Below are positions 1 through 46,629 of a stretch of 46,629 nt of DNA, piece after piece. A program made the translations under genes and the position numbers. The DNA comes from Clostridia bacterium (lineage in GTDB: Bacteria; Bacillota; Clostridia; Christensenellales; CAG-1252). The stretch lies in the NCBI GenBank assembly GCA_017455605.1, contig JAFSZO010000042.1, positions 1 to 46,629 on the forward strand, in the 5' to 3' direction. The notes beneath the pieces were generated by a model. The model saw only the letters and a list, made by a program, of their open reading frames with translations. It ran no database searches and was not told the DNA's origin. Position 1 is the first letter of the stretch. The number at the start of each line of letters is the position of its first letter.

Positions 1-13
1 AGCATTGCTCAAT

Positions 14-39
14 AAAAACGGACGCCGCACGTGCGTCCG
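14..39 (-). terminator. Rho-independent terminator after the XRE gene
   Basis: Stem CGGACGC (19-25) / GCGTCCG (33-39). The A-run at 14-18 on + gives a U-run on the - transcript, about 27 nt past the stop at 66. Confidence 0.6.
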
Positions 40-65
40 CTCTGTACCAAACTGTCAGGGAAGGA

Positions 66-434
66 TCAGTCCTTCGCCTTTTCTGCCTTTACGAGAGACT
101 TCGAGATACCCTCGACCAGCGTGGCGTCGTGCTCACTGAGCGTATAATAGGTCTTCTCTCCGCCCTTCTTTACAACGATGATCGTATTGGGATTCACGTC
201 AGTCTTGGGCTTCGGAATGTAGTCGATGTCCGCGAGCAGGCGCTCGAGGCTGTAGTCCGTGGCGTCGCAGATCTTCTTGAGTGTGTCGAGCTGGATCTTG
301 CGCGTAAAGCCGGTATCCTTGCTCTTCAAAAGCTCGTAAATGTATTGACGCGAATACCCGACCTTGCGGGAAAATGCGGAGATCGTAAGTCCGCTTTCTA
401 CCAAAATCTGTTCAATTGCTTCTCCGAGTTTCAT
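66..434 (-). CDS. XRE-family helix-turn-helix transcriptional regulator
   Basis: ORF 66..443 with HTH signature LTISAFSRKVGYSRQYIYELL. ATG at 434 lies 8 nt after the AAGAGGTG SD. GTG 443 and ATG 440 are too close to the SD. Confidence 0.8.
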   Translation of the reverse strand: MKLGEAIEQILVESGLTISAFSRKVGYSRQYIYELLKSKDTGFTRKIQLDTLKKICDATDYSLERLLADIDYIPKPKTDVNPNTIIVVKKGGEKTYYTLSEHDATLVEGISKSLVKAEKAKD

Positions 435-645
435 ATTCATCACCTCTTTGCCATATTATAACACAAAAATCCATATAATACATTAAAATATAATAAAAAA
501 ATATAATGTTTTTATTACAATTTTCGTTTTTTATGCAACGGTTAAAAGACAAAACCGTGCATTTTCGCCGATCTCGTCTCTTTTTTTGCGTTTTCCCAAA
601 AGCGCCTTTTAATTGAAAAATGAAGAATATGCAAGCTCCATTTGT

Positions 646-674
646 TTGACTTTTTCACGCGCGCGGAATATTAT
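646..674 (+). promoter_or_regulatory. SigA-type promoter of hpt
   Basis: TTGACT (646-651), 17 nt, TATTAT (669-674). It overlaps the TTG at 642 used by the ORF track, which argues for the downstream GTG start. Confidence 0.5.
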
Positions 675-704
675 AGGAATAGCTTTTTACGGAGGAGAAC
701 CACG

Positions 705-1235
705 GTGGAAAAGATAAAAAAGATCCTGATCCCCGAAGCGGACATCAAAGCCAGAGTCCGAGAGCTCGGCGCCGAGATATCTCGCGATTACGCGGGCAAA
801 GCGGTAACGCTCATCTGCATCCTGAACGGTGCTTCCGTCTTCTTTGCCGACCTCGTAAGGGAGCTCGATCTCGACGTTAGGTTCGAGTTCATGTCCGTCT
901 CCAGCTACGGGAGCGGCACGGTCACGAGCGGCGAAGTCAAGATCCTAAAGGACGTCAATTACCCCATCGAAGGCAAGAATGTCATCATCGTGGAGGACAT
1001 CATCGACAGCGGCTGCACCCTCTCCTATCTCAAGAGACTGCTCGAACAGCGCAACCCCGCCTCGATCCGCGTCTGCACGATCCTCGACAAGCCGAGCCGC
1101 CGCAAGGTGGACTTCAAAGGTGAATACGTCGGGTTCGAGATCCCGGACGAATTCGTGATCGGATATGGGCTGGACTACGACGGCAAATACCGCAATCTGA
1201 AAGACGTTTGCGTGCTCGAACTCACGGAGGATTAA
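705..1235 (+). CDS. hpt: Hypoxanthine(-guanine) phosphoribosyltransferase
   Basis: Type I PRT motifs VIIVEDIIDSGCTL, DKPSRR and GYGLDYDGKYRNL. GTG 705 is in frame and preceded by GGAGGAG (691-697). Confidence 0.9.
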   Translation: MEKIKKILIPEADIKARVRELGAEISRDYAGKAVTLICILNGASVFFADLVRELDLDVRFEFMSVSSYGSGTVTSGEVKILKDVNYPIEGKNVIIVEDIIDSGCTLSYLKRLLEQRNPASIRVCTILDKPSRRKVDFKGEYVGFEIPDEFVIGYGLDYDGKYRNLKDVCVLELTED

Positions 1236-1238
1236 ACT

Positions 1239-1778
1239 ATGGAGAAACACTATACCATCGAGATCGCCGGCTTAAAGCGCGATCTGCCCATCTGTAAGGC
1301 GGGCGACAACCTCTATATCGGCGCGTTCGTGATGTTCTCGGATGTGGAACTCACCGTCAAGGCGGCGACAGCTCTCCTCGAGAGGTGCCCCGACTTCGAC
1401 GTGATCCTGACCGCCGAGTCCAAGGGCATCCCCCTCGCCTACGAGATGGCTCGTCAGAGCGGCAAGCGCTATCTCGTCGCACGCAAAGGCGCGAAGCTGT
1501 ATATGCAGACCCCCGTCAAAGTGTACGTAAAGTCCATCACGACCGCGAAGATGCAGGAGCTCTACCTCGATAAATCCGAGCTGGACAGTCTGAAAGGTCA
1601 GCGCGTGCTGATCGTGGACGACGTGGTCTCCACCGGCGAGTCGCTCTCCGCCCTCGAACAGCTGCTCTCCTACGCCTCGGGCACGGTGGTCGGCAAAGCC
1701 TTCGTCCTCGCAGAGGGCGACGCGGCGAAGCGCGACGACGTGATTTATCTGCAGTACCTGCCCCTCTTCTTTGAATAA
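1239..1778 (+). CDS. Type I phosphoribosyltransferase family protein (adenine/xanthine PRT-like)
   Basis: PRPP-binding loop VLIVDDVVSTGESL. Starts 3 nt after the hpt stop. Substrate cannot be assigned from sequence alone. Confidence 0.75.
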   Translation: MEKHYTIEIAGLKRDLPICKAGDNLYIGAFVMFSDVELTVKAATALLERCPDFDVILTAESKGIPLAYEMARQSGKRYLVARKGAKLYMQTPVKVYVKSITTAKMQELYLDKSELDSLKGQRVLIVDDVVSTGESLSALEQLLSYASGTVVGKAFVLAEGDAAKRDDVIYLQYLPLFFE

Positions 1779-1779
1779 A

Positions 1780-1900
1780 GGCGACGTATTGCGGCGCATA
1801 TTCTTCGCTAACTATTTCATCAAAAGGCAGTTACGTACGATCAGTACGCGCCTGCCTTTTTCTTCAAAGAGCGCTCGCCTCTGCACCACTCTCCGCCGCC
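1780..1900 (+). repeat. R1 intergenic element, copy A
   Basis: GACGTATTGCGGCGCATATTCTTCGCTA...AAAAGGCAG-TTACGTAC-GATCA-GTACGCGC-CTGCCTTTT...GAGCGCTCGCCTCTGCACCACTCTCCGCCGCC. Starts 2 nt after the PRT stop. Aligns with the copies at 3466, 7555, 8084 and 26786. Confidence 0.85.
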
Positions 1901-2094
1901 TTTTGTTTAACTAAATTGTTAATTGAACAGCCATCACGCGGTTTTTGCAAAGCCTTGTATTCACAACCTTTCTTCGCTGCCTTTTGTTATTTCTTATCTC
2001 AACGCGCCTCTATCCCCCACGCTCCGCCACTTTACAAAAACGAAAAATCCTGTGATCTGTGTTAAAAAAGGCACAATCAAAACGAGGGAAAGCT

Positions 2095-2373
2095 CTATTT
2101 CAGGCTTTCTATAAACTCCGCCAAAAGCTCCTTTTGTTGTTCGGACAATTGCAATATCGGTTCGCTTCCCTCTTCGCGAAAGAAATCCGACAACGAGACG
2201 TCGAGCGCTTGGCAAATATACCCGAGATACTCCACCGTCGGGCTCTTCAAGCCCTGTTCAAGCTGATAGATATACGTCGGAGAAACTCCAGCAAGATTCG
2301 CCAGCGCGTTCTTGGTCAAGCGATGTTTTTCTCTGAGTTTTTTTATTCTTTCCGCAACTTGCAAATTGTCCAT
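2095..2373 (-). CDS. XRE-family helix-turn-helix transcriptional regulator
   Basis: HTH LTKNALANLAGVSPTYIYQLEQG. ATG at 2373 (the ORF track uses GTG 2379). Divergent from the membrane-protein gene. Confidence 0.8.
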   Translation of the reverse strand: MDNLQVAERIKKLREKHRLTKNALANLAGVSPTYIYQLEQGLKSPTVEYLGYICQALDVSLSDFFREEGSEPILQLSEQQKELLAEFIESLK

Positions 2374-2390
2374 ATACACCCACCGATTTT

Positions 2391-2440
2391 ACTATAGTTT
2401 TATTTTTAAACACAAATCGGAAAAATGTTACAACTATAGT
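2391..2440. promoter_or_regulatory. Two copies of the 8-bp palindrome ACTATAGT (candidate XRE operators)
   Basis: ACTATAGT at 2391-2398 and 2433-2440 in the divergent intergenic region. The second copy abuts the -35 of the + strand promoter. Confidence 0.45.
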
Positions 2441-2441
2441 A

Positions 2442-2470
2442 TTGACAAACTTAAACGAAAGTATTATACT
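2442..2470 (+). promoter_or_regulatory. SigA-type promoter of the 278-aa membrane protein gene
   Basis: TTGACA (2442-2447), 17 nt, TATACT (2465-2470). Confidence 0.6.
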
Positions 2471-2517
2471 GTTCTTGATATATTCTTCACCCCCGAAGAA
2501 ACACAAAGGAGAAAACT

Positions 2518-3354
2518 ATGGCAAAAAACAAAAACTTTTCAGTCAGTATCAAAGTCGGCGACACGGAAAAAACCCTTAATTTTACAGAAGTGTCCTTGCC
2601 TCACGAAGAATGGAAAGCTTTAAGAGCTTCCGGCGATCCCGAACATCTTTTCCTTTTGGGCTTGGGCACAAAACTCAGAATGCAGACCTTGCATAGACTG
2701 TCGCGTTTCGGCACGCTCATTTTGGCGGGTTTGCTCGGTATCGCCGTATTGCTCGGCTTCTTCGTTGACGTTTCCGCAGCAATCATCGTCGGCGTGGTTT
2801 CATTCCTCTTTTTCTCGTTATCGATCTTTTCTCGTTTCGTTCGTTTGGAAGACACCTATTCCTCGATTTTAAAAGCATTAAAACACACGCCTTACCGCGA
2901 AGAATTGGATAAGTTCCATGAGAACTTTTCTTGGATTGAGCTTCTGCTCCTTATCCCGGATTTCATAATCCGCATGATTCCGCTCGTTATAGACACTTTC
3001 TGCATTTTAATCGAAAACGTCTTTCCCCGCTTGGTTGCTTCGCGCACGAACGCCGTCTTTGCCGTTCCCCAAGGTTGCGGTATGGACGACATCATCGCGC
3101 TAAGCGATTTCTATCACGAAACGCTTGAAGAGAAATTGGAACACGCAGCAGAAGATCTCGAGGCTTACGGTCAAGCGGAGATCCAACAATATATGGACGA
3201 GCATACCTACAAACTCAACGATCCGTACGATACCATCCTGAAGCCTACCGGACGCAACAATTACGATTCGTTGAAAGATCGTTATGAATACATTGATCAA
3301 CACGGATACATTTGGTATTCAAACGACAACAAAAGCTTTTACAAAAAGAAGTAA
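2518..3354 (+). CDS. Hypothetical membrane protein
   Basis: AGGAGA SD before the ATG. Hydrophobic helices FGTLILAGLLGIAVLLGFFV, AAIIVGVVSFLFFSLSIF and LLLLIPDFIIRMIPLVIDTFCILI. Visibly AT-richer than the flanks. No recognisable family. Confidence 0.7.
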   Translation: MAKNKNFSVSIKVGDTEKTLNFTEVSLPHEEWKALRASGDPEHLFLLGLGTKLRMQTLHRLSRFGTLILAGLLGIAVLLGFFVDVSAAIIVGVVSFLFFSLSIFSRFVRLEDTYSSILKALKHTPYREELDKFHENFSWIELLLLIPDFIIRMIPLVIDTFCILIENVFPRLVASRTNAVFAVPQGCGMDDIIALSDFYHETLEEKLEHAAEDLEAYGQAEIQQYMDEHTYKLNDPYDTILKPTGRNNYDSLKDRYEYIDQHGYIWYSNDNKSFYKKK

Positions 3355-3372
3355 ACCTTTATAAACTCCACA

Positions 3373-3413
3373 AGATCCGTTTCTTTCGAAAAGATGGAAA
3401 CGGATCTTTTTTT
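3373..3413 (+). terminator. Rho-independent terminator
   Basis: AGATCCGTTTC (3373-3383) / GAAACGGATCT (3397-3407) followed by a T-run to 3413. Confidence 0.8.
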
Positions 3414-3465
3414 AGACCCAAAAACACGAGCGCGGAGGGTTACTAAGAAACATTATCAACAAAAG

Positions 3466-3586
3466 ACAGCGGAGAGTGGTGCGAAGACAAACGCTCATCA
3501 AAAAGGCGAGCAGGAGCGTACTTGATCGTACGTGACTACTCGCCTTTGCAGATGTAGTGAAGTATTCGTGCCGCTATACGCTGTCG
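3466..3586 (-). repeat. R1 intergenic element, copy B (inverted relative to copy A)
   Basis: ACAGCGGAGAGTGGTGCGAAGACAAACGCTC...AAAGGCGAG...GCGTACTTGATCGTACGTGA..CTCGCCTTT...GTGCCGCTATACGCTGTCG. Ends 1 nt before the glnN stop codon. Confidence 0.85.
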
Positions 3587-3587
3587 T

Positions 3588-5681
<2,094 letters not shown>

Positions 5682-5702
5682 GTAGGTTCCTCCTATCATC
5701 CT

Positions 5703-6710
5703 TTACAGTATAATTATGCCGTTCTTTTTCGCCTGTGTTACCGTGTCGTCATCCCACAGCGAGACCTGCACCTCGCCGATGTGCGCCTTCTCGAGCAGGA
5801 GCATCGACAGACGGGATTGTCCGATGCCGCCCCCCATCGTGAGAGGGAGCTCGCCCGCAAGCACCGCCTTGTGGAAGGGGAGGGAGCGACGCGCGTCCGC
5901 GCCCGCTTTGGTCAGCTGTTCGTCCATGCTCTTCTCGTCCACGCGGATGCCCATCGAGGAGACCTCGAAGGCGCAGCCGAGCACCTCGTTGTAAAAGAGG
6001 ATGTCGCCGTTCAGCGCCCAATCGTCGTAGTCGGGCGCCCTGCCGTCGTGCTTTTCGCCGCTCTTCAGCTTGTCGCCGATCTGCATCACGAAAGCTGTCT
6101 TGTACTCGGCGAGGAAGAGGTTCTCGCGCTCCTTCGGCGTGAGATCGGGATACAGATCCTCGAGCTGCTGCGTCGTCACGAAAGCGACCTCGCGGCAGAG
6201 GGAGGTCTTCAGTGCCGGATAGCGGCGATTGAGCTCGTCCTTGACGTCCGCGATGGCGGCGACGATCTTCTTCACCTCGCTCTTCAGATATTCGACGGTG
6301 CGGGTGGAGCGGTCGATGACCTTCTCCCAGTCCCACTGGTCGACGTAGATCGAGTGCAGATTGTCCATCTCCTCGTCGCGACGGATCGCGTTCATATCGG
6401 TGTAGAGCCCCTGCCCGACGGGGAAACCGTAGGTCTTCAGCGCCTGACGCTTCCACTTCGCGAGGGAGTGGACGATGTGCGCCTCCGCGCCCGTCTCCTT
6501 GACGTCGAAATTCACCGCGCGCTCCACGCCGTTGAGGTCGTCGTTCAGTCCGGTCTTCGGATCGACGAACAGAGGAGCGGAAACGCGGATCAGATTCAGC
6601 GCCGCGGCGAGTTTGTCCTCGAACGCGCGCTTCAACACGCCGATCGCGACCTGCGTATCGTAGACGCCGAGACTGCTTTTATATCCTTCGGGTACGTAAA
6701 ATTTGCTCAT
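5703..6710 (-). CDS. asnA: Aspartate--ammonia ligase (asparagine synthetase A)
   Basis: 335 aa. MSKFYVPEGYKSSL...SLAKWKRQAL...DQWDWEKV...GGGIGQSRLSMLLL is the AsnA family pattern. ATG 6710 has an AGAGGT SD. The ORF-track extension to 7190 is rejected. Confidence 0.92.
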   Translation of the reverse strand: MSKFYVPEGYKSSLGVYDTQVAIGVLKRAFEDKLAAALNLIRVSAPLFVDPKTGLNDDLNGVERAVNFDVKETGAEAHIVHSLAKWKRQALKTYGFPVGQGLYTDMNAIRRDEEMDNLHSIYVDQWDWEKVIDRSTRTVEYLKSEVKKIVAAIADVKDELNRRYPALKTSLCREVAFVTTQQLEDLYPDLTPKERENLFLAEYKTAFVMQIGDKLKSGEKHDGRAPDYDDWALNGDILFYNEVLGCAFEVSSMGIRVDEKSMDEQLTKAGADARRSLPFHKAVLAGELPLTMGGGIGQSRLSMLLLEKAHIGEVQVSLWDDDTVTQAKKNGIIIL

Positions 6711-6731
6711 ATTTATTACCTCTTGGCTTCT

Positions 6732-6761
6732 ATTATAATAAACTTTCGCGCGTATTGACAA
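6732..6761 (-). promoter_or_regulatory. SigA-type promoter of asnA-glnN
   Basis: On the - strand: TTGTCA (6761-6756), 18 nt, TATAAT (6737-6732). Confidence 0.5.
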
Positions 6762-6834
6762 CAAAAACGCGTGTCTTTGCCCATAAATCGCGTTATAATG
6801 TAAATAAATAATCTTTATGCGAGGATCTTGCATT

Positions 6835-7566
6835 ATGAGAAATTGGGAAAAAGAAAAGGAAAAACGCGTCGCCTTTATCCGCGATTTGCTCGCAACTTCG
6901 GGCGCAAAAGGCGTCATTTTCGGCAATAGCGGCGGCAAGGACAGCGCTCTGGTCGCAGCCCTCTGCTCCTTCGCGACGAAGAACGTGCTGGGCGTCATTA
7001 TGCCCTGCCACTCCAAGCGCAACTTCGGCGAGGACAAGGAAGACGGGCTCGCCGTCGCCGCGAAATACGGCGTCGAGACGATGATCGTCGACCTGACGAA
7101 GGTGCGCGCGGACCTCATCGAAGCGGTGGGCACGCCCCTCGAGAGCAAGGGGGCGCTGTCCAACATCGCGCCTCGCCTGCGTATGACCACCCTCTACGCG
7201 ATAGGAGCCGAGCGCGGCTACCTCGTGGCCGGTACGGGCAACAAGAGCGAGCGCTATATGGGCTACTTCACGAAATGGGGGGACGGCGCGTGCGACTTCA
7301 ACCCCATCGCAGACCTCGGCGCGACCGAAGTCTTCGACTTCCTGCGCTATCTCGGCGCGCCCGACCACGTCGTGACCAAGGCACCCTCAGCTGGACTCTT
7401 CGAGGGACAAACGGACGAGACGGAGATGGGCGTGACCTACGCCGAGATCGACGCTTATCTGCGCGGCGAACCCGTGTCGAACGAGGCGAAAGCGATCATC
7501 GAACGCTACCACCGCGCGGCGGGGCACAAGATGGTCCTCCCCCCCGTGTATCACGACGACGTATAA
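6835..7566 (+). CDS. nadE: NH3-dependent NAD+ synthetase
   Basis: PP-loop GNSGGKDSALVAAL, plus GTGNKSERYMGYFTKWGDGACDFNPI. ATG 6835 lies 8 nt after GAGGAT. An alternative ATG is at 6817. Confidence 0.9.
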   Translation: MRNWEKEKEKRVAFIRDLLATSGAKGVIFGNSGGKDSALVAALCSFATKNVLGVIMPCHSKRNFGEDKEDGLAVAAKYGVETMIVDLTKVRADLIEAVGTPLESKGALSNIAPRLRMTTLYAIGAERGYLVAGTGNKSERYMGYFTKWGDGACDFNPIADLGATEVFDFLRYLGAPDHVVTKAPSAGLFEGQTDETEMGVTYAEIDAYLRGEPVSNEAKAIIERYHRAAGHKMVLPPVYHDDV

Positions 7567-7676
7567 CGGCGCAGATGCTTCGCTACCGCGTCGCTCGGAG
7601 GTAGTTACGTACAAGGAGTACGCGCCTGCCACACTCGCTCGCGGAGCGCTCGTCTCTGCACCGTTCTCCGTCGTCG
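7555..7676 (+). repeat. R1 intergenic element, copy C
   Basis: GACGACGTATAACGGCGCAGATGCTTCGCTA...GTTACGTACAAGGAGTACGCGCC...GAGCGCTCGTCTCTGCACCGTTCTCCGTCGTCG. The nadE stop codon (7564-7566) lies inside the element. Confidence 0.8.
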
Positions 7677-7814
7677 TGAGTTTGTTTTATTCGACGAACG
7701 AATAAAATGACCTTAAAAAGATTTTTCCTTTCTCCTTCGAGAGAAGAGAAGGCGGAGAGGAAATAGAGGCGAGTGACTTGAAAAAAGCATTCATAATATA
7801 ATTCTCTTCCATCG

Positions 7815-7890
7815 CACGCCATCAAGCTTGGAGCGGAAAAAAAATAAAAAAATGCGAACGTGGAGAGGAGTGTAGCGGCGAGTAACTCCG
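7815..7890 (+). repeat. ~52-nt direct repeat (copy 1) fused to a truncated R1 head
   Basis: CACGCCATCAAGCTTGGAGCGGAAAAAAAATAAAAAAATGCGAACGTGGAGAG, then GAGTGTAGCGGCGAG, a degenerate form of the R1 GGAGAGTGGTGCAGAGGCGAG head. Repeated at 8039. Confidence 0.75.
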
Positions 7891-8038
7891 TAATATATGT
7901 TCAACAAACGATCCTAATCCAAGAGAGCACGCAGAAGGGGGCAGATGCGAGGCTCGCTATGAGGCTTCGCCTCTACGCGGACCTTCGGTACGGAAGCCGA
8001 CGGAAAGGCGCGAATGGAAACAAACAAATACACCCCCG

Positions 8039-8092
8039 CACGCCATCAAGCTTGGAGCGGAAAAAAATATAAAAATTTGCGAACGTGGAGAG
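8039..8092 (+). repeat. ~52-nt direct repeat (copy 2), running into R1 copy D
   Basis: CACGCCATCAAGCTTGGAGCGGAAAAAAATATAAAAATTTGCGAACGTGGAGAG, near-identical to 7815-7867. Confidence 0.8.
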
Positions 8093-8206
8093 TGGTGCAG
8101 AGACAAGCGCTCTCCGAGGAGGCGGGTCTGAGCGTACTCCGTGTACGTGATGCCCGACGACGCAGGAAGTTAGCGCAGTATATGTGCCGCTATACACGTT
8201 CGCCGG
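8084..8206 (-). repeat. R1 intergenic element, copy D (inverted relative to copy C)
   Basis: CGTGGAGAGTGGTGCAGAGACAAGCGCTC...GCGTACTCCGTGTACGTGA...GTGCCGCTATACACGTTCGCCGG. Ends 6 nt before the trmL ATG and supplies its GGAG SD. Confidence 0.85.
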
Positions 8207-8212
8207 AGTAAT

Positions 8213-8713
8213 ATGTTTAACGTAGTACTGTTGCAACCCGAAATCCCCCAAAACACAGGCAACATCGCCCGCACCTGCGCGGCGACGAACTCCGTTCTGC
8301 ACCTCGTGGAGCCGCTCGGCTTCGACATCGACGAGAAAGCCGTCAAGCGCGCGGGACTGGACTATTGGGACAAACTGACGATCAAAGTTTACGAGAATTT
8401 GGCGGATTTTTACGAGCAAAACAAACAAAACGTCGAGAACGGCGCGACGATGTGGTACGCCTCCACCAAGGCAAAGATCGTCTACTCCGACGCGCGTTAC
8501 AAGGACGGAGATTACCTCATCTTCGGCAGGGAGACCAAGGGGATCGACGAGGAGGTCCTCGCGGCGAACTACGACCGAACGGTCCGCATCCCGATGTGGG
8601 GCGAGATCCGCTCGCTGAACCTCTCCAACAGCGTCGCGATCGTGCTGTACGAAGCGCTGCGCCAAAACGGGTTCGACCGCTTCACACTGACGGGAAAACT
8701 GAGGACGAAATGA
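8213..8713 (+). CDS. trmL: tRNA (cytidine/uridine-2'-O-)-methyltransferase, SpoU/TrmL type
   Basis: MFNVVLLQPEIPQNTGNIARTCAA...LIFGRETKGI...RIPMWGEIRSLNLSNSVAIVLYEALRQ is the TrmL signature. Confidence 0.9.
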   Translation: MFNVVLLQPEIPQNTGNIARTCAATNSVLHLVEPLGFDIDEKAVKRAGLDYWDKLTIKVYENLADFYEQNKQNVENGATMWYASTKAKIVYSDARYKDGDYLIFGRETKGIDEEVLAANYDRTVRIPMWGEIRSLNLSNSVAIVLYEALRQNGFDRFTLTGKLRTK

Positions 8714-8732
8714 GGCGAGGCGAGCCCCTCTC

Positions 8733-8764
8733 AATTAGGAATTAGGAATGAGGAATTAGGAATT
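8733..8764 (+). repeat. Heptamer microsatellite (AATTAGG)n, outer cap of the left inverted repeat
   Basis: AATTAGG AATTAGG AATGAGG AATTAGG AATT. The reverse complement (AATTCCT)n occurs at 14373-14397. Confidence 0.9.
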
Positions 8765-9035
8765 GCGGACGCCGAATGCGTTCCGCAATGTCGAGCGATA
8801 GCGAGATACATCATGCTTGCGTAGCAAGTACATCATGTCGCCGAAGGCGTGCTGCCGATGCCGCACAGGCGGAGGCAATGTCGAGCGTAGCGAGATACAT
8901 CATGTTTGCGGAGCAAATACATCATGTCGCCGCAGGCGATACAAAAAAGTGAAGTTGCTTCGCAGTGAAGTACGGCTGACGCCGTGTGAAGCCTATCGCA
9001 GTGAAGTTTGTACCGGATGGTACAAGTTGAGGGTC
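8765..9035 (+). repeat. Left arm of large inverted repeat (IR-L), a linker-hairpin array
   Basis: Internal tandem units at 8787-8849 and 8877-8938, built as (AATGTCGAGCG.TAGCGAGATACATCATG-hairpin-TACATCATG-hairpin). Then four GTGAAGT words alternate with hairpins. 8892-9035 is near-identical to the reverse complement of 13982-14125. Confidence 0.9.
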
Positions 9036-9104
9036 ACTCCGTTCCGGATGCTCCGCGTCGCAGCAAACATTTTTCTCTAAAAGCAAGTTTTTTCTTTTTA
9101 CCTG

Positions 9105-9133
9105 TTGAAATGCCCTCGCGCGTGTGGTATAAT
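9105..9133 (+). promoter_or_regulatory. SigA-type promoter of fdx (extended -10)
   Basis: TTGAAA (9105-9110), 17 nt, TGG-TATAAT (9125-9133). Confidence 0.7.
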
Positions 9134-9179
9134 CGTATACGAGCGTAAAGCTATATTTTATGAAAAGGAGAACAAAACT

Positions 9180-9350
9180 ATGCCCAGATTTATCAGTGAC
9201 GAATGTGTGATGTGCGGCGCTTGCAGCGCTACATGCCCGGTGGAAGCCATCAAGGAAGGAGACGGAAAGTACGTCGTAGACAAAGAGACCTGCATCGATT
9301 GCGGTGCTTGCGAAGCGGGTTGCCCCGTCAGCGCGATCTCGGAAGAATAA
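9180..9350 (+). CDS. fdx: 2x[4Fe-4S] clostridial-type ferredoxin
   Basis: 56 aa with CVMCGACSATCP and CIDCGACEAGCP clusters. ATG 9180 lies 8 nt after AAAGGAG. The upstream TTG 9105 sits inside the promoter. Confidence 0.9.
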   Translation: MPRFISDECVMCGACSATCPVEAIKEGDGKYVVDKETCIDCGACEAGCPVSAISEE

Positions 9351-9358
9351 AACGAAAC

Positions 9359-9386
9359 GCCGGCTCTTCGGAGCCGGCACTTTTAT
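9359..9386 (+). terminator. Rho-independent terminator after fdx
   Basis: GCCGGCTC TTCG GAGCCGGC followed by ACTTTTAT. Confidence 0.75.
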
Positions 9387-9431
9387 CACAATGACGATCT
9401 GTCGGGGCGTCCGCCTCGACGAGGAGAGACT

Positions 9432-10727
9432 ATGCAAATCAATACGGCGTTATTCGAGAGAGGAGACAGGATCGGCGTGGCGGTATCGGGCGGCAGGGAC
9501 AGCATGAGCCTGCTGCATTATTTGGTCGAGCATCACAACGACCTCTTGATCCGCGTGATCGCGATCCACGTCGAACACGGCATCCGCGGCGAAGAGAGCC
9601 TCGCGGACCAAGCCTTCGTCCTGAACTACTGCTCCGAACACGACATCCCCGTCTGCTACACCAAGGTGGACGTGCCCGGCTATGCCAAGGATCATCTGAT
9701 CGGCATCGAACAAGCGGCGCGCGAACTGCGGTATCACTATTTCGACGAACTGCTCCGCAAGGGCGTCGTGGACAAGATCGCGACGGCGCACCAACTGGAT
9801 GACCAATGCGAAACGGTGCTGATGCGCATCTTCCGCGGGACGGGCGTCAAGGGACTCGAAGGGATCCCCAGCGCGAGGAGCGGCAAGTACATTCGCCCGA
9901 TGCTCTCGCTGTCCCGCTTGGACATCCAAGAATACTGCGAGGCGCACGCCGTCCCGCACGTCGAAGACAGCACCAACTACAACCTCGAATACACGAGGAA
10001 CTTCATCCGTCACGACGTTCTGCCCGTGGTGGAAAAGATGTTCCCTCAATACAGAAAATCCATCGAACGCCTGACCGGCGCGGCAAAGGAGACCATCGCC
10101 TTTATGGACAGCGTCGCCGTCCCCTACGAGGTGGACGACCGCTCGAGGATCGTCTTCTCGGTGGCGGACCTGACCGCCGCGCACCCCGCCCTCGTGCGGC
10201 ACAGCATCCGCAAGGCGATGATCGAACAGGGCTTTGCCCTCGACTTTGAACAATGCAACCTGATGGACGTCCTCTCCCTACTCAACAAGGAGACGGGCAA
10301 GGAGATCAGCCTGTCGCAGGGACTGATCGCGATCAAGGCGCCCGATCACCTGATGATCATGCGCGCGACCGAGAGCGTCCCCTACGAATTCCCCTTCAAA
10401 AAGGGCGAAACGACATTGCCGAACGGTGCGACCCTGACGGTGGACGACTACCGCGGCGTGGGGCTGCGCTTCGACCCGAAAAAGATCCCCGAAGGCGCCG
10501 TGATCCGCAACCGCCGCGAGGGAGACGTCTTCACGACCTTCGGCGGCTATACCAAGACGCTCGGGAATTACCTGACCAACATCAAGTACCCTAACCGCGA
10601 CCGTGACGACCTGCCCCTGATCGCACACGGCAAAGACGTGCTGGTGATCTGCGGCGTCGAGATCTCCTCCAAGGTCAAAGTGGACGAGAACACGGAAGAC
10701 GTCTTTACGGTCAAAGTGACCAATTGA
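9432..10727 (+). CDS. tilS: tRNA(Ile)-lysidine synthetase
   Basis: PP-loop GVAVSGGRDSMSLLHYL, TAHQLDDQCETVLMRIFRGTG, and a TilS C-terminal domain. Confidence 0.9.
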   Translation: MQINTALFERGDRIGVAVSGGRDSMSLLHYLVEHHNDLLIRVIAIHVEHGIRGEESLADQAFVLNYCSEHDIPVCYTKVDVPGYAKDHLIGIEQAARELRYHYFDELLRKGVVDKIATAHQLDDQCETVLMRIFRGTGVKGLEGIPSARSGKYIRPMLSLSRLDIQEYCEAHAVPHVEDSTNYNLEYTRNFIRHDVLPVVEKMFPQYRKSIERLTGAAKETIAFMDSVAVPYEVDDRSRIVFSVADLTAAHPALVRHSIRKAMIEQGFALDFEQCNLMDVLSLLNKETGKEISLSQGLIAIKAPDHLMIMRATESVPYEFPFKKGETTLPNGATLTVDDYRGVGLRFDPKKIPEGAVIRNRREGDVFTTFGGYTKTLGNYLTNIKYPNRDRDDLPLIAHGKDVLVICGVEISSKVKVDENTEDVFTVKVTN

Positions 10728-10728
10728 C

Positions 10729-12069
10729 ATGACCTCCCTCGAACTGTTGCAAGAGAGAGTGTCCGCGACCCTCTACCTCGTGGGCGGCGCGGTTCGGAAC
10801 GACCTGCTCGGACTGCCCCGTTCGGACGTGGACCTTTGCGGAAACCTATCGCCCGAGCGCCTCGCTGAGGAGACGGTCGGGCTTTTTACCGTACGGGACG
10901 TGAATCCGCGCGTCGGCACGGTCAAACTGCAACGGGGAGAAGACTCCTTTGAATACACGGCGTTTCGACGGGACAGCTACCCGCTCGACTCGGGCCGACA
11001 CGCTCCCGCCGAAGTGATCTTCGTAGGGACTCCCGAGGAGGACGCTTTCCGGCGCGATTTCACGGTCAACGCGATCTACAAGAGCCTCCGAGACGGGACC
11101 GTCCTCGACCCAACGGGCGGACTCGCCGACCTGAAACTGCGCAGGCTGCGCACAACGCGCGAGGCGGAAAAGGTCTTCTCCGAGGACGGACTCCGACTGC
11201 TTAGGCTCGTGCGCCTCGCGGCGGAGCTCGGATTCGAGATCGAGGAACGGACTTTCGCCGCGGCGAAGAAGTACGCGCCTCTGCTCGCGGACATCTCGGT
11301 GGAACGCAAGCGCGAAGAGCTCAATCGGATGCTGGTCGCGGACGAAAAGTACGGCGAAAAGGACGCGGTCCTGCGCGCCTTCTCTTTCCTGCGCGAGCTC
11401 GGGCTTTACCCCTATTTCCTGCCCGAACTCGAGGAAGGGATCGGCGTCACCCAACCGTCCAAATACCACAAATACGACGTGTACGAGCACATCATCCACA
11501 CCGTTGCCGCCGCCCCGCCCCGTCTGCGCCTCGCGGCGCTGCTGCACGACATCGGGAAGCCGCGGTGTATGAAACGGGACGGCAACTTTTATCTGCACTC
11601 GGTCGAGAGCGCGGAGATGACCCGCACGATCCTCTCGAGGCTCCGCTACTCAAACGAGGTGATCGAACGAACGGCGGAGATCGTGAGGTGGCACATGTTC
11701 GACTTCAACGGCGAAGCGTCGATCAACAAGAAGCGCCGTTTCGTCCGGCAGGAATGGGACCTGCTGGAGGACATCGTCCTCCTGAAACACGCGGACAGCA
11801 TCGGCACGGGGTTCTTCACGCAGAACGAATTCGGCGCCGCGCTCCTCGAACTCAAGAAGAAAATGGCGGCGGAAGGGGTCCCGATCCGCATCAAGGACCT
11901 CCCGATCAAGGGAGGAGAACTCGAAGCGCTCGGCATCGAGCCCGCCCTGCGCGCCGAGGTCATGAAGACCCTGCTCGAACGGCAAGCGGACGAGGGCGCG
12001 ATCCGCACGCACGACTATCTGCTCGCGGAAGCGCTTCGCGTGGCGCAGGAATTACGGAGGAAAAAATGA
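10729..12069 (+). CDS. cca: CCA-adding tRNA nucleotidyltransferase (PolyA-pol family plus HD domain)
   Basis: LYLVGGAVRNDLLGLPRSDVDL, RRDFTVNAIY, and HD region LLHDIGKP. Starts 1 nt after the tilS stop. Confidence 0.85.
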   Translation: MTSLELLQERVSATLYLVGGAVRNDLLGLPRSDVDLCGNLSPERLAEETVGLFTVRDVNPRVGTVKLQRGEDSFEYTAFRRDSYPLDSGRHAPAEVIFVGTPEEDAFRRDFTVNAIYKSLRDGTVLDPTGGLADLKLRRLRTTREAEKVFSEDGLRLLRLVRLAAELGFEIEERTFAAAKKYAPLLADISVERKREELNRMLVADEKYGEKDAVLRAFSFLRELGLYPYFLPELEEGIGVTQPSKYHKYDVYEHIIHTVAAAPPRLRLAALLHDIGKPRCMKRDGNFYLHSVESAEMTRTILSRLRYSNEVIERTAEIVRWHMFDFNGEASINKKRRFVRQEWDLLEDIVLLKHADSIGTGFFTQNEFGAALLELKKKMAAEGVPIRIKDLPIKGGELEALGIEPALRAEVMKTLLERQADEGAIRTHDYLLAEALRVAQELRRKK

Positions 12070-13325
12070 CGACGGTCATCATCGTACTATTGGCAATCAA
12101 CCTGATCCTCGGGATCGCGGCGACCGTCGCCGCCTTTTCCGCCAAACGCTCGGGAGGGGGCGTCTCCGAAAAGGAGACAAAATCCATCGTGAAGAGCGAG
12201 AGCGAGTATCAGACCCGTGAGATCACTCACGCGGTGAACGCCGCGAACGGCGCCCTGCTCTCCGCGATCAAGGTGCACACAGAGACGCAGGGGGCGAATA
12301 CCGACCGCTTTATGAACGTGGTCGCCCAAAACGTCGAGGGACAGGACAAGCGGCAACAAGCATTTATGCAAAACGTCGAGACCCGCCTCGAGACGATGAA
12401 AGACAGTCTGGAAAAGGCGCTCTCCGAGGTCAGACAGGAGAACGCGACCCAACTCGAAAAAATGCGCGTCGTCGTGGAAGAGAAGATGCAGGCGACCCTG
12501 ACCGAACGGCTGAATCAGTCCTTCGGCATCATCGGCGAACAGCTCGACAAAGTGCGCGAGGGGCTCGGCGAAATGAAGAACCTGACCGGCGAAGTCACCG
12601 ACCTCAAGAAGGTGATGAACGGCGTCAAGACCCGCGGCGTGTGGGGCGAGCTCTCGCTCGGCGCACTGATCGGCGACCTGCTCGTGAAGGAACAATACGA
12701 GACCAACGCCAAGATCGGCAAGAAGGGCGAAGTCGTGGAGTTCGCCGTCAAACTGCCGGGAAAGGAAGAGGAATCCGTCCTGCTGCCCATCGACGCGAAA
12801 TTTCCGCTCGAGGACTATCAAAAGCTCGTGGAAGCGAGCGAACGCGGAGACAAGGACGCCGTCGAAGCGATGGGCAAGGCGCTCGAAGTACGTATCAAAT
12901 CCGAGGCGAAGGACATCAAGGAGAAATACATCAAGCCGCCGCAGACCACCGACTTCGCCGTGCTGTATCTGCCCATCGAAGGACTCTTCGCCGAGGTGGC
13001 GAAGCGCCCCGGACTGCTGGACGAGATCCAAAACAAATACCGCGTGCTCGTCACCGGTCCCACGACGCTCTCCGCCCTGCTCAACAGCCTGCTGATCGGC
13101 TTTAAGACCGTCGCGATCGAGAAGAACAGCCGCGAGATCTGGAAACTTCTCGCCGCCTTCCGCACGGAGTTCGGCAAGTTCGCCGAACTGCTCGAAAGGG
13201 CGCAAAACAACGCCGAACGCACCTCCGACAACATCCGTGACGTGACGGAGAAGACCCAAAAGATCCGCAAAAAGCTCTCCGCCGTGGAGCTGATCGACGC
13301 CCCCAAGGACGACGAAGAGGAGTGA
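12066..13325 (+). CDS. rmuC: DNA recombination protein RmuC
   Basis: N-terminal TM anchor, long coiled coil, and RmuC nuclease-like C-terminus (GVWGELSLGALIGDLL, LLPIDAKFPLEDY, DFAVLYLPIEGLF). ATGA overlap with the cca stop. The ORF-track start at 11565 is rejected. Confidence 0.88.
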   Translation: MTTVIIVLLAINLILGIAATVAAFSAKRSGGGVSEKETKSIVKSESEYQTREITHAVNAANGALLSAIKVHTETQGANTDRFMNVVAQNVEGQDKRQQAFMQNVETRLETMKDSLEKALSEVRQENATQLEKMRVVVEEKMQATLTERLNQSFGIIGEQLDKVREGLGEMKNLTGEVTDLKKVMNGVKTRGVWGELSLGALIGDLLVKEQYETNAKIGKKGEVVEFAVKLPGKEEESVLLPIDAKFPLEDYQKLVEASERGDKDAVEAMGKALEVRIKSEAKDIKEKYIKPPQTTDFAVLYLPIEGLFAEVAKRPGLLDEIQNKYRVLVTGPTTLSALLNSLLIGFKTVAIEKNSREIWKLLAAFRTEFGKFAELLERAQNNAERTSDNIRDVTEKTQKIRKKLSAVELIDAPKDDEEE

Positions 13326-13329
13326 TTCA

Positions 13330-13981
13330 CCTCCAAATCGCTCAAGCGATCCTCCTTGAAACACAGACCAAAAATGCAAAAGCGATCAGTCCTTTCTCTT
13401 TCATTATTCAGACGATCGTCACCATACGTATCGAAACACCGAAAAGGTGCAGATGCTTGAAGGCATGCTCCCGGCGCTTAGTTTTCATTAACTATTCTTC
13501 ATAGAAAAGTAGCAACGATACACCCCAAGAAATCTTCGACTTATCGGGGACCCCGTGAAGGCGGGGGGTTGCGATCGCTCGGAGCAGGCTCCTCACGCGC
13601 TTTGGCTAAAAACGCCGCACTCGGGGTCCCTGAATAATATGTATTATTCGGGGTGGTCTTGCCGTTTTCTTAACGCGTCGCGCCCCCAAACCCCTAAACG
13701 CTTTTAATCGGATTATTTGCGAGCTAAGCTCGCATTTTAAATCAAATAGACGTAAAACATACACTATTTTTGAAAGGATAGATCGCTCGTAAACGAGCGA
13801 ATGATTTACAAAGGCTATTACAACACAACAGAAACTGCATAGTAAAGGATAGCGAGGAGCGTGGCTCCGCGGGTCAAAAGCTATGAGAGGGAAATTGTGA
13901 GGTGCGTTCTTAAGAAAAACAAGAAGTCCTCGTCGAGCGTTCTTTTTTCGGAGCATCAGCGCCACATTATGCGCGATGTGC
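13330..13981. repeat. Non-coding, hairpin-dense spacer (short stem-loops separated by recurring words)
   Basis: Examples: ATCGC-TCAA-GCGAT, CACC-GAAAA-GGTG, GCGAGC-TAA-GCTCGC, CGCTCG-TAAA-CGAGCG, GGAGC-GTG-GCTCC. The word AAGGATAG recurs before two of the hairpins. No credible ORF. Confidence 0.6.
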
Positions 13982-14372
13982 GACCCGCAACTTGTGCCTT
14001 TTGGCACAAACTTCACTACGCAGTAACTTCACACGGCGGTAGCCGTACTTCACTGCGAAGCAACTTCACTTTTTTGTATCGCCTTCGGCGACATGATGTA
14101 TTTGCTGCGCAAACATGATGTATCTCTCCCTGCGCGGCATTGTCCCTCGCTGTTGCCGCGGCTCTGTCGAGTCGCTATCGCAACGTTTCTCGGGACTGCC
14201 TTGCCTCGCTCGAAAACTGATGTTTTCTTCGCGCTTTGTCGTAGCGTTCATAGGCTCGTTCGCGATGCACTTGCGCGCTACGTTTGCAAGTGCTATTCGC
14301 TCCGCAGCCCATTTCCGCTACGATAATAGGATGAAGTTGGGAAAAGTATTTTTGGAGCCGAAGGCGACCCTT
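13982..14372 (-). repeat. Right arm of large inverted repeat (IR-R)
   Basis: 13982-14125 is the reverse complement of 8892-9035 and carries the same CATGATGTAT and ACTTCAC words. The inner ~245 nt is only partly related to IR-L. Confidence 0.9.
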
Positions 14373-14397
14373 AATTCCTAATTCCTAATTCCTAATT
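14373..14397 (-). repeat. Heptamer microsatellite (AATTCCT)n, outer cap of the right inverted repeat
   Basis: AATTCCT AATTCCT AATTCCT AATT, the reverse complement of the run at 8733-8764. Confidence 0.9.
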
Positions 14398-14494
14398 GAA
14401 AAGACGCCTCTTGGCGTCCGTATTTCCGCATTCTGCATTAGCGCGCGGTTCGCATTTATCATTGGAATGGCAAAAACAGCTCGCCGATAGCCTC

Positions 14495-14523
14495 TTGCAA
14501 ATCATACTTTCGTATGATATAAT
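14495..14523 (+). promoter_or_regulatory. SigA-type promoter (extended -10) of the two-component operon, with a palindrome in the spacer
   Basis: TTGCAA (14495-14500), 17 nt, TGA-TATAAT (14515-14523). The spacer holds ATCATAC-TTTC-GTATGAT. The ATG at 14530 is only 7 nt past the -10. Confidence 0.65.
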
Positions 14524-14529
14524 GGAAAA

Positions 14530-15882
14530 ATGAGCATCAAAAAGAAGCTGTTACTCACGAATTTCATCGTACTCGCCGTCATGGTGGTGCTTGCTTGGAC
14601 CTACAGTTTCTTTGCCAACGCCCTCCTCAACAAGTTCCCGATCACGGGGCCGAACGAGACGGAGTTCAACGCGGTGGTGAACTGTCTGAACAACGCCTCG
14701 CTGTCCGACGACCAAAAGGCGGACGCGCTCGATGCGATCGGCTACAAGCTCAGCATTTACGACACGAACAACGAGCTCGTCAAAGAATACGGCTACTCAC
14801 TGAAAGGCTACGAGCTGAACATCAACACAACGGTCCCGACCCTCGAGGCGTATTCGGACAAGGTCGTCATCGGCAGGTTGAACGGCAATCGCATCTATGC
14901 GGCGGTGAAGCCTATCACCCGCGACGCCCCCTTCCAAACGGCGAAAAACATCGCGCTCGCAGTGATGATCGTCGCCTGTGCGATCGTGGTATCCCTCGCC
15001 TGCTACTATCAGATCTACACGATCTTCCCGCCCCTCACCGTCCTCCAAGGCGGTCTGAAACAGATCGCGGCGGGCAACTACGACTATCAGCTCCGCAGCG
15101 ACAAGCGGGACGAGATCGGCGCGGTGATCGGCGAATTCGAGATGATGCGGCGCAAGCTCGCCGACCTCAACAAGCAAAAGTCGGAGTTCGACCGTCAGCG
15201 CGGTGAGATCATCGCGGGCATCAGCCACGATCTCAAGACCCCGCTGACCACCATCCAAGGCTACACCAAGGGACTGATGGACGGCGTGGCGAACACCCCC
15301 GCCAAGACCGAACGGTATCTGAAGACCATCTACGAGACCGCTCTGACGATGAACGCGCTGGTGAACCAACTCAACGACTTCTCCAAGCTGGACATCGACA
15401 CGATCGAGTATTCCTTCCGCGAGCGCGACCTCGTGGAGCTGATACAGGACTTCGCGGCGATCAACATCCCGATCTACGCGACTAAGGGGCTCAAGATCGA
15501 GACCGACTTTTCGGATACGCCCGTCGAGGCGGACATTGACAAGGATCAATTCCTGCGTGTCGTCCGCAACATCCTCGACAACAGCGTGAAATACAAGGAC
15601 AAACCCGAAGGCGAAGCGAAGATCAAGGTCTACTCGGACGGACAGAACGCCGTCCTCGAGATCGGGGACAACGGTCCCGGCGTCTCGCCGCACGAGATCG
15701 AATACATCTTTGAGAGCTACTACCGCGGCGACCCCTCCCGTACCAACCCGACGACGGGTAGCGGACTCGGGCTCTCCATCGTGAAGACCATCATCACCGC
15801 CCACGACGGCACCGTCCAAGCGGTGAACGACAACGGACTGAAAATCATCATCAAAATTCCCCAAAGGAGGAAAAGAAATTGA
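14530..15882 (+). CDS. Sensor histidine kinase (2 TM, HAMP, HisKA, HATPase_c)
   Basis: H-box GISHDLKTPLTTIQGY, N-box VRNILDNSVKY, G-boxes DNGPGV and GSGLGLSIVK. TM helices lie near residues 8-28 and 140-165. Confidence 0.9.
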   Translation: MSIKKKLLLTNFIVLAVMVVLAWTYSFFANALLNKFPITGPNETEFNAVVNCLNNASLSDDQKADALDAIGYKLSIYDTNNELVKEYGYSLKGYELNINTTVPTLEAYSDKVVIGRLNGNRIYAAVKPITRDAPFQTAKNIALAVMIVACAIVVSLACYYQIYTIFPPLTVLQGGLKQIAAGNYDYQLRSDKRDEIGAVIGEFEMMRRKLADLNKQKSEFDRQRGEIIAGISHDLKTPLTTIQGYTKGLMDGVANTPAKTERYLKTIYETALTMNALVNQLNDFSKLDIDTIEYSFRERDLVELIQDFAAINIPIYATKGLKIETDFSDTPVEADIDKDQFLRVVRNILDNSVKYKDKPEGEAKIKVYSDGQNAVLEIGDNGPGVSPHEIEYIFESYYRGDPSRTNPTTGSGLGLSIVKTIITAHDGTVQAVNDNGLKIIIKIPQRRKRN

Positions 15883-16565
15883 GAAGGATCTTAATCGTAG
15901 AGGACGAGAAAAACATCGCGGAGATCGAGCGGGACTATCTGGAGCTGGACGGCTTTGAGGTCATCATCGAGAACAACGGCGCCACGGGTATGCAGCGCGC
16001 TCTAAAGGAAGAGTTCGACCTCGTGATCCTCGACATTATGCTCCCCGACATGGACGGATTCGAGATCTGTCGCGCGCTCCGCAAGGAGAAGGACGTGCCC
16101 ATCCTGATGGTCACGGCGAAGGTCGCGAGCATCGACAAGGTGCGCGGTCTCGGCATCGGCGCGGACGACTACATCGTCAAGCCCTTCGACCCCGCCGAGC
16201 TCGTGGCGCGCGTCAAGGCGCACATCGCGAGATACGAGAGGATCAAGGGCAATACGCAGGAGAAAGGCGTGGACATCGAATACCGTGATCTCGTGATCAA
16301 GCCCCTGTCCCGCCGCGTCTTCTTCAAGAAGGAAGAGGTCTTCCTGACCGCGAAGGAGTTCGACCTCCTGTACTTCCTCGCCAGCAACCCCAACGTCGTC
16401 TTCCGCAAGGAGACCATCTTTGACAAGGTGTGGGGCGTGGACAGCTTCGGCGACGCGGGCACGGTGGTCGTCCACCTGACGCACATCCGCGACAAGATCC
16501 CGATGGACTACATCGAGACGGTCAGAGGCGTGGGCTACCGCTTCAGTATGCAGCCCGAACAATAA
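15879..16565 (+). CDS. OmpR/PhoB-family response regulator
   Basis: Receiver ILIVEDE...LVILDIMLPDMDGFE...VTAK, plus a winged-helix output domain (LTAKEFDLLYFL, VRGVGYRF). TTG start lies 8 nt after AAAGGAGG. TTGA overlap with the kinase stop. Confidence 0.9.
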   Translation: MRRILIVEDEKNIAEIERDYLELDGFEVIIENNGATGMQRALKEEFDLVILDIMLPDMDGFEICRALRKEKDVPILMVTAKVASIDKVRGLGIGADDYIVKPFDPAELVARVKAHIARYERIKGNTQEKGVDIEYRDLVIKPLSRRVFFKKEEVFLTAKEFDLLYFLASNPNVVFRKETIFDKVWGVDSFGDAGTVVVHLTHIRDKIPMDYIETVRGVGYRFSMQPEQ

Positions 16566-16568
16566 GGT

Positions 16569-17285
16569 ATGTTCGTCGGCGACTACCATACGCACACCAC
16601 CTTCAGCGACGGCAAGGGCAGCGTCCTCGAGAACGCTCTCGCCGCGAAGGAGCGGGGACTCGCCGAGATCGCCGTGACGGACCACGGCTTTCGCATTTTG
16701 ACGATGGGGTTCAAGAAGTATCTCCGCGCCAAAAAGGAATGCGAAGAGGCGGAAAAGCGCACGGGGATCCGCGTGATCGCCGGCATCGAAGCGGACGTCG
16801 TCTCCCCCGAAGGGGACGTGGACATTCGCCCCGACCACGTCGCGCCGATCGATTTCATCATCGTCGGATTCCACAAATTCGCCTTCCCGAAGAACCTTTC
16901 CACCTTCTTCAAAATGTATTTCGTGACCTACTTCAACGGGCTGATCCGCACGAGCAAGAAGGCGCGAGCGCGCAACACCCGCGCGATCATCGCCGCGATC
17001 GAGCGCTACCCCGTCAAGGTCGTCGCCCACCTCAATCATTCGCTCCGCGTGAACGTCGGAGAAGTGGCGGCGGCGTGCGCGAAAAAGGGAGTGCTGATCG
17101 AGCTCAATGCGAAGCATATCAAAGCCCTCAAGGGGCATTGGCACGAACTGGCGGAGAGCGGCGCGAACTTCGTCGTGAATTCGGACGCGCATCGCCCAAA
17201 GGACGTCGGCGACCTGCAAGCCGCCTTTGACTTCGCGGTGAAAAACGGCATCGATCCCGCGCGGATCGTCAACTACAAGGAATAG
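16569..17285 (+). CDS. PHP-family metal-dependent phosphoesterase (histidinol-phosphatase-like)
   Basis: N-terminal DYHTHTTFSDG and VTDHG motifs, with C-terminal NSDAH. Confidence 0.8.
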   Translation: MFVGDYHTHTTFSDGKGSVLENALAAKERGLAEIAVTDHGFRILTMGFKKYLRAKKECEEAEKRTGIRVIAGIEADVVSPEGDVDIRPDHVAPIDFIIVGFHKFAFPKNLSTFFKMYFVTYFNGLIRTSKKARARNTRAIIAAIERYPVKVVAHLNHSLRVNVGEVAAACAKKGVLIELNAKHIKALKGHWHELAESGANFVVNSDAHRPKDVGDLQAAFDFAVKNGIDPARIVNYKE

Positions 17286-17287
17286 CT

Positions 17288-18070
17288 ATGGCAAGGCATT
17301 GTATTCATTACTATTTCTCTCAAAAACTCACGGAGAATGCGTCCTACGCCCTTTCCGCCATCTTCAAACTATACCCCGACGCCTACCTGCTCGGCAGTTT
17401 GGGCGCCGATCTCTTCCCCACCGAACACAAGGCGCGACTCGCCGCCGCGGACCCCATCCAGCTCTTCGGCGTGACCGCCCGCCACATCTTCACGAGCGGC
17501 TCTAAGTGCAAACTGTCCTATATGCTCGGGCTCCTGTCCCATTACGCCCTGGACCGCATCCTGAACCCCTACCTCTCCTACTTCGCCGCAAACGGCGTGG
17601 CGGGGTATTTCGGAGGAAAGGTCGAGACCATCTCCCGCGAGGAGATCGAGATCGGCGTGGACCGCCACGTCGTGCGCGATTACCTCGGCATGGAGAAGGC
17701 GCTCTCCATCGTCGGCGGACTCGGCACCCGCAAACAGGTCTTGGAGGAGATCACCGACCTGTACGGCAGCGTACTCAACGATCTGTCCGACATCTATCTG
17801 AACGGGCACAAGACCTATGCGATGCTCGAACACGTCTGCCCCGACATCCCCCTTGCGGAAGGACTCGGACGGCTGGACTATATGAACCGCGAAAACCGCG
17901 AATGGAAGAACGCGCAGGGAGAAAAAAGGACTCTCTCGGTCGATGAGATCCTGACGAACGAACGGGAGACCGCCTACGCCCTGCTCGAGGAGTATATGGC
18001 GATGGCGAGGAGCGACAAAGCCCCCGACGAGAGCAAATTCGCCGTGAACGGACTCGGCGAAACGATTTGA
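17288..18070 (+). CDS. Hypothetical protein, possibly zinc-dependent phospholipase C-like fold
   Basis: HCIHYYF, LLGSLGADLF and GLLSHYALDRILNPY resemble the His-rich motifs of the Zn-PLC-like family. Not verifiable here. Confidence 0.55.
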   Translation: MARHCIHYYFSQKLTENASYALSAIFKLYPDAYLLGSLGADLFPTEHKARLAAADPIQLFGVTARHIFTSGSKCKLSYMLGLLSHYALDRILNPYLSYFAANGVAGYFGGKVETISREEIEIGVDRHVVRDYLGMEKALSIVGGLGTRKQVLEEITDLYGSVLNDLSDIYLNGHKTYAMLEHVCPDIPLAEGLGRLDYMNRENREWKNAQGEKRTLSVDEILTNERETAYALLEEYMAMARSDKAPDESKFAVNGLGETI

Positions 18071-18093
18071 TCCCCATGTGATCACCGAGAAAA

Positions 18094-19089
18094 ATGATGG
18101 AAAACGATGTCAAAAGAAGATATGATAATGCGATCCTCGGAGTCTATCCGCAGAGCCGTGAGAGGGACGCGGAGACGATCCGACGACTGAACGAGCAGGC
18201 AGGCAAATTGCCGACCCGAACGAACAGCCAAAAGTGGACCTCCTATCACTTTTACGACGAAGACGGCGACCCGTCGGATTATGCCTGGCATATTGACCTG
18301 ACGATAGACGGAAGGAAGTACCGCGGCGTGTATTTCGTCGAGTATCGCCCTGCGGTGACGAGCTGTGAGGAAGACGGCTATTACCCGGAAGCGAGCGTCC
18401 AAAAAGCGAACGGCTACCTCACCAAAAAGACCTACTGGTTCCGCTTCGAACCGATCGAGTGGGTCGTCCTCACCCAAGACGACAAATACGCGATGGTGAT
18501 CTCGGATAAGATCCTCGACGCAGGCAACTTCGGTCACAAGTCCGACCTCAAGGGATGGAGCTATCGCTTCTTCCGCCAAAAAAAGATCCCCAATTTCTAC
18601 GGAGAAGGCGATCTGCACTCCTTTCTGCACGAAACGTTCTCCAACGTGGCGTTCACCCCCAACGAGCGGTCCAAAATGATACAGATAGAAGTCGATAACG
18701 GACCGTACAGCACCTTCCCGAACGAGAAAAAATATTGGAAAAAGAGCGACGGCACCAACGTGTACGCCAAGGGCGACACCCTCGAAACCCTCTTCTCTCC
18801 GAGCGTACAGGAGGTCACCGACGCCCTTTTCGGCTTTTCCCCCGATCCACGGATGCCCGATCCCGCCCGCAGAAAGCGCGCGACGGATTACGCGCGAGCC
18901 ATGGGCGTAGGCGTGATTCAAGGAAACGCGGAAGAAAGCGGGAACAGTATGTGGTGGCTCCGTTCTCCGGATCGCACCTCCGACGAAGAAGCACACTGCA
19001 TCTCGGCAGACGGCGTTGTAGAAGACCGCTTCTCCGTCTTCAGGACCTATCCGGGCATCGTCCCCGGCTTTTGGATGAAATTATCCTAA
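18094..19089 (+). CDS. DUF6273-like protein
   Basis: FEPIEWVVLTQDDKYAMVISDKILD, SMWWLRSP and GIVPGFWM match my memory of the IEW.VL / WWLRSP / VRPA family pattern. Confidence 0.65.
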   Translation: MMENDVKRRYDNAILGVYPQSRERDAETIRRLNEQAGKLPTRTNSQKWTSYHFYDEDGDPSDYAWHIDLTIDGRKYRGVYFVEYRPAVTSCEEDGYYPEASVQKANGYLTKKTYWFRFEPIEWVVLTQDDKYAMVISDKILDAGNFGHKSDLKGWSYRFFRQKKIPNFYGEGDLHSFLHETFSNVAFTPNERSKMIQIEVDNGPYSTFPNEKKYWKKSDGTNVYAKGDTLETLFSPSVQEVTDALFGFSPDPRMPDPARRKRATDYARAMGVGVIQGNAEESGNSMWWLRSPDRTSDEEAHCISADGVVEDRFSVFRTYPGIVPGFWMKLS

Positions 19090-19112
19090 AACGCTTTCAG
19101 GAGAAGTACGAG

Positions 19113-19140
19113 AAAACACCCGAGCGGTGTTTTTCTTTTT
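19113..19140 (+). terminator. Rho-independent terminator between convergent genes
   Basis: AAAACACC CGAGC GGTGTTTT followed by TCTTTTT. Confidence 0.75.
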
Positions 19141-19182
19141 CAATCATTTTCAAAAAGTCGGGCGAAATACGGTGCGATCCGC

Positions 19183-20706
19183 TCAACGCAAGCATTCGTC
19201 CAAGATCGCGCGAGCGACGCGGATACCGTCCACCGCCGCGCTCATGATGCCGCCCGCATAGCCGCACCCTTCGCCGCAGGGATAGAAGGCGGGATCACTC
19301 GGACTGCGATAGCTCTCGTCGCGAAGCACGCGCACGGGAGAAGAACTGCGCGTTTCGGGCGCCGTCAAAAGGTTGTCCTCCCTTGCGAGTCCCTTGACGC
19401 GCCTGTCCAATGCGGGGAGGGCGAGACGCAAAGCGCCCGTGATCCGCTCCGGCAACAGACGAGAAAGATCCGCGGGAGCCACCCCCGGGAGATAGGACGG
19501 CTCCACGACGCCGTCGAGCGTTCCGATTCGTCCTTTCAGGAAATCCCCCACCCTCTGACACGGCGCGCGGTAACCGCCGCCTGCGAGACCGAAGGCTTTC
19601 CTCTCGATCCTTCGTTGATACTCCACGCCGGCGAGGACACCCCCGCCGTAATCGTTCTCGTCCACCCCGACGAGGAGGGCGGCGTTGGCATTCCTGCCGT
19701 CGCGCGCGTGATAGCTCATCCCGTTGGTGACTACGCCGCCCTCTTCGCTCGAAGCGCAAACGACGTAGCCGCCCGGACACATACAAAAGCTGTACACGCC
19801 GCCCAAGGCGGTATGTTCCGCGACCTTGTAATCCGCGGCGGGAAGCCGCGGGTCTCGCCGCACGCCGTACATCGCCTCGTTGATATCCTCCTGCAGGCTC
19901 TCGAGGCGAACGCCCACGGCGAAGGGCTTGCTCTCCATCGCGAAGCCGCGTTCGAGCAGTCGCTCGTAGGTATCGCGCGCCGAATGCCCGATCGCCAGCA
20001 CGACGCGATCGGTCAGGTATTCTCCGTCCGCCGTCAGTCGGATCGTCCCACCCTCTCGTACGAGATCGGTGACCTCCGCGCGAAAGCGGACCTCCCCGCC
20101 CAACCGCTCGATCTCTCCTCTTATCGCGCGAATGGTCTCGCGGAGCTTGTCGGTGCCGACGTGTGGCTTGTTCAGATAGAGGATCTCCTTCGGCGCGCCG
20201 AACTTCACGAAGGTCTCGAGGACGAAGCGAGAGAGCTCCTTGTCCTTGATGCCGCTGTTCAGCTTGCCGTCCGAGAAGGCGCCCGCGCCGCCCTCGCCGT
20301 ATTCCGCATTGGCGTTCGGATCGAGGACGCCCCGCTGCCACAAGGCGTCCACCTTGGGCGCGCGCTCTTCGATGGGGAGACCGCGCTCGAGCACGAGGGG
20401 ACGCATCCCCGCGAGGGCGAGAACGTATGCGGCGAAGATGCCTGCGGGACCGAACCCGATCACGACGGGACGATGGTCCCGCTCTCCTACGTGGGGGAAG
20501 GTGACCTCGGGCAGCCTCTCGACCGCGTCCGAGATCAACACGCCGTAACACTCACGGATCGCTCCCTTTTTACGCGCGTCGATCGACTTTCGCAGGATCA
20601 AAAAGGTGCGCACGTCCTTTTCGGACAGGCGCGCCTTGCGAGCCGCCGCCCGCTTGACGTCCGCCGCGGAAGACCCGAGCGGCATCGACAGATCGTCTAT
20701 CCTCAT
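19183..20706 (-). CDS. FAD-dependent oxidoreductase (COG2509-like)
   Basis: Rossmann dinucleotide motif VVIGFGPAGIFAAYVLALAGMRPLVLERG, and C-terminal GEGCGYAGGIMSAAVDG. ATG 20706 lies 6 nt after GAGGTGG. Confidence 0.85.
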   Translation of the reverse strand: MRIDDLSMPLGSSAADVKRAAARKARLSEKDVRTFLILRKSIDARKKGAIRECYGVLISDAVERLPEVTFPHVGERDHRPVVIGFGPAGIFAAYVLALAGMRPLVLERGLPIEERAPKVDALWQRGVLDPNANAEYGEGGAGAFSDGKLNSGIKDKELSRFVLETFVKFGAPKEILYLNKPHVGTDKLRETIRAIRGEIERLGGEVRFRAEVTDLVREGGTIRLTADGEYLTDRVVLAIGHSARDTYERLLERGFAMESKPFAVGVRLESLQEDINEAMYGVRRDPRLPAADYKVAEHTALGGVYSFCMCPGGYVVCASSEEGGVVTNGMSYHARDGRNANAALLVGVDENDYGGGVLAGVEYQRRIERKAFGLAGGGYRAPCQRVGDFLKGRIGTLDGVVEPSYLPGVAPADLSRLLPERITGALRLALPALDRRVKGLAREDNLLTAPETRSSSPVRVLRDESYRSPSDPAFYPCGEGCGYAGGIMSAAVDGIRVARAILDECLR

Positions 20707-20788
20707 CTCGTCCACCTCATACAAAAGAAGTGCCGCAACGCATTCGCCGCGGCAACCGTTCTCCGTTCTTTTCTCTTAGGGCGCGTCG

Positions 20789-21409
20789 TCATTCCCCGAT
20801 CACCCTCTTGGCGAGAGCATACACTTCCTCCGCCGCCTCTCGGATCGGGCGGTCGTTGTTCACGATCGCGACCTTCTCTTCGGGCAAGGCGGCAAACGCT
20901 CTCATATAGTTGTCCCGCACGCGACGAAGGGTCTCGGTCTTCTCGTAACGTTCCCGTTCCCCGCGATCGGTTATCCGAGAGGCGAAGCTCTCGGGCGGGA
21001 TGTCGAGGAACAGGGTCAGATCGGGTCTGAGGCTCTCCAAGGCGACGCGGTTGATCTCGATGACCCACTCCATCGGCGCGAACATCGAATTGTAGGCAAA
21101 GGAAGAAAAATAGTAGCGGTCGCACAGCACGGTCTGTCCACGCTCGAGACGGGCGAGGAGCCCCTCGTTCGGGCGAAGGATGTGGTCGATGCGGTCGGTC
21201 ATAAACAGTCCGGCGATCGCCTTTTCGGGCAGATCGGAGGCACCCGTCAAACAGCGACGAAGCAGGACGCCCGCCTCGCCGTCGGTCGGTTCACGGGTCA
21301 AGAAGACGTCGAGTCCCTCCGCAACCAATCGCTCCTTGAGGAGACGGGCGTGCGTACTCTTGCCGCTGCCGTCGATCCCCTCGAATACGATAAATTTACC
21401 TCGCTTCAT
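20789..21409 (-). CDS. tmk: Thymidylate kinase
   Basis: P-loop FIVFEGIDGSGKST, DRYYFSSFAYN, and a lid region. Confidence 0.92.
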   Translation of the reverse strand: MKRGKFIVFEGIDGSGKSTHARLLKERLVAEGLDVFLTREPTDGEAGVLLRRCLTGASDLPEKAIAGLFMTDRIDHILRPNEGLLARLERGQTVLCDRYYFSSFAYNSMFAPMEWVIEINRVALESLRPDLTLFLDIPPESFASRITDRGERERYEKTETLRRVRDNYMRAFAALPEEKVAIVNNDRPIREAAEEVYALAKRVIGE

Positions 21410-22875
21410 CAGTCGTCGTACCTGCCCTCTTTTGCTTCGATGATCAGCGCGCCGAGCTCACGCGCGGCTTTCTCGCTCTCTCTGCCCGCCTTGGTGATCG
21501 TATACTTGTAGACCTTACCCTTCTTTTCACGCTTTGCGTAGGCACGGCTCTTATACTCGAGGAAAGGCGACTCCTCGCGCGCGTAGACGTAGAAGTAGAA
21601 GGTCTTCTTCAACATCGAGAAGAAAAGCGGTATCGAGATCACCACGGACACGCCGCCGCACCCGTAGAAGAGATAGGTGAACCAATCTTTCCAGCTGTCA
21701 CCCGTGATGAAAGGAATATTCATTCCGCTTTGGACGAACGGGAGCGCCACCATAAACGCGCCGAGCCCGAAGAAGAACAGCCAAAAGATGAACTTCACGA
21801 ACGAAAGGCGGCTGTATTTGCTGAACTTGATGCCCGAGACCTTGTCAATGCCGATCTCGGACCGCTCGCCCGCGTTGATGAGCAAACGCTTATTCGTCAG
21901 GCAGAGGATACCGTCTCCCTTGCTCGACGCGAGGCAATCGTAACTGCGGATCACGCGCTCCCCTTTCGCAATCACGAACCCGGGGACCACGTCGTTTTCT
22001 TTCAGGAGCGGGTCCTTGTCGATCTTGTATTTCCTGCGCAATCTTCGCTCGTAAGAGGAATACTGCCTGACGGGAGCGGGATTTTCCGCTTTGACGTCCG
22101 CAGGCGCGGGTGCGCTCTCGGGCTGCGCAACGGGCGCTTCGGGTGCGGCGACAGTATCGGGCGCCGCCTCTTCCGTCGCGGGGACTTCCTCAATAGGCGC
22201 CTCCGCCGGTACGGGGACGACAGCTGCGAGGACCGGTGCTTCCGCGGGCGCCTCGGGTTTAGCGGAGGGGAGCTCGTACGGTTCGCCTGTCTCTTTCTCG
22301 ATCTCCCGTTTCGCCTTTTGCTCCGCTTCCGCCTCGACTCTCGCGATCAAGGCGGCGGTCTTCGCCCTCTTCTTGTCCTCTTTTGCCTGCAGTTTTGCCT
22401 CTTTGGCGGCTTCCTTTTCCGCCTTTTTACGAGCGGCTTCCGCCTCTTTTTCCTCTCTCTTACGGGCAGCCTCCGCCTCTTTCGCCTCACGCTCCGCGGC
22501 TTCCGCGGCGACTCTGGCGGCACGCTCTTCCGCCTCCTTTCGCTTCTCTTCGTCGATCGCGAATCCTGCGGGGATGATATCCTCAAAGAGAGGTTGCGGC
22601 GCTCCGTACTGCGGCTCCGAACGTTCCTCGACGACAGGCTCCGTCGTAGGCGTCTCGACAGCGAGCTCCGATGTCTCGGGAAGGGGCTCCGCCGCGGGCA
22701 CTTCCTCGATCTCGACGGCGGAAACGGAATCGGCGGGCACCGCTTCGCTCACGGGAAGATCGGAGGTCGGGGCCTCTTCGACCGCCGCAGGACCGTTCTC
22801 GATGCGTGCGGTGACCTCGTCGTCGAAATCCGCAAGGATATCCGGGGATTTTTGGTTTTTTTCGGGATTTTTCAT
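21409..22875 (-). CDS. Hypothetical membrane protein: acidic/Pro-rich N-terminus, EAK-rich coiled coil, PH/GRAM-like module, TM helices
   Basis: REAKEAEAARKREEKEAEAARKKAEKEAAKEAK low complexity. GFVIAKGERVIRSYDC...ILCLTNKRLLI looks PH/GRAM-like. Helices FVKFIFWLFFFGLGAFMVALPF and FYGCGGVSVVISIPLFF. ATGA overlap with the tmk start. Confidence 0.7.
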   Translation of the reverse strand: MKNPEKNQKSPDILADFDDEVTARIENGPAAVEEAPTSDLPVSEAVPADSVSAVEIEEVPAAEPLPETSELAVETPTTEPVVEERSEPQYGAPQPLFEDIIPAGFAIDEEKRKEAEERAARVAAEAAEREAKEAEAARKREEKEAEAARKKAEKEAAKEAKLQAKEDKKRAKTAALIARVEAEAEQKAKREIEKETGEPYELPSAKPEAPAEAPVLAAVVPVPAEAPIEEVPATEEAAPDTVAAPEAPVAQPESAPAPADVKAENPAPVRQYSSYERRLRRKYKIDKDPLLKENDVVPGFVIAKGERVIRSYDCLASSKGDGILCLTNKRLLINAGERSEIGIDKVSGIKFSKYSRLSFVKFIFWLFFFGLGAFMVALPFVQSGMNIPFITGDSWKDWFTYLFYGCGGVSVVISIPLFFSMLKKTFYFYVYAREESPFLEYKSRAYAKREKKGKVYKYTITKAGRESEKAARELGALIIEAKEGRYDD

Positions 22876-22979
22876 ATTCTTACCTCACACGGCGCGCACT
22901 CGCGCCGTACATAACATATAACTATTATAGCATATTTTTTACCCAATGCAACATATTCTCTTGAGTTACGGGATAGGGT

Positions 22980-23009
22980 TTGACTTTTCCATCGCTTTCG
23001 GGATATAAT
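22980..23009 (+). promoter_or_regulatory. SigA-type promoter of metF
   Basis: TTGACT (22980-22985), 18 nt, TATAAT (23004-23009). This leaves a leader of only ~25 nt. Confidence 0.6.
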
Positions 23010-23038
23010 TTCGTTAGAACAGTGCGGAGGAAAAGGTT

Positions 23039-23908
23039 ATGAAGATCACGGAATCGATCGGGAAAAGGAAAGGCACTCTCTCCTTCGAAATATTCCCGCC
23101 CAAAGGCGAATTCGACCGTCAAGGCGTTCGCGCCTTGCTGTCTGCCCTAACCCCCCTTCGTCCCGCCTATATCAGCGTGACCTACAGCGCGGGCGGCTCT
23201 CTGAACAATCGGTTGACCGAGGAGATCGCGCAAATGGCGCAGCAGGAGAACCACATCCCCTCCGCCTGCCACATCACCGTCATCAACAGCACGAAAGAGG
23301 CGACCCTCGCCACCATCGACTCCTTCCACGCGCGCAGCATCGAGAACGTGCTCGCCCTGCGCGGCGACCGCGTGGAAGGCGCTCCCCAAGGGGGATACGA
23401 ACACGCGACGGACATCATCCCCATCCTCGCGGAACGCGGGTTCTGCGTCGGTGCGAGCTGTTACCCCGAGGGACATCCCGCCTCTCCCTCCTTGGCGGAA
23501 GACTATCGCTATCTCAAAATGAAAGAGGACCTCGGCGCCTCCTTCTTCGTTTCTCAGCTCTGCTTTGACAATCGCCGCTTTTTCGAGTTCTTCGACGGTG
23601 TGAAAAAGGCGGGCGTGACCTCCCCCATTTCGGCGGGCATCATGCCCATCATGAGCAAGGCGCAGATCAACCGCATGATCTATATGTGCGCGGTCTCCCT
23701 CCCCGGCGAGATCATCCGCATTTTGAACCGCTACGAGGAGGACAGGGACGGACTCCTGCAGGCGGGGCTGGACTACGCCGCCGAGCAGATCCGCGAGCTG
23801 TACGACGCGGGCGCGGACGACGTCCACTTCTATATGATGAACCGCCCCGAAGCGGCGGTGGGACTGGTCGAGAGGCTCACCGCTCTCGGCTGTTACAAGA
23901 ATGCTTGA
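23039..23908 (+). CDS. metF: 5,10-methylenetetrahydrofolate reductase
   Basis: SFEIFPPKG, ISVTYSAGGS, LALRGD and CYPEGH are MTHFR family motifs. Confidence 0.9.
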   Translation: MKITESIGKRKGTLSFEIFPPKGEFDRQGVRALLSALTPLRPAYISVTYSAGGSLNNRLTEEIAQMAQQENHIPSACHITVINSTKEATLATIDSFHARSIENVLALRGDRVEGAPQGGYEHATDIIPILAERGFCVGASCYPEGHPASPSLAEDYRYLKMKEDLGASFFVSQLCFDNRRFFEFFDGVKKAGVTSPISAGIMPIMSKAQINRMIYMCAVSLPGEIIRILNRYEEDRDGLLQAGLDYAAEQIRELYDAGADDVHFYMMNRPEAAVGLVERLTALGCYKNA

Positions 23909-24482
23909 GGAGCGCGTGATCCGTGACGCCCTGCGCTATCTGGGCGGCAAAGCGGACGACACGGAGGCGGTCGCCTTGTTGCGCCGCGTCTTCGAGACGC
24001 ATCGCGAGGTCTTTGTGCCTCGGCAGGTCGTCGCGATCTATCCCCTAAAGGACAAATTCCCCGCCCTCACCTTCGACGGGTGCGCCGTCACCCTCGTCGG
24101 CGAGAGCATCAAGAAGCATTTCGACGAGGCGACCGAAGGCATTTTCAGCGCGTTCACCCTCGGCGTGGCATTCGACCGCAGGGTCAGGGAACTATCCCTA
24201 ACGAGCCCCTCGGAGTCGGTGGCGTTGAACGCCCTCGGCAGCGCCTACGCCGAACGCAAAGCGGACGACCTGCTGAAAGAGGTCAGGGACCGAAAAGAGG
24301 CGGAAGGTTTTCGGACGAATTTCCGCTTTTGTCCCGGGTACGGCGACCTGCCCCTCACCGCGAATGCGGAGATCGCCGCCGCTCTTGGCGCGGCGAAAAA
24401 GATCGGACTGACCGTGACGGCGGAAGGGCTCCTGCTGCCGATCAAGAGTATCGTGGGCGTGACCGCCTGCGTTCCCGTTTAA
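23901..24482 (+). CDS. Stand-alone methionine synthase activation (AdoMet-binding)-like domain protein
   Basis: RFCPGYGDLPL...LLLPIKSIVGVTAC resembles the C-terminal reactivation domain of MetH. 8-nt overlap with metF. Confidence 0.7.
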   Translation: MLEERVIRDALRYLGGKADDTEAVALLRRVFETHREVFVPRQVVAIYPLKDKFPALTFDGCAVTLVGESIKKHFDEATEGIFSAFTLGVAFDRRVRELSLTSPSESVALNALGSAYAERKADDLLKEVRDRKEAEGFRTNFRFCPGYGDLPLTANAEIAAALGAAKKIGLTVTAEGLLLPIKSIVGVTACVPV

Positions 24483-24496
24483 GAGGTAAAACCAAT

Positions 24497-26782
24497 ATGG
24501 ATTTCGAGATTTTCGACGGCGCAATGGGTACGATACTCCAAGCTCGGGGACTCCCCGCGGGCGCCTTCCCCGAGACCTACAACCTGACCCACCCGGACGT
24601 CGTCCTCGCGGTGCATAAAGCCTACGTCGCGGCAGGCGCTGACGTCGTGACCGCGAACACCTTCGGCGCAAACCCCTTCAAGATGAAGGGCATGGACGTA
24701 AAGAAGATCATTGCCGAAGGCGTGCGGATCGCCAAGGCGTCCGGCGCAAAGAAAGTCGCCCTCGATGTCAGTTCACACGGCGCCCTTCTCGAGCCGAACG
24801 GCTCTCTTTCTTTCGACGAAGCATACGATAATTACGCTTTCATTATGCGCGCTGGCGCAGAGGCGGGCGCGGATCTCGTGCTGATCGAGACGATGAGCGA
24901 CCTGCTCGAGGCGAAATGCGCCCTGCTCGCCGCAAAGGAGAACACCGAGCTCCCGGTCTACGTCACGATGACCTACACCGAGGACGGCAGGACCTTCCTC
25001 GGGACCGACCCCGTTACGGCGACCATCACGCTCTGTTCGCTCGGCGCGGACGCGGTGGGCGTGAACTGCTCGCTCGGCGCGCGCGACCTCTTGCCCGTCG
25101 TCAAAAAGATAACGGAATACGCCACCTGCCCCGTGATCGTGCAACCCAACGCGGGGTTGCCGCGCATCGAGGGAAACCGAACGGTCTACGACGACACGCC
25201 CGCGACCTTCGCCGCCGCGATGGGCGAGATGGCGGACCTCGGCGTGACCATCCTCGGCGGGTGTTGCGGCACCGACCCCGAATACATCCGCGCGCTCAAG
25301 GGACTCCTTAGGGACAAAACGCCCGTAAAGCGCAACGTAAAACGGCATACCGCCGCCACCTCGGCGACCAAGACCGTCTTTCTGGACGAGGGCGTAAAGG
25401 TCATCGGTGAGAGGCTGAACCCGACGGGAAAAAAGAAGCTCAAAGCCGCCCTGATCGAAGGGGACGTGGACTACCTGCTACACGAAGCGATCGACCAAGA
25501 ACGCGCAGGCGCGGACATCCTCGACCTCAACGTCGGACTGCCCGAGATCGACGAAGCGGCGACCCTCGTCAAGGTGATGAAAGAGGTCTCCTCGACCGTC
25601 GCCCTGCCCATCCAGCTCGACTCCTCGGATAAACGCGCACTGGAGCGCGCCTGCCGCCTCTACTGCGGCAAACCCATCATCAACTCGGTGAATATGAAGA
25701 AAGAGAGCCTCGACGCGATCGTGCCCATCGCGAAAAAGTACGGCGCGACCCTGATCGGACTCTGCCTCGGCGACACGATGCCCAAGACCCACGAAGAGCG
25801 TTTCGCCTACGCGACCGCCCTCGTGGAGGAACTGACCGCGCGCGACATCCACAAGAGTGACGTCGTGATCGACTGCCTGGTGCTGACCATCGCGACGGAT
25901 GAGACGCAGGCGGAGGAGACCGCCCTCGCCGTGAAACAGGTCACCGAAGAGCTCGGCGTCTGCACGGTGCTCGGCGTCAGCAATATCAGCTTCGGGATGC
26001 CCGACAGGCTGAAGATCAACGCCGCTTTTCTCTCCAAGTGTCTGCAAGCGGGACTCTCCGCCCCTATCCTGAACCCCCTCGTCGCGGAATATGCCGAGGT
26101 GCTCGGGGGCAAACTGCTGACCCTCGACACCTCCTCCTACTTCACCTTCGACGGGAGCGGCGCGGAAGGCATCCGCGGTATGGTCCTCTGCGGCGCGGTG
26201 GGCGGCATCGAAGAGGCGGTGCGCGAGGCGCTGAAGACCAAAAGTCCCCTCGACGTCATCAACGGCGAATTCATCCCCGCGCTCGACGAGATCGGCGCAA
26301 AGTTCGAGAAAGGCGAAGTCTTTCTGCCCCGCCTGATCGCCGCCGCGGAGGTGGTGAAAAAGGGTATGGACGTGATGCGCGCGGGCGCGGACGAGGACGA
26401 CAGCCGTCCCGACGTGATCCTCGCCACGGTCAAGGGCGACATCCACGACATCGGCAAGAACATCGTCAAAATGTTGCTCCGCAGTTACGGCTACAAGGTC
26501 TTGGACCTCGGCAAGGACGTGCCCGAGAGCGAGGTCGTCGCCGCGTGGGAGAGGACGCACGCCCCCCTGATCGGGCTCTCCGCCCTGATGACCACCACCG
26601 TTCCCTCTATGAAGACCACGATCGACGCCCTGCGTGCGGCAGGATCGACGGCGAAGGTCGCGGTCGGCGGCGCGGTACTGACCGAAAACTACGCGCGAAC
26701 CGTCGGCGCGGACTACTACGGCAAGGACGCAAGGGCGACGGTGAAGATCGCCGAGGCGATCATACGCAAAGACAGCGTATAA
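24497..26782 (+). CDS. metH: Cobalamin-dependent methionine synthase lacking the activation domain
   Basis: Hcy-binding domain (GAMGT, GGCCGT), pterin-binding domain (INSVN), and B12 motif GDIHDIGKNIV...LSALMTTT. ATG 24497 follows AAGAGGT. The ORF-track start at 24080 is rejected. Confidence 0.9.
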   Translation: MDFEIFDGAMGTILQARGLPAGAFPETYNLTHPDVVLAVHKAYVAAGADVVTANTFGANPFKMKGMDVKKIIAEGVRIAKASGAKKVALDVSSHGALLEPNGSLSFDEAYDNYAFIMRAGAEAGADLVLIETMSDLLEAKCALLAAKENTELPVYVTMTYTEDGRTFLGTDPVTATITLCSLGADAVGVNCSLGARDLLPVVKKITEYATCPVIVQPNAGLPRIEGNRTVYDDTPATFAAAMGEMADLGVTILGGCCGTDPEYIRALKGLLRDKTPVKRNVKRHTAATSATKTVFLDEGVKVIGERLNPTGKKKLKAALIEGDVDYLLHEAIDQERAGADILDLNVGLPEIDEAATLVKVMKEVSSTVALPIQLDSSDKRALERACRLYCGKPIINSVNMKKESLDAIVPIAKKYGATLIGLCLGDTMPKTHEERFAYATALVEELTARDIHKSDVVIDCLVLTIATDETQAEETALAVKQVTEELGVCTVLGVSNISFGMPDRLKINAAFLSKCLQAGLSAPILNPLVAEYAEVLGGKLLTLDTSSYFTFDGSGAEGIRGMVLCGAVGGIEEAVREALKTKSPLDVINGEFIPALDEIGAKFEKGEVFLPRLIAAAEVVKKGMDVMRAGADEDDSRPDVILATVKGDIHDIGKNIVKMLLRSYGYKVLDLGKDVPESEVVAAWERTHAPLIGLSALMTTTVPSMKTTIDALRAAGSTAKVAVGGAVLTENYARTVGADYYGKDARATVKIAEAIIRKDSV

Positions 26783-26785
26783 AAA

Positions 26786-26905
26786 GACGGCGTATAGCGG
26801 CGCGAATCCTGCTCTACGACTTCAGTGGCGGGTAGTTACGTACAGTAAGTACGCGCCTATCCGCCACTTCGTTGAGCGTTTGTCTTCACACCACTCTCCG
26901 CCGCC
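26786..26905 (+). repeat. R1 intergenic element, copy E (solo)
   Basis: GACGGCGTATAGCGGCGCGAATCC...AGTGGCGG-GTAGTTACGTACAGTAAGTACGCGCCTAT-CCGCCACT...GAGCGTTTGTCTTCACACCACTCTCCGCCGCC. Starts 4 nt after the metH stop. Confidence 0.85.
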
Positions 26906-26937
26906 TTAACCGAGGCTTTAATCAAAGAATTTGTTAT

Positions 26938-26973
26938 AAAAAATGCGGCGTGCGCCGCATTTTTCCTTTTTTT
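26938..26973. terminator. Bidirectional Rho-independent terminator
   Basis: AAAAAATGCGGC GTGC GCCGCATTTTT followed by CCTTTTTTT. Confidence 0.8.
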
Positions 26974-26979
26974 GATGAA

Positions 26980-27057
26980 TTATTTGCTGAGCAGGTCGTG
27001 CAGGACGGTCATATCCCAAACGCCCATTTCCTCCACGGAGAGTAGAGCAGCCTTGAG
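26980..27057 (-). pseudogene. Relic of a gltX 3' end, diverged and with an internal in-frame deletion
   Basis: The - strand reads ..LKAALLSVEEMGVWDMTVLHDLLSK*. Compare the intact gltX tail LEAALPAVEEMGAWDMTVLHDLL[~55 aa]LLSK* (27703-27944). Nucleotide similarity is visible over 26980-26997 and 26998-27057. Confidence 0.75.
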
Positions 27058-27119
27058 ATTTAATTGGCTTTTATTCTGCCGCAAAGGTTGAGCGGACCAC
27101 TTTTGGATACTTTTATTTT

Positions 27120-27326
27120 TTACAAACGGAATCCAGTGTTCTTTGATGTAAACAAACTACAAGAAGAGGTTGCATTTACGTCTCTGTACTCCCACTCTTT
27201 TCTGAAAATCCCTCTTTGAACCATATTTTGCTCATTGCCGCAAAAGTATCTATCATTAAACAATGCGGCTAACGCGTTTTTCTCTCGGCAATATATACAA
27301 TTTTTACAAATCTTTTCTTCTTCCAT
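27120..27326 (-). CDS. Hypothetical small Cys-rich protein
   Basis: 68 aa with CKNCIYC...FCG (possible Zn ribbon). GGAGG SD lies 9 nt upstream. AT-rich island. Confidence 0.5.
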   Translation of the reverse strand: MEEEKICKNCIYCREKNALAALFNDRYFCGNEQNMVQRGIFRKEWEYRDVNATSSCSLFTSKNTGFRL

Positions 27327-27352
27327 CGTATTATTCCTCCGATTTTTATTAT

Positions 27353-27392
27353 GTTACATATTGTAACTTTTTATAGTGTAACAAAATGTTAC
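27353..27392. promoter_or_regulatory. Two 15-bp palindromes (candidate operators) between divergent genes
   Basis: GTTACAtatTGTAAC (27353-27367) and GTAACAaaaTGTTAC (27378-27392). Confidence 0.5.
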
Positions 27393-27413
27393 TATTTTGT
27401 CAAGAGGGTTTTT

Positions 27414-27632
27414 ATGAAAATGATCGGACTGCGTTTAATCCGAAAGAAGAAGAGGCTCAGCCAATTAAAGGTGGCGATGGATCTTGCGATCAGTCGAGAG
27501 GCTCTTTCCCATTACGAGACCGGGAAACGCAGTCCGGATATCAATTTGCTTTCTCGCTTCTCCGAATACTTTGACGTTTCCATCGACTATTTGATTAAAG
27601 GCGAAGAGTTCAAGCCGAAAAATCACAGATGA
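27414..27632 (+). CDS. XRE-family helix-turn-helix transcriptional regulator (72 aa)
   Basis: LSQLKVAMDLAISREALSHYETGKRSPDINLL. ATG 27414 follows AGAGGG. The ORF-track start 27351 lies inside the operators. Confidence 0.75.
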   Translation: MKMIGLRLIRKKKRLSQLKVAMDLAISREALSHYETGKRSPDINLLSRFSEYFDVSIDYLIKGEEFKPKNHR

Positions 27633-27644
27633 ACTCATGATCAT

Positions 27645-27676
27645 AAAAAAAGATGCGAGAACTTTCGCATCTTTTT
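27645..27676. terminator. Bidirectional terminator between the XRE gene and gltX
   Basis: AAGATGCGA (27650-27658) / TCGCATCTT (27665-27673), flanked by an A-run and a T-run. Confidence 0.8.
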
Positions 27677-27702
27677 ATAACTGATTTCTTTTATAGTGCT
27701 TT

Positions 27703-29130
27703 TTATTTACTCAACAGGTCGATCGAAAACTTCAAGCGGCGGATGCATTCCTCCTTGCCGAGGAGAGCCGCCATTTCAGTGGCGCCGCCGGGGGTGGATG
27801 CCCTGCCCGTGATCGCGATGCGGAAGGACCACAACATCTGTCCCTTCTTGAGCCCTGCCTGCTCCGCCGCCGCGACGAGCAGATCGTGCAGCACCGTCAT
27901 ATCCCACGCGCCCATTTCCTCCACGGCGGGCAGCGCGGCTTCGAGTGCGGTCAAAGCGACCGAGGCGTCGGTCTTCATCTTTTGATGGTCAAACAGCGCG
28001 AGATCGTAGGCGCCGAACTCCTCCAAAAAGTCCACGAGGGACGGGATCTCCGAAAGGATCTCCACGCGGGGGATCAGGAGGGGCGCGAGCAGATTGTAGT
28101 CGTACTTGCCGCCCACCTTGGAGTTGTCGAGGAAAGGGCGCGCCGCCGCGAGGAACTCCTCGACGGACATATTCTTGATGTAGCTCGCATTGAGCCAACG
28201 CAGTTTCGCCTCGTCAAAGATCGCGGGCGAGATGCACACGCCCTCCACCGAGAACAGGCGGATGAGGTCGTCCATCGACAACATCTCTTCGTTGTTCTTC
28301 GGGCTCCAGCCGAGCAGCGCGATGTAATTCACGATCGCCTTGGGGAGATAGCCCTTCTTCACGAAGTCGTCAAAGTTGGCGTCGCCGTAGCGCTTGCTGA
28401 GCTTCCGCTCCTTGTCCTTCATAATGGGGGGCAGATGGATGTACTGCGGACGCTCCCATCCGAACGCGTCGTAGATCAGGTTGTACTTCGGCGTGCTGGA
28501 CAGATACTCGTTGCCGCGGATCACGTGGGTGATGCCCATCAAATGGTCGTCCACGACGTTCGCGAAGTTGTAGGTCGGCATCCCGTCGCTCTTCAAAAGG
28601 ACCGCGTCCTCCATATCCTTGTAGGCGACCGAGATCTCGCCGTAGACGAGGTCGGTGTAGGTGCTGACGCCGTCGGTCTCGGGGATGTTCTGCCTGACGA
28701 CGTAGCTGTCGCCGCGCGCGAGGCGCTCCGCGACTTCCTCCTTGGAGAGGCGCAGGCAACGCTTGTCGTACTTCTCGGTGCCGCCGTCCTTCATCTCGCG
28801 CCCTTTGCAGAAGCAATAGTAGGCACCGCCCTTGGCGATCAGCTCCTCCGCGTATTTCTTGTAGATCTCCTTGCGTTCGCTCTGAACGTAGGAATAGTTT
28901 CCCGCCTCTTTGCCGGGGCCCTCGTCGTAGTCGATGCCCGCCTCCTTGAGCGTATTGAAGATCACGTCCACCGCGCCCTCGACGTAGCGACCTTGGTCTG
29001 TGTCCTCGATCCTGATGATGAACTTGCCGCCCGCGTTCTTCGCGAAAAGATAGGCGTAAAGCGCCGTGCGCAGGTTGCCGATGTGCATAAAGCCCGTGGG
29101 GCTGGGTGCGAATCTCGTTCTGACTTCCAT
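27703..29130 (-). CDS. gltX: Glutamyl-tRNA synthetase
   Basis: Class I motifs: HIGN in RFAPSPTGFMHIGNLRTA, and KLSKR. Confidence 0.93.
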   Translation of the reverse strand: MEVRTRFAPSPTGFMHIGNLRTALYAYLFAKNAGGKFIIRIEDTDQGRYVEGAVDVIFNTLKEAGIDYDEGPGKEAGNYSYVQSERKEIYKKYAEELIAKGGAYYCFCKGREMKDGGTEKYDKRCLRLSKEEVAERLARGDSYVVRQNIPETDGVSTYTDLVYGEISVAYKDMEDAVLLKSDGMPTYNFANVVDDHLMGITHVIRGNEYLSSTPKYNLIYDAFGWERPQYIHLPPIMKDKERKLSKRYGDANFDDFVKKGYLPKAIVNYIALLGWSPKNNEEMLSMDDLIRLFSVEGVCISPAIFDEAKLRWLNASYIKNMSVEEFLAAARPFLDNSKVGGKYDYNLLAPLLIPRVEILSEIPSLVDFLEEFGAYDLALFDHQKMKTDASVALTALEAALPAVEEMGAWDMTVLHDLLVAAAEQAGLKKGQMLWSFRIAITGRASTPGGATEMAALLGKEECIRRLKFSIDLLSK

Positions 29131-29153
29131 ACTGTAACCTCCGATTCCTTTTC

Positions 29154-29182
29154 AGTATATCCCAAAGCCGTTTGCTTGGCAA
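29154..29182 (-). promoter_or_regulatory. SigA-type promoter of gltX
   Basis: On the - strand: TTGCCA (29182-29177), 17 nt, TATACT (29159-29154). The leader is short, with no room for a T-box. Confidence 0.6.
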
Positions 29183-29222
29183 CTGTTTCCGCCCCACTCT
29201 TCCCACGGGACGCTTTCCCTTT

Positions 29223-29330
29223 TTATCATCGCCGCGAACTTTAGTATATCATCAAGGTGCTTACGCCTTGCCTATCGTCAAAGGCGAGACCGCCTTTGTA
29301 TATCATCACGGCTACGGCGTGTATCATTGT
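29223..29330 (-). repeat. Linker-hairpin array (GTATATCATC word family)
   Basis: TTATCATC, TAGTATATCATC, TTGTATATCATC and GTGTATCATTG alternate with short hairpins such as AAGGCG-AGA-CCGCCTT. The word is the reverse complement of the GATGATATAC words at 44336-44372. Confidence 0.7.
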
Positions 29331-29338
29331 TCGTCCGC

Positions 29339-29375
29339 AAAAAACGGACCTCGAGCGATCCCCAAGGTCCGTTTT
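29339..29375 (-). terminator. Terminator of the four-gene operon
   Basis: AAAAAACGGACC (29339-29350) / GGTCCGTTTT (29366-29375). On the - strand the stem is followed by UUUUUUG. It lies about 40 nt after the stop at 29417. Confidence 0.7.
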
Positions 29376-29416
29376 GTCCGTCTGTGAGCCGAAGCTGCCG
29401 CGCAAAGGGAGAGTCC

Positions 29417-30538
29417 TTACGGCTTGCGCTTTTTCTTCTTGGGATCCTGCTCCCCGTCGCCATTCGAGTCGCCGTTCGAGTCGTCCGCCGCCGCGTCCTC
29501 TGCGTCGAGCATTGCGGCGAGGTCGTTGTCCTCGGCGATGGCGGAAAAGTCATCGTCGAAATCACCGTCGAAGTCGCCGTCGTAGTCGTCGGCTTCCTCG
29601 CGATCGTCGTCCTCCTCTTCCGTTTCGGCATCCTTTTCCTCGTCGTCCTCATCGGCATTGTTTTGCGCCCGTATCCGTTCAAAGCGCTCCCACAGACGCT
29701 GACGCGCCGCTTTGAGTTCCTCGGCGGAACTTCCTTCGGACGGTTCTTCCGACTCCTCGTCTTCGTCATCCTCCTCGGCTCTCTCCCAAAAACGATCTCC
29801 GTCGAATTCGTCTTCCTCGTCTTCGTCCTCGGCATCAAGGTCGACGTCCTCGTCAAACTCAAACGGAAAGTCGTCGTCGGGGTCTTCTTGCGGCCCCTTA
29901 AAGTGCGCGTTTTCCCCTCCGTTCGTCCCTTTGAGTATTCTCTCGATGAGGTTATCGTCTGCCTCGGGTGCGCTCGGCGCGTCCTCTTCCTCCTTGCGGA
30001 GTCTGTCGACGAATTCCTCCGGAGTCAAGAACCCCTTGGTGTAGGAGCGAGATTGCCGGTCGACGGGTCCGGTCTCGGTCCTGCCGAGCACCGCCAGACA
30101 CTCCCGAGGCGAGAGTATGCACCGCCCGTCGGACGACAGGATCCCGAGGTTGCAGCATTTGTCCCGCAACGTATGAGCCTGTATGTACCCGATCCGAAGC
30201 AGGATCTGAAACTTGGAGATCCCGAAGGTCATATCGGGCGACCGAGAGAAACGGTCGATCATACTCGCGAGCCGCGGGTCTTCCGCCGCCGCCTCGGCGA
30301 TACGACGAAGGCGCTCCGTCATCACGACGGGCGCATTTTCGCGGGCTTGAGCCGACGCGGCGCCCTCGTTGATGCGGAAAGTCATCCCACCCACGTAGGT
30401 GACGACGCCTTTTTTGACCAATTCTTCCACCCCGGCCCTGACCGTCTTGTACGGCAAGGAAAGAGCCATCTGCAGTTCGGGAACGGTGATCTCTTTTCGC
30501 TCCGAGATTACGGAGAGGATCTGATCGCTCGCTTTCAT
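29417..30538 (-). CDS. Double winged-helix protein (second module FtsK-gamma-like) with a ~190-aa poly-acidic tail ending in a basic patch
   Basis: wHTH1 ITVPELQMALSLPYKTVRAGVEELVKKGVV. wHTH2 ISKFQILLRIGYIQAHTLRDKCCNLGIL resembles the FtsK gamma S.LQR.L.IGYNRAARL...G pattern. Tail: EDEDEEDEFDGD...DYDGDFDGDFDDDF...KKKKRKP. TAAATG junction with the upstream gene. Confidence 0.75.
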   Translation of the reverse strand: MKASDQILSVISERKEITVPELQMALSLPYKTVRAGVEELVKKGVVTYVGGMTFRINEGAASAQARENAPVVMTERLRRIAEAAAEDPRLASMIDRFSRSPDMTFGISKFQILLRIGYIQAHTLRDKCCNLGILSSDGRCILSPRECLAVLGRTETGPVDRQSRSYTKGFLTPEEFVDRLRKEEEDAPSAPEADDNLIERILKGTNGGENAHFKGPQEDPDDDFPFEFDEDVDLDAEDEDEEDEFDGDRFWERAEEDDEDEESEEPSEGSSAEELKAARQRLWERFERIRAQNNADEDDEEKDAETEEEDDDREEADDYDGDFDGDFDDDFSAIAEDNDLAAMLDAEDAAADDSNGDSNGDGEQDPKKKKRKP

Positions 30539-32209
30539 TTAATACACCTTCCTCAGTCTTTTCACGGTATAGAGATACTTGTCTGCGTAGGGATCGATAT
30601 TGCAGATATAGTCGCGCTCGTCCGCCTTGGGCAGAGAGTTCATCTCCTCGCAAAGGAAATACCGCTCCATTCTCGACGAGAGCACCGGTTTGTTGACCTC
30701 CCTGACGACGCATTCTCCCGCCGTGAGGAGCGCGAGACGGCTCCTCGTCACGAGGGGAATGGTCTCGGGCTGACGGGTGCGGATGTGCTCGTCCTCGCCG
30801 TTCAGGGCGCCCATCGGCGCGATGCGAGTGTGCGAGAGGCATTCGTTGGAGAACTCCGTCAAGGTGGAGTAGTCGTTCGAGCCGAAGAACACCTTCACGT
30901 TGAGGTTATCCCTCACGATCTTCGCCACTTTTCCTTCGTAGACGTTGTCCAGCTGCGCGTAGCTCTGCATCACGAGGATGAACCAGATGTTCCTGCCCGC
31001 GCAGGCGGAGATCACCGTGTCGAAGTCCTTGATGGCGGGGAAGTTGCCGAATTCGTCCAAGACGAAGTACCAGGGTACCTCGAGACGGTGATTCGGCAGC
31101 GTATTCGCCACCCCGATCAGGAAGGTGTAGAGCGACTGGATAAAGAGCTGGATCGTGTGATAGCTCAGCCTCAGCTCGTCACGGAAGTCGATGAAGATGG
31201 CGACCGGCTTGCCGCCGATCAGATCGGAAAACTCGAAGGAATTGCACGACGTGATCGTGCGGGTCGTCACCTCGCGGAAGGGCGCGAGCTTGGTGACGAG
31301 CGAGGTGTAGTAGCCGGCGCGGGTGTTCCGCGGCGTGGAGATCAGGATGTCGCGCGCCAGGATCAGCGCCTTGGAGTCATCCTTCCTGCCGGTAAAGAAG
31401 CCGTGGTCCTTCACCTCGTCGCTGCCTACGACGATGGAGTCCACGATCTTGATCAGCGTATTCATCGAGAAGTTGTCTTCGGTGATCGGATTGTCGTGGC
31501 GGTCGATGTCTTCGAGCATCCCGTAGATGAATGCCTCCAACAGCTGTCTGGCGCCGTCCTCCCAGCTGGGGTCCTTCACGGACAACGAGGGACAGACCAT
31601 CAGCGCGTAGGAGGAGATCATCTTTTCCACCTCGCCCATGCGGCGCGAACGGACCTCGTTCACCGCGCGATCCAGCTTGCCGAGGTCGGTGTAGACCCTG
31701 CCGAGGAATTCGTTTTTCACCCGTCCGTTGCTCTCGACGAGAACGACCTCGTCGAGGGTATCGCGGGCGCGGAGATAGGCGCGATAGATCTCGGTGAATT
31801 GGTTCCAGTACTCGCTGTGATCCTGATCGCGGAAATTGAGCAGTTTCACGTCGTAGCCCTCCTGCACCAAGGTCGCGGCGCACGCCTGATAGATCTCGCC
31901 TTTGGGGTCGCAGATCACCATGTTGCGCTTGATCTTTTGCAGCGCGTTGGAGAGCACGGTCGGGATGATGTAAGAGGTAGTCTTGCCCTGACGGGTCGCG
32001 GCGACCACGCCGACGTGGTTGTCCTGCTCCGAAAAGAACAGCTTGAGCCTGCCGTTCACACGGAAGCAACCCTTCAACACGCCGGGCATATACCTCGTGT
32101 GCAGTTCGTCCCAATAGACGCTCTGCGGATGATCCTCGGGCAGCTCGTCATAGCGCAGGAGCTGCATATTCTCGTATTCCGATAGGACTTTGTTCTCAAT
32201 TCTCATCAT
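30539..32209 (-). CDS. Soluble VirD4/TraG/TraD-type (type IV coupling protein-like) P-loop NTPase
   Basis: Walker A VVAATRQGKTTSYIIP, CDPKGE, Walker B WYFVLDEFGNFPAI, and RNIWFILVMQSYAQLDNVYG. No N-terminal TM helices. ATG 32209 lies 8 nt after GGAGGTGG. Confidence 0.8.
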   Translation of the reverse strand: MMRIENKVLSEYENMQLLRYDELPEDHPQSVYWDELHTRYMPGVLKGCFRVNGRLKLFFSEQDNHVGVVAATRQGKTTSYIIPTVLSNALQKIKRNMVICDPKGEIYQACAATLVQEGYDVKLLNFRDQDHSEYWNQFTEIYRAYLRARDTLDEVVLVESNGRVKNEFLGRVYTDLGKLDRAVNEVRSRRMGEVEKMISSYALMVCPSLSVKDPSWEDGARQLLEAFIYGMLEDIDRHDNPITEDNFSMNTLIKIVDSIVVGSDEVKDHGFFTGRKDDSKALILARDILISTPRNTRAGYYTSLVTKLAPFREVTTRTITSCNSFEFSDLIGGKPVAIFIDFRDELRLSYHTIQLFIQSLYTFLIGVANTLPNHRLEVPWYFVLDEFGNFPAIKDFDTVISACAGRNIWFILVMQSYAQLDNVYEGKVAKIVRDNLNVKVFFGSNDYSTLTEFSNECLSHTRIAPMGALNGEDEHIRTRQPETIPLVTRSRLALLTAGECVVREVNKPVLSSRMERYFLCEEMNSLPKADERDYICNIDPYADKYLYTVKRLRKVY

Positions 32210-33809
32210 AGTTACCACCTCCGAAACCGAACGTTTTCGTGCGCATACCTTTCATTTTCTCGCGCACCGCCGCAGCGGTGACGACCGTTTCCTTCCTCTT
32301 TGCGCGATAGGAACGAAGCGTTTTGTCGATGACTGCCTCCGCCACGTCGATGGGCAAGGTGGCGAGCAAGGTCGCCGCCTCCTCTTCGACGGACAGCTGA
32401 TCCAGCCCGAACGCCTTCTTGCGCTCGTCGAAGATCGCCCGGATCATCCGCGCGGTCTTTTGCTTGCCGAAGGGCGGCAGTTCCACGATCTCGCCATCCT
32501 CCGTGAGCTTCCGAGCGTTTTCACGATCGCAAATGCAGATCGGCAGCACCCCGGACAGGTCGATCGAGAGGCTCGGCGATTCGAGGTTGAAGTCCGCGCG
32601 CTTTTCCCCGCTGAGGAAATCGACTACTTCGTCGAAGGCATACTCCTCGATCTTGCCGTCGAGTACGAGCAAGATCACGTTGTTTTTGTCGCGGCTGAGA
32701 TCGCGCAGGAAAACGTTGTTTTTGGTGCGGACGAGGTCCCTCGACTTCAGCGCCTTGACGTCCACCGTGATGACCTTCGCATCCGCAAAGAGGTCACGCA
32801 GGAGCGAGACAGCCATATCCGAGGCGTAGTCCGAATCGCTCGAGAGTACGAGCGGAAGATACAGGGACTTGTCCCTGAGATCCGCGTTCATCAAGTTGGT
32901 CGTGAGCGGCTCGCGGATCTCGGAGAGATCTAAGGGAGCGCGATCGAGCGCCCGTTCGTCGAAGGGCAAGGTGCCGAATCGGAGTCCGAGCGGCAAGTCG
33001 CAGACCTCGGCGATCAAGGCGGGATTGCCCGCGTAAACGACCTTCTTTTTGTCCTCAAGGGAGATCGCGCGGCTGAAGACCACCCGACCGACGCTCGCGT
33101 CGTAGAGCAACGGATTGACCTTGCCGTGCGCGAGAGCGGTCTTCACCACGAGGACCTCGGGCGAGGGAGCCGAGAGGGAGACGCCGTAGCGCGCCGCCGC
33201 CTTTTTCGCCAGTTCCTCGTAGGGCGCGTGACTGAGGACGGCGGCGAGGATCCTCGCGTTCTCCGCCTTGTGCGCCTCGTCGTAATAGAGGAGCGCGAGC
33301 GCGCTCGTCAGATCGTTCCAACGGGCGGCTTTGGTCAGGTCTTCGAGACCCTTCTCCTTGCCTGCGCCGTAGCCGCTCACCCCTTCGCATTCGAGGATGC
33401 CGACGGTGCGGAGCGCGATGACGTTGCCGCGAAACGCCTGTTCGGTCAGCGCGAGAGCGATCTGCCCGTCGGTGGCGTCCGCCGCAATGTGCAGCTCGTA
33501 TTTCGCGACTGCCTTGAAGGCTTCGCCTTTGATCGTGACGAGGTCCTCGCTCTCCTTGTCTAAGAGCGAGGGATGTCCCTGCATCGCCTCGTACTCCTTG
33601 ATGCGCTTGTAGCGAGCATACTCCTCCAAGCTCAGGATCTCGGAGACGATCTCCTTGCGGGTGTCGGCGTAAAGGCGTCCGGTTTCTTCCGCGTCGATGC
33701 AGAAAAGATCTGCCAAGAGACAAAAGAACCTCTTGTCCTCAAAGGACCCGCCGAGGATCTCTTTGAGCGAGAAATATTCTCTGTAAAACAGTTCGTTAGT
33801 GATGTTCAT
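32196..33809 (-). CDS. Hypothetical protein: Sel1/TPR-like repeats plus a degenerate (P-loop-less) AAA+-like C-terminal half
   Basis: AFRGNVIALRTVGILECEGV...LTKAARWNDLTSALALLYYDEA is Sel1-like. The C-terminal half follows a CbbX/SpoVK-like order (LPLVLSS.., NVILLVLDG, VLPICICD, ELPPFGKQKTARMIRAIF) without a GxxxxGK[ST] P-loop. AGGAGG SD. Confidence 0.65.
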   Translation of the reverse strand: MNITNELFYREYFSLKEILGGSFEDKRFFCLLADLFCIDAEETGRLYADTRKEIVSEILSLEEYARYKRIKEYEAMQGHPSLLDKESEDLVTIKGEAFKAVAKYELHIAADATDGQIALALTEQAFRGNVIALRTVGILECEGVSGYGAGKEKGLEDLTKAARWNDLTSALALLYYDEAHKAENARILAAVLSHAPYEELAKKAAARYGVSLSAPSPEVLVVKTALAHGKVNPLLYDASVGRVVFSRAISLEDKKKVVYAGNPALIAEVCDLPLGLRFGTLPFDERALDRAPLDLSEIREPLTTNLMNADLRDKSLYLPLVLSSDSDYASDMAVSLLRDLFADAKVITVDVKALKSRDLVRTKNNVFLRDLSRDKNNVILLVLDGKIEEYAFDEVVDFLSGEKRADFNLESPSLSIDLSGVLPICICDRENARKLTEDGEIVELPPFGKQKTARMIRAIFDERKKAFGLDQLSVEEEAATLLATLPIDVAEAVIDKTLRSYRAKRKETVVTAAAVREKMKGMRTKTFGFGGGNYDEN

Positions 33810-33921
33810 ACCCGTTACCTCCTTTCGCCTTGTTTTCGGCTTTGATTACGACTCGGATGGAAGACGTTGTCCTGAGTGCGTTTGGGTGATCGTTCCGCTG
33901 AAAAACGTCGAATGTATCCAT
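33796..33921 (-). CDS. 41-aa leader ORF overlapping the start of the 537-aa gene
   Basis: MDTFDVFQRNDHPNALRTTSSIRVVIKAENKAKGGNGYEHH. AGGAGG lies 8 nt before the ATG at 33921. 14-nt overlap with the next gene. Too short for the ORF track. Confidence 0.4.
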   Translation of the reverse strand: MDTFDVFQRNDHPNALRTTSSIRVVIKAENKAKGGNGYEHH

Positions 33922-34134
33922 TTTCTTTTCCTCCTTCCGATCCTGTGATCGTGCGTAGTTGATTGGTGCGCCCCGTGAAGGGCTACCGGTGGTCCCGCCC
34001 TTACCTCTCCCTACGGAGGGGGAGTGGTTCGACCCGTTCGGGCGCGAAAATATACCCCCCTACGGGCGTTACCCTGCGAATATTCATAACCTGTTTTGGG
34101 GTCGGCGACGCTCAAGCGAGCGCGCCTCGGCGCC

Positions 34135-34686
34135 TTAAAGCTTGATGATGCTCGTCATCGGATTCACGAGATACAGTTCGTCCAAGCGGAAGAAGCTACC
34201 TTGCAAGCTCGCGTAGATCTCACCCGTCTCGCCCTGCACCGCGTAGATGATCTGTCCCACGACAAGCATCAGTCCGAGGAAGATCGCGAAAGCGAGCACC
34301 ATTCCGAGAGTCTTGTTGATCGCCTTCATCACGACGTTGTCCGCTTCCATCACGCTTTCGAGGATCTTCACGATGATCTTCCTCACGATCTGAACGATTC
34401 CGAAGAGAACGATAGCAAGCACGATGACGTCGATGCGGATCGTCAAGAGGAACTTGACGAACCCCGCGTCCGACGCTGCGAGCTTCTCTTTGAACAGATC
34501 GAGCAGGTTTTGAACGAACCCGAGGCTCAGAACGAATCCGAAGATCAGATAGCAGACCAAGACCGAGATCAAGATACCGCGAATGCCACTCGTCAACCAG
34601 CCCAAGAATTTGCCGAAGCCGACGGTCAGTCCCAAGATGCCGAAGATGATAGCCGCGCCGATAAAGATGTAATCAGCCAAAATCAT
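34135..34686 (-). CDS. cvpA: CvpA-family membrane protein
   Basis: MILADYIFIGAAIIFGILGLTVGFGKFL... with four hydrophobic helices, typical of colicin V production protein family topology. AGGAGGA SD before ATG 34686. Confidence 0.75.
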   Translation of the reverse strand: MILADYIFIGAAIIFGILGLTVGFGKFLGWLTSGIRGILISVLVCYLIFGFVLSLGFVQNLLDLFKEKLAASDAGFVKFLLTIRIDVIVLAIVLFGIVQIVRKIIVKILESVMEADNVVMKAINKTLGMVLAFAIFLGLMLVVGQIIYAVQGETGEIYASLQGSFFRLDELYLVNPMTSIIKL

Positions 34687-35634
34687 AGTTTTTTCCTCCT
34701 TTTTCGCGAAACGCCTTTGGTTTCGCTTTCCGCACGGGTAGGCGCTTCGCCTTGATTGCGTGCGGCGTGTCCTCGCGCCCCGTTGAGAGCGCATCTCGCA
34801 CCGACAATAACGCGCAGGTCGAGATCGAGGAGTATCAGTGGTGGGTCATGGGATCGTTCCTTTCAAAACGCGCGGTGGAAAGCGCCGAAGGTCGATCTCC
34901 CGGATCGGGATCAAACGAACGACGCCGACCGATGCGAGTCGTCCGTGGAAATGCGACGCGCCGCCGCTCTTCGCGACGGTATCGCCGACGGATAACGGGG
35001 GTACCCCCGAGGATCTTATTTAATGAGTGCCTCTTGCTCCGAAACGGAACGAGCTATCACGATTTGCACGTCGCCACGCAACGCGGAAGGGGCGAAACGA
35101 TCGGCTCTGTCGGCAGACGAAAAAGACTCGGTCGCCGCGTTTTTCATTCCCATCGAACGGGGGGCAACAAAAACAGATGCCATACGATCACACTCCTTCG
35201 ACAGAAGCGCACACGTTTGCCGAAATCGGCGGCGCAGAAACCTCTGTCCAAATTTCTTTATACCATTATACCGAAAAGAAGATATTGATGTCAATAGGGG
35301 TAAAACGCCTTTCGGAAGGGTATCGTGAAAAAAACGTCATATGCTCGAGAAAATATCCCTATATTTCCGTATTTTTTCTACAGAGCTCCGATGATTTCGT
35401 CAAAAATCGTCGTGCCTGTGTAATAACGAAGCAAATCGGTTGTAAACTTTATATTTCAATCAAGCGCCCTGCTCGGCTTCTATATATTACATACATACGT
35501 AGAGTACAAACTAGTTATTAATATATAATAACGTACGTTCAAAAAGCTCTTCCTATCTTTTACACGGGCGCGGATCGGCGGGACGCCCTCCTCTCTCCCG
35601 CCGCAAGTGAGAGACGAGCCGTAACGCGGCGCGG

Positions 35635-37524
35635 CTATTCCCCGATCGGCGCGTCGCCGTCAACGCAATGCACGGTCGCTGCGGGGACGTCCTTGGTCAT
35701 ATTGGCTCCTTTCTTGACGGCGCGCCACTCGTCGGCGGTGCCCGTAAAGGTGATGTCCGTCAGACTTCCACACCACAGGAACGCCGCCTCCCCGATGCGC
35801 TTCACCGAGGACGGGATCGTGATCGAGGTCAGACTATTACACCAAGAAAAGGCGGCTCGCCCGATACTCTTCACGGAAGGGGGGATCTCGATGGCAGTCA
35901 GGTTCTTACACTCGGAAAAGGCAGCGTTCCCGATGCTCGTCAATCCCTCGGGGAGCTCGACGCTCGTCAGACTCGTGCAATCCTTAAAGGCGTTGATCCC
36001 GATACTCTCCACCGAAGCGGGAAGCGTGATCGAGGCAAGATTCTTACACGACAGGAACGCAGACGCCCCGATGCTCGTCACGCCGTCCGCGATCGCGACG
36101 GAGACCAGGTCGGCGCGACCCTGAAACGAGCTCTCCCCAATACTCGTCACGGGAGTCTTCGCGATGAGGGCGGGGATCGTCACGTCGACGTCCTTCCCCT
36201 TATAGCCCCCGATCTCGTAGCCGTTCTCCGTCTTTCTCAGCGTGAACACCTTTTTCCAATCCGCCAAGGCGTACTCCCGCACGCCCAGCGCCTTGTCCTG
36301 CCGACTCTGCGCGTAGGCGTCGAGTTTCTTTCGGCTGAACCTCTTCTGCTTGTACTCCAAGAGCGCCGCCGTGATCCCTACCTTACCCGCGGCGGCGGCG
36401 ATCGCTCCGTCCAATTCGTCTATGCCGAACGAAATCCCGATAGGCTCCTCCGTCATTCGCGCAAAAGCAGCCGCGTCGTCATCCTCTGTGATCAGCGAGA
36501 GGAAAGCCTCCTTCTTCCTTTTCAAATACGAGAGGTGATCGGGATAGAGCGGGCTCGCCCCATCCGACAACCAAACGTAGACCGTGGTCGTCTTCGCCTC
36601 TGTATCTTTACATTTACCAAACGCCCAATGCGGCACGACCGGACAATTGAGAAACGACGTGCTCGTGGCACTCTTCGGCATCGGCATCTCGATGCGTCTC
36701 AGAGCCGCGCACCTCGAGAACACGGATCTGCCCAAGAGCTCCAACTCGCCTTTAACGACGACCCGCTCCAACGCCTTGCACCCCGCGAACGCCTCCTCCG
36801 ATACCTCCGTCACGGAGGCGGGGATCTCGACCGAGGTCAAACTCGCGCAATTGTAAAACGCCCTGTACTCGATGCTCGTCACACCGAGAGGCATCTCGAC
36901 GGCGGTCAAACCGACGCACCCCGCAAAAGCCTCCCTTCGAATGCTCTCCACGCCGCTCGGGAGGGAGATCGAGGTCAAGCTCGCGCAATCGCGAAACGTC
37001 CAACGATCAATGCTCGCCAAGCTCTCGGGCAAGGTGATCGCGGACAGATTCGTGCAGCCGTCAAATACGTTGTCGCTGAGGAGCGTCACACCGCTCGGTA
37101 ACGCGATCGAGGGCAAGCTCGTACAGTCTCTGAACGCATCCGACTCAATGCGGGACAACGAACTGTCCTCGGGAAACGTGACGGAGGTCAAGGCGCTGCA
37201 CTCGCAGAACGCATATTGTCCGATGCTCGTCATGCCCTTCCCGATCACGACGGCAGTCAACCCGACGCAACCGCTGAACGCGCAGACGTCAACGCGCGTA
37301 ACGGAGTCGGGGATCTCCACCGCGCGCAGCCGTTCACAACCGCTGAACGCCCATCCCCCGATAAACGTCAAACTCTCGGGGAGGGCGACCGAGAGCAGGC
37401 GCTTTTGCTTTTGAAACACCTTCTCTTCGATGCGCGTCACGCCCTCGGGGACGACCACGTCTCCGCCCTTGCCGACGTACTTGGTCAGCACGCCGTTTTC
37501 TATGATGAAATCTTGTTTTGCCAT
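35635..37524 (-). CDS. BspA-type leucine-rich repeat (LRR_5) protein, 629 aa, no signal peptide
   Basis: Repeats of the form IP.SVT.IG..AF..C..LTSV.LP. Architecture is LRR block, ~170-aa helical linker, LRR block. The N-terminus MAKQDFIIENGVLTKY is not hydrophobic. Confidence 0.85.
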   Translation of the reverse strand: MAKQDFIIENGVLTKYVGKGGDVVVPEGVTRIEEKVFQKQKRLLSVALPESLTFIGGWAFSGCERLRAVEIPDSVTRVDVCAFSGCVGLTAVVIGKGMTSIGQYAFCECSALTSVTFPEDSSLSRIESDAFRDCTSLPSIALPSGVTLLSDNVFDGCTNLSAITLPESLASIDRWTFRDCASLTSISLPSGVESIRREAFAGCVGLTAVEMPLGVTSIEYRAFYNCASLTSVEIPASVTEVSEEAFAGCKALERVVVKGELELLGRSVFSRCAALRRIEMPMPKSATSTSFLNCPVVPHWAFGKCKDTEAKTTTVYVWLSDGASPLYPDHLSYLKRKKEAFLSLITEDDDAAAFARMTEEPIGISFGIDELDGAIAAAAGKVGITAALLEYKQKRFSRKKLDAYAQSRQDKALGVREYALADWKKVFTLRKTENGYEIGGYKGKDVDVTIPALIAKTPVTSIGESSFQGRADLVSVAIADGVTSIGASAFLSCKNLASITLPASVESIGINAFKDCTSLTSVELPEGLTSIGNAAFSECKNLTAIEIPPSVKSIGRAAFSWCNSLTSITIPSSVKRIGEAAFLWCGSLTDITFTGTADEWRAVKKGANMTKDVPAATVHCVDGDAPIGE

Positions 37525-37570
37525 AAGTTTCCTTTTTCTGTTTTTTATCTATCTCCGCGTGTGGCGAAGG

Positions 37571-40500
37571 TCACATGATCGAGGGAGGCACGTCGCCGTC
37601 CGAGCAATTCACCTTCGTGACGGGCAGGTCCGCCGCCCAGTTCGCCCACTTGTCGATGGCTGTCCACTCGGCGATGGTGCCCGCAAACGTGACGGAGGAC
37701 AGCGCACCGCAAAGAAAGAAGACGTTCTGCCCGAGTCTCCGCAACGTGGAAGGCAGCGTGATCGCGCTCAGCGAGCCGCAACGCAAAAACGCATAGCCGC
37801 CGATGTCGGTGACGCCTTCGGGGATCGCGACCGCGGTCAGAGTATGGCAATCCTCAAAGGCTTTCGGTCCGATGCGCGTCACCGGGGTGTTCCCGATGGC
37901 GGCGGGCACGTACAAGACGGTGTCCCTGCCGTCGTACCTCGTGATCACGTACCGTGACGCCTCCTTTCTCAGCCTAAACACCTCCCTCCAATCCGCCGCC
38001 GTGTACTCCCTCACGCCCAGCGCCTTGTCCTGCAGATCCTTATCGTAGGCGTCGATGCGCCGCCGGCTGTAGGTCTTGTTCTTGTATGACAGCAAAGCTG
38101 CCGTAATGACCGCCTTTCCCGCCGCGGCGTCGATCGCCGTGTCCAATTCGCTTATGCTGTACTTGATGCCGACGGAGGGGTCCGTCAATGCCGCAAAGAG
38201 CGCAACGTCTTCCTCCTCCACGATTCGGCTTAGGAACCGTCTCTTGTTTTTGTTCAGATAGGCGAGGTACTCCTGCTCGATCGGGCGCTCGGCGTCCGCC
38301 AAGCGAAGGGTCACGGAGGCGTCCTGCACCAATTGATTGCCGTACAAAGCGATCATCCAGGCAGGGACGACCGGGCACCTGAGGAAGGGGTTCACCCCCA
38401 TCCTCACCGGACGAGGCATCTTGACGCGGCGCAACCCCTTGCAATCCATAAACGCCGCCGTTCCCAGCTTGTCCAATTTGCCTTCGATGACGACGGTCTC
38501 GAGAGAGTAACAGCCATCGAACGCATTCTCCCCGACCTCGGTGACGGAGGCAGGGAGGGTGATCTCACTCAGCCGCTTGCATTGCCGAAAGGTCGCGAGC
38601 TCGATGCGCCTCACTCCATGCGGGATCGTGACAGACCTCAGATTCTCGCACAAATGGAAGGCGAAATTGCCGATGCTCCTCACGGACGGTGGAATGATCA
38701 TCTCGGTGAGGTCCAAGCAATGCCAAAACGCCGAATCGTAAATAAACCTCGTGCGCTCGTTGATCCTGCATTGCGTGATGCACGACTGTTTCGCCTTGAC
38801 AAAGATCAAGTAGGGGTTTTCCGCGTCGCCCAAATACACACCGTCTTCGTGCTCGGTGTAGCTCAGCGAGGAACATTGGTCGATGATCCCCCTGCCGAGC
38901 TCCGTCACAGAGGACGGCACGAAGAGCGCAGTCAACGCGGTGCAACAGCCGAACGCCGACCCCCCGATGCGGGTCACACCGTGCGGGACCTCGAGCTCGG
39001 TCAGCCCCGTGCATTTGTAAAAAGCACAATCCCCGATACTCGTCACGGAGGCGGGGATCTCGATGCTCGTCAGAGTCGCACAGCCGCAGAAAGCGGAATC
39101 TCCGATGCTCGTCACGCCCTCGGGGATCACGCTCGCGCGGCATCCTACGACCAGCGTCTTGGTCTCGGTCTCGATGAGGCAGTTGTTTTCGCTGTGATAA
39201 CGCGGATTGCCCTCGGCGACCGTCAACGACGTCAGTTCCTCACAGTACGAAAACGCCTCCTCGCCGATGTCGGTCACGCCGGCGGAGATCTCCACCTCGG
39301 TCAGCGCACAGCACCCCGAGAATGCCGACGCCCCGATCCGCGTCACCTCGAAAGGAATGGTCACGGCGGTCAGTTGCCGACAGCGAATAAATGCTCTGTC
39401 ACCGATGCTCGTGACGGGGTACTTGCCGATCTTGGCGGGGATGCGCAGCTCGGCGGCATCGCCTATGTACCTCACGATCTCGTACTCCGATCCCTTCTTT
39501 TTCAGCTCAAACAGCTTTCTCCACTCCGCAGGCGAGAGGGGTCTCCCTCCGAAGATCGCTTCCTCCTGCTTTAAGGCGTAGGCGTCCAGCATCACTTGGC
39601 TGTAGGTCCGCCGCTTGTAGTCCAAGAGCGCCGCGCTGAGCGCCGCTCTGCCCCCGACGGCGTCCAGCGCCGTGTCGAGTTCCCCGATGCCGAAGCGAAT
39701 GCCGATGGGCGGCTCCGTCATCGCCGCAAAAGCAGCCACGTTGTCATTCTCCGCGATCAGCGAAAGGAATCGCGCCTTTTTGCGTTTCAAATAGGCGAGG
39801 TACTCGGGATAGAGGACGCGATCCGACTGCGACAACCAGCGGTAAACGCTCTCCTCCTTTATCGGTTGATTTTTACAACGGGGAAACTCCCAGCTCGGCA
39901 CGACGGGACAACGGAGGAAGGGATACCCCTCCACCTTCGTCGGCGCGGTCATATCGATGCGATGTAATACGTAGCACCTCGAGAAGGCACGCTCGCCGAG
40001 CAGATCCAATCTGCCTTTGACTGTCACGGCATTGAGACTGCGACACCCCTCGAAGGCGCTCTCCCCGATCTCGGTGACCGACGCGGGGATCGTGACGGAA
40101 AGCAGAGCTCTGCAATAGGCAAACGCCTGATTTCCGATGACGGTCACGCCTTCTCGGATCGTGACGGAGGTCAGCGCATCACACCGGGAAAAGGAGTCGT
40201 CCGCGAGCCTCGTCAGAGAGGGCGGCAACGTGACCGAAGTCAAGCTCTTACAGAAAGCGAAAGCGCCCTGCCCGAAGGTCGTCAGCCGCCCGTCTTCGGC
40301 GAAGGTGAGCGAGGCGATGCGATCACAGCTGAAGAACGCCTGCTTCCCGATGCTCGTTACACTCGGAGGAATCGCGATCGCAGTCAACGCCTTGCACTCA
40401 CAAAACGCACCCTCCGAGATCCTCGTCACGCCCGAAGGGATCGTGACGGAGGCGAGGTGCTTGCACCGGGCGAACGCATACCGTTCGACGCACCGCACGG

Positions 40501-40651
40501 AGGACGGCAACGTGACCGAGGTCAAGGTGTCGCACATGGAAAAGGCGGACTCCCCGATCGAGAGGATGCCGTCCGGGATCACGACCGCCCCGCCTTTGCC
40601 TCGATAGCCCGTCAGTACGCCGTTTTCAACGATAAAGTCTTCCTTCTCCAT
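37571..40651 (-). CDS. BspA-type leucine-rich repeat (LRR_5) protein, ~1026 aa, no signal peptide
   Basis: Same repeat type. The LRR-linker module occurs twice, then a final LRR block. ATG 40651 (MEKEDFIVENGVLTGY) lies 8 nt after GGAAGG. Confidence 0.85.
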   Translation of the reverse strand: MEKEDFIVENGVLTGYRGKGGAVVIPDGILSIGESAFSMCDTLTSVTLPSSVRCVERYAFARCKHLASVTIPSGVTRISEGAFCECKALTAIAIPPSVTSIGKQAFFSCDRIASLTFAEDGRLTTFGQGAFAFCKSLTSVTLPPSLTRLADDSFSRCDALTSVTIREGVTVIGNQAFAYCRALLSVTIPASVTEIGESAFEGCRSLNAVTVKGRLDLLGERAFSRCYVLHRIDMTAPTKVEGYPFLRCPVVPSWEFPRCKNQPIKEESVYRWLSQSDRVLYPEYLAYLKRKKARFLSLIAENDNVAAFAAMTEPPIGIRFGIGELDTALDAVGGRAALSAALLDYKRRTYSQVMLDAYALKQEEAIFGGRPLSPAEWRKLFELKKKGSEYEIVRYIGDAAELRIPAKIGKYPVTSIGDRAFIRCRQLTAVTIPFEVTRIGASAFSGCCALTEVEISAGVTDIGEEAFSYCEELTSLTVAEGNPRYHSENNCLIETETKTLVVGCRASVIPEGVTSIGDSAFCGCATLTSIEIPASVTSIGDCAFYKCTGLTELEVPHGVTRIGGSAFGCCTALTALFVPSSVTELGRGIIDQCSSLSYTEHEDGVYLGDAENPYLIFVKAKQSCITQCRINERTRFIYDSAFWHCLDLTEMIIPPSVRSIGNFAFHLCENLRSVTIPHGVRRIELATFRQCKRLSEITLPASVTEVGENAFDGCYSLETVVIEGKLDKLGTAAFMDCKGLRRVKMPRPVRMGVNPFLRCPVVPAWMIALYGNQLVQDASVTLRLADAERPIEQEYLAYLNKNKRRFLSRIVEEEDVALFAALTDPSVGIKYSISELDTAIDAAAGKAVITAALLSYKNKTYSRRRIDAYDKDLQDKALGVREYTAADWREVFRLRKEASRYVITRYDGRDTVLYVPAAIGNTPVTRIGPKAFEDCHTLTAVAIPEGVTDIGGYAFLRCGSLSAITLPSTLRRLGQNVFFLCGALSSVTFAGTIAEWTAIDKWANWAADLPVTKVNCSDGDVPPSIM

Positions 40652-40697
40652 ATCTTTTCCTTCCGATGGCACCCCGCCGCACGCGGCAGAGGGGCAT

Positions 40698-40796
40698 TCA
40701 CTTGATCGGCGCGTCGCCGCCCGTGCAACGCACCACCGTGGTGAGGACGTACTTGGTGAGCACGCCGCCTTTTATGACAAAACCACCGTTTGCCAT
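40698..40796 (-). pseudogene. Collapsed LRR paralog: N-terminal 17 codons fused to C-terminal ~15 codons
   Basis: MANGGFVIKGGVLTKYV|LTTVVRCTGGDAPIK*. Compare MAKQDFIIENGVLTKYV... and ...AATVHCVDGDAPIGE* of the 629-aa paralog. Confidence 0.65.
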
Positions 40797-40800
40797 ATTC

Positions 40801-41340
40801 CTATTTCCCCGTTTCTCTTTGGCTGTCGGAAAAGCGATAAAATGCATTCAGCGCCGCGAGGGTAGAGGCATTCCGGCCCTCCGCCACCGCATAGCGGTCG
40901 ATGATCAGAGCCACGCGCTCCGGATCGGCGGCAAGGACGTCGGTGGTCGTGGGTTCCGCCTCCGCGCGGAAGACGCGCTCTACCCTTTTGACGTAATCGT
41001 AGGCGCTGTTGTACTTCTTACCCAGGGAGATCAGCCAATCGAAAAACGCCGTCGATGCCGGGTACTTGAAGCGCGGAGCCTGCGCCGCCGCGAACGGAAT
41101 CGGCGCCCGATTCGACATATACCTCATCTTCGGCGATCGGCGCATATCCGAGTCCGCCTCGTTCCCGTCCAACAGACGAACCGTCTCGACCAAAGTACGC
41201 GTATAGTCGTCGAGCTGCGCTTTGTCCTCGGCAGAGGACAGTCTCGAAGCGAGATCGCGGTACAGAATGGATAAAGCGTTACGCATCAATGTCCCGACCG
41301 CCGTCTCTTCCCTGCCGAGCAATTCCTCAAAAAGGTTCAT
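40801..41340 (-). CDS. Hypothetical protein (179 aa), first gene of the LRR operon
   Basis: Strong AGGAGGGGG SD before ATG 41340. Codon usage resembles the neighbours. No recognisable motif. Confidence 0.6.
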   Translation of the reverse strand: MNLFEELLGREETAVGTLMRNALSILYRDLASRLSSAEDKAQLDDYTRTLVETVRLLDGNEADSDMRRSPKMRYMSNRAPIPFAAAQAPRFKYPASTAFFDWLISLGKKYNSAYDYVKRVERVFRAEAEPTTTDVLAADPERVALIIDRYAVAEGRNASTLAALNAFYRFSDSQRETGK

Positions 41341-41448
41341 ATTCCCCCTCCTATGATAGCAGTATACCTCTTTTTCAAAACGCCGCCAAGCAATTACTTA
41401 GAAATTCTTTAGAAATTTATTTCCGATCTCCCCGTCCATCGCGGGGTC

Positions 41449-41477
41449 TTGTCACCTGCGCGCCGATATGCTATACT
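41449..41477 (+). promoter_or_regulatory. SigA-type promoter (extended -10)
   Basis: TTGTCA (41449-41454), 17 nt, TGC-TATACT (41469-41477). Confidence 0.6.
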
Positions 41478-41544
41478 GTTTACACGCGAGGTACGTTGCT
41501 ACGCCGCGAATGCGCCGCACGAATGAGAAAGGGAGGTGGATCGA

Positions 41545-42714
41545 ATGAAGACGGTGATCGTGATCATCCTGAGCCTGCTGCTCGTCCTGTCCGTCGGGCT
41601 GTTGGCATACGGAGCGACCCTATCGAACCGAGCGAACTTCGCCCCCGATCTCGGCGACCTTTTGCCTCCCGTCGCGCCGGACGAATACGCGCACGACATC
41701 GCGCTGTGGATCGAGGCGAACCTGACGTCGGAGTCCGCCTACGGGCGCTCTTTCCTGCCCGGGTACAACCCACACAAGGATCCCGCGCGTTTCGCCGCGG
41801 AGGTGGACGGATGGTTCGACGTCTTCGGCAAGCACGCCCCCGCCTCAGGCATTCCCGCCCGCTATTCGGGCGCCGAGCTCGTGAGCCACTTGATGGTGCC
41901 CGTCACCTACAACAACAATCGATCCAAGCACTTCCGCATGGCGTCGCATTTCGAGATCCACGCCGGCGGAGACGTCTTTTACTCGGACAACTTCCGCGTG
42001 CGCGAGCAGCCCGAGCCCTTCGCGGTGGACGCCTTTTACGTTTCCCGCTTTTGGGGCGGCTCTCCGACCCGCTCCTCCGCGAGCATACGCGCGTATTACA
42101 ACGATCAGAAGCTGGAGTTCGTCGGATTCGGCGTCGTCAAGGACTATGACGAAATCACGGGAGAGTACGATCTCTCCTACGGCAAGCCGACCCTCGGCAG
42201 TTGCGGCAGAGGGATGAAATCCGAGTTTCCGCGCGAAACCTACAACCTCCTGACCCTGCCGATCTATCTCGGTGAGACCGAGCTCGACTGTTCCGTCGTG
42301 GACGGCGCCACGGTCCGCCTCACCGAGCCGACGGACGAAAAGCCCTACTACACGCTGACCTTCTCCGAAGACCTCGCCACGGCGCAGACCAAGGAAAACC
42401 TCAACTCCCGCCTGAATGCGGCGCTCGGGAGCAGGATGAGCGAGATCACGCTGAAAAAGGCGGACTTCGTCGTCGAGATCTGGGAGAGCGGCGTCTTTCG
42501 CCAAGTGACCGCCGACCTCTCCGTCTCCGCAAAGATCGGCGGCAAAAAGGGAGACGGTACGATCAAGATGACCTACAAGTTCTATTACGACGACGCCTCG
42601 ACCGACGTGATCGCGCTGATCGACAGCGTCGGCTGGACGACCAAGCTCAGCCCTCAAAACCAAGCCGAGATCGCCGAGCGAAAGGCGAAAAAAGCGCAAC
42701 TTGCCGCAGCGTGA
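41545..42714 (+). CDS. Hypothetical signal-anchored/secreted protein
   Basis: MKTVIVIILSLLLVLSVGLLAYG is an N-terminal hydrophobic anchor. ATG 41545 lies 8 nt after GGGAGG. No recognisable domain. Confidence 0.7.
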   Translation: MKTVIVIILSLLLVLSVGLLAYGATLSNRANFAPDLGDLLPPVAPDEYAHDIALWIEANLTSESAYGRSFLPGYNPHKDPARFAAEVDGWFDVFGKHAPASGIPARYSGAELVSHLMVPVTYNNNRSKHFRMASHFEIHAGGDVFYSDNFRVREQPEPFAVDAFYVSRFWGGSPTRSSASIRAYYNDQKLEFVGFGVVKDYDEITGEYDLSYGKPTLGSCGRGMKSEFPRETYNLLTLPIYLGETELDCSVVDGATVRLTEPTDEKPYYTLTFSEDLATAQTKENLNSRLNAALGSRMSEITLKKADFVVEIWESGVFRQVTADLSVSAKIGGKKGDGTIKMTYKFYYDDASTDVIALIDSVGWTTKLSPQNQAEIAERKAKKAQLAAA

Positions 42715-42803
42715 CGCTTCCCTACGCCCCACAGCGCGACGGAACGCAGCGCCCCACAGCGCAAGCAAAAGAGGAGTTCCGGGCACATTTGCCCCCTCAA
42801 AAA

Positions 42804-42844
42804 CGAAAAAAAGAACGCCGAAATCGCAAACGAATCAGCGTTCT
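42804..42844 (-). terminator. Rho-independent terminator of the - strand island genes
   Basis: AGAACGC (42812-42818) / GCGTTCT (42838-42844). The A-run at 42804-42812 on + gives a U-run on the - transcript. Confidence 0.7.
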
Positions 42845-42881
42845 GAGGTTGGCTATACTTCACAAAATAGCTGTCACCTTT

Positions 42882-43007
42882 TTATTCAACAACTTCAAAA
42901 TCGCTCTCCAACATCGAGTCTTCGGCGATGTCGTTCCCTTGCTCATCGGAGAAAATCACGAGCCACCTGCCGTCAATCTTTCGCGGGTCGAGGATCGTCC
43001 CGATCAT
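42882..43007 (-). CDS. Possible 41-aa small protein
   Basis: MIGTILDPRKIDGRWLVIFSDEQGNDIAEDSMLESDFEVVE. AAGGGA lies directly before the ATG, and the terminator is 38 nt downstream. Below the ORF-track length cut-off. Confidence 0.35.
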   Translation of the reverse strand: MIGTILDPRKIDGRWLVIFSDEQGNDIAEDSMLESDFEVVE

Positions 43008-43167
43008 TCCCTTAAACTTTTTATCTGTCCATCAAATAGTGCCCGTTTTATCTCATTTGTTATTGTACACGCACCAAAAGGCTGACCTTTCATATTTCGT
43101 CCGTGCAATATTTTCATCCCGCCTTTTTTATAAAGTATACATACTGTTTTCCTATATCTTTTCTTTC

Positions 43168-44160
43168 TTATATTAGAGTGATATTGCTCAAAAAATCTGC
43201 CAAAGCGTCGATACTCATGTTTTTCGAATCGGTTTTAATATTCAAAAAACAGATGGCTTGTTCGTTTTCAATGCATACAAACCACATATGCGGATCTGTC
43301 GAGGATGTGCTCATCGCGTAGCCTTCAACATCTCCCGTTAGCTTATAGAACAGCCCTGTATCGCCCTCTTCGTTCATCGCCGAGCCGTACGTGCGCAGTA
43401 CTCGAACCCCCGCCGCGATCTCGATCGTTTCCGATGATGAGAATATCGTGGTCTGTTTTAAGTCATATTTATATGCAAATGCGATTTTGTCCGTATATTT
43501 GATTATTCCCTCTTGCGCAAAATACTTGGACAAAGCAAGCGTAGTCGGGCATAATGCATCGGAAGGATCCACAATGGAAGCAATCCTAACATAATCCTTG
43601 GACTCATTTGCGAAAAGATTCGGCATTTTGTCGTTTGTATATTCATTTGGCAAATCGAAGTGAATACTATGCCCGTTTTCGTCCGTATAAATGCGGCTAC
43701 CTACGGAAGAAGAGGTAACGGTATATTCTCCCAAATATCTTTTTGCATTGTTTCTGTCCGAGGCCCCGTCCGGATACAACATTGCGCGACGATTCACAAC
43801 GAAATACACCGAAAAGACGGAAAGCCAAAGGAGCGTCACGCACAGCACTGCGACCAAAGCGATCACAAAAACTCTTTTTACGCGCTTTTTATTGGTTGCC
43901 GCAAGATACTTGATATTACTATCTCCCTTTTCCCGCATTGCGCCGTCGGAAAGGCGTTCTCCGCATAATAGCTCGTTGACCGTCACGTTAAACTGTTCGC
44001 CAAGGATCAAAAGCATTTCCACATCGGGCATATACGTTCCCGTTTCCCACCTCGAGATAGTTTTGTTCGTCACACCGATTCTTTCCGCGAGCGCCTCTTG
44101 CGTTAATCCTTTTTCTCTGCGCAATGAAGCCAAGAACGCCCCGACTTTAACTTGATCCAT
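43168..44160 (-). CDS. Membrane-anchored XRE-family HTH regulator with an extracytoplasmic C-terminal domain
   Basis: HTH LTQEALAERIGVTNKTISRWETG, TM helix VFVIALVAVLCVTLLWLSVFSVYFVV, and a ~200-aa C-terminal domain of unknown family. AT-richer island. Confidence 0.8.
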   Translation of the reverse strand: MDQVKVGAFLASLRREKGLTQEALAERIGVTNKTISRWETGTYMPDVEMLLILGEQFNVTVNELLCGERLSDGAMREKGDSNIKYLAATNKKRVKRVFVIALVAVLCVTLLWLSVFSVYFVVNRRAMLYPDGASDRNNAKRYLGEYTVTSSSVGSRIYTDENGHSIHFDLPNEYTNDKMPNLFANESKDYVRIASIVDPSDALCPTTLALSKYFAQEGIIKYTDKIAFAYKYDLKQTTIFSSSETIEIAAGVRVLRTYGSAMNEEGDTGLFYKLTGDVEGYAMSTSSTDPHMWFVCIENEQAICFLNIKTDSKNMSIDALADFLSNITLI

Positions 44161-44320
44161 AACCCAATATCTCCTTTCTTACCTTAGCAACGGCTTCTTT
44201 ATATGCTCCGTGAGAACATCATATCAAATGCAGTGTAAGGAGTCTTTACCTCAAAACGCGAATTCTCGCTTTTATTATATCATTACTTTGACCGCGCCTT
44301 TCTAATCGAAGCTCTTTTAT

Positions 44321-44475
44321 ACACGGACAATGCCCGTGATGATATACAAGGGCAAGCGCTTGATGATATACCAAACCTTGCTTCGGTTTGGGACTTCGTA
44401 CCGCCGCTTGCGGCGGCATGATGTACACCCTGCGGGGAGCATGATGTACATTTTGCGCCCTGCGTTCGCAAAATA
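44321..44475 (+). repeat. Linker-hairpin array (GATGATATAC / CATGATGTAC words)
   Basis: GATGATATAC twice and CATGATGTAC twice. Each is followed by a short hairpin: CAAGCGCTTG, CCAAACC-TTGCTTC-GGTTTGG, CCC-TGC-GGG, TTTTGCG-CCCTGCGTT-CGCAAAA. Confidence 0.75.
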
Positions 44476-44476
44476 C

Positions 44477-44503
44477 ATAAAAAATCTCGGAAAAATCCGA
44501 GAT
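44477..44503 (-). terminator. Rho-independent terminator after tRNA-Arg
   Basis: On the - strand: AUCUCGG AUUUUU CCGAGAU followed by UUUUUAU, starting 4 nt after the encoded CCA. Confidence 0.8.
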
Positions 44504-44507
44504 TTTT

Positions 44508-44584
44508 TGGCGCACATGATTGGATTCGAACCAACGACACCCGGCGTCGGAGGCCGGTGCTCTATCCAGCTGAGCTACATGTGC
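44508..44584 (-). tRNA. tRNA-Arg (anticodon CCG), CCA encoded
   Basis: GCACATG-TA-GCTC-AGCTGGATA-GAGC-A-CCGGC-CUCCGAC-GCCGG-GTGTC-GTTGG-TTCGAAT-CCAAT-CATGTGC-G-CCA. The cloverleaf folds by hand, and the anticodon loop gives CCG. Confidence 0.92.
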
Positions 44585-44597
44585 AAACGATAACAGT

Positions 44598-44626
44598 ATT
44601 GTATAGTTTTTTCCTCGCTCCGTCAA
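44598..44626 (-). promoter_or_regulatory. SigA-type promoter of tRNA-Arg
   Basis: On the - strand: TTGACG (44626-44621), 17 nt, TACAAT (44603-44598). The predicted start is ~7 nt before the mature 5' end. Confidence 0.6.
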
Positions 44627-44701
44627 GTTTATCCGCGTAAGTTCTCTCGGAGGGGGCGAGGCGGTCCGTCGCACCATCGGGGGCGGGCGGAAGTGCGCCG
44701 A

Positions 44702-46534
44702 TCAGACAGACTCGAAGAGGAGGTAGTCCAGCGCCTTGACCGTCGTGAGGTCGCCCTTCCTAAGGATCTCGCCCGTGCGGACGTTGCGCGCGGAGCGGGA
44801 GCGACGGAACGCCGCCACCCGATCCTCAAAGGTCGGATTCACGACGACGAAGAGGTGCTTGCCGTCGAAGAAACGGTGCAGGATGAGCAGTTCGCCCTGT
44901 TCCCTGACGTCCATACCGCCCGTCAGCACGCCCGAATACTTCTTGCGCAGGTCGCCGAGGAAGCGGTAATGCGCCAGCAGTTCCTCGTCCTCCCTCCCCC
45001 ACGGGAAGGGGGCGCGGTTCATCGGGTCCTCGTAGCCCTGCAAGCCGACCTCGTCGCCGTAATAGATCGAGGGGACCCCGGGGAGGGTGAATTGCAACAG
45101 GGACGCGATCTTGACCCTCTTTTTCGCGAGGACGAGCGCGTCGCCCGTGAGACGCATTTCGAGGCGCTGCTCCTTGGTGGTGTGGCGCACGTCCAGCCCC
45201 GACAGCGCGTTCAGCACGCGGACGGTGTCGTGCGAATCCACAAGGGTCATCGAGGAGTTCAGTACGTCAATCGGATAATTCTCATAGAGGCGCATCACCT
45301 TGGACGCGAAGGCTTTGGGCCCGCCGTACAGGACGAAGGAAAGGATCGCCTCCTTGTACACGTAATTCATCACGCCGTCCAGTTCCCCTTTCGTGAGGTA
45401 GGGGCGCAGGGTGCCGTAGCTGACCTTCACGCTGGCGTCCTCCCATACCTCGCCGATGACGGCGACGTTCTCATTCTGCCGCTTGATCGCAGCGCGCAGT
45501 TCGTCCACGAAATCGGTCGGCAGTTCGTCCACGACGTCGAGGCGCCAGCCGTCGATGCCGAAGCCCGTCCACTTCTCGATCACGCCGCCCTTGCCGAAGA
45601 GGAGTTCGCGGTAGCCTGCCGCGCCCTTGTTGAGGGTGGGCACGACGCGGCACCCCCACCAGCAGTCGTATTCGTCGGGGAAACGATCGAAAAAGTACCA
45701 ATCCTTGTAGGGAGAATCAAGGGACTGCGCCGCCCCGACGGACGGGTAATGCCCGAGCTGATTGAAGTAAATGCTGTCCGACCCCGAATGGTTGAAAACG
45801 CCGTCGAGGATCAGCCCGATCCCCCGCTTTCGCGCCTCGCGAATCAGCTCCGCAAACTCCTCCTCCGTCCCGAGGACGGGGTCGAGGTGCAAATAGTCGC
45901 CCGTGTCGTAGCGGTGGTTGCTGCTCGCCTCGAAGATCGGGGACAGATAGATCTCGGTCACGCCGAGCGAAGCGATGTAATCCAGCTTTTCGGTGATCCC
46001 CTTGAAATTGCCGCCGTAAAAATCGTTCGCGCGGTAGCTGCCGTCGGGCTCCTTGATCGTGACGGGCTCGTCCCACTCTTTCAGATAGCCGTAACGAGGC
46101 GGGATCTTCTCGCCTGCGTGAGCGAAGCGGTCCGCAAAGATGTGATAGATCACGCCGCCGCGGATCGTCGAAGGGACCTTGAAATCCCGCGCGTAGACGG
46201 TGATCTGCCATTCGGGCAGGTCGTCGCCGATCATCGCGTCGCCATCCTCTCCCGCGCCGATCCGATCCACGCCGCCGCCCACCATCGTCACGACGAAGCG
46301 GTAATAATAGACGCCCCAGTCCTCGAGCGCGAACTCGCAGGAAAAATAGGTGACCGCGCCGTCGTCTCCGCAAAAGGAAAGGGGACGCTCCGTGACGTCC
46401 TCTCCCTTTCGGATGATGATCCGGACGCTCTCCACCCACACCGAACGGGTGACGGGAAAGACGATCTTGACCTTCTCCCCCGCTCGGACTGCGCCGAACG
46501 GGGTCTTGTGTACGCGAGAATTATACTTATACAA
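44702..46534 (-). CDS. GH13 alpha-amylase-family glycosidase (neopullulanase/cyclomaltodextrinase-like) with an N-terminal beta-sandwich domain
   Basis: GH13 regions I DGVFNHSG, II GWRLDVVDE, III IGEVWED, IV LVDSHDT. TTG 46534 lies 8 nt after AAGGGG. Confidence 0.88.
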   Translation of the reverse strand: MYKYNSRVHKTPFGAVRAGEKVKIVFPVTRSVWVESVRIIIRKGEDVTERPLSFCGDDGAVTYFSCEFALEDWGVYYYRFVVTMVGGGVDRIGAGEDGDAMIGDDLPEWQITVYARDFKVPSTIRGGVIYHIFADRFAHAGEKIPPRYGYLKEWDEPVTIKEPDGSYRANDFYGGNFKGITEKLDYIASLGVTEIYLSPIFEASSNHRYDTGDYLHLDPVLGTEEEFAELIREARKRGIGLILDGVFNHSGSDSIYFNQLGHYPSVGAAQSLDSPYKDWYFFDRFPDEYDCWWGCRVVPTLNKGAAGYRELLFGKGGVIEKWTGFGIDGWRLDVVDELPTDFVDELRAAIKRQNENVAVIGEVWEDASVKVSYGTLRPYLTKGELDGVMNYVYKEAILSFVLYGGPKAFASKVMRLYENYPIDVLNSSMTLVDSHDTVRVLNALSGLDVRHTTKEQRLEMRLTGDALVLAKKRVKIASLLQFTLPGVPSIYYGDEVGLQGYEDPMNRAPFPWGREDEELLAHYRFLGDLRKKYSGVLTGGMDVREQGELLILHRFFDGKHLFVVVNPTFEDRVAAFRRSRSARNVRTGEILRKGDLTTVKALDYLLFESV

Positions 46535-46545
46535 TTCGTTGCCCC

Positions 46546-46629
46546 TTACTCCACGGGTCTCAGATGCCAGATCCTGTCACCGTACTCCTTGACCGCACGA
46601 TCCGCGGCGAAGAAGCCGGACTGCGCGAC
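46546..46629 (-). CDS. glgP: 3' end of alpha-glucan (glycogen/maltodextrin) phosphorylase, partial at the window edge
   Basis: ..VAQSGFFAADRAVKEYGDRIWHLRPVE* matches the conserved phosphorylase C-terminus (F.SDRTI.EY...IW). Confidence 0.6.
   Translation of the reverse strand, partial: VAQSGFFAADRAVKEYGDRIWHLRPVE

What the first reader, a model, noticed from the sequence alone, without database searches (positions are those of the whole stretch)
1780..3586. Inverted pair of ~120-nt R1 elements brackets an AT-richer XRE plus membrane-protein module between convergent core genes
Seen: R1 copy A (1780-1900) and copy B (3466-3586) are in opposite orientation. Their TATAGCGGC-type ends point outward and sit 2 nt and 1 nt from the stop codons of the PRT gene and glnN. 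Their GGAGAGTGGTGCAGAG-type ends point inward. Between them lie a divergent XRE regulator, a 278-aa membrane protein of visibly lower GC, and palindromic ACTATAGT operator candidates. The same outward/inward geometry recurs at 7555-8206. Inference: either R1 is a gene-end (3' UTR) module, so any DNA inserted between convergent genes ends up flanked by it, or R1 copies act as terminal inverted repeats or recombination sites that delimit cassettes of accessory DNA.
Basis: partly seen in the sequence, partly recalled or inferred. Interest (0 to 1): 0.6.

Follow-up and report, generated by a model that had tools for sequence, protein, structure and literature searches.

The report
Gene-end hairpin repeats flank accessory island
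Two copies of a ~125-base hairpin repeat that this rumen/gut Clostridia genus carries directly after the stop codons of many ordinary genes face each other between two convergent genes. The small regulator-plus-membrane-protein island between them is a separate, strain-variable insertion, not a cassette that the repeats carry.

Summary
R1-A (1779-1901, +) and R1-B (3465-3587, -) are inverted copies of one hairpin repeat. Each starts 0 nt after a stop codon (prt, glnN). Between them lie an XRE gene, an orphan 278-aa membrane-protein gene, two ACTATAGT palindromes and DNA of 39-46% GC.

R1 is genus-wide: 68 full and about 55 partial copies in this 1.26-Mb MAG, and it is present in all 14 species of the genus but almost absent outside it. 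In 54 of 68 copies the TATAGCGG "head" faces a gene's 3' end, usually 0-3 nt after the stop codon or containing it. I found the same in 58 loci from other species. The hairpin shows strong covariation.

The cassette idea fails on several counts:
- Two related species have the R1 pair without the module.
- Another lineage has a 68%-identical module at the same locus with no R1 after prt.
- Three species have neither.
- In a relative that shares R1-A the module is replaced from about 130 nt inside R1-A's tail. On the right the shared stretch ends about 31 nt into R1-B.
- Five of seven such pairs enclose no gene.
- A and B are no more alike than random copies.

One result points the other way. 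A patch shared by two species at 98-99% identity starts exactly at the R1-A head, while prt is only about 89% identical.

Verdict: a REP/BIME-like gene-end doublet with an unrelated accessory island in its spacer.

The parts
1239..1778 (+). Core gene prt (phosphoribosyltransferase). Its stop TAA is at 1776-1778.
   Evidence: PF00156 match. Orthologues at 83-91% aa identity in the genus all end ...LFFE*.
1779..1901 (+). R1 copy A, reading head to tail on the + strand. Outer stem AGGCGACG / CGCCGCCT. The AA of the stop codon pairs with TT after the tail.
   Evidence: It is 99% identical in MAG RGIG8250, although prt there is only about 89% identical.
1950..1989 (+). Degenerate tail fragment of R1, in the same orientation and downstream of copy A.
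   Evidence: the repeat finder family D2. Genome-wide there are 36 same-orientation tail motifs in tail flanks against 3 in head flanks.
2030..3424 (.). Accessory island: XRE gene, divergent promoter/operator region, orphan membrane-protein gene and terminator. GC is 39-46%. It is replaced by about 390 nt of unrelated DNA in RGIG8250.
   Evidence: It is 98.3% identical in a strain of another species (L026).
2095..2373 (-). XRE-family HTH regulator (92 aa from the ATG at 2373; the longest ORF would start at GTG 2379).
   Evidence: HTH_3 E=3e-13. The gene is called as 92 aa on the same-strain contig L025.
2391..2440 (.). Two ACTATAGT palindromes (2391-2398 and 2433-2440) in the divergent intergenic region. 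They are candidate XRE operators.
   Evidence: These are the only two matches in the window, where 0.12 is expected. Function is inferred, not tested.
2442..2470 (+). Near-consensus sigma-70-type promoter (TTGACA, 17 nt, TATACT) for the membrane-protein gene.
   Evidence: 11 of 12 positions match. This is a consensus match only.
2518..3354 (+). Orphan 278-aa membrane protein with low codon-usage score.
   Evidence: No Pfam, PHROG or PADLOC match. Only one other 90%-identity protein cluster (68% identity) among 5.8 billion clusters. Absent from the 27 other species genomes searched in the family.
3374..3413 (+). Intrinsic-terminator-like hairpin with a T-run after the membrane-protein gene.
   Evidence: Read directly from the sequence: GATCCGTTTC...GAAACGGATC followed by TTTTTTT.
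3427..3445 (-). Truncated R1 tail-end fragment (CGAGCGCG-GAGGGT...), in the same orientation as copy B.
   Evidence: The strain L026 has several more such fragments here.
3465..3587 (-). R1 copy B, reading head to tail on the - strand. Its outer stem abuts the glnN stop codon with 0 nt between.
   Evidence: A degenerate orthologue sits next to glnN in L022.
3588..5681 (-). Core gene glnN (type III glutamine synthetase). Its stop is at 3588-3590.
   Evidence: PF12437, PF18318 and PF00120 matches. Orthologues found.
7552..7678 (+). R1 copy C. Its outer stem plus TATAA encodes the last four codons and the stop of nadE.
   Evidence: In G002 and G007 nadE and trmL are only 7-9 nt apart and have no R1.
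8079..8203 (-). R1 copy D. Its head lies 9 nt upstream of the trmL ATG.
26783..26907 (+). Solo R1 copy E, directly after the stop codon of metH.
   Evidence: Metatranscriptome contigs span 26617-26889 and 26722-26903, and none lie downstream.

Best explanation
R1 is a genus-specific, ~125-nt structured palindromic repeat that belongs to gene ends. This is REP/BIME- or ERIC-like behaviour.

Shown:
- Its TATAGCGG head starts at, or includes, the stop codon of about 5% of genes. These are mostly ordinary, well-adapted core genes.
- The orientation relative to the gene is fixed.
- Positions are largely conserved between species.
- Base pairing is maintained by compensatory changes, even at orthologous sites.

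Inferred, with partial support from RNA contigs:
- R1 is transcribed as the 3' end of the upstream mRNA.
- There the long hairpin marks, and probably protects, the RNA 3' end.

Where two genes converge, or where a doublet fills the gap between two co-directional genes, two R1 copies lie tail to tail, as in a BIME-like doublet. R1-A and R1-B are such a doublet between prt and glnN.

The XRE + membrane-protein island is a separate accessory segment that sits in the doublet's spacer. It is old at this locus in one other lineage and absent from most species. It was recently exchanged between two species. It has its own promoter, candidate operator and terminator. R1 neither carries it nor delimits it.
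For: Copy number and distribution:
- 123 nhmmer hits, 68 of them near full length, in 1.26 Mb.
- A covariance model finds R1 in 14 of 14 genomes of the genus and almost nowhere else in the order.

Position relative to genes:
- The head faces a 3' end in 54 of 68 copies. The spacing from stop codon to TATAG peaks at 8-12 nt, which is the length of the outer stem, or the stop lies inside TATAG.
- This was replicated on 58 loci from other species: 54 of 60 heads face 3' ends, 29 lie 0-3 nt after the stop and 16 overlap it.

Structure: strong covariation.

Conservation between species:
- 19 of 27 orthologous gene ends share R1.
- Orthologous outer stems change compensatorily, including the third base of the stop codon.

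RNA: contigs from two metatranscriptomes run from metH through R1-E and end at its tail. None lie downstream.

Associated genes: R1 genes have higher codon-usage scores (P=5e-4). They include an aminoacyl-tRNA synthetase, MetH, GSIII, NadE and transporters.

Independence of the module:
- R1 pair without the module in G013 and G004. Neither in G009, G002 and G007.
- Module without R1-A in L022-L024.
- The left module boundary is about 130 nt inside R1-A's tail.
- Five of seven tail-to-tail pairs enclose no gene.
- A and B are 71.5% identical, the 71st percentile of random pairs.
- The membrane protein is absent from the 27 other species genomes searched in the family.

Empty versus filled site: at nadE-trmL a whole doublet fills a gap that is 7-9 nt in G002 and G007.
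Against: - The strand antisense to the upstream gene folds 13.8 kcal/mol better in 67 of 68 copies and has twice as many G-U pairs. A purely sense-RNA function does not predict this.
- Only 11 of 68 copies have a T-run after the stem, so R1 is not a canonical intrinsic terminator.
- A 3'-stabiliser role does not explain why spacing to the stop codon is 0-3 nt rather than any short distance.
- The RNA evidence is one locus, from unstranded assembled contigs of a related strain. DNA carry-over cannot be excluded.
- The patch that G000 shares with RGIG8250 starts exactly at the R1-A head: 2 differences in 255 nt, against about 11% divergence in the adjacent prt codons. In strain L026 the shared stretch continues through the module (1803-3437 at 98.3%). 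This suggests R1 ends can be recombination boundaries.
- Tail-to-tail pairs are somewhat more frequent than chance (3 observed against 0.52 expected, P=0.012).
Confidence: 0.6

Rival explanations
1. R1 is mainly a selfish, non-autonomous mobile element (MITE- or REPIN-like). An unidentified enzyme would insert it next to stop codons in a fixed orientation. Any effect on the host mRNA would be incidental. The doublet and the island are then simply what accumulates in a permissive intergenic spot.
For: - High copy number restricted to one genus.
- Presence/absence differs between species at the same gene ends.
- Two copies are 97% identical, including outer stem and TAA, but are joined to different genes in different reading frames (C7_6452 and C17_5565).
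- The element carries stop codons in two frames at its head.
- Some copies decay in place.
- Stops next to R1 are biased towards TAA/TAG (24 of 33, against 50% genome-wide).
Against: - No Y1 transposase (PF01797) in this MAG. It occurs in only 4 of 14 genomes of the genus and is not next to R1.
- No reverse transcriptase, except in one genome that has a single R1.
- No target-site duplication: the flanks are inverted complements, not direct repeats.
- Median nearest-neighbour identity is only 84%, so there has been no recent burst.
- 70% of sites are shared between species.
- Orthologous outer stems evolve compensatorily, which points to selection on the hairpin.
Confidence: 0.2
2. The functional form is the other strand. 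It could be an RNA read tail to head (a 5' leader or an antisense RNA). It could instead be a folded single DNA strand recognised by a recombinase or by a replication or repair protein, as with the bottom strand of integron attC sites.
For: - The tail-to-head strand is more stable in 67 of 68 copies, and the wobble pairs are conserved features of the consensus.
- 14 of 68 copies have the head facing a 5' end, five of them 9-14 nt from the start codon, where the tail-to-head RNA would be the leader.
- One MFS transporter gene has an R1 at both ends with both heads pointing at it.
- The interior of R1 is swapped between subfamilies at orthologous sites while outer stems persist.
Against: - Most copies would then be antisense to the end of a gene, with no promoter shown.
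- RNA contigs are continuous with the upstream ORF.
- There are no arrays of same-orientation sites and no consistent R''/R' consensus (RYYYAAC/GTTRRRY); about a third of copies have AAC...GTT, but at the outer rather than the inner end of the stem.
- No candidate recombinase was identified.
Confidence: 0.1
3. R1-A and R1-B act together as terminal inverted repeats or recombination sites of a composite element that moves the XRE/membrane island as a cassette.
For: - Inverted geometry, with low-GC cargo that has foreign-looking codon usage.
- The cargo plus R1-A is 98-99% identical in another species whose flanking prt is about 88% identical. The identity switch falls at the stop codon/R1 head, with an AA indel at the junction.
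Against: - The island is found only at this one locus in every source that has it.
- It occurs without R1-A in L022-L024.
- The pair occurs without it.
- RGIG8250 has the identical R1-A plus 130 nt but a different spacer instead of the island, so the left boundary of the replacement is inside the spacer.
- On the right, shared identity ends about 31 nt into R1-B, not at its outer end.
- A and B are no more similar than random copies.
- No target-site duplication and no transposase.
Confidence: 0.07

Closest known systems
REP / BIME elements of enterobacteria and pseudomonads (PMC2817692)
   Same: - High-copy extragenic imperfect palindromes.
- Mostly at 3' ends of genes and co-transcribed.
- Clustered in alternating orientation, as in BIMEs.
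- From my own knowledge: REPs protect upstream mRNA from 3' exonucleases, and REPs within about 15 nt of a stop codon lower translation (Liang, Rudd and Deutscher 2015). That paper was not retrieved here.
   Different: - R1 is about 125 nt, not 20-40 nt.
- It is one long hairpin with a conserved apical ACGTAC...GTACG stem.
- It begins at the stop codon itself.
- It occurs in Clostridia (Christensenellales-type rumen and gut MAGs).
- No associated RAYT.
REPINs mobilised by RAYT transposases (PMC3116915, PMC8266576)
   Same: - Hairpin of about 100 nt made of two inverted halves.
- Tens to hundreds of copies.
- Vertically persistent within a lineage.
- Compensatory maintenance of the hairpin.
   Different: - The Y1 transposase domain is absent from this MAG and from 10 of 14 genomes of the genus. 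Where present it is not flanked by R1.
- No conserved GTAG-type 5' motif.
- R1 has a strict orientation and junction relative to stop codons.
ERIC/IRU and Neisseria Correia elements (own knowledge)
   Same: - Imperfect palindromes of about 100-150 bp in transcribed intergenic regions.
- They form long RNA hairpins that alter mRNA processing and stability.
- The Correia terminal repeat begins TATAG(T/C)GG, like the R1 head.
   Different: - Unrelated taxa.
- Correia elements duplicate a TA target and occur in either orientation.
- R1 shows no direct-repeat duplication and has a fixed orientation.
Integron attC sites (own knowledge)
   Same: - Structured site of 60-140 nt directly after the stop codon of the preceding ORF.
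- Structure is conserved more than sequence.
- Strand asymmetry, with the strand antisense to the ORF folding best.
   Different: - No same-orientation cassette arrays.
- No R''/R' consensus.
- R1 is dispersed behind core genes.
- An integrase was not looked for.

Membership tests
REPIN/RAYT system | A single-copy RAYT (Y1 HUH transposase, PF01797) in the genome, typically flanked by the repeats. | tested here: not met
   PF01797 is absent from G000 (which is 75% complete) and present in only 4 of 14 genomes of the genus. There are no R1 hits in the five regions around those genes.
REPIN/RAYT system | A hairpin made of two inverted halves, in many copies, with pairing maintained. | tested here: met
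   68 full copies. 91.9% of cells pair, and 26 of 32 pairs show changes on both sides.
REP/BIME | Extragenic, mostly at gene 3' ends, transcribed with the upstream gene. | tested here: met
   54 of 68 heads face 3' ends and 54 of 60 in other species. RNA contigs span gene plus R1-E (one locus only).
REP/BIME | Clusters of copies in alternating orientation. | tested here: met
   Seven tail-to-tail pairs lie within 4 kb, five of them with gene-free spacers of 300-540 nt. For pairs with both heads on 3' ends, 3 were observed against 0.52 expected.
REP/BIME | Short unit of 20-40 nt. | tested here: not met
   The R1 unit is about 125 nt.
MITE (TIR transposon derivative) | Direct target-site duplication flanking the terminal inverted repeats. 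| tested here: not met
   The flanks are reverse complements of each other (the outer stem), not direct repeats. Filled and empty sites show no duplication.
MITE (TIR transposon derivative) | A full-length parent IS with the same ends. | not tested
   No systematic search was made for R1 ends flanking a transposase gene.
Composite transposon / cassette bounded by R1 | The same cargo found between the repeats at more than one locus, with cargo boundaries at the repeat ends. | tested here: not met
   The cargo is found only between prt and glnN. The left boundary is about 130 nt inside R1-A's tail and the right boundary about 31 nt inside R1-B. The cargo occurs without R1-A.
Integron attC | R''/R' core sites (RYYYAAC...GTTRRRY) and arrays of same-orientation sites next to an intI gene. 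| tested here: not met
   The consensus outer stem is CGAnnnCG/CGnnnTCG. Copies are dispersed and co-oriented with each neighbouring gene. intI was not searched for.
Rho-independent terminator | GC-rich stem followed directly by a U-tract. | tested here: not met
   Only 11 of 68 copies have at least 5 T in the 8 nt after the stem.
Any Rfam family | A covariance-model match. | tested here: not met
   No R1 match at gathering threshold in the window, and none at E<=10 in 1700-3700.

The most novel reading that the evidence does not exclude
The R1 head may be a precise, strand-specific junction at which whole R1-bounded intergenic units are swapped between copies and between species. The units could be the ~105-nt interior, a doublet, or a doublet with cargo such as the XRE/membrane island. 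An unidentified enzyme would act on the folded antisense strand. This would be a gene-end-anchored exchange system functionally reminiscent of attC recombination, but dispersed behind core genes.
Probability: 0.08. Interest if true: 0.8.

Novelty: new variant of a known kind. Interest (0 to 1): 0.4.

Why it matters
For this finding the practical result is negative. The inverted R1 pair is not a transposon-like frame around the XRE/membrane genes, so annotators should not call the island a mobile cassette on geometry alone.

The repeat itself is of moderate interest:
- It is an undescribed REP/BIME-like family in small-genome rumen and gut Christensenellales.
- It is joined to stop codons more tightly than known families.
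- Its stems co-vary with the stop codon.
- It can replace the last codons of a gene, as in nadE.
- Its interior turns over between subfamilies while the site persists.

If the stop-codon junction reflects a mechanism rather than selection, it would point to a new way of targeting DNA to gene ends.

Tried and rejected
- Rfam: no family matches R1.
- RAYT/IS200 mobilisation: rejected, because PF01797 is absent here, sporadic in the genus and not next to R1.
- Retro-mobility, suggested by the same-orientation tail fragments downstream of full copies: rejected, because no RVT_1 domain occurs in 13 of 14 genomes.
- Outer stem as a pre-existing terminator into whose loop R1 inserted: rejected. Empty sites have terminators about 18-26 nt from the stop and no such palindrome, and nadE-trmL has no hairpin at all.
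- Antisense terminator using A-rich C-terminal codons: rejected, A content 0.318 against 0.335.
- TA-target (IS630-type) insertion: rejected, because TGA stops also carry R1 and no TA duplication is seen.
- Doublet formed by local inverted duplication: rejected, because partner copies are no more alike than random pairs.
- First collection pattern scan: it found nothing because my gap length was wrong. It was corrected.
- RNA contigs over A/B and C/D were uninformative.
- One supposed empty site (G000 contig C20) turned out to hold a degenerate R1 relic.
- The look-up of encoding contigs with the exact membrane protein found nothing; cluster members did.
Full report
**1. Observation**

The window is contig C3 of a 1.26-Mb, 125-contig MAG with 57.8% GC.

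Copy A reads TAA(1776-1778)-AGGCGACG-TATTGCGGCGC...CACCACTCTCC-GCCGCCT, ending at about 1901. Copy B is its inverted counterpart at 3465-3587, and its outer stem touches the glnN stop at 3588-3590. Copies A-D align at 75% mean column identity. They fold into one long hairpin with compensatory changes.

- prt carries PF00156 and the XRE gene carries HTH_3.
- glnN is a type III glutamine synthetase, nadE an NAD synthase and trmL a SpoU methylase.
- The 278-aa protein matches nothing in Pfam, PHROGs or PADLOC.

GC falls to 39-46% between the repeats, against 56-64% in the flanking genes. ACTATAGT occurs exactly twice in the window, both times in the divergent promoter region, where 0.12 is expected. 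A promoter matching 11 of 12 consensus positions precedes the membrane-protein gene.

**2. What R1 is**

*Copy number and distribution.*
- nhmmer finds 123 hits in the MAG, 68 of them near full length.
It finds almost nothing in 17 genomes of other genera of the family and order.
- A pattern scan of GTDB species genomes recovers 58 loci. All come from MAGs labelled Christensenella sp. UBA..., Clostridia bacterium RGIG... (goat, buffalo or yak rumen) or uncultured Clostridia.

*Consensus.* The element reads (stop)-CGAnnnCG-TATAGCGGCGCA...ACGTAC-loop-GTACGC...GAGCGCTCGTCTCTGCACCaCTCTCC-CGnnnTCG.

*Structure.* On 45 copies, 91.9% of cells pair (73% in shuffles). 309 cells are changed on both sides, against 102 in shuffles, and no shuffle of 500 reaches this. 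Slid controls pair at 25-48%.

**3. Relation to genes**

*In this MAG.*
- The head faces a gene's 3' end in 54 of 68 full copies.
- The distance from stop codon to TATAG peaks at 8-12 nt, which is the length of the outer stem. In 11 copies the stop is the TAG or TAA inside TATAG.
- The last two bases of the stop codon are paired with the tail flank in 16-18 of 28 such copies. The first base pairs at chance level.
- The tail side is typically 100-850 nt from the next gene. It carries same-orientation tail fragments of R1: 36 in tail flanks against 3 in head flanks.

*In other species.* In the 58 loci, 54 of 60 heads face 3' ends, 29 lie 0-3 nt after the stop and 16 overlap it.

*Which genes.* R1-bearing genes have higher codon scores than average (P=5e-4) and are ordinary core genes. 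Their stop codons are biased towards TAA/TAG.

*RNA.* Metatranscriptome contigs from two bovine samples run from metH through R1-E, spanning 26617-26889 and 26722-26903. No contig covers the unique DNA downstream. This supports co-transcription and a 3' boundary at the tail. The contigs are unstranded, come from a related strain and cover only one locus.

**4. The pair and the island in relatives**

The convergent prt/glnN arrangement is conserved across the genus. The states found are:

| Source | R1 after prt | R1 after glnN | Island |
|---|---|---|---|
| G009, G002, G007 | no | no | no; 70-165 nt spacer with ordinary terminators |
| G013, G004 | yes, directly after stop | yes, directly after stop | no; 143 and 44 nt between tails |
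| L022-L024 (ENA contigs) | no; a terminator | degenerate B-like R1 | yes, diverged (membrane protein 68%, XRE 79% aa; prt 90%) |
| RGIG8250 (L061) | yes, 99% identical to A | B-like, 86% | no; about 390 nt of other DNA |
| Strain L026 (run X3) | yes, as in RGIG8250 | fragments plus a different R1 | yes, 98.3% identical |

*RGIG8250.* prt is about 89% identical. From the stop codon onwards, R1-A plus 130 nt has only 2 differences in 255 nt, with an AA indel at the junction. Similarity then stops at about window position 2030.

*Strain L026.* It appears to belong to the RGIG8250 lineage, because it shares the AA indel at the junction. In it, identity ends about 31 nt into R1-B. After that come other R1 fragments and a different R1.

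*Scarcity of the island.*
- The membrane protein has only one other 90%-identity cluster in 5.8 billion clusters.
- It is absent from the 27 other species genomes searched in the family.
- Every occurrence found lies between prt and glnN.

*Conclusions.* The island and the repeats are independent. The island's boundaries lie inside the spacer on the left and inside R1-B on the right, not at the R1 outer ends. It is nevertheless an accessory segment that has moved recently between species.

**5. Other pairs**

Seven tail-to-tail pairs lie within 4 kb of each other in this MAG. Five enclose only gene-free DNA of 300-540 nt. Partner copies are no more similar to each other than random copies (18th-80th percentile).

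The second pair in the window gives a clean comparison of empty and filled sites:
- In G002 and G007, nadE and trmL are 7-9 nt apart (TAA-T-ATG), with the trmL Shine-Dalgarno sequence inside nadE.
- In G000, G009, G010 and G001, a unit of R1, 250-400 nt of spacer and an inverted R1 fills the gap. In G001 the second R1 is only a partial copy.
- The outer stem plus TATAA/TATAG now encodes the last four codons and the stop of nadE (HDDV*, RDDV*, SDDV*).
- In G000 the string TAATATG, which spans the nadE stop and trmL start at the empty G002 site, still sits at the right-hand junction.

Doublets are therefore a normal form of this repeat, like BIMEs.

**6. Dynamics**

- Of 27 gene ends that carry R1 in another species and have an orthologue here, 19 also carry R1 here.
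- The orthologous copy is the best match in only 1 of 12 cases. Examples are 75% against 88% elsewhere, and 69% against 89% elsewhere, with flanking protein ends 98-99% identical.
- In about half of the pairs the outer stems remain recognisably orthologous. They differ by compensatory changes, including TAA...TTA against TAG...CT.
- I infer that the interior is replaced, probably by gene conversion anchored on the conserved blocks, while selection keeps the stem.
- Median nearest-neighbour identity within the genome is 84%. A few pairs exceed 95%, including two copies joined to different genes in different reading frames.
- At least one apparent empty site holds a decayed relic.

**7. What stays unexplained**

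- The strand antisense to the upstream gene folds 13.8 kcal/mol better in 67 of 68 copies.
- The spacing to the stop codon is 0-3 nt.
- The boundary between the 89%-identical prt gene and the 99%-identical R1-A falls exactly at the head.

A plain 3'-stabiliser model predicts none of these three. No mobilising enzyme was found: Y1 transposases are sporadic and unlinked to R1, and reverse transcriptase is absent.

**8. Comparison with known systems, and verdict**

R1 behaves like REP/BIME, REPIN, ERIC and Correia elements. It fails the defining tests for REPIN/RAYT, TIR-type MITEs, attC sites and intrinsic terminators, and it matches no Rfam family.

An earlier follow-up in this scan, on copy E, reached the same family-level reading. 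I re-derived that reading independently and added the locus history.

The finding is a real structure with an ordinary explanation for its geometry. The repeat family is an undescribed variant of a known kind. The cassette reading has low probability.

Noticed in passing
window 7552-7566; loci L094-L098: In four species the last four codons and the stop of nadE are encoded by the R1 outer stem plus TATAA/TATAG (HDDV*, RDDV*, SDDV*, KDEK*). Species without R1 end in EDKK* or EEED*, with trmL 7-9 nt downstream.
   Followed up: yes
G000 contigs C111:12023, C104:3558, C107:11118 against loci L058 and L078: At orthologous gene ends of closely related species, the R1 interior belongs to a different subfamily. 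The outer stem persists with compensatory changes, including the third base of the stop codon.
   Followed up: partly
window 1950-1989, 3427-3445, 7837-7882, 27037-27050; genome-wide: Full R1 copies are followed on the tail side by short same-orientation tail-end fragments, each an outer stem plus about 30 nt. These often form small arrays separated by A-rich DNA. Their origin is unknown.
   Followed up: partly
G000 contig C112:16069-18660: An MFS transporter gene (16211-18028) has an R1 at both ends with both heads pointing at it: 13 nt before the start and 4 nt after the stop. A third copy lies 10 nt before the next gene.
   Followed up: no
G008 contig C146:178-534 (locus L092): In one species of the genus, an IS200-like Y1 transposase gene and another gene lie downstream of glnN, where G000 has R1-B and the island. 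There is no R1 there.
   Followed up: partly
window 8731-8765: The (AATTAGG)n heptamer run attracts many RNA and DNA contigs from several runs (depth up to 700 in X25), with unrelated flanks. It is therefore shared by many loci or organisms.
   Followed up: no
window 66-434: A second XRE-type HTH gene lies upstream of hpt. Unlike the island's XRE, it is conserved at this position in relatives at 75-84% aa identity.
   Followed up: no
G000 contigs C113:6099, C113:6561, C67:6677, C78:3062, C36:11811: R1 copies that are not next to a stop codon often start directly after a T-run. The run follows what looks like a terminator or another R1 fragment.
   Followed up: no

Follow-up and report, generated by a model that had tools for sequence, protein, structure and literature searches.

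Word-hairpin arrays in a Clostridia contig are modules of mosaic intergenic DNA repeats, one of them an apparent relative of the orphan motif Gut-1

The spacer between a trmL-like gene and a ferredoxin gene (fdx) in a Clostridia bacterium (assembly GCA_017455605.1, contig JAFSZO010000042.1) raises the question of what kind of element consists of short fixed words alternating with hairpins of variable sequence. An earlier note on this DNA had regarded it as part of a dispersed family maintained at the level of structure, which could be the target of a hairpin-recognising transposase or nuclease, or an RNA scaffold. Our analysis covered the whole stretch of 46,629 nucleotides, hereafter the window, and related loci (designated by L numbers). 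A word-hairpin array at 8807-9025, within the trmL-fdx spacer (8714-9179, 466 bp), is borne out by the sequence. Its basic unit spans about 16-25 nt and comprises an A/T-rich fixed word of 7-10 nt (TACATCATG, GTATATCATC, or GTGAAGT and its relatives) followed by a G+C-rich perfect hairpin with a stem of 4-7 bp and a loop of 3-4 nt, the closing pair of which is usually C-G. The arrays belong to a composite block (copy 1; Table 1), in which TACATCATG occurs four times (at 8807, 8829, 8896 and 8918), followed respectively by the hairpins CTTGC-GTA-GCAAG, (T)CGCC-GAA-GGCG, TTTGC-GGA-GCAAA and TCGCC-GCA-GGCGA. The second A-type array is 92% identical to the first, and the leader aatgtcgagcgatagcgaga is found again at 8877-8895, after a 27-nt spacer behind A-type array 1; a homologous leader, cgtcgagcgaagcgaga, stands before the arrays in L009. 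The B-type array reads GTGAAGT, TGCTTCGCA, GTGAAGT, ACGGCTGACGCCGT, GTGAAGC, CTATCGCA, GTGAAGT, TTGTACCGGATGGTACAA. The earlier note had counted four occurrences of GTGAAGT separated by hairpins; three of these are exact (8949, 8965 and 9001) and the third unit (8986) is GTGAAGC, while among the spacers TGCTTCGCA has a stem of just 3 bp and CTATCGCA forms no hairpin, the others being hairpins as described. The ferredoxin promoter is located at 9105-9133.

Table 1. Coordinates of the array modules and adjoining genes in the window
Feature	Position	Strand	Remarks
trmL-like gene	8213-8713	+	SpoU-type tRNA methyltransferase
AATTAGG tandem heptamers (x4.6)	8733..8764	+	Left module of composite copy 1; TRF
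Imperfect hairpin gcggacgc-cgaat-gcgttccgc, then leader aatgtcgagcgatagcgaga	8765..8806	+	
A-type array 1	8807..8849	+	TACATCATG, CTTGCGTAGCAAG, TACATCATG, TCGCCGAAGGCG
A-type array 2	8896..8939	+	TACATCATG, TTTGCGGAGCAAA, TACATCATG, TCGCCGCAGGCGA
TACAAAAAA linker and B-type array	8940..9025	+	GTGAAGT x3 and GTGAAGC; apparent sub-threshold relative of Gut-1
Right-hand module gttgagggtcactccgttccgg	9026..9047	+	Common to the L009 copies
Ferredoxin gene (fdx)	9180-9350	+	56 aa
Composite copy 2, inverted	13982..14126	-	B-type array (GTGAAGT x4) and A-type array (TACATCATG x2)
Extra module of copy 2, about 245 nt	within 14127..14419	-	Also present in L068
AATTAGG heptamers of copy 2	14372-14397	-	
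Terminator-like hairpin at the start of copy 2	14402-14419	-	On copy 2's own strand
C-type array	29223..29330	+	GTATATCATC-family words alternating with hairpins
Arrays between tRNA-Arg terminator and HTH gene	44318..44475	-	

Arrays of this kind occupy four loci within the 46.6 kb, in both orientations, and the related arrays which had previously been noticed at 14090-14125, 29223-29330 and 44321-44475 are all present. Copy 2 matches copy 1 in inverted orientation over 127 nt at 88% identity. With the modules attached to it, copy 2 extends over 13982-14400. Both compensated changes named in the earlier note are present in its hairpins: it has TTGTGCC-AAAA-GGCACAA at 13992-14009, with a compensated change relative to copy 1, and TTTGC-GCA-GCAAA in place of CTTGC-GTA-GCAAG. 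The words of the two other loci are GTATATCATC/GATGATATAC and TACATCATG. Hairpins of the C-type array include AAGG..CCTT, AAAGGCG-AGAC-CGCCTTT and ACG..CGT, and the locus behind the tRNA-Arg gene shows, in minus-strand order, a TTTTGCG..CGCAAAA hairpin, two copies of TACATCATG and then two of GTATATCATC.

The most sceptical account of these observations is that there is no distinct feature here, and that the palindromes arose by chance or belong to a coding repeat, to the remains of a decayed IS or to a degenerate CRISPR array. In its favor, the folding energy of the whole region is just modestly below that of shuffled sequences (z of -3.0 as DNA and -1.9 as RNA). These whole-region scores are weak and non-diagnostic, and the signal is therefore one of local regularity rather than of a global fold. 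Locally, 15 of the 23 intervening segments in the window are end-anchored perfect stems of at least 4 bp, against a mean of 0.5 and a maximum of 4 in 2000 shuffles, so that the palindromy is beyond chance. Every array word is enriched relative to the shuffled window, with 12 occurrences of TACATCATG (allowing one mismatch) against 3.3 expected and 13 of GTGAAGT against 3.8. When units from 20 sources are pooled, perfect hairpins are found in 76 of 106 unique units as compared to 2.4 in shuffles. As a natural control, where the two words co-occur by chance in other phyla the stems between them are mostly of 0-3 bp, with few exceptions. The period of the arrays (22-25 nt) is variable and not a multiple of 3, ORFs over the arrays yield no credible Pfam match, and blastn searches of plasmid and phage collections gave no relevant match. 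No CRISPR family scored above its Rfam threshold and the scanned ORFs contained no cas domain, which, together with the 7-10-nt words and palindromic spacers, upholds the earlier view that this is not a CRISPR. The alternatives of a coding repeat or a decayed IS, which that note had itself named, likewise find no support. The sceptical account is thus almost certainly wrong. The related proposal of coding mini-ORFs that use the word's ATG as their start codon was rejected, given the same period and the varying length of the units.

The hairpins themselves retain pairing while changing sequence. In an alignment of 24 different 13-nt units, of which all but one follow TACATCATG and the remaining one follows TACATAATG, 97.5% of the stem cells are paired, all five pairs show changes on both sides, and 39 double-sided changes stand against a single one-sided one, a G-U. 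Together with the 76 perfect hairpins among 106 units, this confirms the picture of a dispersed family with conserved structure and varying sequence. G-U pairs occupy 1 of 120 cells in this alignment, and G-T pairs 5 of 514 scored pairs overall. The A-type hairpins group around the consensus TCGCC-GNA-GGCGA. Among 136 unique units the loop-closing pair is C-G in 113 and the loop is a triloop in 87; furthermore, A-type loops are of the form G/A-N-A in 32 of 56 unique units, which makes them strand-asymmetric, and the polarity of the loops is opposite between the A and B arrays of one composite. C-G-closed G-N-A triloops are classic hyper-stable DNA mini-hairpins, though hairpins closed by C-G would be stable as RNA too. 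The closing bias and the triloops favor single-strand folding over a double-stranded protein-binding site, and this points to hairpins that are probably optimised for folding as real single strands. Iterons or other double-stranded protein-binding sites were rejected as an explanation, as they leave both the C-G closing bias and the palindromic spacers unexplained. An arrangement with the word as a loop between neighboring half-stems was also discarded, the adjacent half-stems not being complementary.

A relaxed-threshold scan with Rfam recovered one family, Gut-1 (RF01706), with all other families giving noise only. Against a curated gathering score of 50 bits, the matches in the window fall below the cut-off (25.9 bits at 8914-8997 on the plus strand and 32.2 bits at 14021-14104 on the minus strand), as do those in L028, L216 and a second site of L068 (26-29 bits), whereas the match at 3786-3870 of L068 exceeds it with 51.8 bits. 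In this last locus the above-threshold Gut-1 and a TACATCATG array share one spacer, between mgtE and the gene for a Y-family polymerase. The consensus of Gut-1 reads CAaUGAAAU-hairpin-GUGAAAU-hairpin-GUGAAAU-hairpin-GUGAAAU. Its three-hairpin architecture is found here too: GTGAAGT agrees with the Gut-1 word (GUGAAAU/GUGAUAU) at 6 of 7 positions, and the full model, positions 1-77, is aligned, although the inter-word spacer CTATCGCA, one of three in copy 1, lacks a hairpin. The seed sequences of Gut-1 additionally contain inverted AAUAUCAC-hairpin arrays and AAUUUUC heptamer tandems, but TACATCATG and GTATATCATC arrays are absent from the seed file and lie outside the model. On sequence grounds we regard the GTGAAGT-type module as a diverged relative of this orphan motif. 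Gut-1 was described from human-gut metagenomes with 43 representatives and no sequenced organism, and was rated 'Y' for RNA on covariation (Weinberg et al. 2010, PMC2864571); its Rfam type is Gene; sRNA. Our literature search found nothing on Gut-1 after 2010, and nothing on intergenic repeats of Christensenella.

This relationship, which the earlier note had missed, supplies a precedent for its suggestion of an RNA scaffold. The arrays could be a transcribed non-coding RNA of the Gut-1 sRNA class, acting as a multivalent scaffold or sponge in which the hairpins would keep the repeated words unpaired, so that an RNA-binding protein or complementary RNA could bind them. The shared grammar with its Gut-1 scores, the 'Y' rating, the strong covariation and the C-G-closed, asymmetric G/A-N-A loops, which suggest that one strand matters, all speak for such a role. 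Against it, the near absence of G-U pairs would be unusual under selection of stems at the RNA level, and A and B arrays of opposite loop polarity lie in one composite. The distribution and genomic context of the arrays, to which we now turn, also bear on this proposal.

The word-hairpin grammar was found, with different words, in at least 8 genome loci and 11 metagenome loci. A two-word pattern scan of species-representative genomes returned mostly chance matches (about 120 expected by our own estimate), but those with hairpin spacers group in MAGs labelled Christensenella sp. (UBA3217, UBA3798, UBA3770), the other carriers bearing the labels Christensenellaceae, Christensenellales and uncultured Clostridia. 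A three-word scan of metagenomes recovered mostly minisatellites with identical non-palindromic spacers, along with the 11 real loci, and the 29 matches in a viral scan (IMG/VR) included none with hairpin spacers. Judging from these record labels, the likely host lineage is a group of Clostridia with related MAGs assigned to Christensenella or Christensenellales. The record of a 78%-identical TrmL carries the name 'Clostridia bacterium'. The words in the related loci include TACATCATG, TACATAATG, GACATTATG, GTGAAGT, TCGATAT, GCGATAT, AGTGATATT, GATGATAT and GATGAAATAC, each alternating with perfect hairpins of 4-7 bp which vary between units. Within one array the words are identical while the stems differ, implying a sequence-specific constraint on the words by some partner.

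The DNA repeats of which the arrays are modules are intergenic, non-coding and mosaic, exist in multiple copies, and also carry AATTAGG heptamer tandems. Copy 1 and three tandem copies in L009 have a common layout of heptamer tandem, hairpin, leader, TACATCATG array, TACAAAAA, a second array (GTGAAGT in the window, TCGATAT in L009) and gggtcactccgttcc. For comparison, the order in L028 is B array, heptamers and A array, and extra modules are inserted in copy 2 and L068. Whole composites are tandemly repeated in L009 and L161. The AATTAGG heptamers of copy 1 recur in the close relative L259, and the variants AATTCGG and GAATGAG adjoin arrays in L009, L144 and L161. Unit number also varies beside the same gene family, being 2 in L028 and at least 5 in L216.

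Comparison of syntenic sites, which had been suggested earlier as a check for expansion or contraction, revealed that the arrays are variable and absent at three sites in relatives. The gene order GS-asnA-nadE-trmL-fdx-tilS-cca-rmuC-HK is kept in relatives. The trmL-fdx spacer of 466 bp corresponds to one of 256 bp in L259 (98% TrmL identity and near-identical flanks), in which the same heptamers are followed by a different module without a word-hairpin array, and to spacers of 113-160 bp without any element in the 84-91% relatives L260-L267. Similarly, the rmuC-HK spacer measures 1204 bp in the window as against 55 bp in L261, and the spacer between tRNA-Arg and the HTH gene contains arrays in the window and none in the syntenic L271. 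At all three of the three sites the arrays thus have the appearance, in sequence comparison, of lineage-specific insertions or exchangeable cassettes. No terminal inverted repeats of the kind defining MITEs are evident at the ends of the composites, and no target-site duplication was found between filled and empty sites, the relatives with empty sites being too diverged to place the junctions. The labels 'IR-L' and 'IR-R' for the two inverted composites would suggest the ends of one element. A 5-kb mobile unit of this kind was rejected: the genes between are syntenic housekeeping genes, contiguous in relatives where the repeats are absent, and the composites are two copies of a dispersed repeat that flank them.

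Many copies and syntenic sites without arrays are not what a dedicated RNA gene would lead one to expect, and several further features of the loci weigh against the non-coding RNA. Neither within the two composites and the 44.4-kb array nor immediately upstream of them was a sigma-70-like promoter found; the 29.2-kb array is overlapped by two 9/12 promoter matches on the word strand. The 44.4-kb array starts directly behind the tRNA-Arg terminator, and copy 2 right behind a terminator-like hairpin on its own strand. Relative to the genes that have their 3' end towards an array, the A-type words show no bias in orientation (8 sense and 7 antisense by our own tabulation). In addition, several different words occur in one genome. 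The scaffold thus keeps the precedent of Gut-1, but is rather unlikely as an explanation of these arrays.

The position of the arrays suggests another possibility, namely that they are cis-acting elements of 3' UTRs, which when co-transcribed would block 3' exonucleases or aid termination as do the REPs of E. coli. Among 11 spacers with both neighbors assigned, 8 are co-directional, 3 convergent and none divergent, which matches the placement of REP elements and means that at least one neighboring gene always has its 3' end towards the array. Copy 1 starts about 20 nt past the trmL stop codon with no other terminator between, and the arrays in L028 and L216 begin about 20 nt past the end of a gene for a metallo-beta-lactamase-fold protein. 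However, the same genes in relatives manage without arrays, the 44.4-kb copy sits behind a strong terminator, and the conserved words and heptamer tandems are left unexplained. If the arrays do act in this way, the effect is probably incidental to where they lie and does not account for the existence of the family, and we consider this explanation very doubtful.

Alternatively, the arrays might resemble REPINs in being mobilised by an HUH (Y1) transposase, either of the RAYT or of the IS200/IS605 type, which would recognise a single-stranded DNA hairpin along with the neighboring word as guide or cleavage sequence. The short conserved word beside a variable hairpin parallels the GTAG-plus-hairpin organisation of REPs, and the insertion polymorphism at three sites, the strictly Watson-Crick stems and the very stable C-G-closed triloops, often G-N-A, would all suit such an enzyme. 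On the other hand, Pfam searches detected no transposase, including those of the HUH, RAYT and IS200 types, among 30 ORFs of the window, and none among 30 array-flanking genes in 17 related loci. A tblastn search of 229 kb with IS608 TnpA and E. coli RAYT was equally negative, though this result has limited weight. The earlier idea of a transposase or nuclease target is thus not established by these 60 ORFs and 229 kb. Furthermore, the units follow one another as direct tandem repeats, while REPINs and BIMEs typically consist of inverted doublets; the stems are perfect whereas known substrates of TnpA and RAYT have bulges or mismatches, and at least three word families occur together in one genome. 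Movement by an HUH enzyme is accordingly an unlikely explanation for the family.

The many copies, the mosaicism, the absence from syntenic sites, the lack of promoters, the unbiased orientation and the strict Watson-Crick stems lead us to favor, with somewhat better than even confidence, a REP/BIME/BOX-like mosaic family of DNA repeats which needs hairpins formed by single strands, rather than a dedicated sRNA gene. Units would multiply locally by slippage or unequal exchange between identical words, and their stems would then diverge with both arms changing together; the clustering of A-type hairpins around a consensus and the differing numbers of units in L028 and L216 fit local duplication by slippage. 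Composite blocks made of a heptamer tandem, an A array, a B array and other modules would be inserted or exchanged in intergenic DNA facing the 3' end of at least one gene, either by recombination among copies or by a mobilising enzyme. The hairpins would form in single strands, as transient ssDNA hairpins or cruciforms or in read-through RNA, and the element would not be transcribed independently as an sRNA gene. Correction of quasi-palindromes by template switching is an established mechanism, and such intrastrand correction, selection for folding, or both might keep the stems perfectly Watson-Crick. Counting against a mosaic DNA repeat are the lack of any mobilising enzyme, target-site duplication or terminal inverted repeat in our searches, the asymmetric A-type loops, which would not be expected from a model that is neutral or purely double-stranded, and both the RNA rating of Gut-1 (PMC2864571) and the sequence-specific constraint on the words.

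More tentatively, word-hairpin arrays may constitute a distinct and hitherto unrecognised class of prokaryotic repeat with its own dedicated single-strand mechanism, a possibility worth keeping in mind though we would not expect it to prevail. The class would be defined by short tandem repeats, each separated by a unique hairpin with a C-G-closed tri- or tetraloop, and the Gut-1 'RNA' would then simply be the module that lends itself best to modelling. With every array turned so that its G-N-A loops fall on the strand read, a core of approximately A-Y-W-T-C-A may be common to the words. Candidates for the mechanism would be a nuclease or recombinase specific for hairpin plus word, or hairpin-primed templated synthesis; if a dedicated enzyme exists, it would represent a new hairpin-directed DNA activity that makes or moves units. 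The repeats could serve as strain markers, and since most TrmL homologues lie on contigs shorter than 3 kb the repeats probably break up metagenome assemblies of the lineage.

In behavior these elements resemble the REP/BIME and REPIN-RAYT systems of Proteobacteria more closely than the 'only loosely' of the earlier note had allowed: in both, short conserved sequences flank extragenic palindromes, which are dispersed, arranged with other motifs in mosaic clusters near the 3' ends of genes, variable between strains and preserve structure through compensated changes. Unlike REPs, which are imperfect palindromes with a conserved 5' tetranucleotide that commonly alternate in inverted pairs, the units described here are much shorter (hairpins of 13-18 nt), are mostly perfectly paired (the 76 of 106 noted above) and form direct tandems with words of 7-10 nt. 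Moreover, the host is a Firmicute, and no RAYT was found in the ORFs and 229 kb searched. The BOX elements of Streptococcus pneumoniae are comparable in being intergenic and multi-copy, with predicted stable folds and a variable number of boxB between boxA and boxC, but they comprise modules of 45-59 nt of conserved sequence, while here just the 7-10-nt words are fixed. In cyanobacteria, STRR heptamer tandems reportedly accompany SDR hairpin units of about 21-27 nt, which are said to sit in conserved contexts and to be present or absent between relatives, although the phylum and the sequences differ from those of the window; to our knowledge a strict word-hairpin-word periodicity has not been described for them. 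CRISPRs likewise alternate direct repeats with variable segments, but their repeats are of 24-40 nt as against 7-10 nt, and the 'spacers' of the window are 9-18-nt palindromes around TCGCC-GNA-GGCGA.

The closest parallel is Gut-1, which has the same word-hairpin grammar as the arrays of the window, so that this grammar is on record in Rfam as an orphan motif. Four aspects are new: two word families (TACATCATG and GTATATCATC), the setting of the arrays in a mosaic with heptamer tandems, the lineage that is likely to be the host, and presence or absence at the strain level, the last of which argues for a repeat element over an sRNA gene. The grammar thereby gains a probable host and a context, as the MAGs concerned are labelled Christensenella or Christensenellales, and this gut lineage is medically of interest. 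Whereas Gut-1 has been described as an sRNA gene of the human gut without a known host, here its apparent relative is one module of a strain-variable mosaic repeat, and this shifts the useful experiments away from sRNA targets and towards mobility, ssDNA hairpins and genome plasticity.

Besides the word-hairpin arrays, the window holds a second dispersed repeat family, with five copies of about 130 nucleotides each that share the layout ..CGTATAncGGCGC..GGnAGTTACGTAC-N6-GTACGCGCCTGCC..GAGCGCTCG..CACCACTCTCCGCCGCC (see table). Four of the five copies start at, or shortly past, the stop codon of a gene, and the remaining one lies in reverse orientation directly against the start codon of trmL, the SpoU-type tRNA methyltransferase gene. 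A module akin to this repeat, with GGAGAGT heptamers, is present in the related loci L259 and L266. At 646 bp in the window, the nadE-trmL spacer is much longer than its 111-bp counterpart in the relative L261. Most close homologues of the window's TrmL (85-98% identity) are carried by contigs of 0.6-3 kb, a pattern consistent with short-read assembly in this lineage breaking at these intergenic repeats.

Additional recurrent non-coding modules, including cggggaccccg-type hairpins and cattgtccctcg...gcgttcataggctcg, lie in the 1.2-kb spacer between rmuC and HK (13330-13980 and 14127-14371). As these modules are also found beside arrays in loci of Christensenella MAGs (L068, 3520-3700; L041, 6600-6640), the mosaic comprises more module types than those analysed.

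Features of the window and of related loci, with coordinates
Feature	Location	Strand
~130-nt repeat	1779-1907	+
~130-nt repeat	3458-3588	-
~130-nt repeat	7545-7670	+
~130-nt repeat	8087-8212	-
~130-nt repeat	26776-26907	+
Direct repeat acgccatcaagcttggagcggaaaaaaa.ataaaaa..tgcgaacgtggagag, inside nadE-trmL spacer	7820-7880 and 8040-8100	
Tandem heptamers	8733-8764 and 14372-14397	
TraG/VirD4-type coupling protein, putative island	30539-32218	-
Two large proteins of 69-nt LRR-like repeats, putative island	35635-40672	-
XRE-type HTH gene, putative island	43168-44160	-
Metallo-beta-lactamase-fold gene/TACATCATG array	L028 1210-2508	
Metallo-beta-lactamase-fold gene/TACATCATG array	L216 25-1347	
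Metallo-beta-lactamase-fold gene/TACATCATG array	L030 925-2079	

The segment from about 29400 to 44200, adjoining a tRNA-Arg, looks like an integrated mobile island. Inverted GTATATCATC-type arrays (I23) lie on both sides of it. In other contigs, homologues of its HTH gene have a serine recombinase, an rve transposase or NACHT genes as neighbours. Elsewhere, a TACATCATG array adjoins a metallo-beta-lactamase-fold gene in three different MAGs or contigs, beginning about 20 nucleotides past the end of the gene in both L028 and L216, with two units in the former versus at least five in the latter. This may be an old array that has been syntenically retained while expanding and contracting.

In the window and in the related loci L009, L068, L144 and L161, the word-hairpin arrays invariably come with tandem heptamers (AATTAGG, AATTCGG, GAATGAG), and in L259, a close relative, the switch in module content falls at the heptamers. 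Among the seed sequences of Gut-1 (Rfam RF01706), an orphan motif with the same word-hairpin grammar, two of the five read have an AAUUUUC heptamer tandem close by. The tandem heptamers that go with the arrays are similar to the STRR heptamer repeats known from cyanobacteria.

Follow-up and report, generated by a model that had tools for sequence, protein, structure and literature searches.

The window analyzed here, i.e., the whole stretch of 46,629 nucleotides, carries housekeeping genes around the features of interest (hpt, a phosphoribosyltransferase gene, type III glutamine synthetase, asnA, nadE, trmL, tilS, cca, and a methionine synthase-like gene), and among them lie five copies, A to E, of a repeat designated R1, all within 27 kb (Table 1). 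A covariance model run with filters off over the whole 46.6 kb recovered all five copies that an earlier note on this DNA had pointed out, and no others, while a tRNA alone passed the threshold when the window was scanned with Rfam 15. The inner stem CGTAC/GTACG with differing loops holds as well: the pattern CGTAC-N5-GTACG occurs exactly four times vs. 0.00 expected, and copy B is not caught by it because its apical loop is 6 nt long. The loops indeed vary, although their letters had been given as reverse complements (on the + strand or in copy orientation they read GATCA, GATCAA, AAGGA, ACGGA, and AGTAA). The outer stems proposed for copies A, B, and E are correct, with C and D weaker as had been claimed, and so are the conserved flanks in the alignment; the coordinates 26786-26905, in turn, clip 2-4 nt at each end of copy E.

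Table 1. Positions of the R1 copies, of the parts of copy E, and of associated features in the window.
Feature	Position	Strand	Remarks
R1 copy A	1776..1905	-	CM match 123.4 bits
R1 copy B	3460..3589	+	CM match 123.1 bits
R1 copy C	7551..7680	-	CM match 118.5 bits
Partial duplicate: region upstream of D + first ~20 nt of D (truncated copy)	7811..7878	+	
R1 copy D	8076..8205	+	CM match 110.3 bits; exception in placement
R1 copy E, whole element	26782..26910	- (best-folding strand)	CM match 122.9 bits
Copy E closing stem P1, gene-proximal strand AAGACGGCG	26784..26792	.	pairs with 26899-26907 (CGCCGCCTT), one mismatch
Copy E conserved TATAGCGGCGCG	26793..26804	.	alignments, pair counts
Copy E apical hairpin P5, ACGTAC-AGTAA-GTACGC	26838..26854	.	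hypervariable loop
Copy E conserved CACACCACT (P2 partner) + CTC (other internal-loop side) + P1 distal strand CGCCGCCTT	26887..26907	.	
Intrinsic-terminator-like hairpin (AAAAAATGCGGCGTGCGCCGCATTTTT), bidirectional, separate from R1	26938..26973	.	sequence

Four of the five copies (A, B, C, and E) adjoin a stop codon, as had been noted from the letters. Copy A follows the phosphoribosyltransferase gene (1239-1778), whose TAA at 1776-1778 overlaps P1, and is convergent with a small HTH gene (about 2095-2379, - strand); a look-up of the phosphoribosyltransferase protein returned only contigs of the same species with an identical arrangement. Copy B adjoins the type III glutamine synthetase gene (3588-5699, - strand), with the TGA directly before P1, and copy C covers the final four codons of nadE (6817-7566) together with its stop, which is the TATAA of the copy itself (7564-7566). 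Copy E adjoins the stop of a metH-like ORF (TAA 26780-26782), its P1 starting at 26784, and the terminator that had been reported to follow it is present at the position claimed. Copy D, unlike the others, adjoins the start codon of trmL (ATG at 8213): it lies in the trmL leader with its folded strand sense to the gene and has a promoter-like site upstream. An exact-protein look-up of this trmL product gave no match.

At the structural level, R1 had been described as a two-tier hairpin. The two tiers are real but incomplete, since the element contains five to seven helices, one of which is P1, a hypervariable closing stem of 9 bp that extends beyond the conserved flanks. Hence, the whole element is a single rod-like hairpin of ~130 nt. 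Read on the favored strand from the base, P1 (9 bp) is followed by a 3x3 purine loop, GAG//AUA, and a conserved 9-bp stem, AGUGGUGCR/YGYRCCGCU (P2); toward the apex come two variable stems, a small GA-rich 2x2 or 3x3 loop, and the hairpin GCGUAC-N5-6-GUACGU. In copy E, the TAT within TATAGCGGCGCG contributes one half of the 3x3 loop, which reads GAG//AUA on the folded strand; AGCGGCGCG within the same motif is the P2 strand whose partner is 26887-26895, and the TAG of this motif is what the host gene uses as its stop codon in other copies. The conserved basal stem carries two nearly invariant U.G pairs and the apical stem (P5; GCGUAC/GUACGU on the folded strand) is likewise closed by a G.U, while two further pair positions alternate between G-C and G.U. 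The pairs of P5 are otherwise invariant except for a covarying G-C to A-U change in seven copies. At a distance of about 95 nt from each other, the conserved ends, GGAGAGTGGTGC and GYRCCGCTATAC, form an imperfect inverted repeat (8/12 positions), neither of them being a REP-type palindrome, and the spacer between them combines abundant compensatory changes with the conserved apical hairpin.

P1 differs in sequence in almost every copy, at its central as well as its outer positions, and it covaries (e.g., GACAGCG/CGCTGTC in B, CACGACGACG/CGTCGTCGTG in C, and GCGAACGTG/CACGTTCGC in D); at one position of the model alignment, for instance, the pair counts are CG:55, GC:53, and AU:14. Across 119 copies, pairing is 0.86-0.97 at base pairs 1-7, about 0.8 at base pairs 8-9, and at chance level beyond, so that 9 bp is the rule. 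Three copies (L061, L083, and L092) have a P1 of 20-21 bp that extends into native coding sequence, and in L061 the pairing takes in the codons that encode the conserved ornithine carbamoyltransferase C-terminus. These long stems are the sole exceptions kept for the idea of a target-derived P1.

Compensatory changes, which had been inferred from the five copies, are abundant and far above both types of controls employed, i.e., shuffles and slid partners, on a covariance-model alignment of 150 sequences. Specifically, 86.6% of the cells of that alignment hold standard pairs vs. 65.9% in the shuffles, double-sided changes occur at 40 of the 43 R1 pairs, the covariation score of 0.527 (vs. 0.189 in shuffles) was reached by none of 500 shuffles, and slid partners paired at 21-53%. 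It is important to note that covariation in a DNA palindrome is, by itself, no proof of selection on RNA; hairpin-templated (template-switch) correction in the DNA could yield it too, and covariation alone does not discriminate between an RNA function and the mobile-element hypothesis favored below.

The strand asymmetry is clear. The reverse strand, i.e., the reverse complement of the one on which the hairpin had been drawn in the earlier note, is the more stable in 106 of 106 copies (mean -66.4 vs. -47.6 kcal/mol), and folding of copy E with DNA parameters gave -35.6 kcal/mol (z -5.9) for the - strand vs. -28.4 kcal/mol (z -4.0) for the + strand. Over all R1 pairs, G.U outnumbers A.C by 645 to 141 on the favored strand, and five strongly asymmetric pair positions are all G.U on this strand and A.C mismatches on the mRNA strand. 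In the variable arms, G.U and A.C occur about equally often (about 76 vs. 85 in a tally of per-pair counts), and thus the strand asymmetry stems from the conserved helices.

The attachment to gene ends seen in the window extends to the family. A co-oriented ORF of at least 80 codons ends within 60 nt of the TATAGCGGC motif in 85 of 107 copies (~80%), vs. an ORF ending on the opposite side in 10 of 107 only. The stop codons fall at a few preferred positions relative to TATAG: at -12, directly before the 9-nt P1 strand (TAG 16, TAA 11, and TGA 3 copies), at -8, inside P1 (TGA in 9 of 11), or at +2, where the element's own TAG or TAA (TATAG/TATAA) is used (15 copies). TAG is enriched among the adjoining stops (37% vs. 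18% background). The three positions represent three different frames, but the idea that R1 provides stops in all frames was rejected, as only two frames close early (after medians of 3 and 16 nt), whereas ~147 nt pass before the third is closed (118 copies). Possible causes of the stop adjacency and fixed orientation are a preference for AT-rich, TATAR-like gene ends, counter-selection elsewhere, or a function coupled to the gene end.

On its downstream side, the folded strand has an A-rich flank and meets a convergent gene in 92 of 120 copies (median gap, -1 to -2 nt), whereas the upstream side consists of a 150-230-nt spacer with an AT-rich stretch, after which the next gene stands in either orientation. 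A convergent gene at essentially no distance and a spacer beyond place R1 where transcription units end, in antisense to the gene that it touches. Consequently, the reading of the earlier note that R1 stabilizes the 3' UTR or is a processing site of the upstream mRNA is weakened, the favored fold being antisense to that gene. More generally, we consider it unlikely that R1 acts in the mRNA of the upstream gene as a 3'-end hairpin for stabilization, termination, or the stalling of terminating ribosomes. Such a role would fit the location at transcription-unit ends, the fact that most copies have the stop within the closing stem or 0-2 nt away from it, the sense strand, which still folds well (the mean and z values above), and the T-rich tail that follows P1 in copies A-D. 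However, the five asymmetric pairs are A.C precisely on the mRNA strand, the other strand is always the stabler one, and copy D precedes a gene that runs in the opposite sense. A T-tract (at least five T in the 9 nt after P1 on the gene sense strand) is present in only 21 of 119 copies and a separate terminator within about 60 nt in only 9 of 119, leaving about 75% of copies with neither. R1 is therefore not a canonical intrinsic terminator, which agrees with what had been proposed from copy E. E. coli REP sequences within 15 nt of stop codons reportedly stall terminating ribosomes, and R1 resembles them in being a stable hairpin that starts a few nucleotides from the stop of the upstream gene; however, it is four times longer and its favored fold is on the other strand.

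To delineate the family, one genome per species was scanned with the DNA pattern ACGTAC-N5-6-GTACGC-N25-45-CACCRYTCTCC, which returned at least 112 loci from at least 35 genomes. Among the matches listed, the hosts are almost all MAGs of Christensenella, Christensenellaceae, or Clostridia from gut and rumen, together with the cultured Pumilibacter intestinalis (Clostridia); one R1-bearing MAG is labelled Desulfovibrionaceae and one Alphaproteobacteria (labels as deposited). A covariance model built from ten copies found at least 157 non-redundant copies within the loci listed, with up to four per 5.5-kb contig. No copy was found in IMG/VR contigs or in plasmid and phage collections, and the inheritance of R1 hence looks chromosomal and vertical. 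The covariance-model comparison that the earlier note had proposed found no Rfam relative: no Rfam 15 family matched any R1 copy at the gathering score, nor at E≤5-10, and literature searches by taxon and by the conserved 11-mers returned nothing relevant to R1. R1 is an undescribed, lineage-restricted repeat family and a member of no described one, in line with the earlier note, in which no named family was recognized.

R1 has multiplied within genomes, near-identical copies being present within a single genome, and its copies have been gained, lost, truncated, and arrayed. Filled and empty sites were found between genomes whose neighboring proteins share 82-100% amino-acid identity, pairs above 95% among them. 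The syntenic locus L074 (about 77% nucleotide identity to the window) has copy D but no copy C after nadE. The insertion of R1 sometimes replaces the last residues and the stop codon of a protein: NadE ends in ...TYKE (stop) in L074 vs. ...VYHDDV (stop) in the window, the latter end being encoded by copy C. A tandem array at L039 consists of four units, only the first of which has the gene-proximal P1 strand, and about 60 solo ends represent truncated copies rather than the termini of a longer coding element, based on 8-kb neighborhoods. Short palindromes of 24-29 nt, which make up a second repeat family, lie inside R1 or beside it: 5 of 8 are found within 60 nt, vs. 4.7% expected.

At the same time, R1 can persist for long. 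It follows the same gene across genomes whose neighboring proteins share only 45-69% identity, and orthologous copies can be more conserved than their surroundings: copy A is 98.5% identical to its orthologue in L076 vs. 83.6% for the flanking genes, and the orthologues of copy D are 84.6% identical vs. about 77%. Between the D orthologues of the window and L074, P1 also shows a compensatory change from A-T to G-C.

These data bear on the possibility that R1 is a functional structured RNA, i.e., an sRNA or cis-element expressed from the folded strand, or a protein-binding hairpin at the ends of convergent units, in which case its multiplicity would reflect many regulated sites, not mobility, and copy D in the trmL leader would exemplify the cis-element. 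We regard this possibility as serious but rather improbable. The very strong covariation, the conserved G.U pairs, GAG//AUA and GA-rich loops, the preservation of the motif across a bacterial order, and the retention after the same genes at deep divergence are all consistent with it, as are the compensatory change between orthologues, which outdo their flanking genes in conservation, the spacer and AT-rich stretch upstream of the folded strand, and the promoter-like site upstream of D. On the other hand, the folded strand is antisense to the adjoining gene in the 92 of 120 copies mentioned above, with no terminator after it, and terminator-like signals lie directly upstream of it in copies B and E. 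The idea of a conserved promoter ahead of this strand was rejected, since a search turned up only scattered AT-rich hexamers without a consensus. Further, the many truncated, arrayed, and nested copies, the differences in copies between close relatives, and the lack of an Rfam relative all speak against an RNA function.

Several ways in which the closing stem might arise or the element might insert were also considered and set aside. A P1 that is provided by the target or copied by fold-back was rejected, as pairing is at chance level beyond base pair 9 and the seemingly empty site L110 retains the gene-proximal P1 strand and part of the element tail and is therefore a deletion derivative. A direct repeat of P1+TATA upstream of the element, as a possible footprint, was weak overall (6.72 vs. 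6.51 +/- 0.075); the repeat is striking in a few copies only, B and E of the window included. Insertion into pre-existing terminator hairpins fits L092 but agrees neither with the empty orthologues nor with the 9-bp rule.

The search for an enzyme that might mobilize R1 covered the surroundings of all copies. No transposase, RAYT, or integrase was found next to any of the 157 copies, and tblastn searches of the 885 kb around them with IS200 TnpA, IS608 TnpA, and E. coli RAYT queries gave nothing below E=0.1 (the single weak match falls within a membrane protein gene). When 1,700 ORFs from the loci were clustered all against all, no recurrent unexplained family emerged, only housekeeping ones (MATE and ABC transporters, L7/L12, L10, GyrA, DnaN, MnmE, and the ATP synthase alpha subunit). 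A larger autonomous element suspected in the Lapin-001 genome was rejected, its repeat unit being only 315-375 nt and without a gene.

The absence of an associated enzyme around these copies is what one would expect if R1 were a functionless DNA palindrome that maintains itself without an enzyme of its own and spreads through ectopic recombination or templated repair, with template-switching during replication keeping the arms paired and mimicking compensatory evolution. The parity of G.U and A.C in the variable arms, which a DNA-level process would give, the rare 20-21-bp P1 stems reaching into coding sequence (as at the ornithine carbamoyltransferase C-terminus), which resemble palindrome extension, and the arrays and fragments point in the same direction. 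Template-switching, however, should also erase mismatches, and the specific mismatches, wobbles, and internal loops of R1 are invariant across at least 35 genomes, which counts against such a process; nor would it explain the strict orientation and stop-codon adjacency. Therefore, we find this explanation very improbable.

Comparison with described systems places R1 closest to the REP/RAYT-like elements, in agreement with one of the suggestions of the earlier note, although the IS200/IS605 TnpA or RAYT enzyme that such a target implies was not found in the 885 kb. REPINs are REP doublets that form hairpins and are mobilized by RAYT transposases, each hairpin having two conserved inverted ends and a spacer with compensatory changes, and the elements occurring in clusters and arrays (Bertels & Rainey 2011; PMC3116915). 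R1 is broadly similar in being a hairpin of the ~100-nt class with two conserved, imperfectly inverted end motifs and a less conserved, compensating spacer, in its tens of copies or more per genome, its clusters and tandem arrays, and its chromosomal, apparently vertical and long-persisting inheritance; folding is proposed to take place in ssDNA or RNA. In a REPIN/RAYT system, a single-copy RAYT (Y1/HUH transposase) gene is flanked by the repeats. R1 differs in that no RAYT or Y1 transposase was found near any copy, its end motifs are not palindromic REPs, it has an additional hypervariable closing stem and an invariant apical hairpin, its copies keep to stop codons and to a single orientation (REPINs show no fixed relation to gene ends and are dispersed through extragenic space), and its hosts are a Clostridia lineage as opposed to Proteobacteria. 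The REP/RAYT-like element is thus the nearest analogue, and R1 behaves in a REPIN-like manner without belonging to any described family.

A second group for comparison comprises the MITE-like palindromes that fold as RNA, such as ERIC of enterobacteria, Correia of Neisseria, RUP and BOX of pneumococcus, and bcr1 of the Bacillus cereus group. Like R1, these elements, 100-170 bp in length, are interspersed between genes and fold into long imperfect hairpins; they are often located in transcribed gene ends and are able to alter mRNA ends and neighboring ORFs. In contrast to them, R1 shows no clear terminal inverted repeats with target-site duplications and no consistent flanking direct repeat in comparisons of filled vs. 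empty sites, and no parent IS was found in the 8-kb neighborhoods. Further, the termini of R1 (P1, the outermost 9 bp) are the part that varies instead of the conserved part, and R1 is strongly strand-asymmetric, with invariant non-canonical pairs. If a full-length IS bore R1 ends as its terminal repeats, R1 would be an ordinary MITE.

The geometry of R1 also recalls integron attC sites, i.e., imperfect hairpins of about 60-140 nt directly after an ORF stop that fold on the antisense strand and have unpaired conserved bases. R1 is of similar length, follows or overlaps the stop directly, folds on the antisense strand, conserves structure more than sequence, and combines conserved unpaired bases with a variable center, so that it might be read as an attC-like single-stranded recombination site marking mobile gene cassettes. 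Yet R''/R' core sites (RYYYAAC/GTTRRRY) are absent from the family alignment and consensus, the copies occur in both orientations within 27 kb beside housekeeping genes in conserved synteny, and there is neither a unidirectional cassette array nor an integrase family recurring near the copies. This reading is largely refuted and, in our view, scarcely credible.

Hence, we favor the hypothesis, to which we assign a probability of roughly one half, that R1 is a ~130-nt interspersed hairpin repeat, a REPIN/MITE-like non-autonomous element that is handled as a folded single strand. It is the combination of multiplication, gain and loss, arrays, fragments, and nesting, chromosomal and lineage-restricted spread, and a strand-specific hairpin with invariant non-canonical features that makes this the best fit. 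The conserved asymmetric loops and wobble pairs may represent the recognition surface of a trans-acting protein, most likely a nuclease or recombinase encoded elsewhere in the genome. The active folded strand would be DNA rather than RNA; we consider DNA the more likely of the two on the indirect grounds that the folded strand is antisense to the adjoining gene and is preceded by the terminator-like signals in B and E. A more specific version, in which R1 belongs to a single-strand-specific mobile or recombination system whose candidate protein reads the asymmetric rod antisense to the gene and places the element at or near the stop, is offered tentatively and is on balance unlikely. Under this version, the protein would read the GAG//AUA loop, the U.G pairs, and the GCGUAC hairpin, and the system might be an analogue of attC/IntI or REPIN/RAYT with stop-codon-proximal targeting, a fixed orientation, and a re-written closing stem.

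Besides the differences from REPINs and MITEs given above, one finding does not sit easily with the REPIN/MITE-like hypothesis: single copies are conserved above their neighboring genes, which is not expected of decaying selfish DNA. This conservation, together with the deep orthologous retention, keeps an RNA function at the level of the host as the main rival. Within the favored hypothesis, the persistence of R1 over long vertical descent, like the high conservation of certain orthologous copies, suggests that the host tolerates R1 or benefits from it, the possible benefit being a large hairpin at transcription-unit ends. Taken together, the observation of the earlier note is confirmed and extended, and its interpretation is partly supported.

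R1 is unusual in its welding to stop codons, its hypervariable closing stem, its folding on the antisense strand, and its persistence across an order. Christensenellales are heritable, health-associated gut bacteria that are almost unstudied genetically; R1, a precisely structured repeat described in no database, is present in their genomes in tens of copies each. The repeat matters for gene annotation because core enzymes (nadE, ornithine carbamoyltransferase, and metH) have their C-termini and stop codons altered by it, it may shape mRNA ends, and it represents a lineage-specific marker for strain typing. It also serves as a caution that covariation in palindromic DNA repeats is not automatically RNA structure. 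Finally, if R1 is REPIN-like, it would extend long-lived, vertically inherited replicators to the Firmicutes and imply a candidate single-strand nuclease or recombinase in these bacteria.

Outside the window, R1, the ~130-nt hairpin repeat that usually abuts stop codons, was observed in arrays and as a component of longer repeats, in addition to single units. Specifically, locus L039 of another genome carries four units arranged head to tail, with the gene-proximal strand of P1 (the variable 9-bp closing stem) kept in the first unit only and a covarying apical variant, ACATAC...GTATGC, present in two of the four. R1 also sits within a composite repeat of 315-375 nt (90-95% identity) in MAG Lapin-001 bin79 (low GC, labelled Alphaproteobacteria); this composite contains a long AT-rich hairpin that has a T-run, and one of its copies is missing the R1 core. 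Small palindromes of 24-29 nt (CCCCRAR...YTYGGGG), which form a second repeat family, were found inside or directly beside R1 copies of related genomes, five of the eight being located ≤60 nt from R1 (vs. 4.7% expected), with none in the window itself. The coordinates of these and of the window features are collected in the table.

Features in the window and in R1-bearing loci (L numbers) of other genomes
Feature	Location	Strand	Detail
Head-to-tail R1 array	L039 6057-6590		
Composite repeat, Lapin-001 bin79	L007, L012, L021, L030, L044, L055, L072, L086, L102, L103, L108		
CCCCRAR...YTYGGGG palindromes	L029 7540-7568; L070 4227-4250; L003 358-383; L091 6874-6900; L005 316-343 and 479-506		
Inverted repeats	window 8731-9035 and 13982-14399		~300 nt; bracket a 5-kb block
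Very large repeat-built ORFs	window 35635-40672	-	629 and 1033 aa by ORF finder
Glutamyl-tRNA synthetase duplication	window 26989-27057 and 27877-27945		69 nt
tRNA gene	window 44511-44584	-	
Degenerate R1 piece	window 7811-7878		duplicates sequence upstream of R1 copy D plus first 20 nt of D
Degenerate R1 piece	window ~7922-7956		internal fragment, R1-like
Degenerate R1 piece	window ~1975-1995		second 'P1 strand + TTTTGTT tail', ~85 nt past R1 copy A
Segment adjoining copy A	window 1906-2034		125 nt

The block bracketed by the inverted repeats encodes tilS, cca and one unassigned ORF. The two repeats match each other over segments of 127 nt (88% identity), 47 nt (94%), 39 nt and 28 nt and bear heptamer runs (AGGAATT/AGGAATG) at their outer ends, and related sequence (79%) is present in L065. 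Separately, GGAAT heptamer runs similar to those of the window adjoin R1 fragments in L074, L107 and L024.

Other repeats of the window include the large ORFs, which consist of 69-nt (23-residue) repeats and look like leucine-rich-repeat surface proteins; a 272-nt unit is present in three copies (64-72% identity) in the same region. The duplicated segment of the glutamyl-tRNA synthetase gene (83% identity), placed between the separate terminator hairpin of R1 copy E and the HTH gene, is probably a gene fragment. The tRNA gene is the sole Rfam match at gathering score within the window.

Finally, besides the three degenerate pieces of R1, the segment adjoining copy A was found nowhere else in the data set except in L076, with which it shares ~97% identity over its 125 nt vs. 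~84% for the adjacent genes, and synteny ends immediately past it. The segment represents either constrained non-coding sequence or a recent exchange.

Follow-up and report, generated by a model that had tools for sequence, protein, structure and literature searches.

A conserved three-gene chromosomal module of Christensenellales-type Clostridia unites a soluble VirD4/TraG-type ATPase, a pseudo-Lon protein and an FtsK-gamma-type protein, and may couple to ClpP

The stretch of DNA analysed here (46,629 nt; hereafter the window) carries three adjoining genes on its minus strand, g2, g3 and g4, that recur in the same order in related genomes. Our best reading, a tentative one, is that Christensenellales-type gut Clostridia have maintained the trio vertically as a chromosomal module of their own and that it may encode a DNA-targeted machine coupled to the protease ClpP.

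Results

The operon consists of g2 (32196..33809, minus strand, 537 aa), with a putative Sel1-like N-terminal domain and a LonA-type pseudo-AAA+ module; g3 (30539..32209, minus strand), a soluble VirD4/TraG-type ATPase of 556 aa counted from the ATG, in an ORF that opens at a GTG at 32218; and g4 (29417..30538, minus strand, 373 aa), a winged-helix (wHTH)/FtsK-gamma-like protein with acidic tracts. Each gene is preceded by a GGAGG-type Shine–Dalgarno sequence (SD), g2 and g3 overlap by 14 nt, and g3 and g4 are joined by TAAATG. An intrinsic terminator lies at the operon end (~29339..29375, minus strand; a GGACC...GGTCC stem followed by TTTTTT), with a terminator scan match at 29361-29346 on the same strand. 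The co-directional large ORFs, overlaps, SDs and hairpin terminator described in the first-pass annotation are all present in the sequence. That annotation had also counted a fourth gene, a 41-aa mini-ORF (33796..33921, minus strand) with an SD of its own. The mini-ORF lies outside the conserved module and has no homologue at any related locus, and in several relatives the space before g2 is only 46–108 nt or holds a different gene; it is therefore probably not a gene, and the operon probably has three genes rather than four.

Upstream of the trio lies a membrane protein gene (34135..34794, minus strand; 4–5 TM segments) whose start is probably at 34686, giving 183 aa. In every close relative a copy with 74–78% identity stands before the trio, but distant copies do not, and no sigma-70-like promoter was found between this gene and g2. 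We regard it as a syntenic neighbour in the window's clade whose membership in the module is doubtful. The flanks had been named gltX and cvpA; the product labelled CvpA is this 4–5-TM protein, which has no Pfam match, so that the label is provisional. GC3 is 0.80, 0.85 and 0.73 for g2, g3 and g4 against 0.86 for gltX, codon usage is host-like, and the trio shows no compositional anomaly, in agreement with the core-gene-like composition reported earlier. The operon lies on the G-rich strand. The remaining genes of the window are housekeeping genes and include neither a relaxase nor an integrase or phage gene, as had been stated.

The operon is not an orphan, as it had been called: the g2 family comprises 276 representative clusters at 50% identity, found only in Christensenellales-type MAGs. 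The trio co-occurs across related genomes in a strict g2–T4CP–g4 order, with genes overlapping or abutting, in ~25 loci. Embedding in an ICE or prophage, which was looked for as counter-evidence, was not found; genes for a relaxase, VirB4 or phage structural proteins are absent from these ~25 loci, as is any prophage context. A Pfam survey of 149 neighbouring proteins from 20 loci, in which the 25 most frequent families were examined, likewise revealed no recurring relaxase, VirB4, other T4SS, phage structural, membrane-channel or WXG100-type family, and no g2 homologue occurs among 72,556 plasmids or 50,697 phages or in IMG/VR. The position of the trio is the same in all 8–9 genomes of the window's clade. 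Identity among relatives is 73% for g2, 43% for g4 and 94% for gltX: g2 diverges more quickly than the flanks, and g4 does so in particular. Neighbours of the trio include Macro/ASCH, HAD_SAK_2 and Metallophos genes, which point equally to a conflict or a repair context.

The assignment of g3 as a VirD4/TraG-type ATPase lacking a TM anchor was borne out. It matches Pfam T4SS-DNA_transf, TraG-D_C and TrwB_AAD_bind with E-values of 1.1e-40, 1.6e-21 and 2.7e-12, scoring 140.3, 77 and 46.7 bits against PF02534, PF12696 and PF10412 and passing all three cutoffs (20.1, 22 and 20.5). Walker A (AATRQGKT) is intact at residue 70 in the 556-aa numbering, and the motifs AATRQGKTTS and YFVLDEFGNF, conserved across the T4CP family, are present. 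YF.LDEFGNFP is kept at at least 90% in 22 g3 orthologues, and the Walker motifs are at least 90% conserved over lineages that are only ~30% identical in g2. No TM segment was detected: the KD19 maximum is 1.36, and all 22 orthologues fall below 1.6, against 2.44 for the T4CP of plasmid pCd5_2. Identity to plasmid T4CPs is at most 27%, the score against NCBIfam NF045973 (VirD4-like CD1115 family, equivalog) is 199.3 bits, under the cutoff of 250, and in PADLOC-DB 2.0 the protein gives a 24-bit match to the P-loop region of mad8. T4CPs without a TM segment are already a recognised subfamily, represented by TraJ of pIP501, and TM-less T4CPs that need a separate small membrane protein are also known (PMC7434980). 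The missing TM segment of g3 has a precedent in TraJ.

The product of g2 has no Pfam, NCBIfam or PADLOC match, and its assignment comes from structure modelling and family profiles. The AF2 model (pLDDT 93.6, pTM 0.88) contains a Sel1-like helical domain, with helix pairs over residues 85–227, and an AAA+ module with an alpha-beta plus lid fold. Foldseek searches with this model returned the Lon AAA+ module as the best match (E 9e-8 to 1e-5), followed by RuvB. Against the PDB, the family profile matched Sel1 at 1.2e-10, centred on residues 120–164, where the single sequence has no Pfam match, and Lon at 7e-5 to 8e-5, with LonA 3m6a at 7.9e-5. The P-loop and sensor-1 strands are in register with those of B. 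subtilis LonA. At the P-loop position, GxxxxGK[ST] occurs in none of the 99 aligned members (the sole match, in P0101, sits elsewhere) and the family reads (C/S)SDSxY, while the degenerate Walker B has R or K in place of Asp in most of the 99. The Lon chain runs on into its protease domain at the point where g2 ends; g2 has no S16 protease domain, its chain stopping ~15 residues past the lid helices. The first-pass annotation had recognised a Sel1-like N-terminal half, which the family profile and the model support, and a P-loop-less AAA+ module, which is upheld, but had likened the latter to CbbX/SpoVK; by profile and model, the AAA+ half is instead LonA/HCLR-like. To judge from its motifs, its AAA+ ring would be unable to hydrolyse ATP and would constitute a dead Lon-like scaffold.

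The chain of g2 ends in a flexible C-terminal tail (pLDDT <50) that reads F527-G528-F529-G-G. Its tripeptide is near-invariant across the family as [FYIM]-G-[FY]: of the 99 members, 91 have Y, F, I or L at residue 527, all have G528 and 97 have F529, and some carry exactly IGF. The tail codons vary synonymously or conservatively across members, which argues for selection at the amino-acid level. The same stretch has a second use (32212..32233, minus strand; ttcggtttcggaggtggtaactATG), in that the F-G-F-G-G codons hold the GGAGG SD of g3. This GGA GGN arrangement is also found in 16 related loci; since it is the SD that codes for the two glycines following G-F, part of the invariance of the tail may be translational. 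The tripeptide resembles the IGF loop of ClpX; in ClpP partners of the ClpX/ClpA/ClpC type the flexible element reads [I/L/V]-G-[F/L]. IGF loops dock in the H sites of ClpP (PMC9035409).

In 11 loci, from deep clades only 30–35% identical in g2, a canonical clpP gene directly precedes g2, at a distance of −31 to +4 nt. The linked ClpP matches Pfam at 3.8e-66 and a solved ClpP at 208 bits, and the motifs GMAASMG and IHQPLGG line up. There is no clpP in the window or its operon, clpP is not adjacent to the trio in about half of the loci, and its adjacency elsewhere could reflect synteny by descent and need not mean that the genes are functionally coupled. Other protease genes also adjoin the trio: SprT-like in five loci (L001, L002, L004, L028 and L031) and YgjP/WLM-type metalloprotease in three (L014, L015 and L018). 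Protease adjacency and the IGF-like tail of g2 form a functional clue absent from the first-pass annotation, and the one that we rate strongest.

The product of g4 comprises an N-terminal wHTH (residues 1–56), a second, degenerate FtsK-gamma-like module (~100–150) and extended poly-D/E tracts. It also has a conserved short helix (EELKAARQRLWERFERIR), and its C-terminus (KKKKRKP) is basic. It stands alone and is not fused to an FtsK/SpoIIIE alpha-beta motor. The window's protein scores 17.1 bits against Pfam FtsK_gamma (PF09397), below the GA of 30.6, so the gamma assignment rests on positional orthologues (L010-L021), which score 52–89 bits, carry one or two bona fide FtsK_gamma domains, with as many as three wHTH modules in a chain, and whose modules align with those of the window. 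The AF2 model (pLDDT 75.7, from a shallow MSA) has H-b-H-H-b-b topology in residues 1–56 and a helical module in 75–150; Foldseek returned generic wHTH proteins (E ~3e-3) and PADLOC gave wHTH-level matches only (E >1e-3). The earlier description of the second wHTH as FtsK-gamma-like therefore holds for the orthologues and is sub-threshold for the window's own protein. These comparisons support a predicted FtsK-gamma-type wHTH protein with acidic tracts, assigned via its orthologues.

Discussion

We propose, at somewhat less than even odds, that the trio is a vertically inherited module encoding a T4CP motor that works in the cytoplasm, is targeted to DNA and is linked to ClpP via a pseudo-Lon adaptor. 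The proposal starts from the gene content, folds, motif states, linkage and distribution observed above, and extends conditionally to oligomeric state, ClpP docking, DNA binding, substrate and biological role. The ancestral operon would have been clpP-g2-g3-g4; in the window's clade clpP would have gone from the operon, with a SprT-like gene upstream in some members. The g3 protein would be a hexameric-type ATPase, now without membrane anchor or any T4SS partner, and would serve as the sole active motor. The g2 protein would be a LonA-derived pseudo-ATPase whose Sel1-like domain binds substrate or partner and whose [FYIM]-G-[FY] tail docks in hydrophobic ClpP pockets in the manner of the IGF loops of ClpX and ClpA. 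The g4 protein, with FtsK-gamma-type winged helices on poly-acidic linkers, would bind DNA and load or regulate the motor. The T4CP-type translocase would then engage a DNA-associated protein or nucleoprotein, and the pseudo-Lon protein would pass the substrate to ClpP for degradation.

The role may lie on the housekeeping side, in nucleoprotein quality control or the removal of DNA–protein crosslinks, or on the defence side, in the interception of invading DNA–protein complexes. The clpP linkage suggests a DNA-guided, protease-coupled machine rather than a mobile-element leftover. Points against the ClpP-coupled reading include, besides the incomplete clpP linkage, the degenerate gamma module of the window's g4 and the conflict- or repair-type neighbours, that to our knowledge no ClpP partner lacking an AAA+ motor has been described, and that we know of no T4CP that acts on dsDNA with gamma domains. 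It is distinctly unlikely, but would be the most far-reaching form of the proposal, that the trio represents a new class of ClpP-dependent machine, in which a T4CP-type (FtsK-HerA-superfamily) hexamer replaces the AAA+ unfoldase as power source, a Lon-derived pseudo-ATPase ring with an IGF-like tail bridges to ClpP, and reiterated FtsK-gamma modules target DNA. If true, the machine would extract and degrade DNA-bound or cross-linked proteins, or proteins that pilot invading DNA.

A role in anti-mobile-element defence or conflict is unlikely but far from negligible. A cytoplasmic decoy T4CP would recognise an incoming relaxase–ssDNA complex or phage nucleoprotein, the gamma protein would sense DNA, and the invader would be neutralised, possibly by proteolysis; mechanistically this overlaps with the ClpP-coupled reading and differs by its immune role. 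The T4CP ancestry shared with Gram-positive conjugative plasmids and the fast divergence of g2 and g4 relative to gltX are consistent with it, as are conflict-type genes that recur downstream (YgjP/WLM, Macro+ASCH, HAD_SAK_2, Metallophos), sporadic PADLOC-type neighbours (IetA, TRIP13, mad3) and one locus that abuts a serine-recombinase element. The PADLOC check of the defence role raised in the first-pass annotation brought nothing in its favour: PADLOC models match neither g2 nor g4, and g3 only weakly at the mad8 P-loop. The constant position within the clade, host-like codon usage, core-gene flanks, neighbours that are not consistently defence genes and a housekeeping-grade clpP at the head of the operon also argue against it.

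A chromosome-handling motor akin to soluble FtsK/SftA, in which the gamma protein reads polar motifs and directs a T4CP-type pump in segregation, dimer resolution or septal DNA clearing, is improbable. It would accommodate the bona fide FtsK_gamma domains and multiple wHTH modules of g4 orthologues, the solubility of g3, the chromosomal syntenic context and the G-rich strand. However, g3 belongs to the VirD4/TraG and not the FtsK family, the window's clade has a degenerate gamma module, g4 evolves too fast for a reader of conserved motifs, and the pseudo-Lon partner, IGF-like tail and clpP linkage are left unexplained.

Quite improbable is a decayed ICE/IME remnant or mobilisation module, that is, an orphan coupling protein with a DNA-binding factor that is non-functional or hijacks a T4SS encoded elsewhere. 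The Pfam and NCBIfam matches of g3 are all to conjugation families, some TM-less T4CPs depend on a small membrane protein supplied separately (PMC7434980), the window has a small multi-TM gene upstream, and one locus (L003) adjoins a large serine recombinase, SSB and methylases. Against this, intact ORFs and Walker conservation across lineages ~30% identical in g2 indicate purifying selection, relaxase, VirB4 and other T4SS families do not recur among the 149 neighbours from 20 loci, g2 is absent from the plasmid and phage collections, g3 is distant from every plasmid T4CP and composition is not anomalous. A T7SS-like EccA/EccC analogue for protein export, suggested earlier from the superficial parallel of a TPR/Sel1 plus AAA+ protein beside an FtsK-HerA-superfamily ATPase, is very remote and fails on defining features, since the AAA+ module is Lon-derived and catalytically dead rather than CbbX-type as in EccA, g3 is a single-domain VirD4 protein without TM rather than a three-domain EccC, and no membrane channel or WXG100-type family recurs among the surveyed neighbours.

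Comparison with known systems

With EccA–EccC of type VII secretion, the trio shares the pairing of a repeat-domain AAA+ protein with an FtsK-HerA-superfamily ATPase; g2 has an inactive module from another AAA+ clade, g3 belongs to another ATPase family, and membrane components and substrates are missing. Like the relaxosome accessory proteins TrwA and TraM, which stimulate T4CP ATPase activity, g4 is a small DNA-binding-type protein encoded beside a T4CP, and by analogy its acidic or charged tails could contact the motor; its fold is unrelated (wHTH/gamma versus ribbon-helix-helix), and it has neither oriT nor relaxase context.

In g4 orthologues, the wHTH modules exceed the Pfam threshold for the gamma domain of FtsK, SpoIIIE and SftA, and with SftA a soluble relative of such motors is already on record. 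Unlike in those proteins, the gamma modules are unfused, reiterated on one chain between poly-acidic linkers, paired with a VirD4-type motor and, in the window's g4, degenerate.

With T4CPs (VirD4/TraG/TrwB), the CD1115 family and TraJ of pIP501, g3 shares the fold, Pfam families and intact Walker A/B motifs, and TraJ likewise lacks the TMD (PMC7434980). It differs in its low identity to plasmid members and sub-cutoff NCBIfam score, is chromosomal and lineage-specific, is never found beside relaxase, VirB4 or T4SS genes, and is always paired with the pseudo-Lon and gamma-domain proteins.

LonA (HCLR clade) and inactive Lon-like proteins are the best match of the large and small AAA+ subdomains of g2 in both sequence and structure. 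In contrast to LonA, g2 lacks Walker A, its Walker B is degenerate, a Sel1-like domain stands in place of the Lon N-domain, and a flexible tail of 10–15 residues with the IGF-like motif replaces the S16 domain.

Finally, the trio has in common with ClpXP and ClpAP a related HCLR-clade scaffold and, in many relatives, a clpP gene directly upstream, and the [hydrophobic]-G-[F/Y] of its flexible tail resembles their IGF/IGL loops. Its candidate docking motif is at the extreme C-terminus of g2 rather than in an internal loop, and whereas the AAA+ ring powers those proteases, that of g2 is predicted not to hydrolyse ATP, and the only active ATPase of the operon would be RecA-like, of the FtsK-HerA superfamily.

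Organization of the operon and its surroundings

In the window, g2 (32196-33809), g3 (30539-32209) and g4 (29417-30538), all on the minus strand, encode proteins of 537, 556 and 373 aa: a Sel1-like protein with a pseudo-Lon AAA+ module, a type IV coupling protein (T4CP)-like ATPase, and an acidic winged-helix (wHTH)/FtsK-gamma-like protein. The length of g3 is counted from ATG, its ORF opening at GTG 32218. The layout described in the first-pass annotation was reproduced: g2 and g3 overlap by 14 nt, g3 and g4 meet at TAAATG, each gene is preceded by a GGAGG-type SD, and a GGACC...GGTCC hairpin followed by T6, at approximately 29339-29375, ends the operon. Base composition is, as had been stated, like that of core genes (GC3 0.80, 0.85 and 0.73 for g2, g3 and g4 vs 0.86 for gltX). 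A fourth gene had also been proposed, a 41-aa mini-ORF at 33796-33921 (minus strand). The ORF and its own SD exist, yet no counterpart was found in any related locus compared, and several relatives carry only 46-108 nt, or a different gene, upstream of g2. The mini-ORF is probably non-coding, and we therefore count the operon as three genes.

The gene upstream, at 34135-34794 (minus strand), encodes a membrane protein with 4-5 TM segments; its earlier label, cvpA, is not backed by any Pfam match at E ≤ 0.01. The conserved part of the protein spans 183 aa, and the listed 219-aa ORF probably starts too early. The stretch between this gene and g2 yielded no sigma-70-like promoter, which makes co-transcription with the operon possible. 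Its membership of the module is doubtful, synteny being confined to the window's clade.

The other genes of the window are ordinary housekeeping genes, encoding phosphoribosyltransferases, type III glutamine synthetase, AsnA, NAD synthase, a PP-loop ATPase, CCA/poly(A) polymerase, a two-component system, thymidylate kinase, MTHFR/MetH, GltX and an amylase. Relaxase, integrase and phage genes are absent from the window, as first reported, and it contains no clpP. Two large BspA-type leucine-rich-repeat proteins are encoded in tandem on the minus strand at 35635-37524 (629 aa) and 37571-40672 (1033 aa); the larger matches LRR_5 (2e-145) and the smaller clusters with it by BLAST. In relatives, Listeria-Bacteroides-repeat surface proteins take their place near the trio. 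Three patches of low GC (0.43-0.45 vs ~0.59) lie at 2001-3000, 27001-28000 and 43001-44000, the second and third with XRE/HTH_3-type regulator genes (27351-27632, plus strand; 43168-44160, minus strand). The patches may represent small inserts gained by horizontal transfer, without connection to the operon.

The three genes are conserved together across related genomes

A scan of one genome per GTDB species yielded 19 loci, all in MAGs; exact-protein lookup added 7, and scanning metagenomes for the upstream membrane protein added 4. Genes in these loci were called with a conservation-guided caller, high-GC loci being prone to antisense ORFs. Most of the 19 MAGs are labelled Christensenella, Christensenellaceae, Coproplasma, Scatosoma or unclassified Clostridia/Clostridiales/Eubacteriales, and two carry the outlying labels Mollicutes and Corallococcus. 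The contig in the MAG labelled Corallococcus sp. (L018, JAMPAB010000017.1) has a Christensenellales-type clpP-trio neighbourhood, and the label is probably a binning or labelling error.

A soluble T4CP gene follows g2 in every locus with enough sequence, usually overlapping it, and a g4-family or other gamma-like gene comes next in most loci; a lack of co-occurrence, which the first-pass annotation had named as evidence against its reading, was thus not observed. Within the window's clade (g2 57-98% identical), the trio always lies between the same 183-aa membrane protein and gltX. Between the window and the related locus L001, identity falls from 94% (GltX) and 90% (MetH) through 85% (g3), 78% (the membrane protein) and 73% (g2) to 43% (g4), indicating that the motor, g3, is conserved like a normal gene and that g4 evolves fast. 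Even on a conservative reading, these data yield a strictly conserved three-gene module.

g2 carries a Lon-derived AAA+ module without a P-loop

g2 matched no Pfam, NCBIfam or PADLOC model. A word-indexed search returned nine relatives and exhaustive HMMER 276 cluster representatives at 50% identity; the best 150 of the 276 are almost all 500-580 aa long and matched over nearly their full length. This is a new protein family of several hundred clusters without a Pfam model, however conservatively the remaining data are read. The AlphaFold2 model, built on a 99-sequence alignment (pLDDT 93.6, pTM 0.88), is all-helical over the N-terminal ~300 residues, and the family profile matches solved Sel1-repeat proteins (E 1.2e-10) with its centre at residues 120-164.

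The C-terminal half is an AAA+ module whose best Foldseek matches are the AAA+ modules of LonA/LONP1 (E 9e-8 to 1e-5), followed by RuvB; the g2 profile also finds Lon at the sequence level (E 7e-5 to 8e-5). In alignment with B. subtilis LonA, the strand-loop PLCLSSDSDY falls in register with Lon iLCLAGPPGVGKTS, and the strand LDLSxVLPICxCDxxN aligns to FDLSKVLFIATANN. A beta-hairpin at residues 407-416 of the model, ahead of the sensor-1 strand, would correspond to the pre-sensor-1 hairpin of the HCLR clade. Walker A is missing at the P-loop position in all 99 aligned members, the sole regex match lying elsewhere in the chain; the Walker B aspartate is replaced by R or K in most of them, and the Lon protease domain is absent. 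The module is therefore Lon-derived and P-loop-less: the earlier call of a P-loop-less AAA+-like protein was correct, and its assignment to the CbbX/SpoVK type gives way to Lon.

g3 is a soluble coupling-protein-like ATPase

g3 matches the Pfam families T4SS-DNA_transf (1.1e-40), TraG-D_C (1.6e-21) and TrwB_AAD_bind (2.7e-12). Its best NCBIfam model is the VirD4-like CD1115 family, at 199 bits against a 250-bit cutoff, and the plasmid proteins nearest to it, T4CPs of the CD1115 family from Gram-positive conjugative plasmids, share only 25-27% identity with it; an exact-sequence lookup of the window's g3 gave no match. One of these plasmid T4CPs, that of pCd5_2, has 729 aa and a hydrophobic N-terminus; g3 begins ~70 residues ahead of its own Walker A. 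In agreement with the claim that the TM anchor is missing, no TM-grade segment occurs in g3 or in 22 orthologues. Walker A reads AATR[QL]GKT in 18 of the 22 orthologues and differs slightly from this in two; Walker B (YF.LDEFGNFP) is conserved. Since TM-less T4CPs are a recognised subfamily, exemplified by TraJ of pIP501 (PMC7434980), the soluble state of g3 alone is not new; what is new is its genomic company. Annotation pipelines would mislabel the module as 'conjugal transfer protein'. In two metagenomic loci the T4CP gene is split into two ORFs (L003, 10444-12156; L020, 11600-13200), which could reflect a frameshift, an assembly error or a pseudogene.

g4 is a divergent winged-helix protein

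The g4 of the window scores 17 bits against FtsK_gamma (GA 30.6) and matches generic wHTH families at its N-terminus, all below threshold. Its positional equivalents in related loci belong to the same family and reach 52-89 bits for FtsK_gamma, sometimes over two stretches. Profiles thus support the T4CP assignment made earlier and, at the family level, the gamma assignment. All members share an N-terminal wHTH with a P-E/D-h-Q...L-x-Y signature, poly-D/E linkers and more wHTH/gamma modules. The C-terminus consists of a short conserved helix and a KKKKRKP tail in the window's clade, and of a different conserved domain in other clades. A 3-sequence AlphaFold2 model of residues 1-162, of moderate quality (pLDDT 75.7), contains a canonical wHTH (1-56) and a second helical module (75-150). 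Foldseek matched it at marginal E-values to generic small wHTH DNA-binding proteins, a comparison in which gamma is not separable from generic wHTH. The description of g4 as two winged-helix modules, gamma-like, followed by an acidic tail accordingly stands at the family level and is weak for the window's protein alone, in which the gamma module is degenerate. Word-indexed searches for g4 gave one match each because g4 diverges too fast.

A conserved g2 tail and recurrent linkage to proteases

Four columns are invariant in the 99-sequence g2 alignment, three of them (K94, W164, P273) off the tail, and the strongest contiguous conservation lies at the extreme C-terminus. Of the 99 members, 91 have Y, F, I or L at position 527, and some read exactly I-G-F; G528 (99/99), F529 (97/99), G530 (93/99) and G531 (91/99) follow, and the tail residues have pLDDT < 50. 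The protease domain of Lon starts where its AAA+ module ends, and by this analogy the g2 tail would project from the protease-facing side of the ring.

The last two tail glycine codons are almost always GGA GGN and form the GGAGG SD of the T4CP gene, whose start lies 7-10 nt downstream; this dual-coding stretch (32212-32233, minus strand, in the window) recurs in 16 related loci. The invariance of G530/G531 is thus confounded by translation signals, the overlap inflating their apparent conservation. At 527-529 the codons vary (TTC, TTT, TAC, TGC, ATA, ATC and ATG; GGA, GGT and GGC; TTC, TTT and TAC, respectively) and the residue class is kept, which shows that selection acts on the amino acids. 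The explanation that the whole FGFGG tail is merely the g3 ribosome-binding site is accordingly rejected for the first three residues and stands as a caveat for the last two. A flexible [hydrophobic]-G-[F/Y] element of this form is the means by which ClpX and ClpA dock into the hydrophobic H sites of ClpP (PMC9035409, PMC7112952).

ClpP is the commonest neighbour of the trio, accounting for 10 of 149 surveyed proteins, with a further case in L005; its gene is in every case the one that directly precedes g2, the spacing being -31 to +4 nt. It is a canonical ClpP (Pfam 3.8e-66; 208 bits to solved Gram-positive ClpP), with GMAASMG and IHQPLGG aligned, which we take to be the sites of the catalytic Ser and His. 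That it might be a prophage head protease was rejected on this similarity to solved cellular ClpPs, no other phage structural families occurring nearby. The 11 clpP-linked loci are spread over at least six g2 clades with a mutual identity of only 30-35%, which points to an adjacency that is ancestral or repeatedly maintained. It may be inherited synteny.

In the window's clade the operon lacks clpP, and a SprT-like zinc protease gene lies directly upstream of g2 in L001, L002, L004 and L028; in L031 it adjoins the gene of the upstream membrane protein, the contig ending before g2. A YgjP-like/WLM metallopeptidase gene follows g4 in L014 and L018 and lies upstream in L015. SprT and WLM are bacterial relatives of the Spartan/Wss1 DNA-protein-crosslink proteases.

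Other recurrent neighbours are DUF1292 (8 loci), an HTH-like protein of 200-300 aa (10 copies in 9 loci), Macro+ASCH, HAD_SAK_2 and Metallophos. The gene for the DUF1292 protein (~100 aa) lies a short way 5' of clpP or g2 in clades whose g2 identity is as low as 25-30% (L006 341-637; L014 8972-9442; L015 5321-5662; L018 9078-9407; L021 9667-9975; L025 1545-1901; L026 9622-9933) and 3' of the trio in L024; the protein may be an optional fourth member of the module. In several genera, a co-directional string 3' of the trio encodes a YgjP/WLM-like metallopeptidase, Macro+ASCH, a small unknown protein, HAD_SAK_2 (the 'Swiss Army Knife' RNA-repair HAD) and a Metallophos phosphoesterase (L014 14487-17611; L018 14438-15136; L011 14657-15577; L021 15151-18092). 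The string may be tied to the trio in function, or it may constitute a repair or conflict cassette in its own right. Some loci have a second protease/AAA+ cluster nearby, made up of three genes: one for an FtsH-like protein of 1161 aa in which an M41 peptidase domain accompanies two AAA modules, one for a trypsin-like peptidase, and one for an N-terminally extended RuvB-like AAA+ protein of 508 aa (L010 15935-19420; L013 2229-5977; L024 18157-20373).

Proposed mechanism and alternative explanations

The analysis establishes what the module is composed of, its folds, motif states and gene order, its linkage to clpP and other protease genes, its restriction to one lineage, and its lack of a T4SS or phage context. 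Going beyond this, we propose, tentatively and with slightly less than an even chance of its being right as a whole, that the module is a ClpP-coupled, DNA-targeted translocase. g2 would form a Lon-like ring or scaffold without ATP hydrolysis, bind partners or substrates through its Sel1-like domain and dock on ClpP through the IGF-like tail. g3 would provide ATP-driven translocation, and g4 would bind DNA via its gamma-type wHTH modules and load, target or regulate the motor; the acidic tracts of g4 would mimic DNA, autoinhibit or contact the motor. As substrate we envisage a nucleoprotein or a protein associated with DNA. Two roles are conceivable: a housekeeping one, in which roadblocks or crosslinked proteins are removed and at which the alternation of ClpP and SprT/WLM-type proteases hints, and a defensive one, in which relaxase-DNA or phage nucleoprotein is captured. 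The weak points of the model are the window without clpP, the tail motif that is partly a ribosome-binding site, and the degenerate gamma module of the window.

If true, the model means that a coupling ATPase of conjugation has been recruited to work entirely in the cytoplasm, that Lon can evolve into an ATP-independent adaptor, and that ClpP can work with partners built differently from ClpX, ClpA and ClpC. Beyond that, it would open a way to study how proteins are removed from DNA, or anti-plasmid/anti-phage immunity, in Christensenellales, an abundant, health-associated and genetically unexplored gut lineage.

An immune role in which ClpP coupling is not necessary is a rather unlikely alternative: no PADLOC system matches the module, and PADLOC matches among the neighbours are scattered. 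Separately, a MADS (mad8) lead was dropped as a weak match to the P-loop only. An FtsK/SftA-like chromosome function, to which the gamma-domain family of g4 would point, appears improbable; g4 belongs to that family yet is not part of an FtsK motor. We consider it very improbable that the trio is an ICE/IME remnant or mobilisation module, as the T4CP homology of g3 might suggest. Among the 149 neighbours, from 20 loci, none of the 25 commonest Pfam families is a relaxase, VirB4 or T4SS family; the only phage structural PHROGs matched are ClpP look-alikes, and a single integrase occurs, in L003. No g2 relatives were found in phage and plasmid collections by tblastn or in IMG/VR scanned with the g2 alignment. 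The embedding in ICEs or prophages that the first-pass annotation had named as evidence against its reading was thus not observed. In L003 (1-8067), a gene for a large serine recombinase adjoins the clpP-trio operon, and on the other side are genes for SSB, SAM synthetase, an XRE-type regulator and two DNA methylases. The arrangement resembles a mobile element integrated beside clpP, not an element carrying the trio. A type VII-like analogue, the EccA/EccC parallel drawn earlier, deserves almost no credence, the trio differing from it in AAA+ clade, activity and context.

Comparison with known systems

A full-text literature search found no published description of this gene combination. g2 is derived from Lon yet lacks Walker A, an intact Walker B and the protease domain. 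g3 is homologous to T4CPs in its ATPase but lacks the membrane anchor, relaxase linkage and T4SS linkage that define them, and scores under the cutoff of CD1115, the nearest curated family. In our assessment the module belongs to none of the known types of system; each of its parts has a recognisable fold, and its function is one that we infer.
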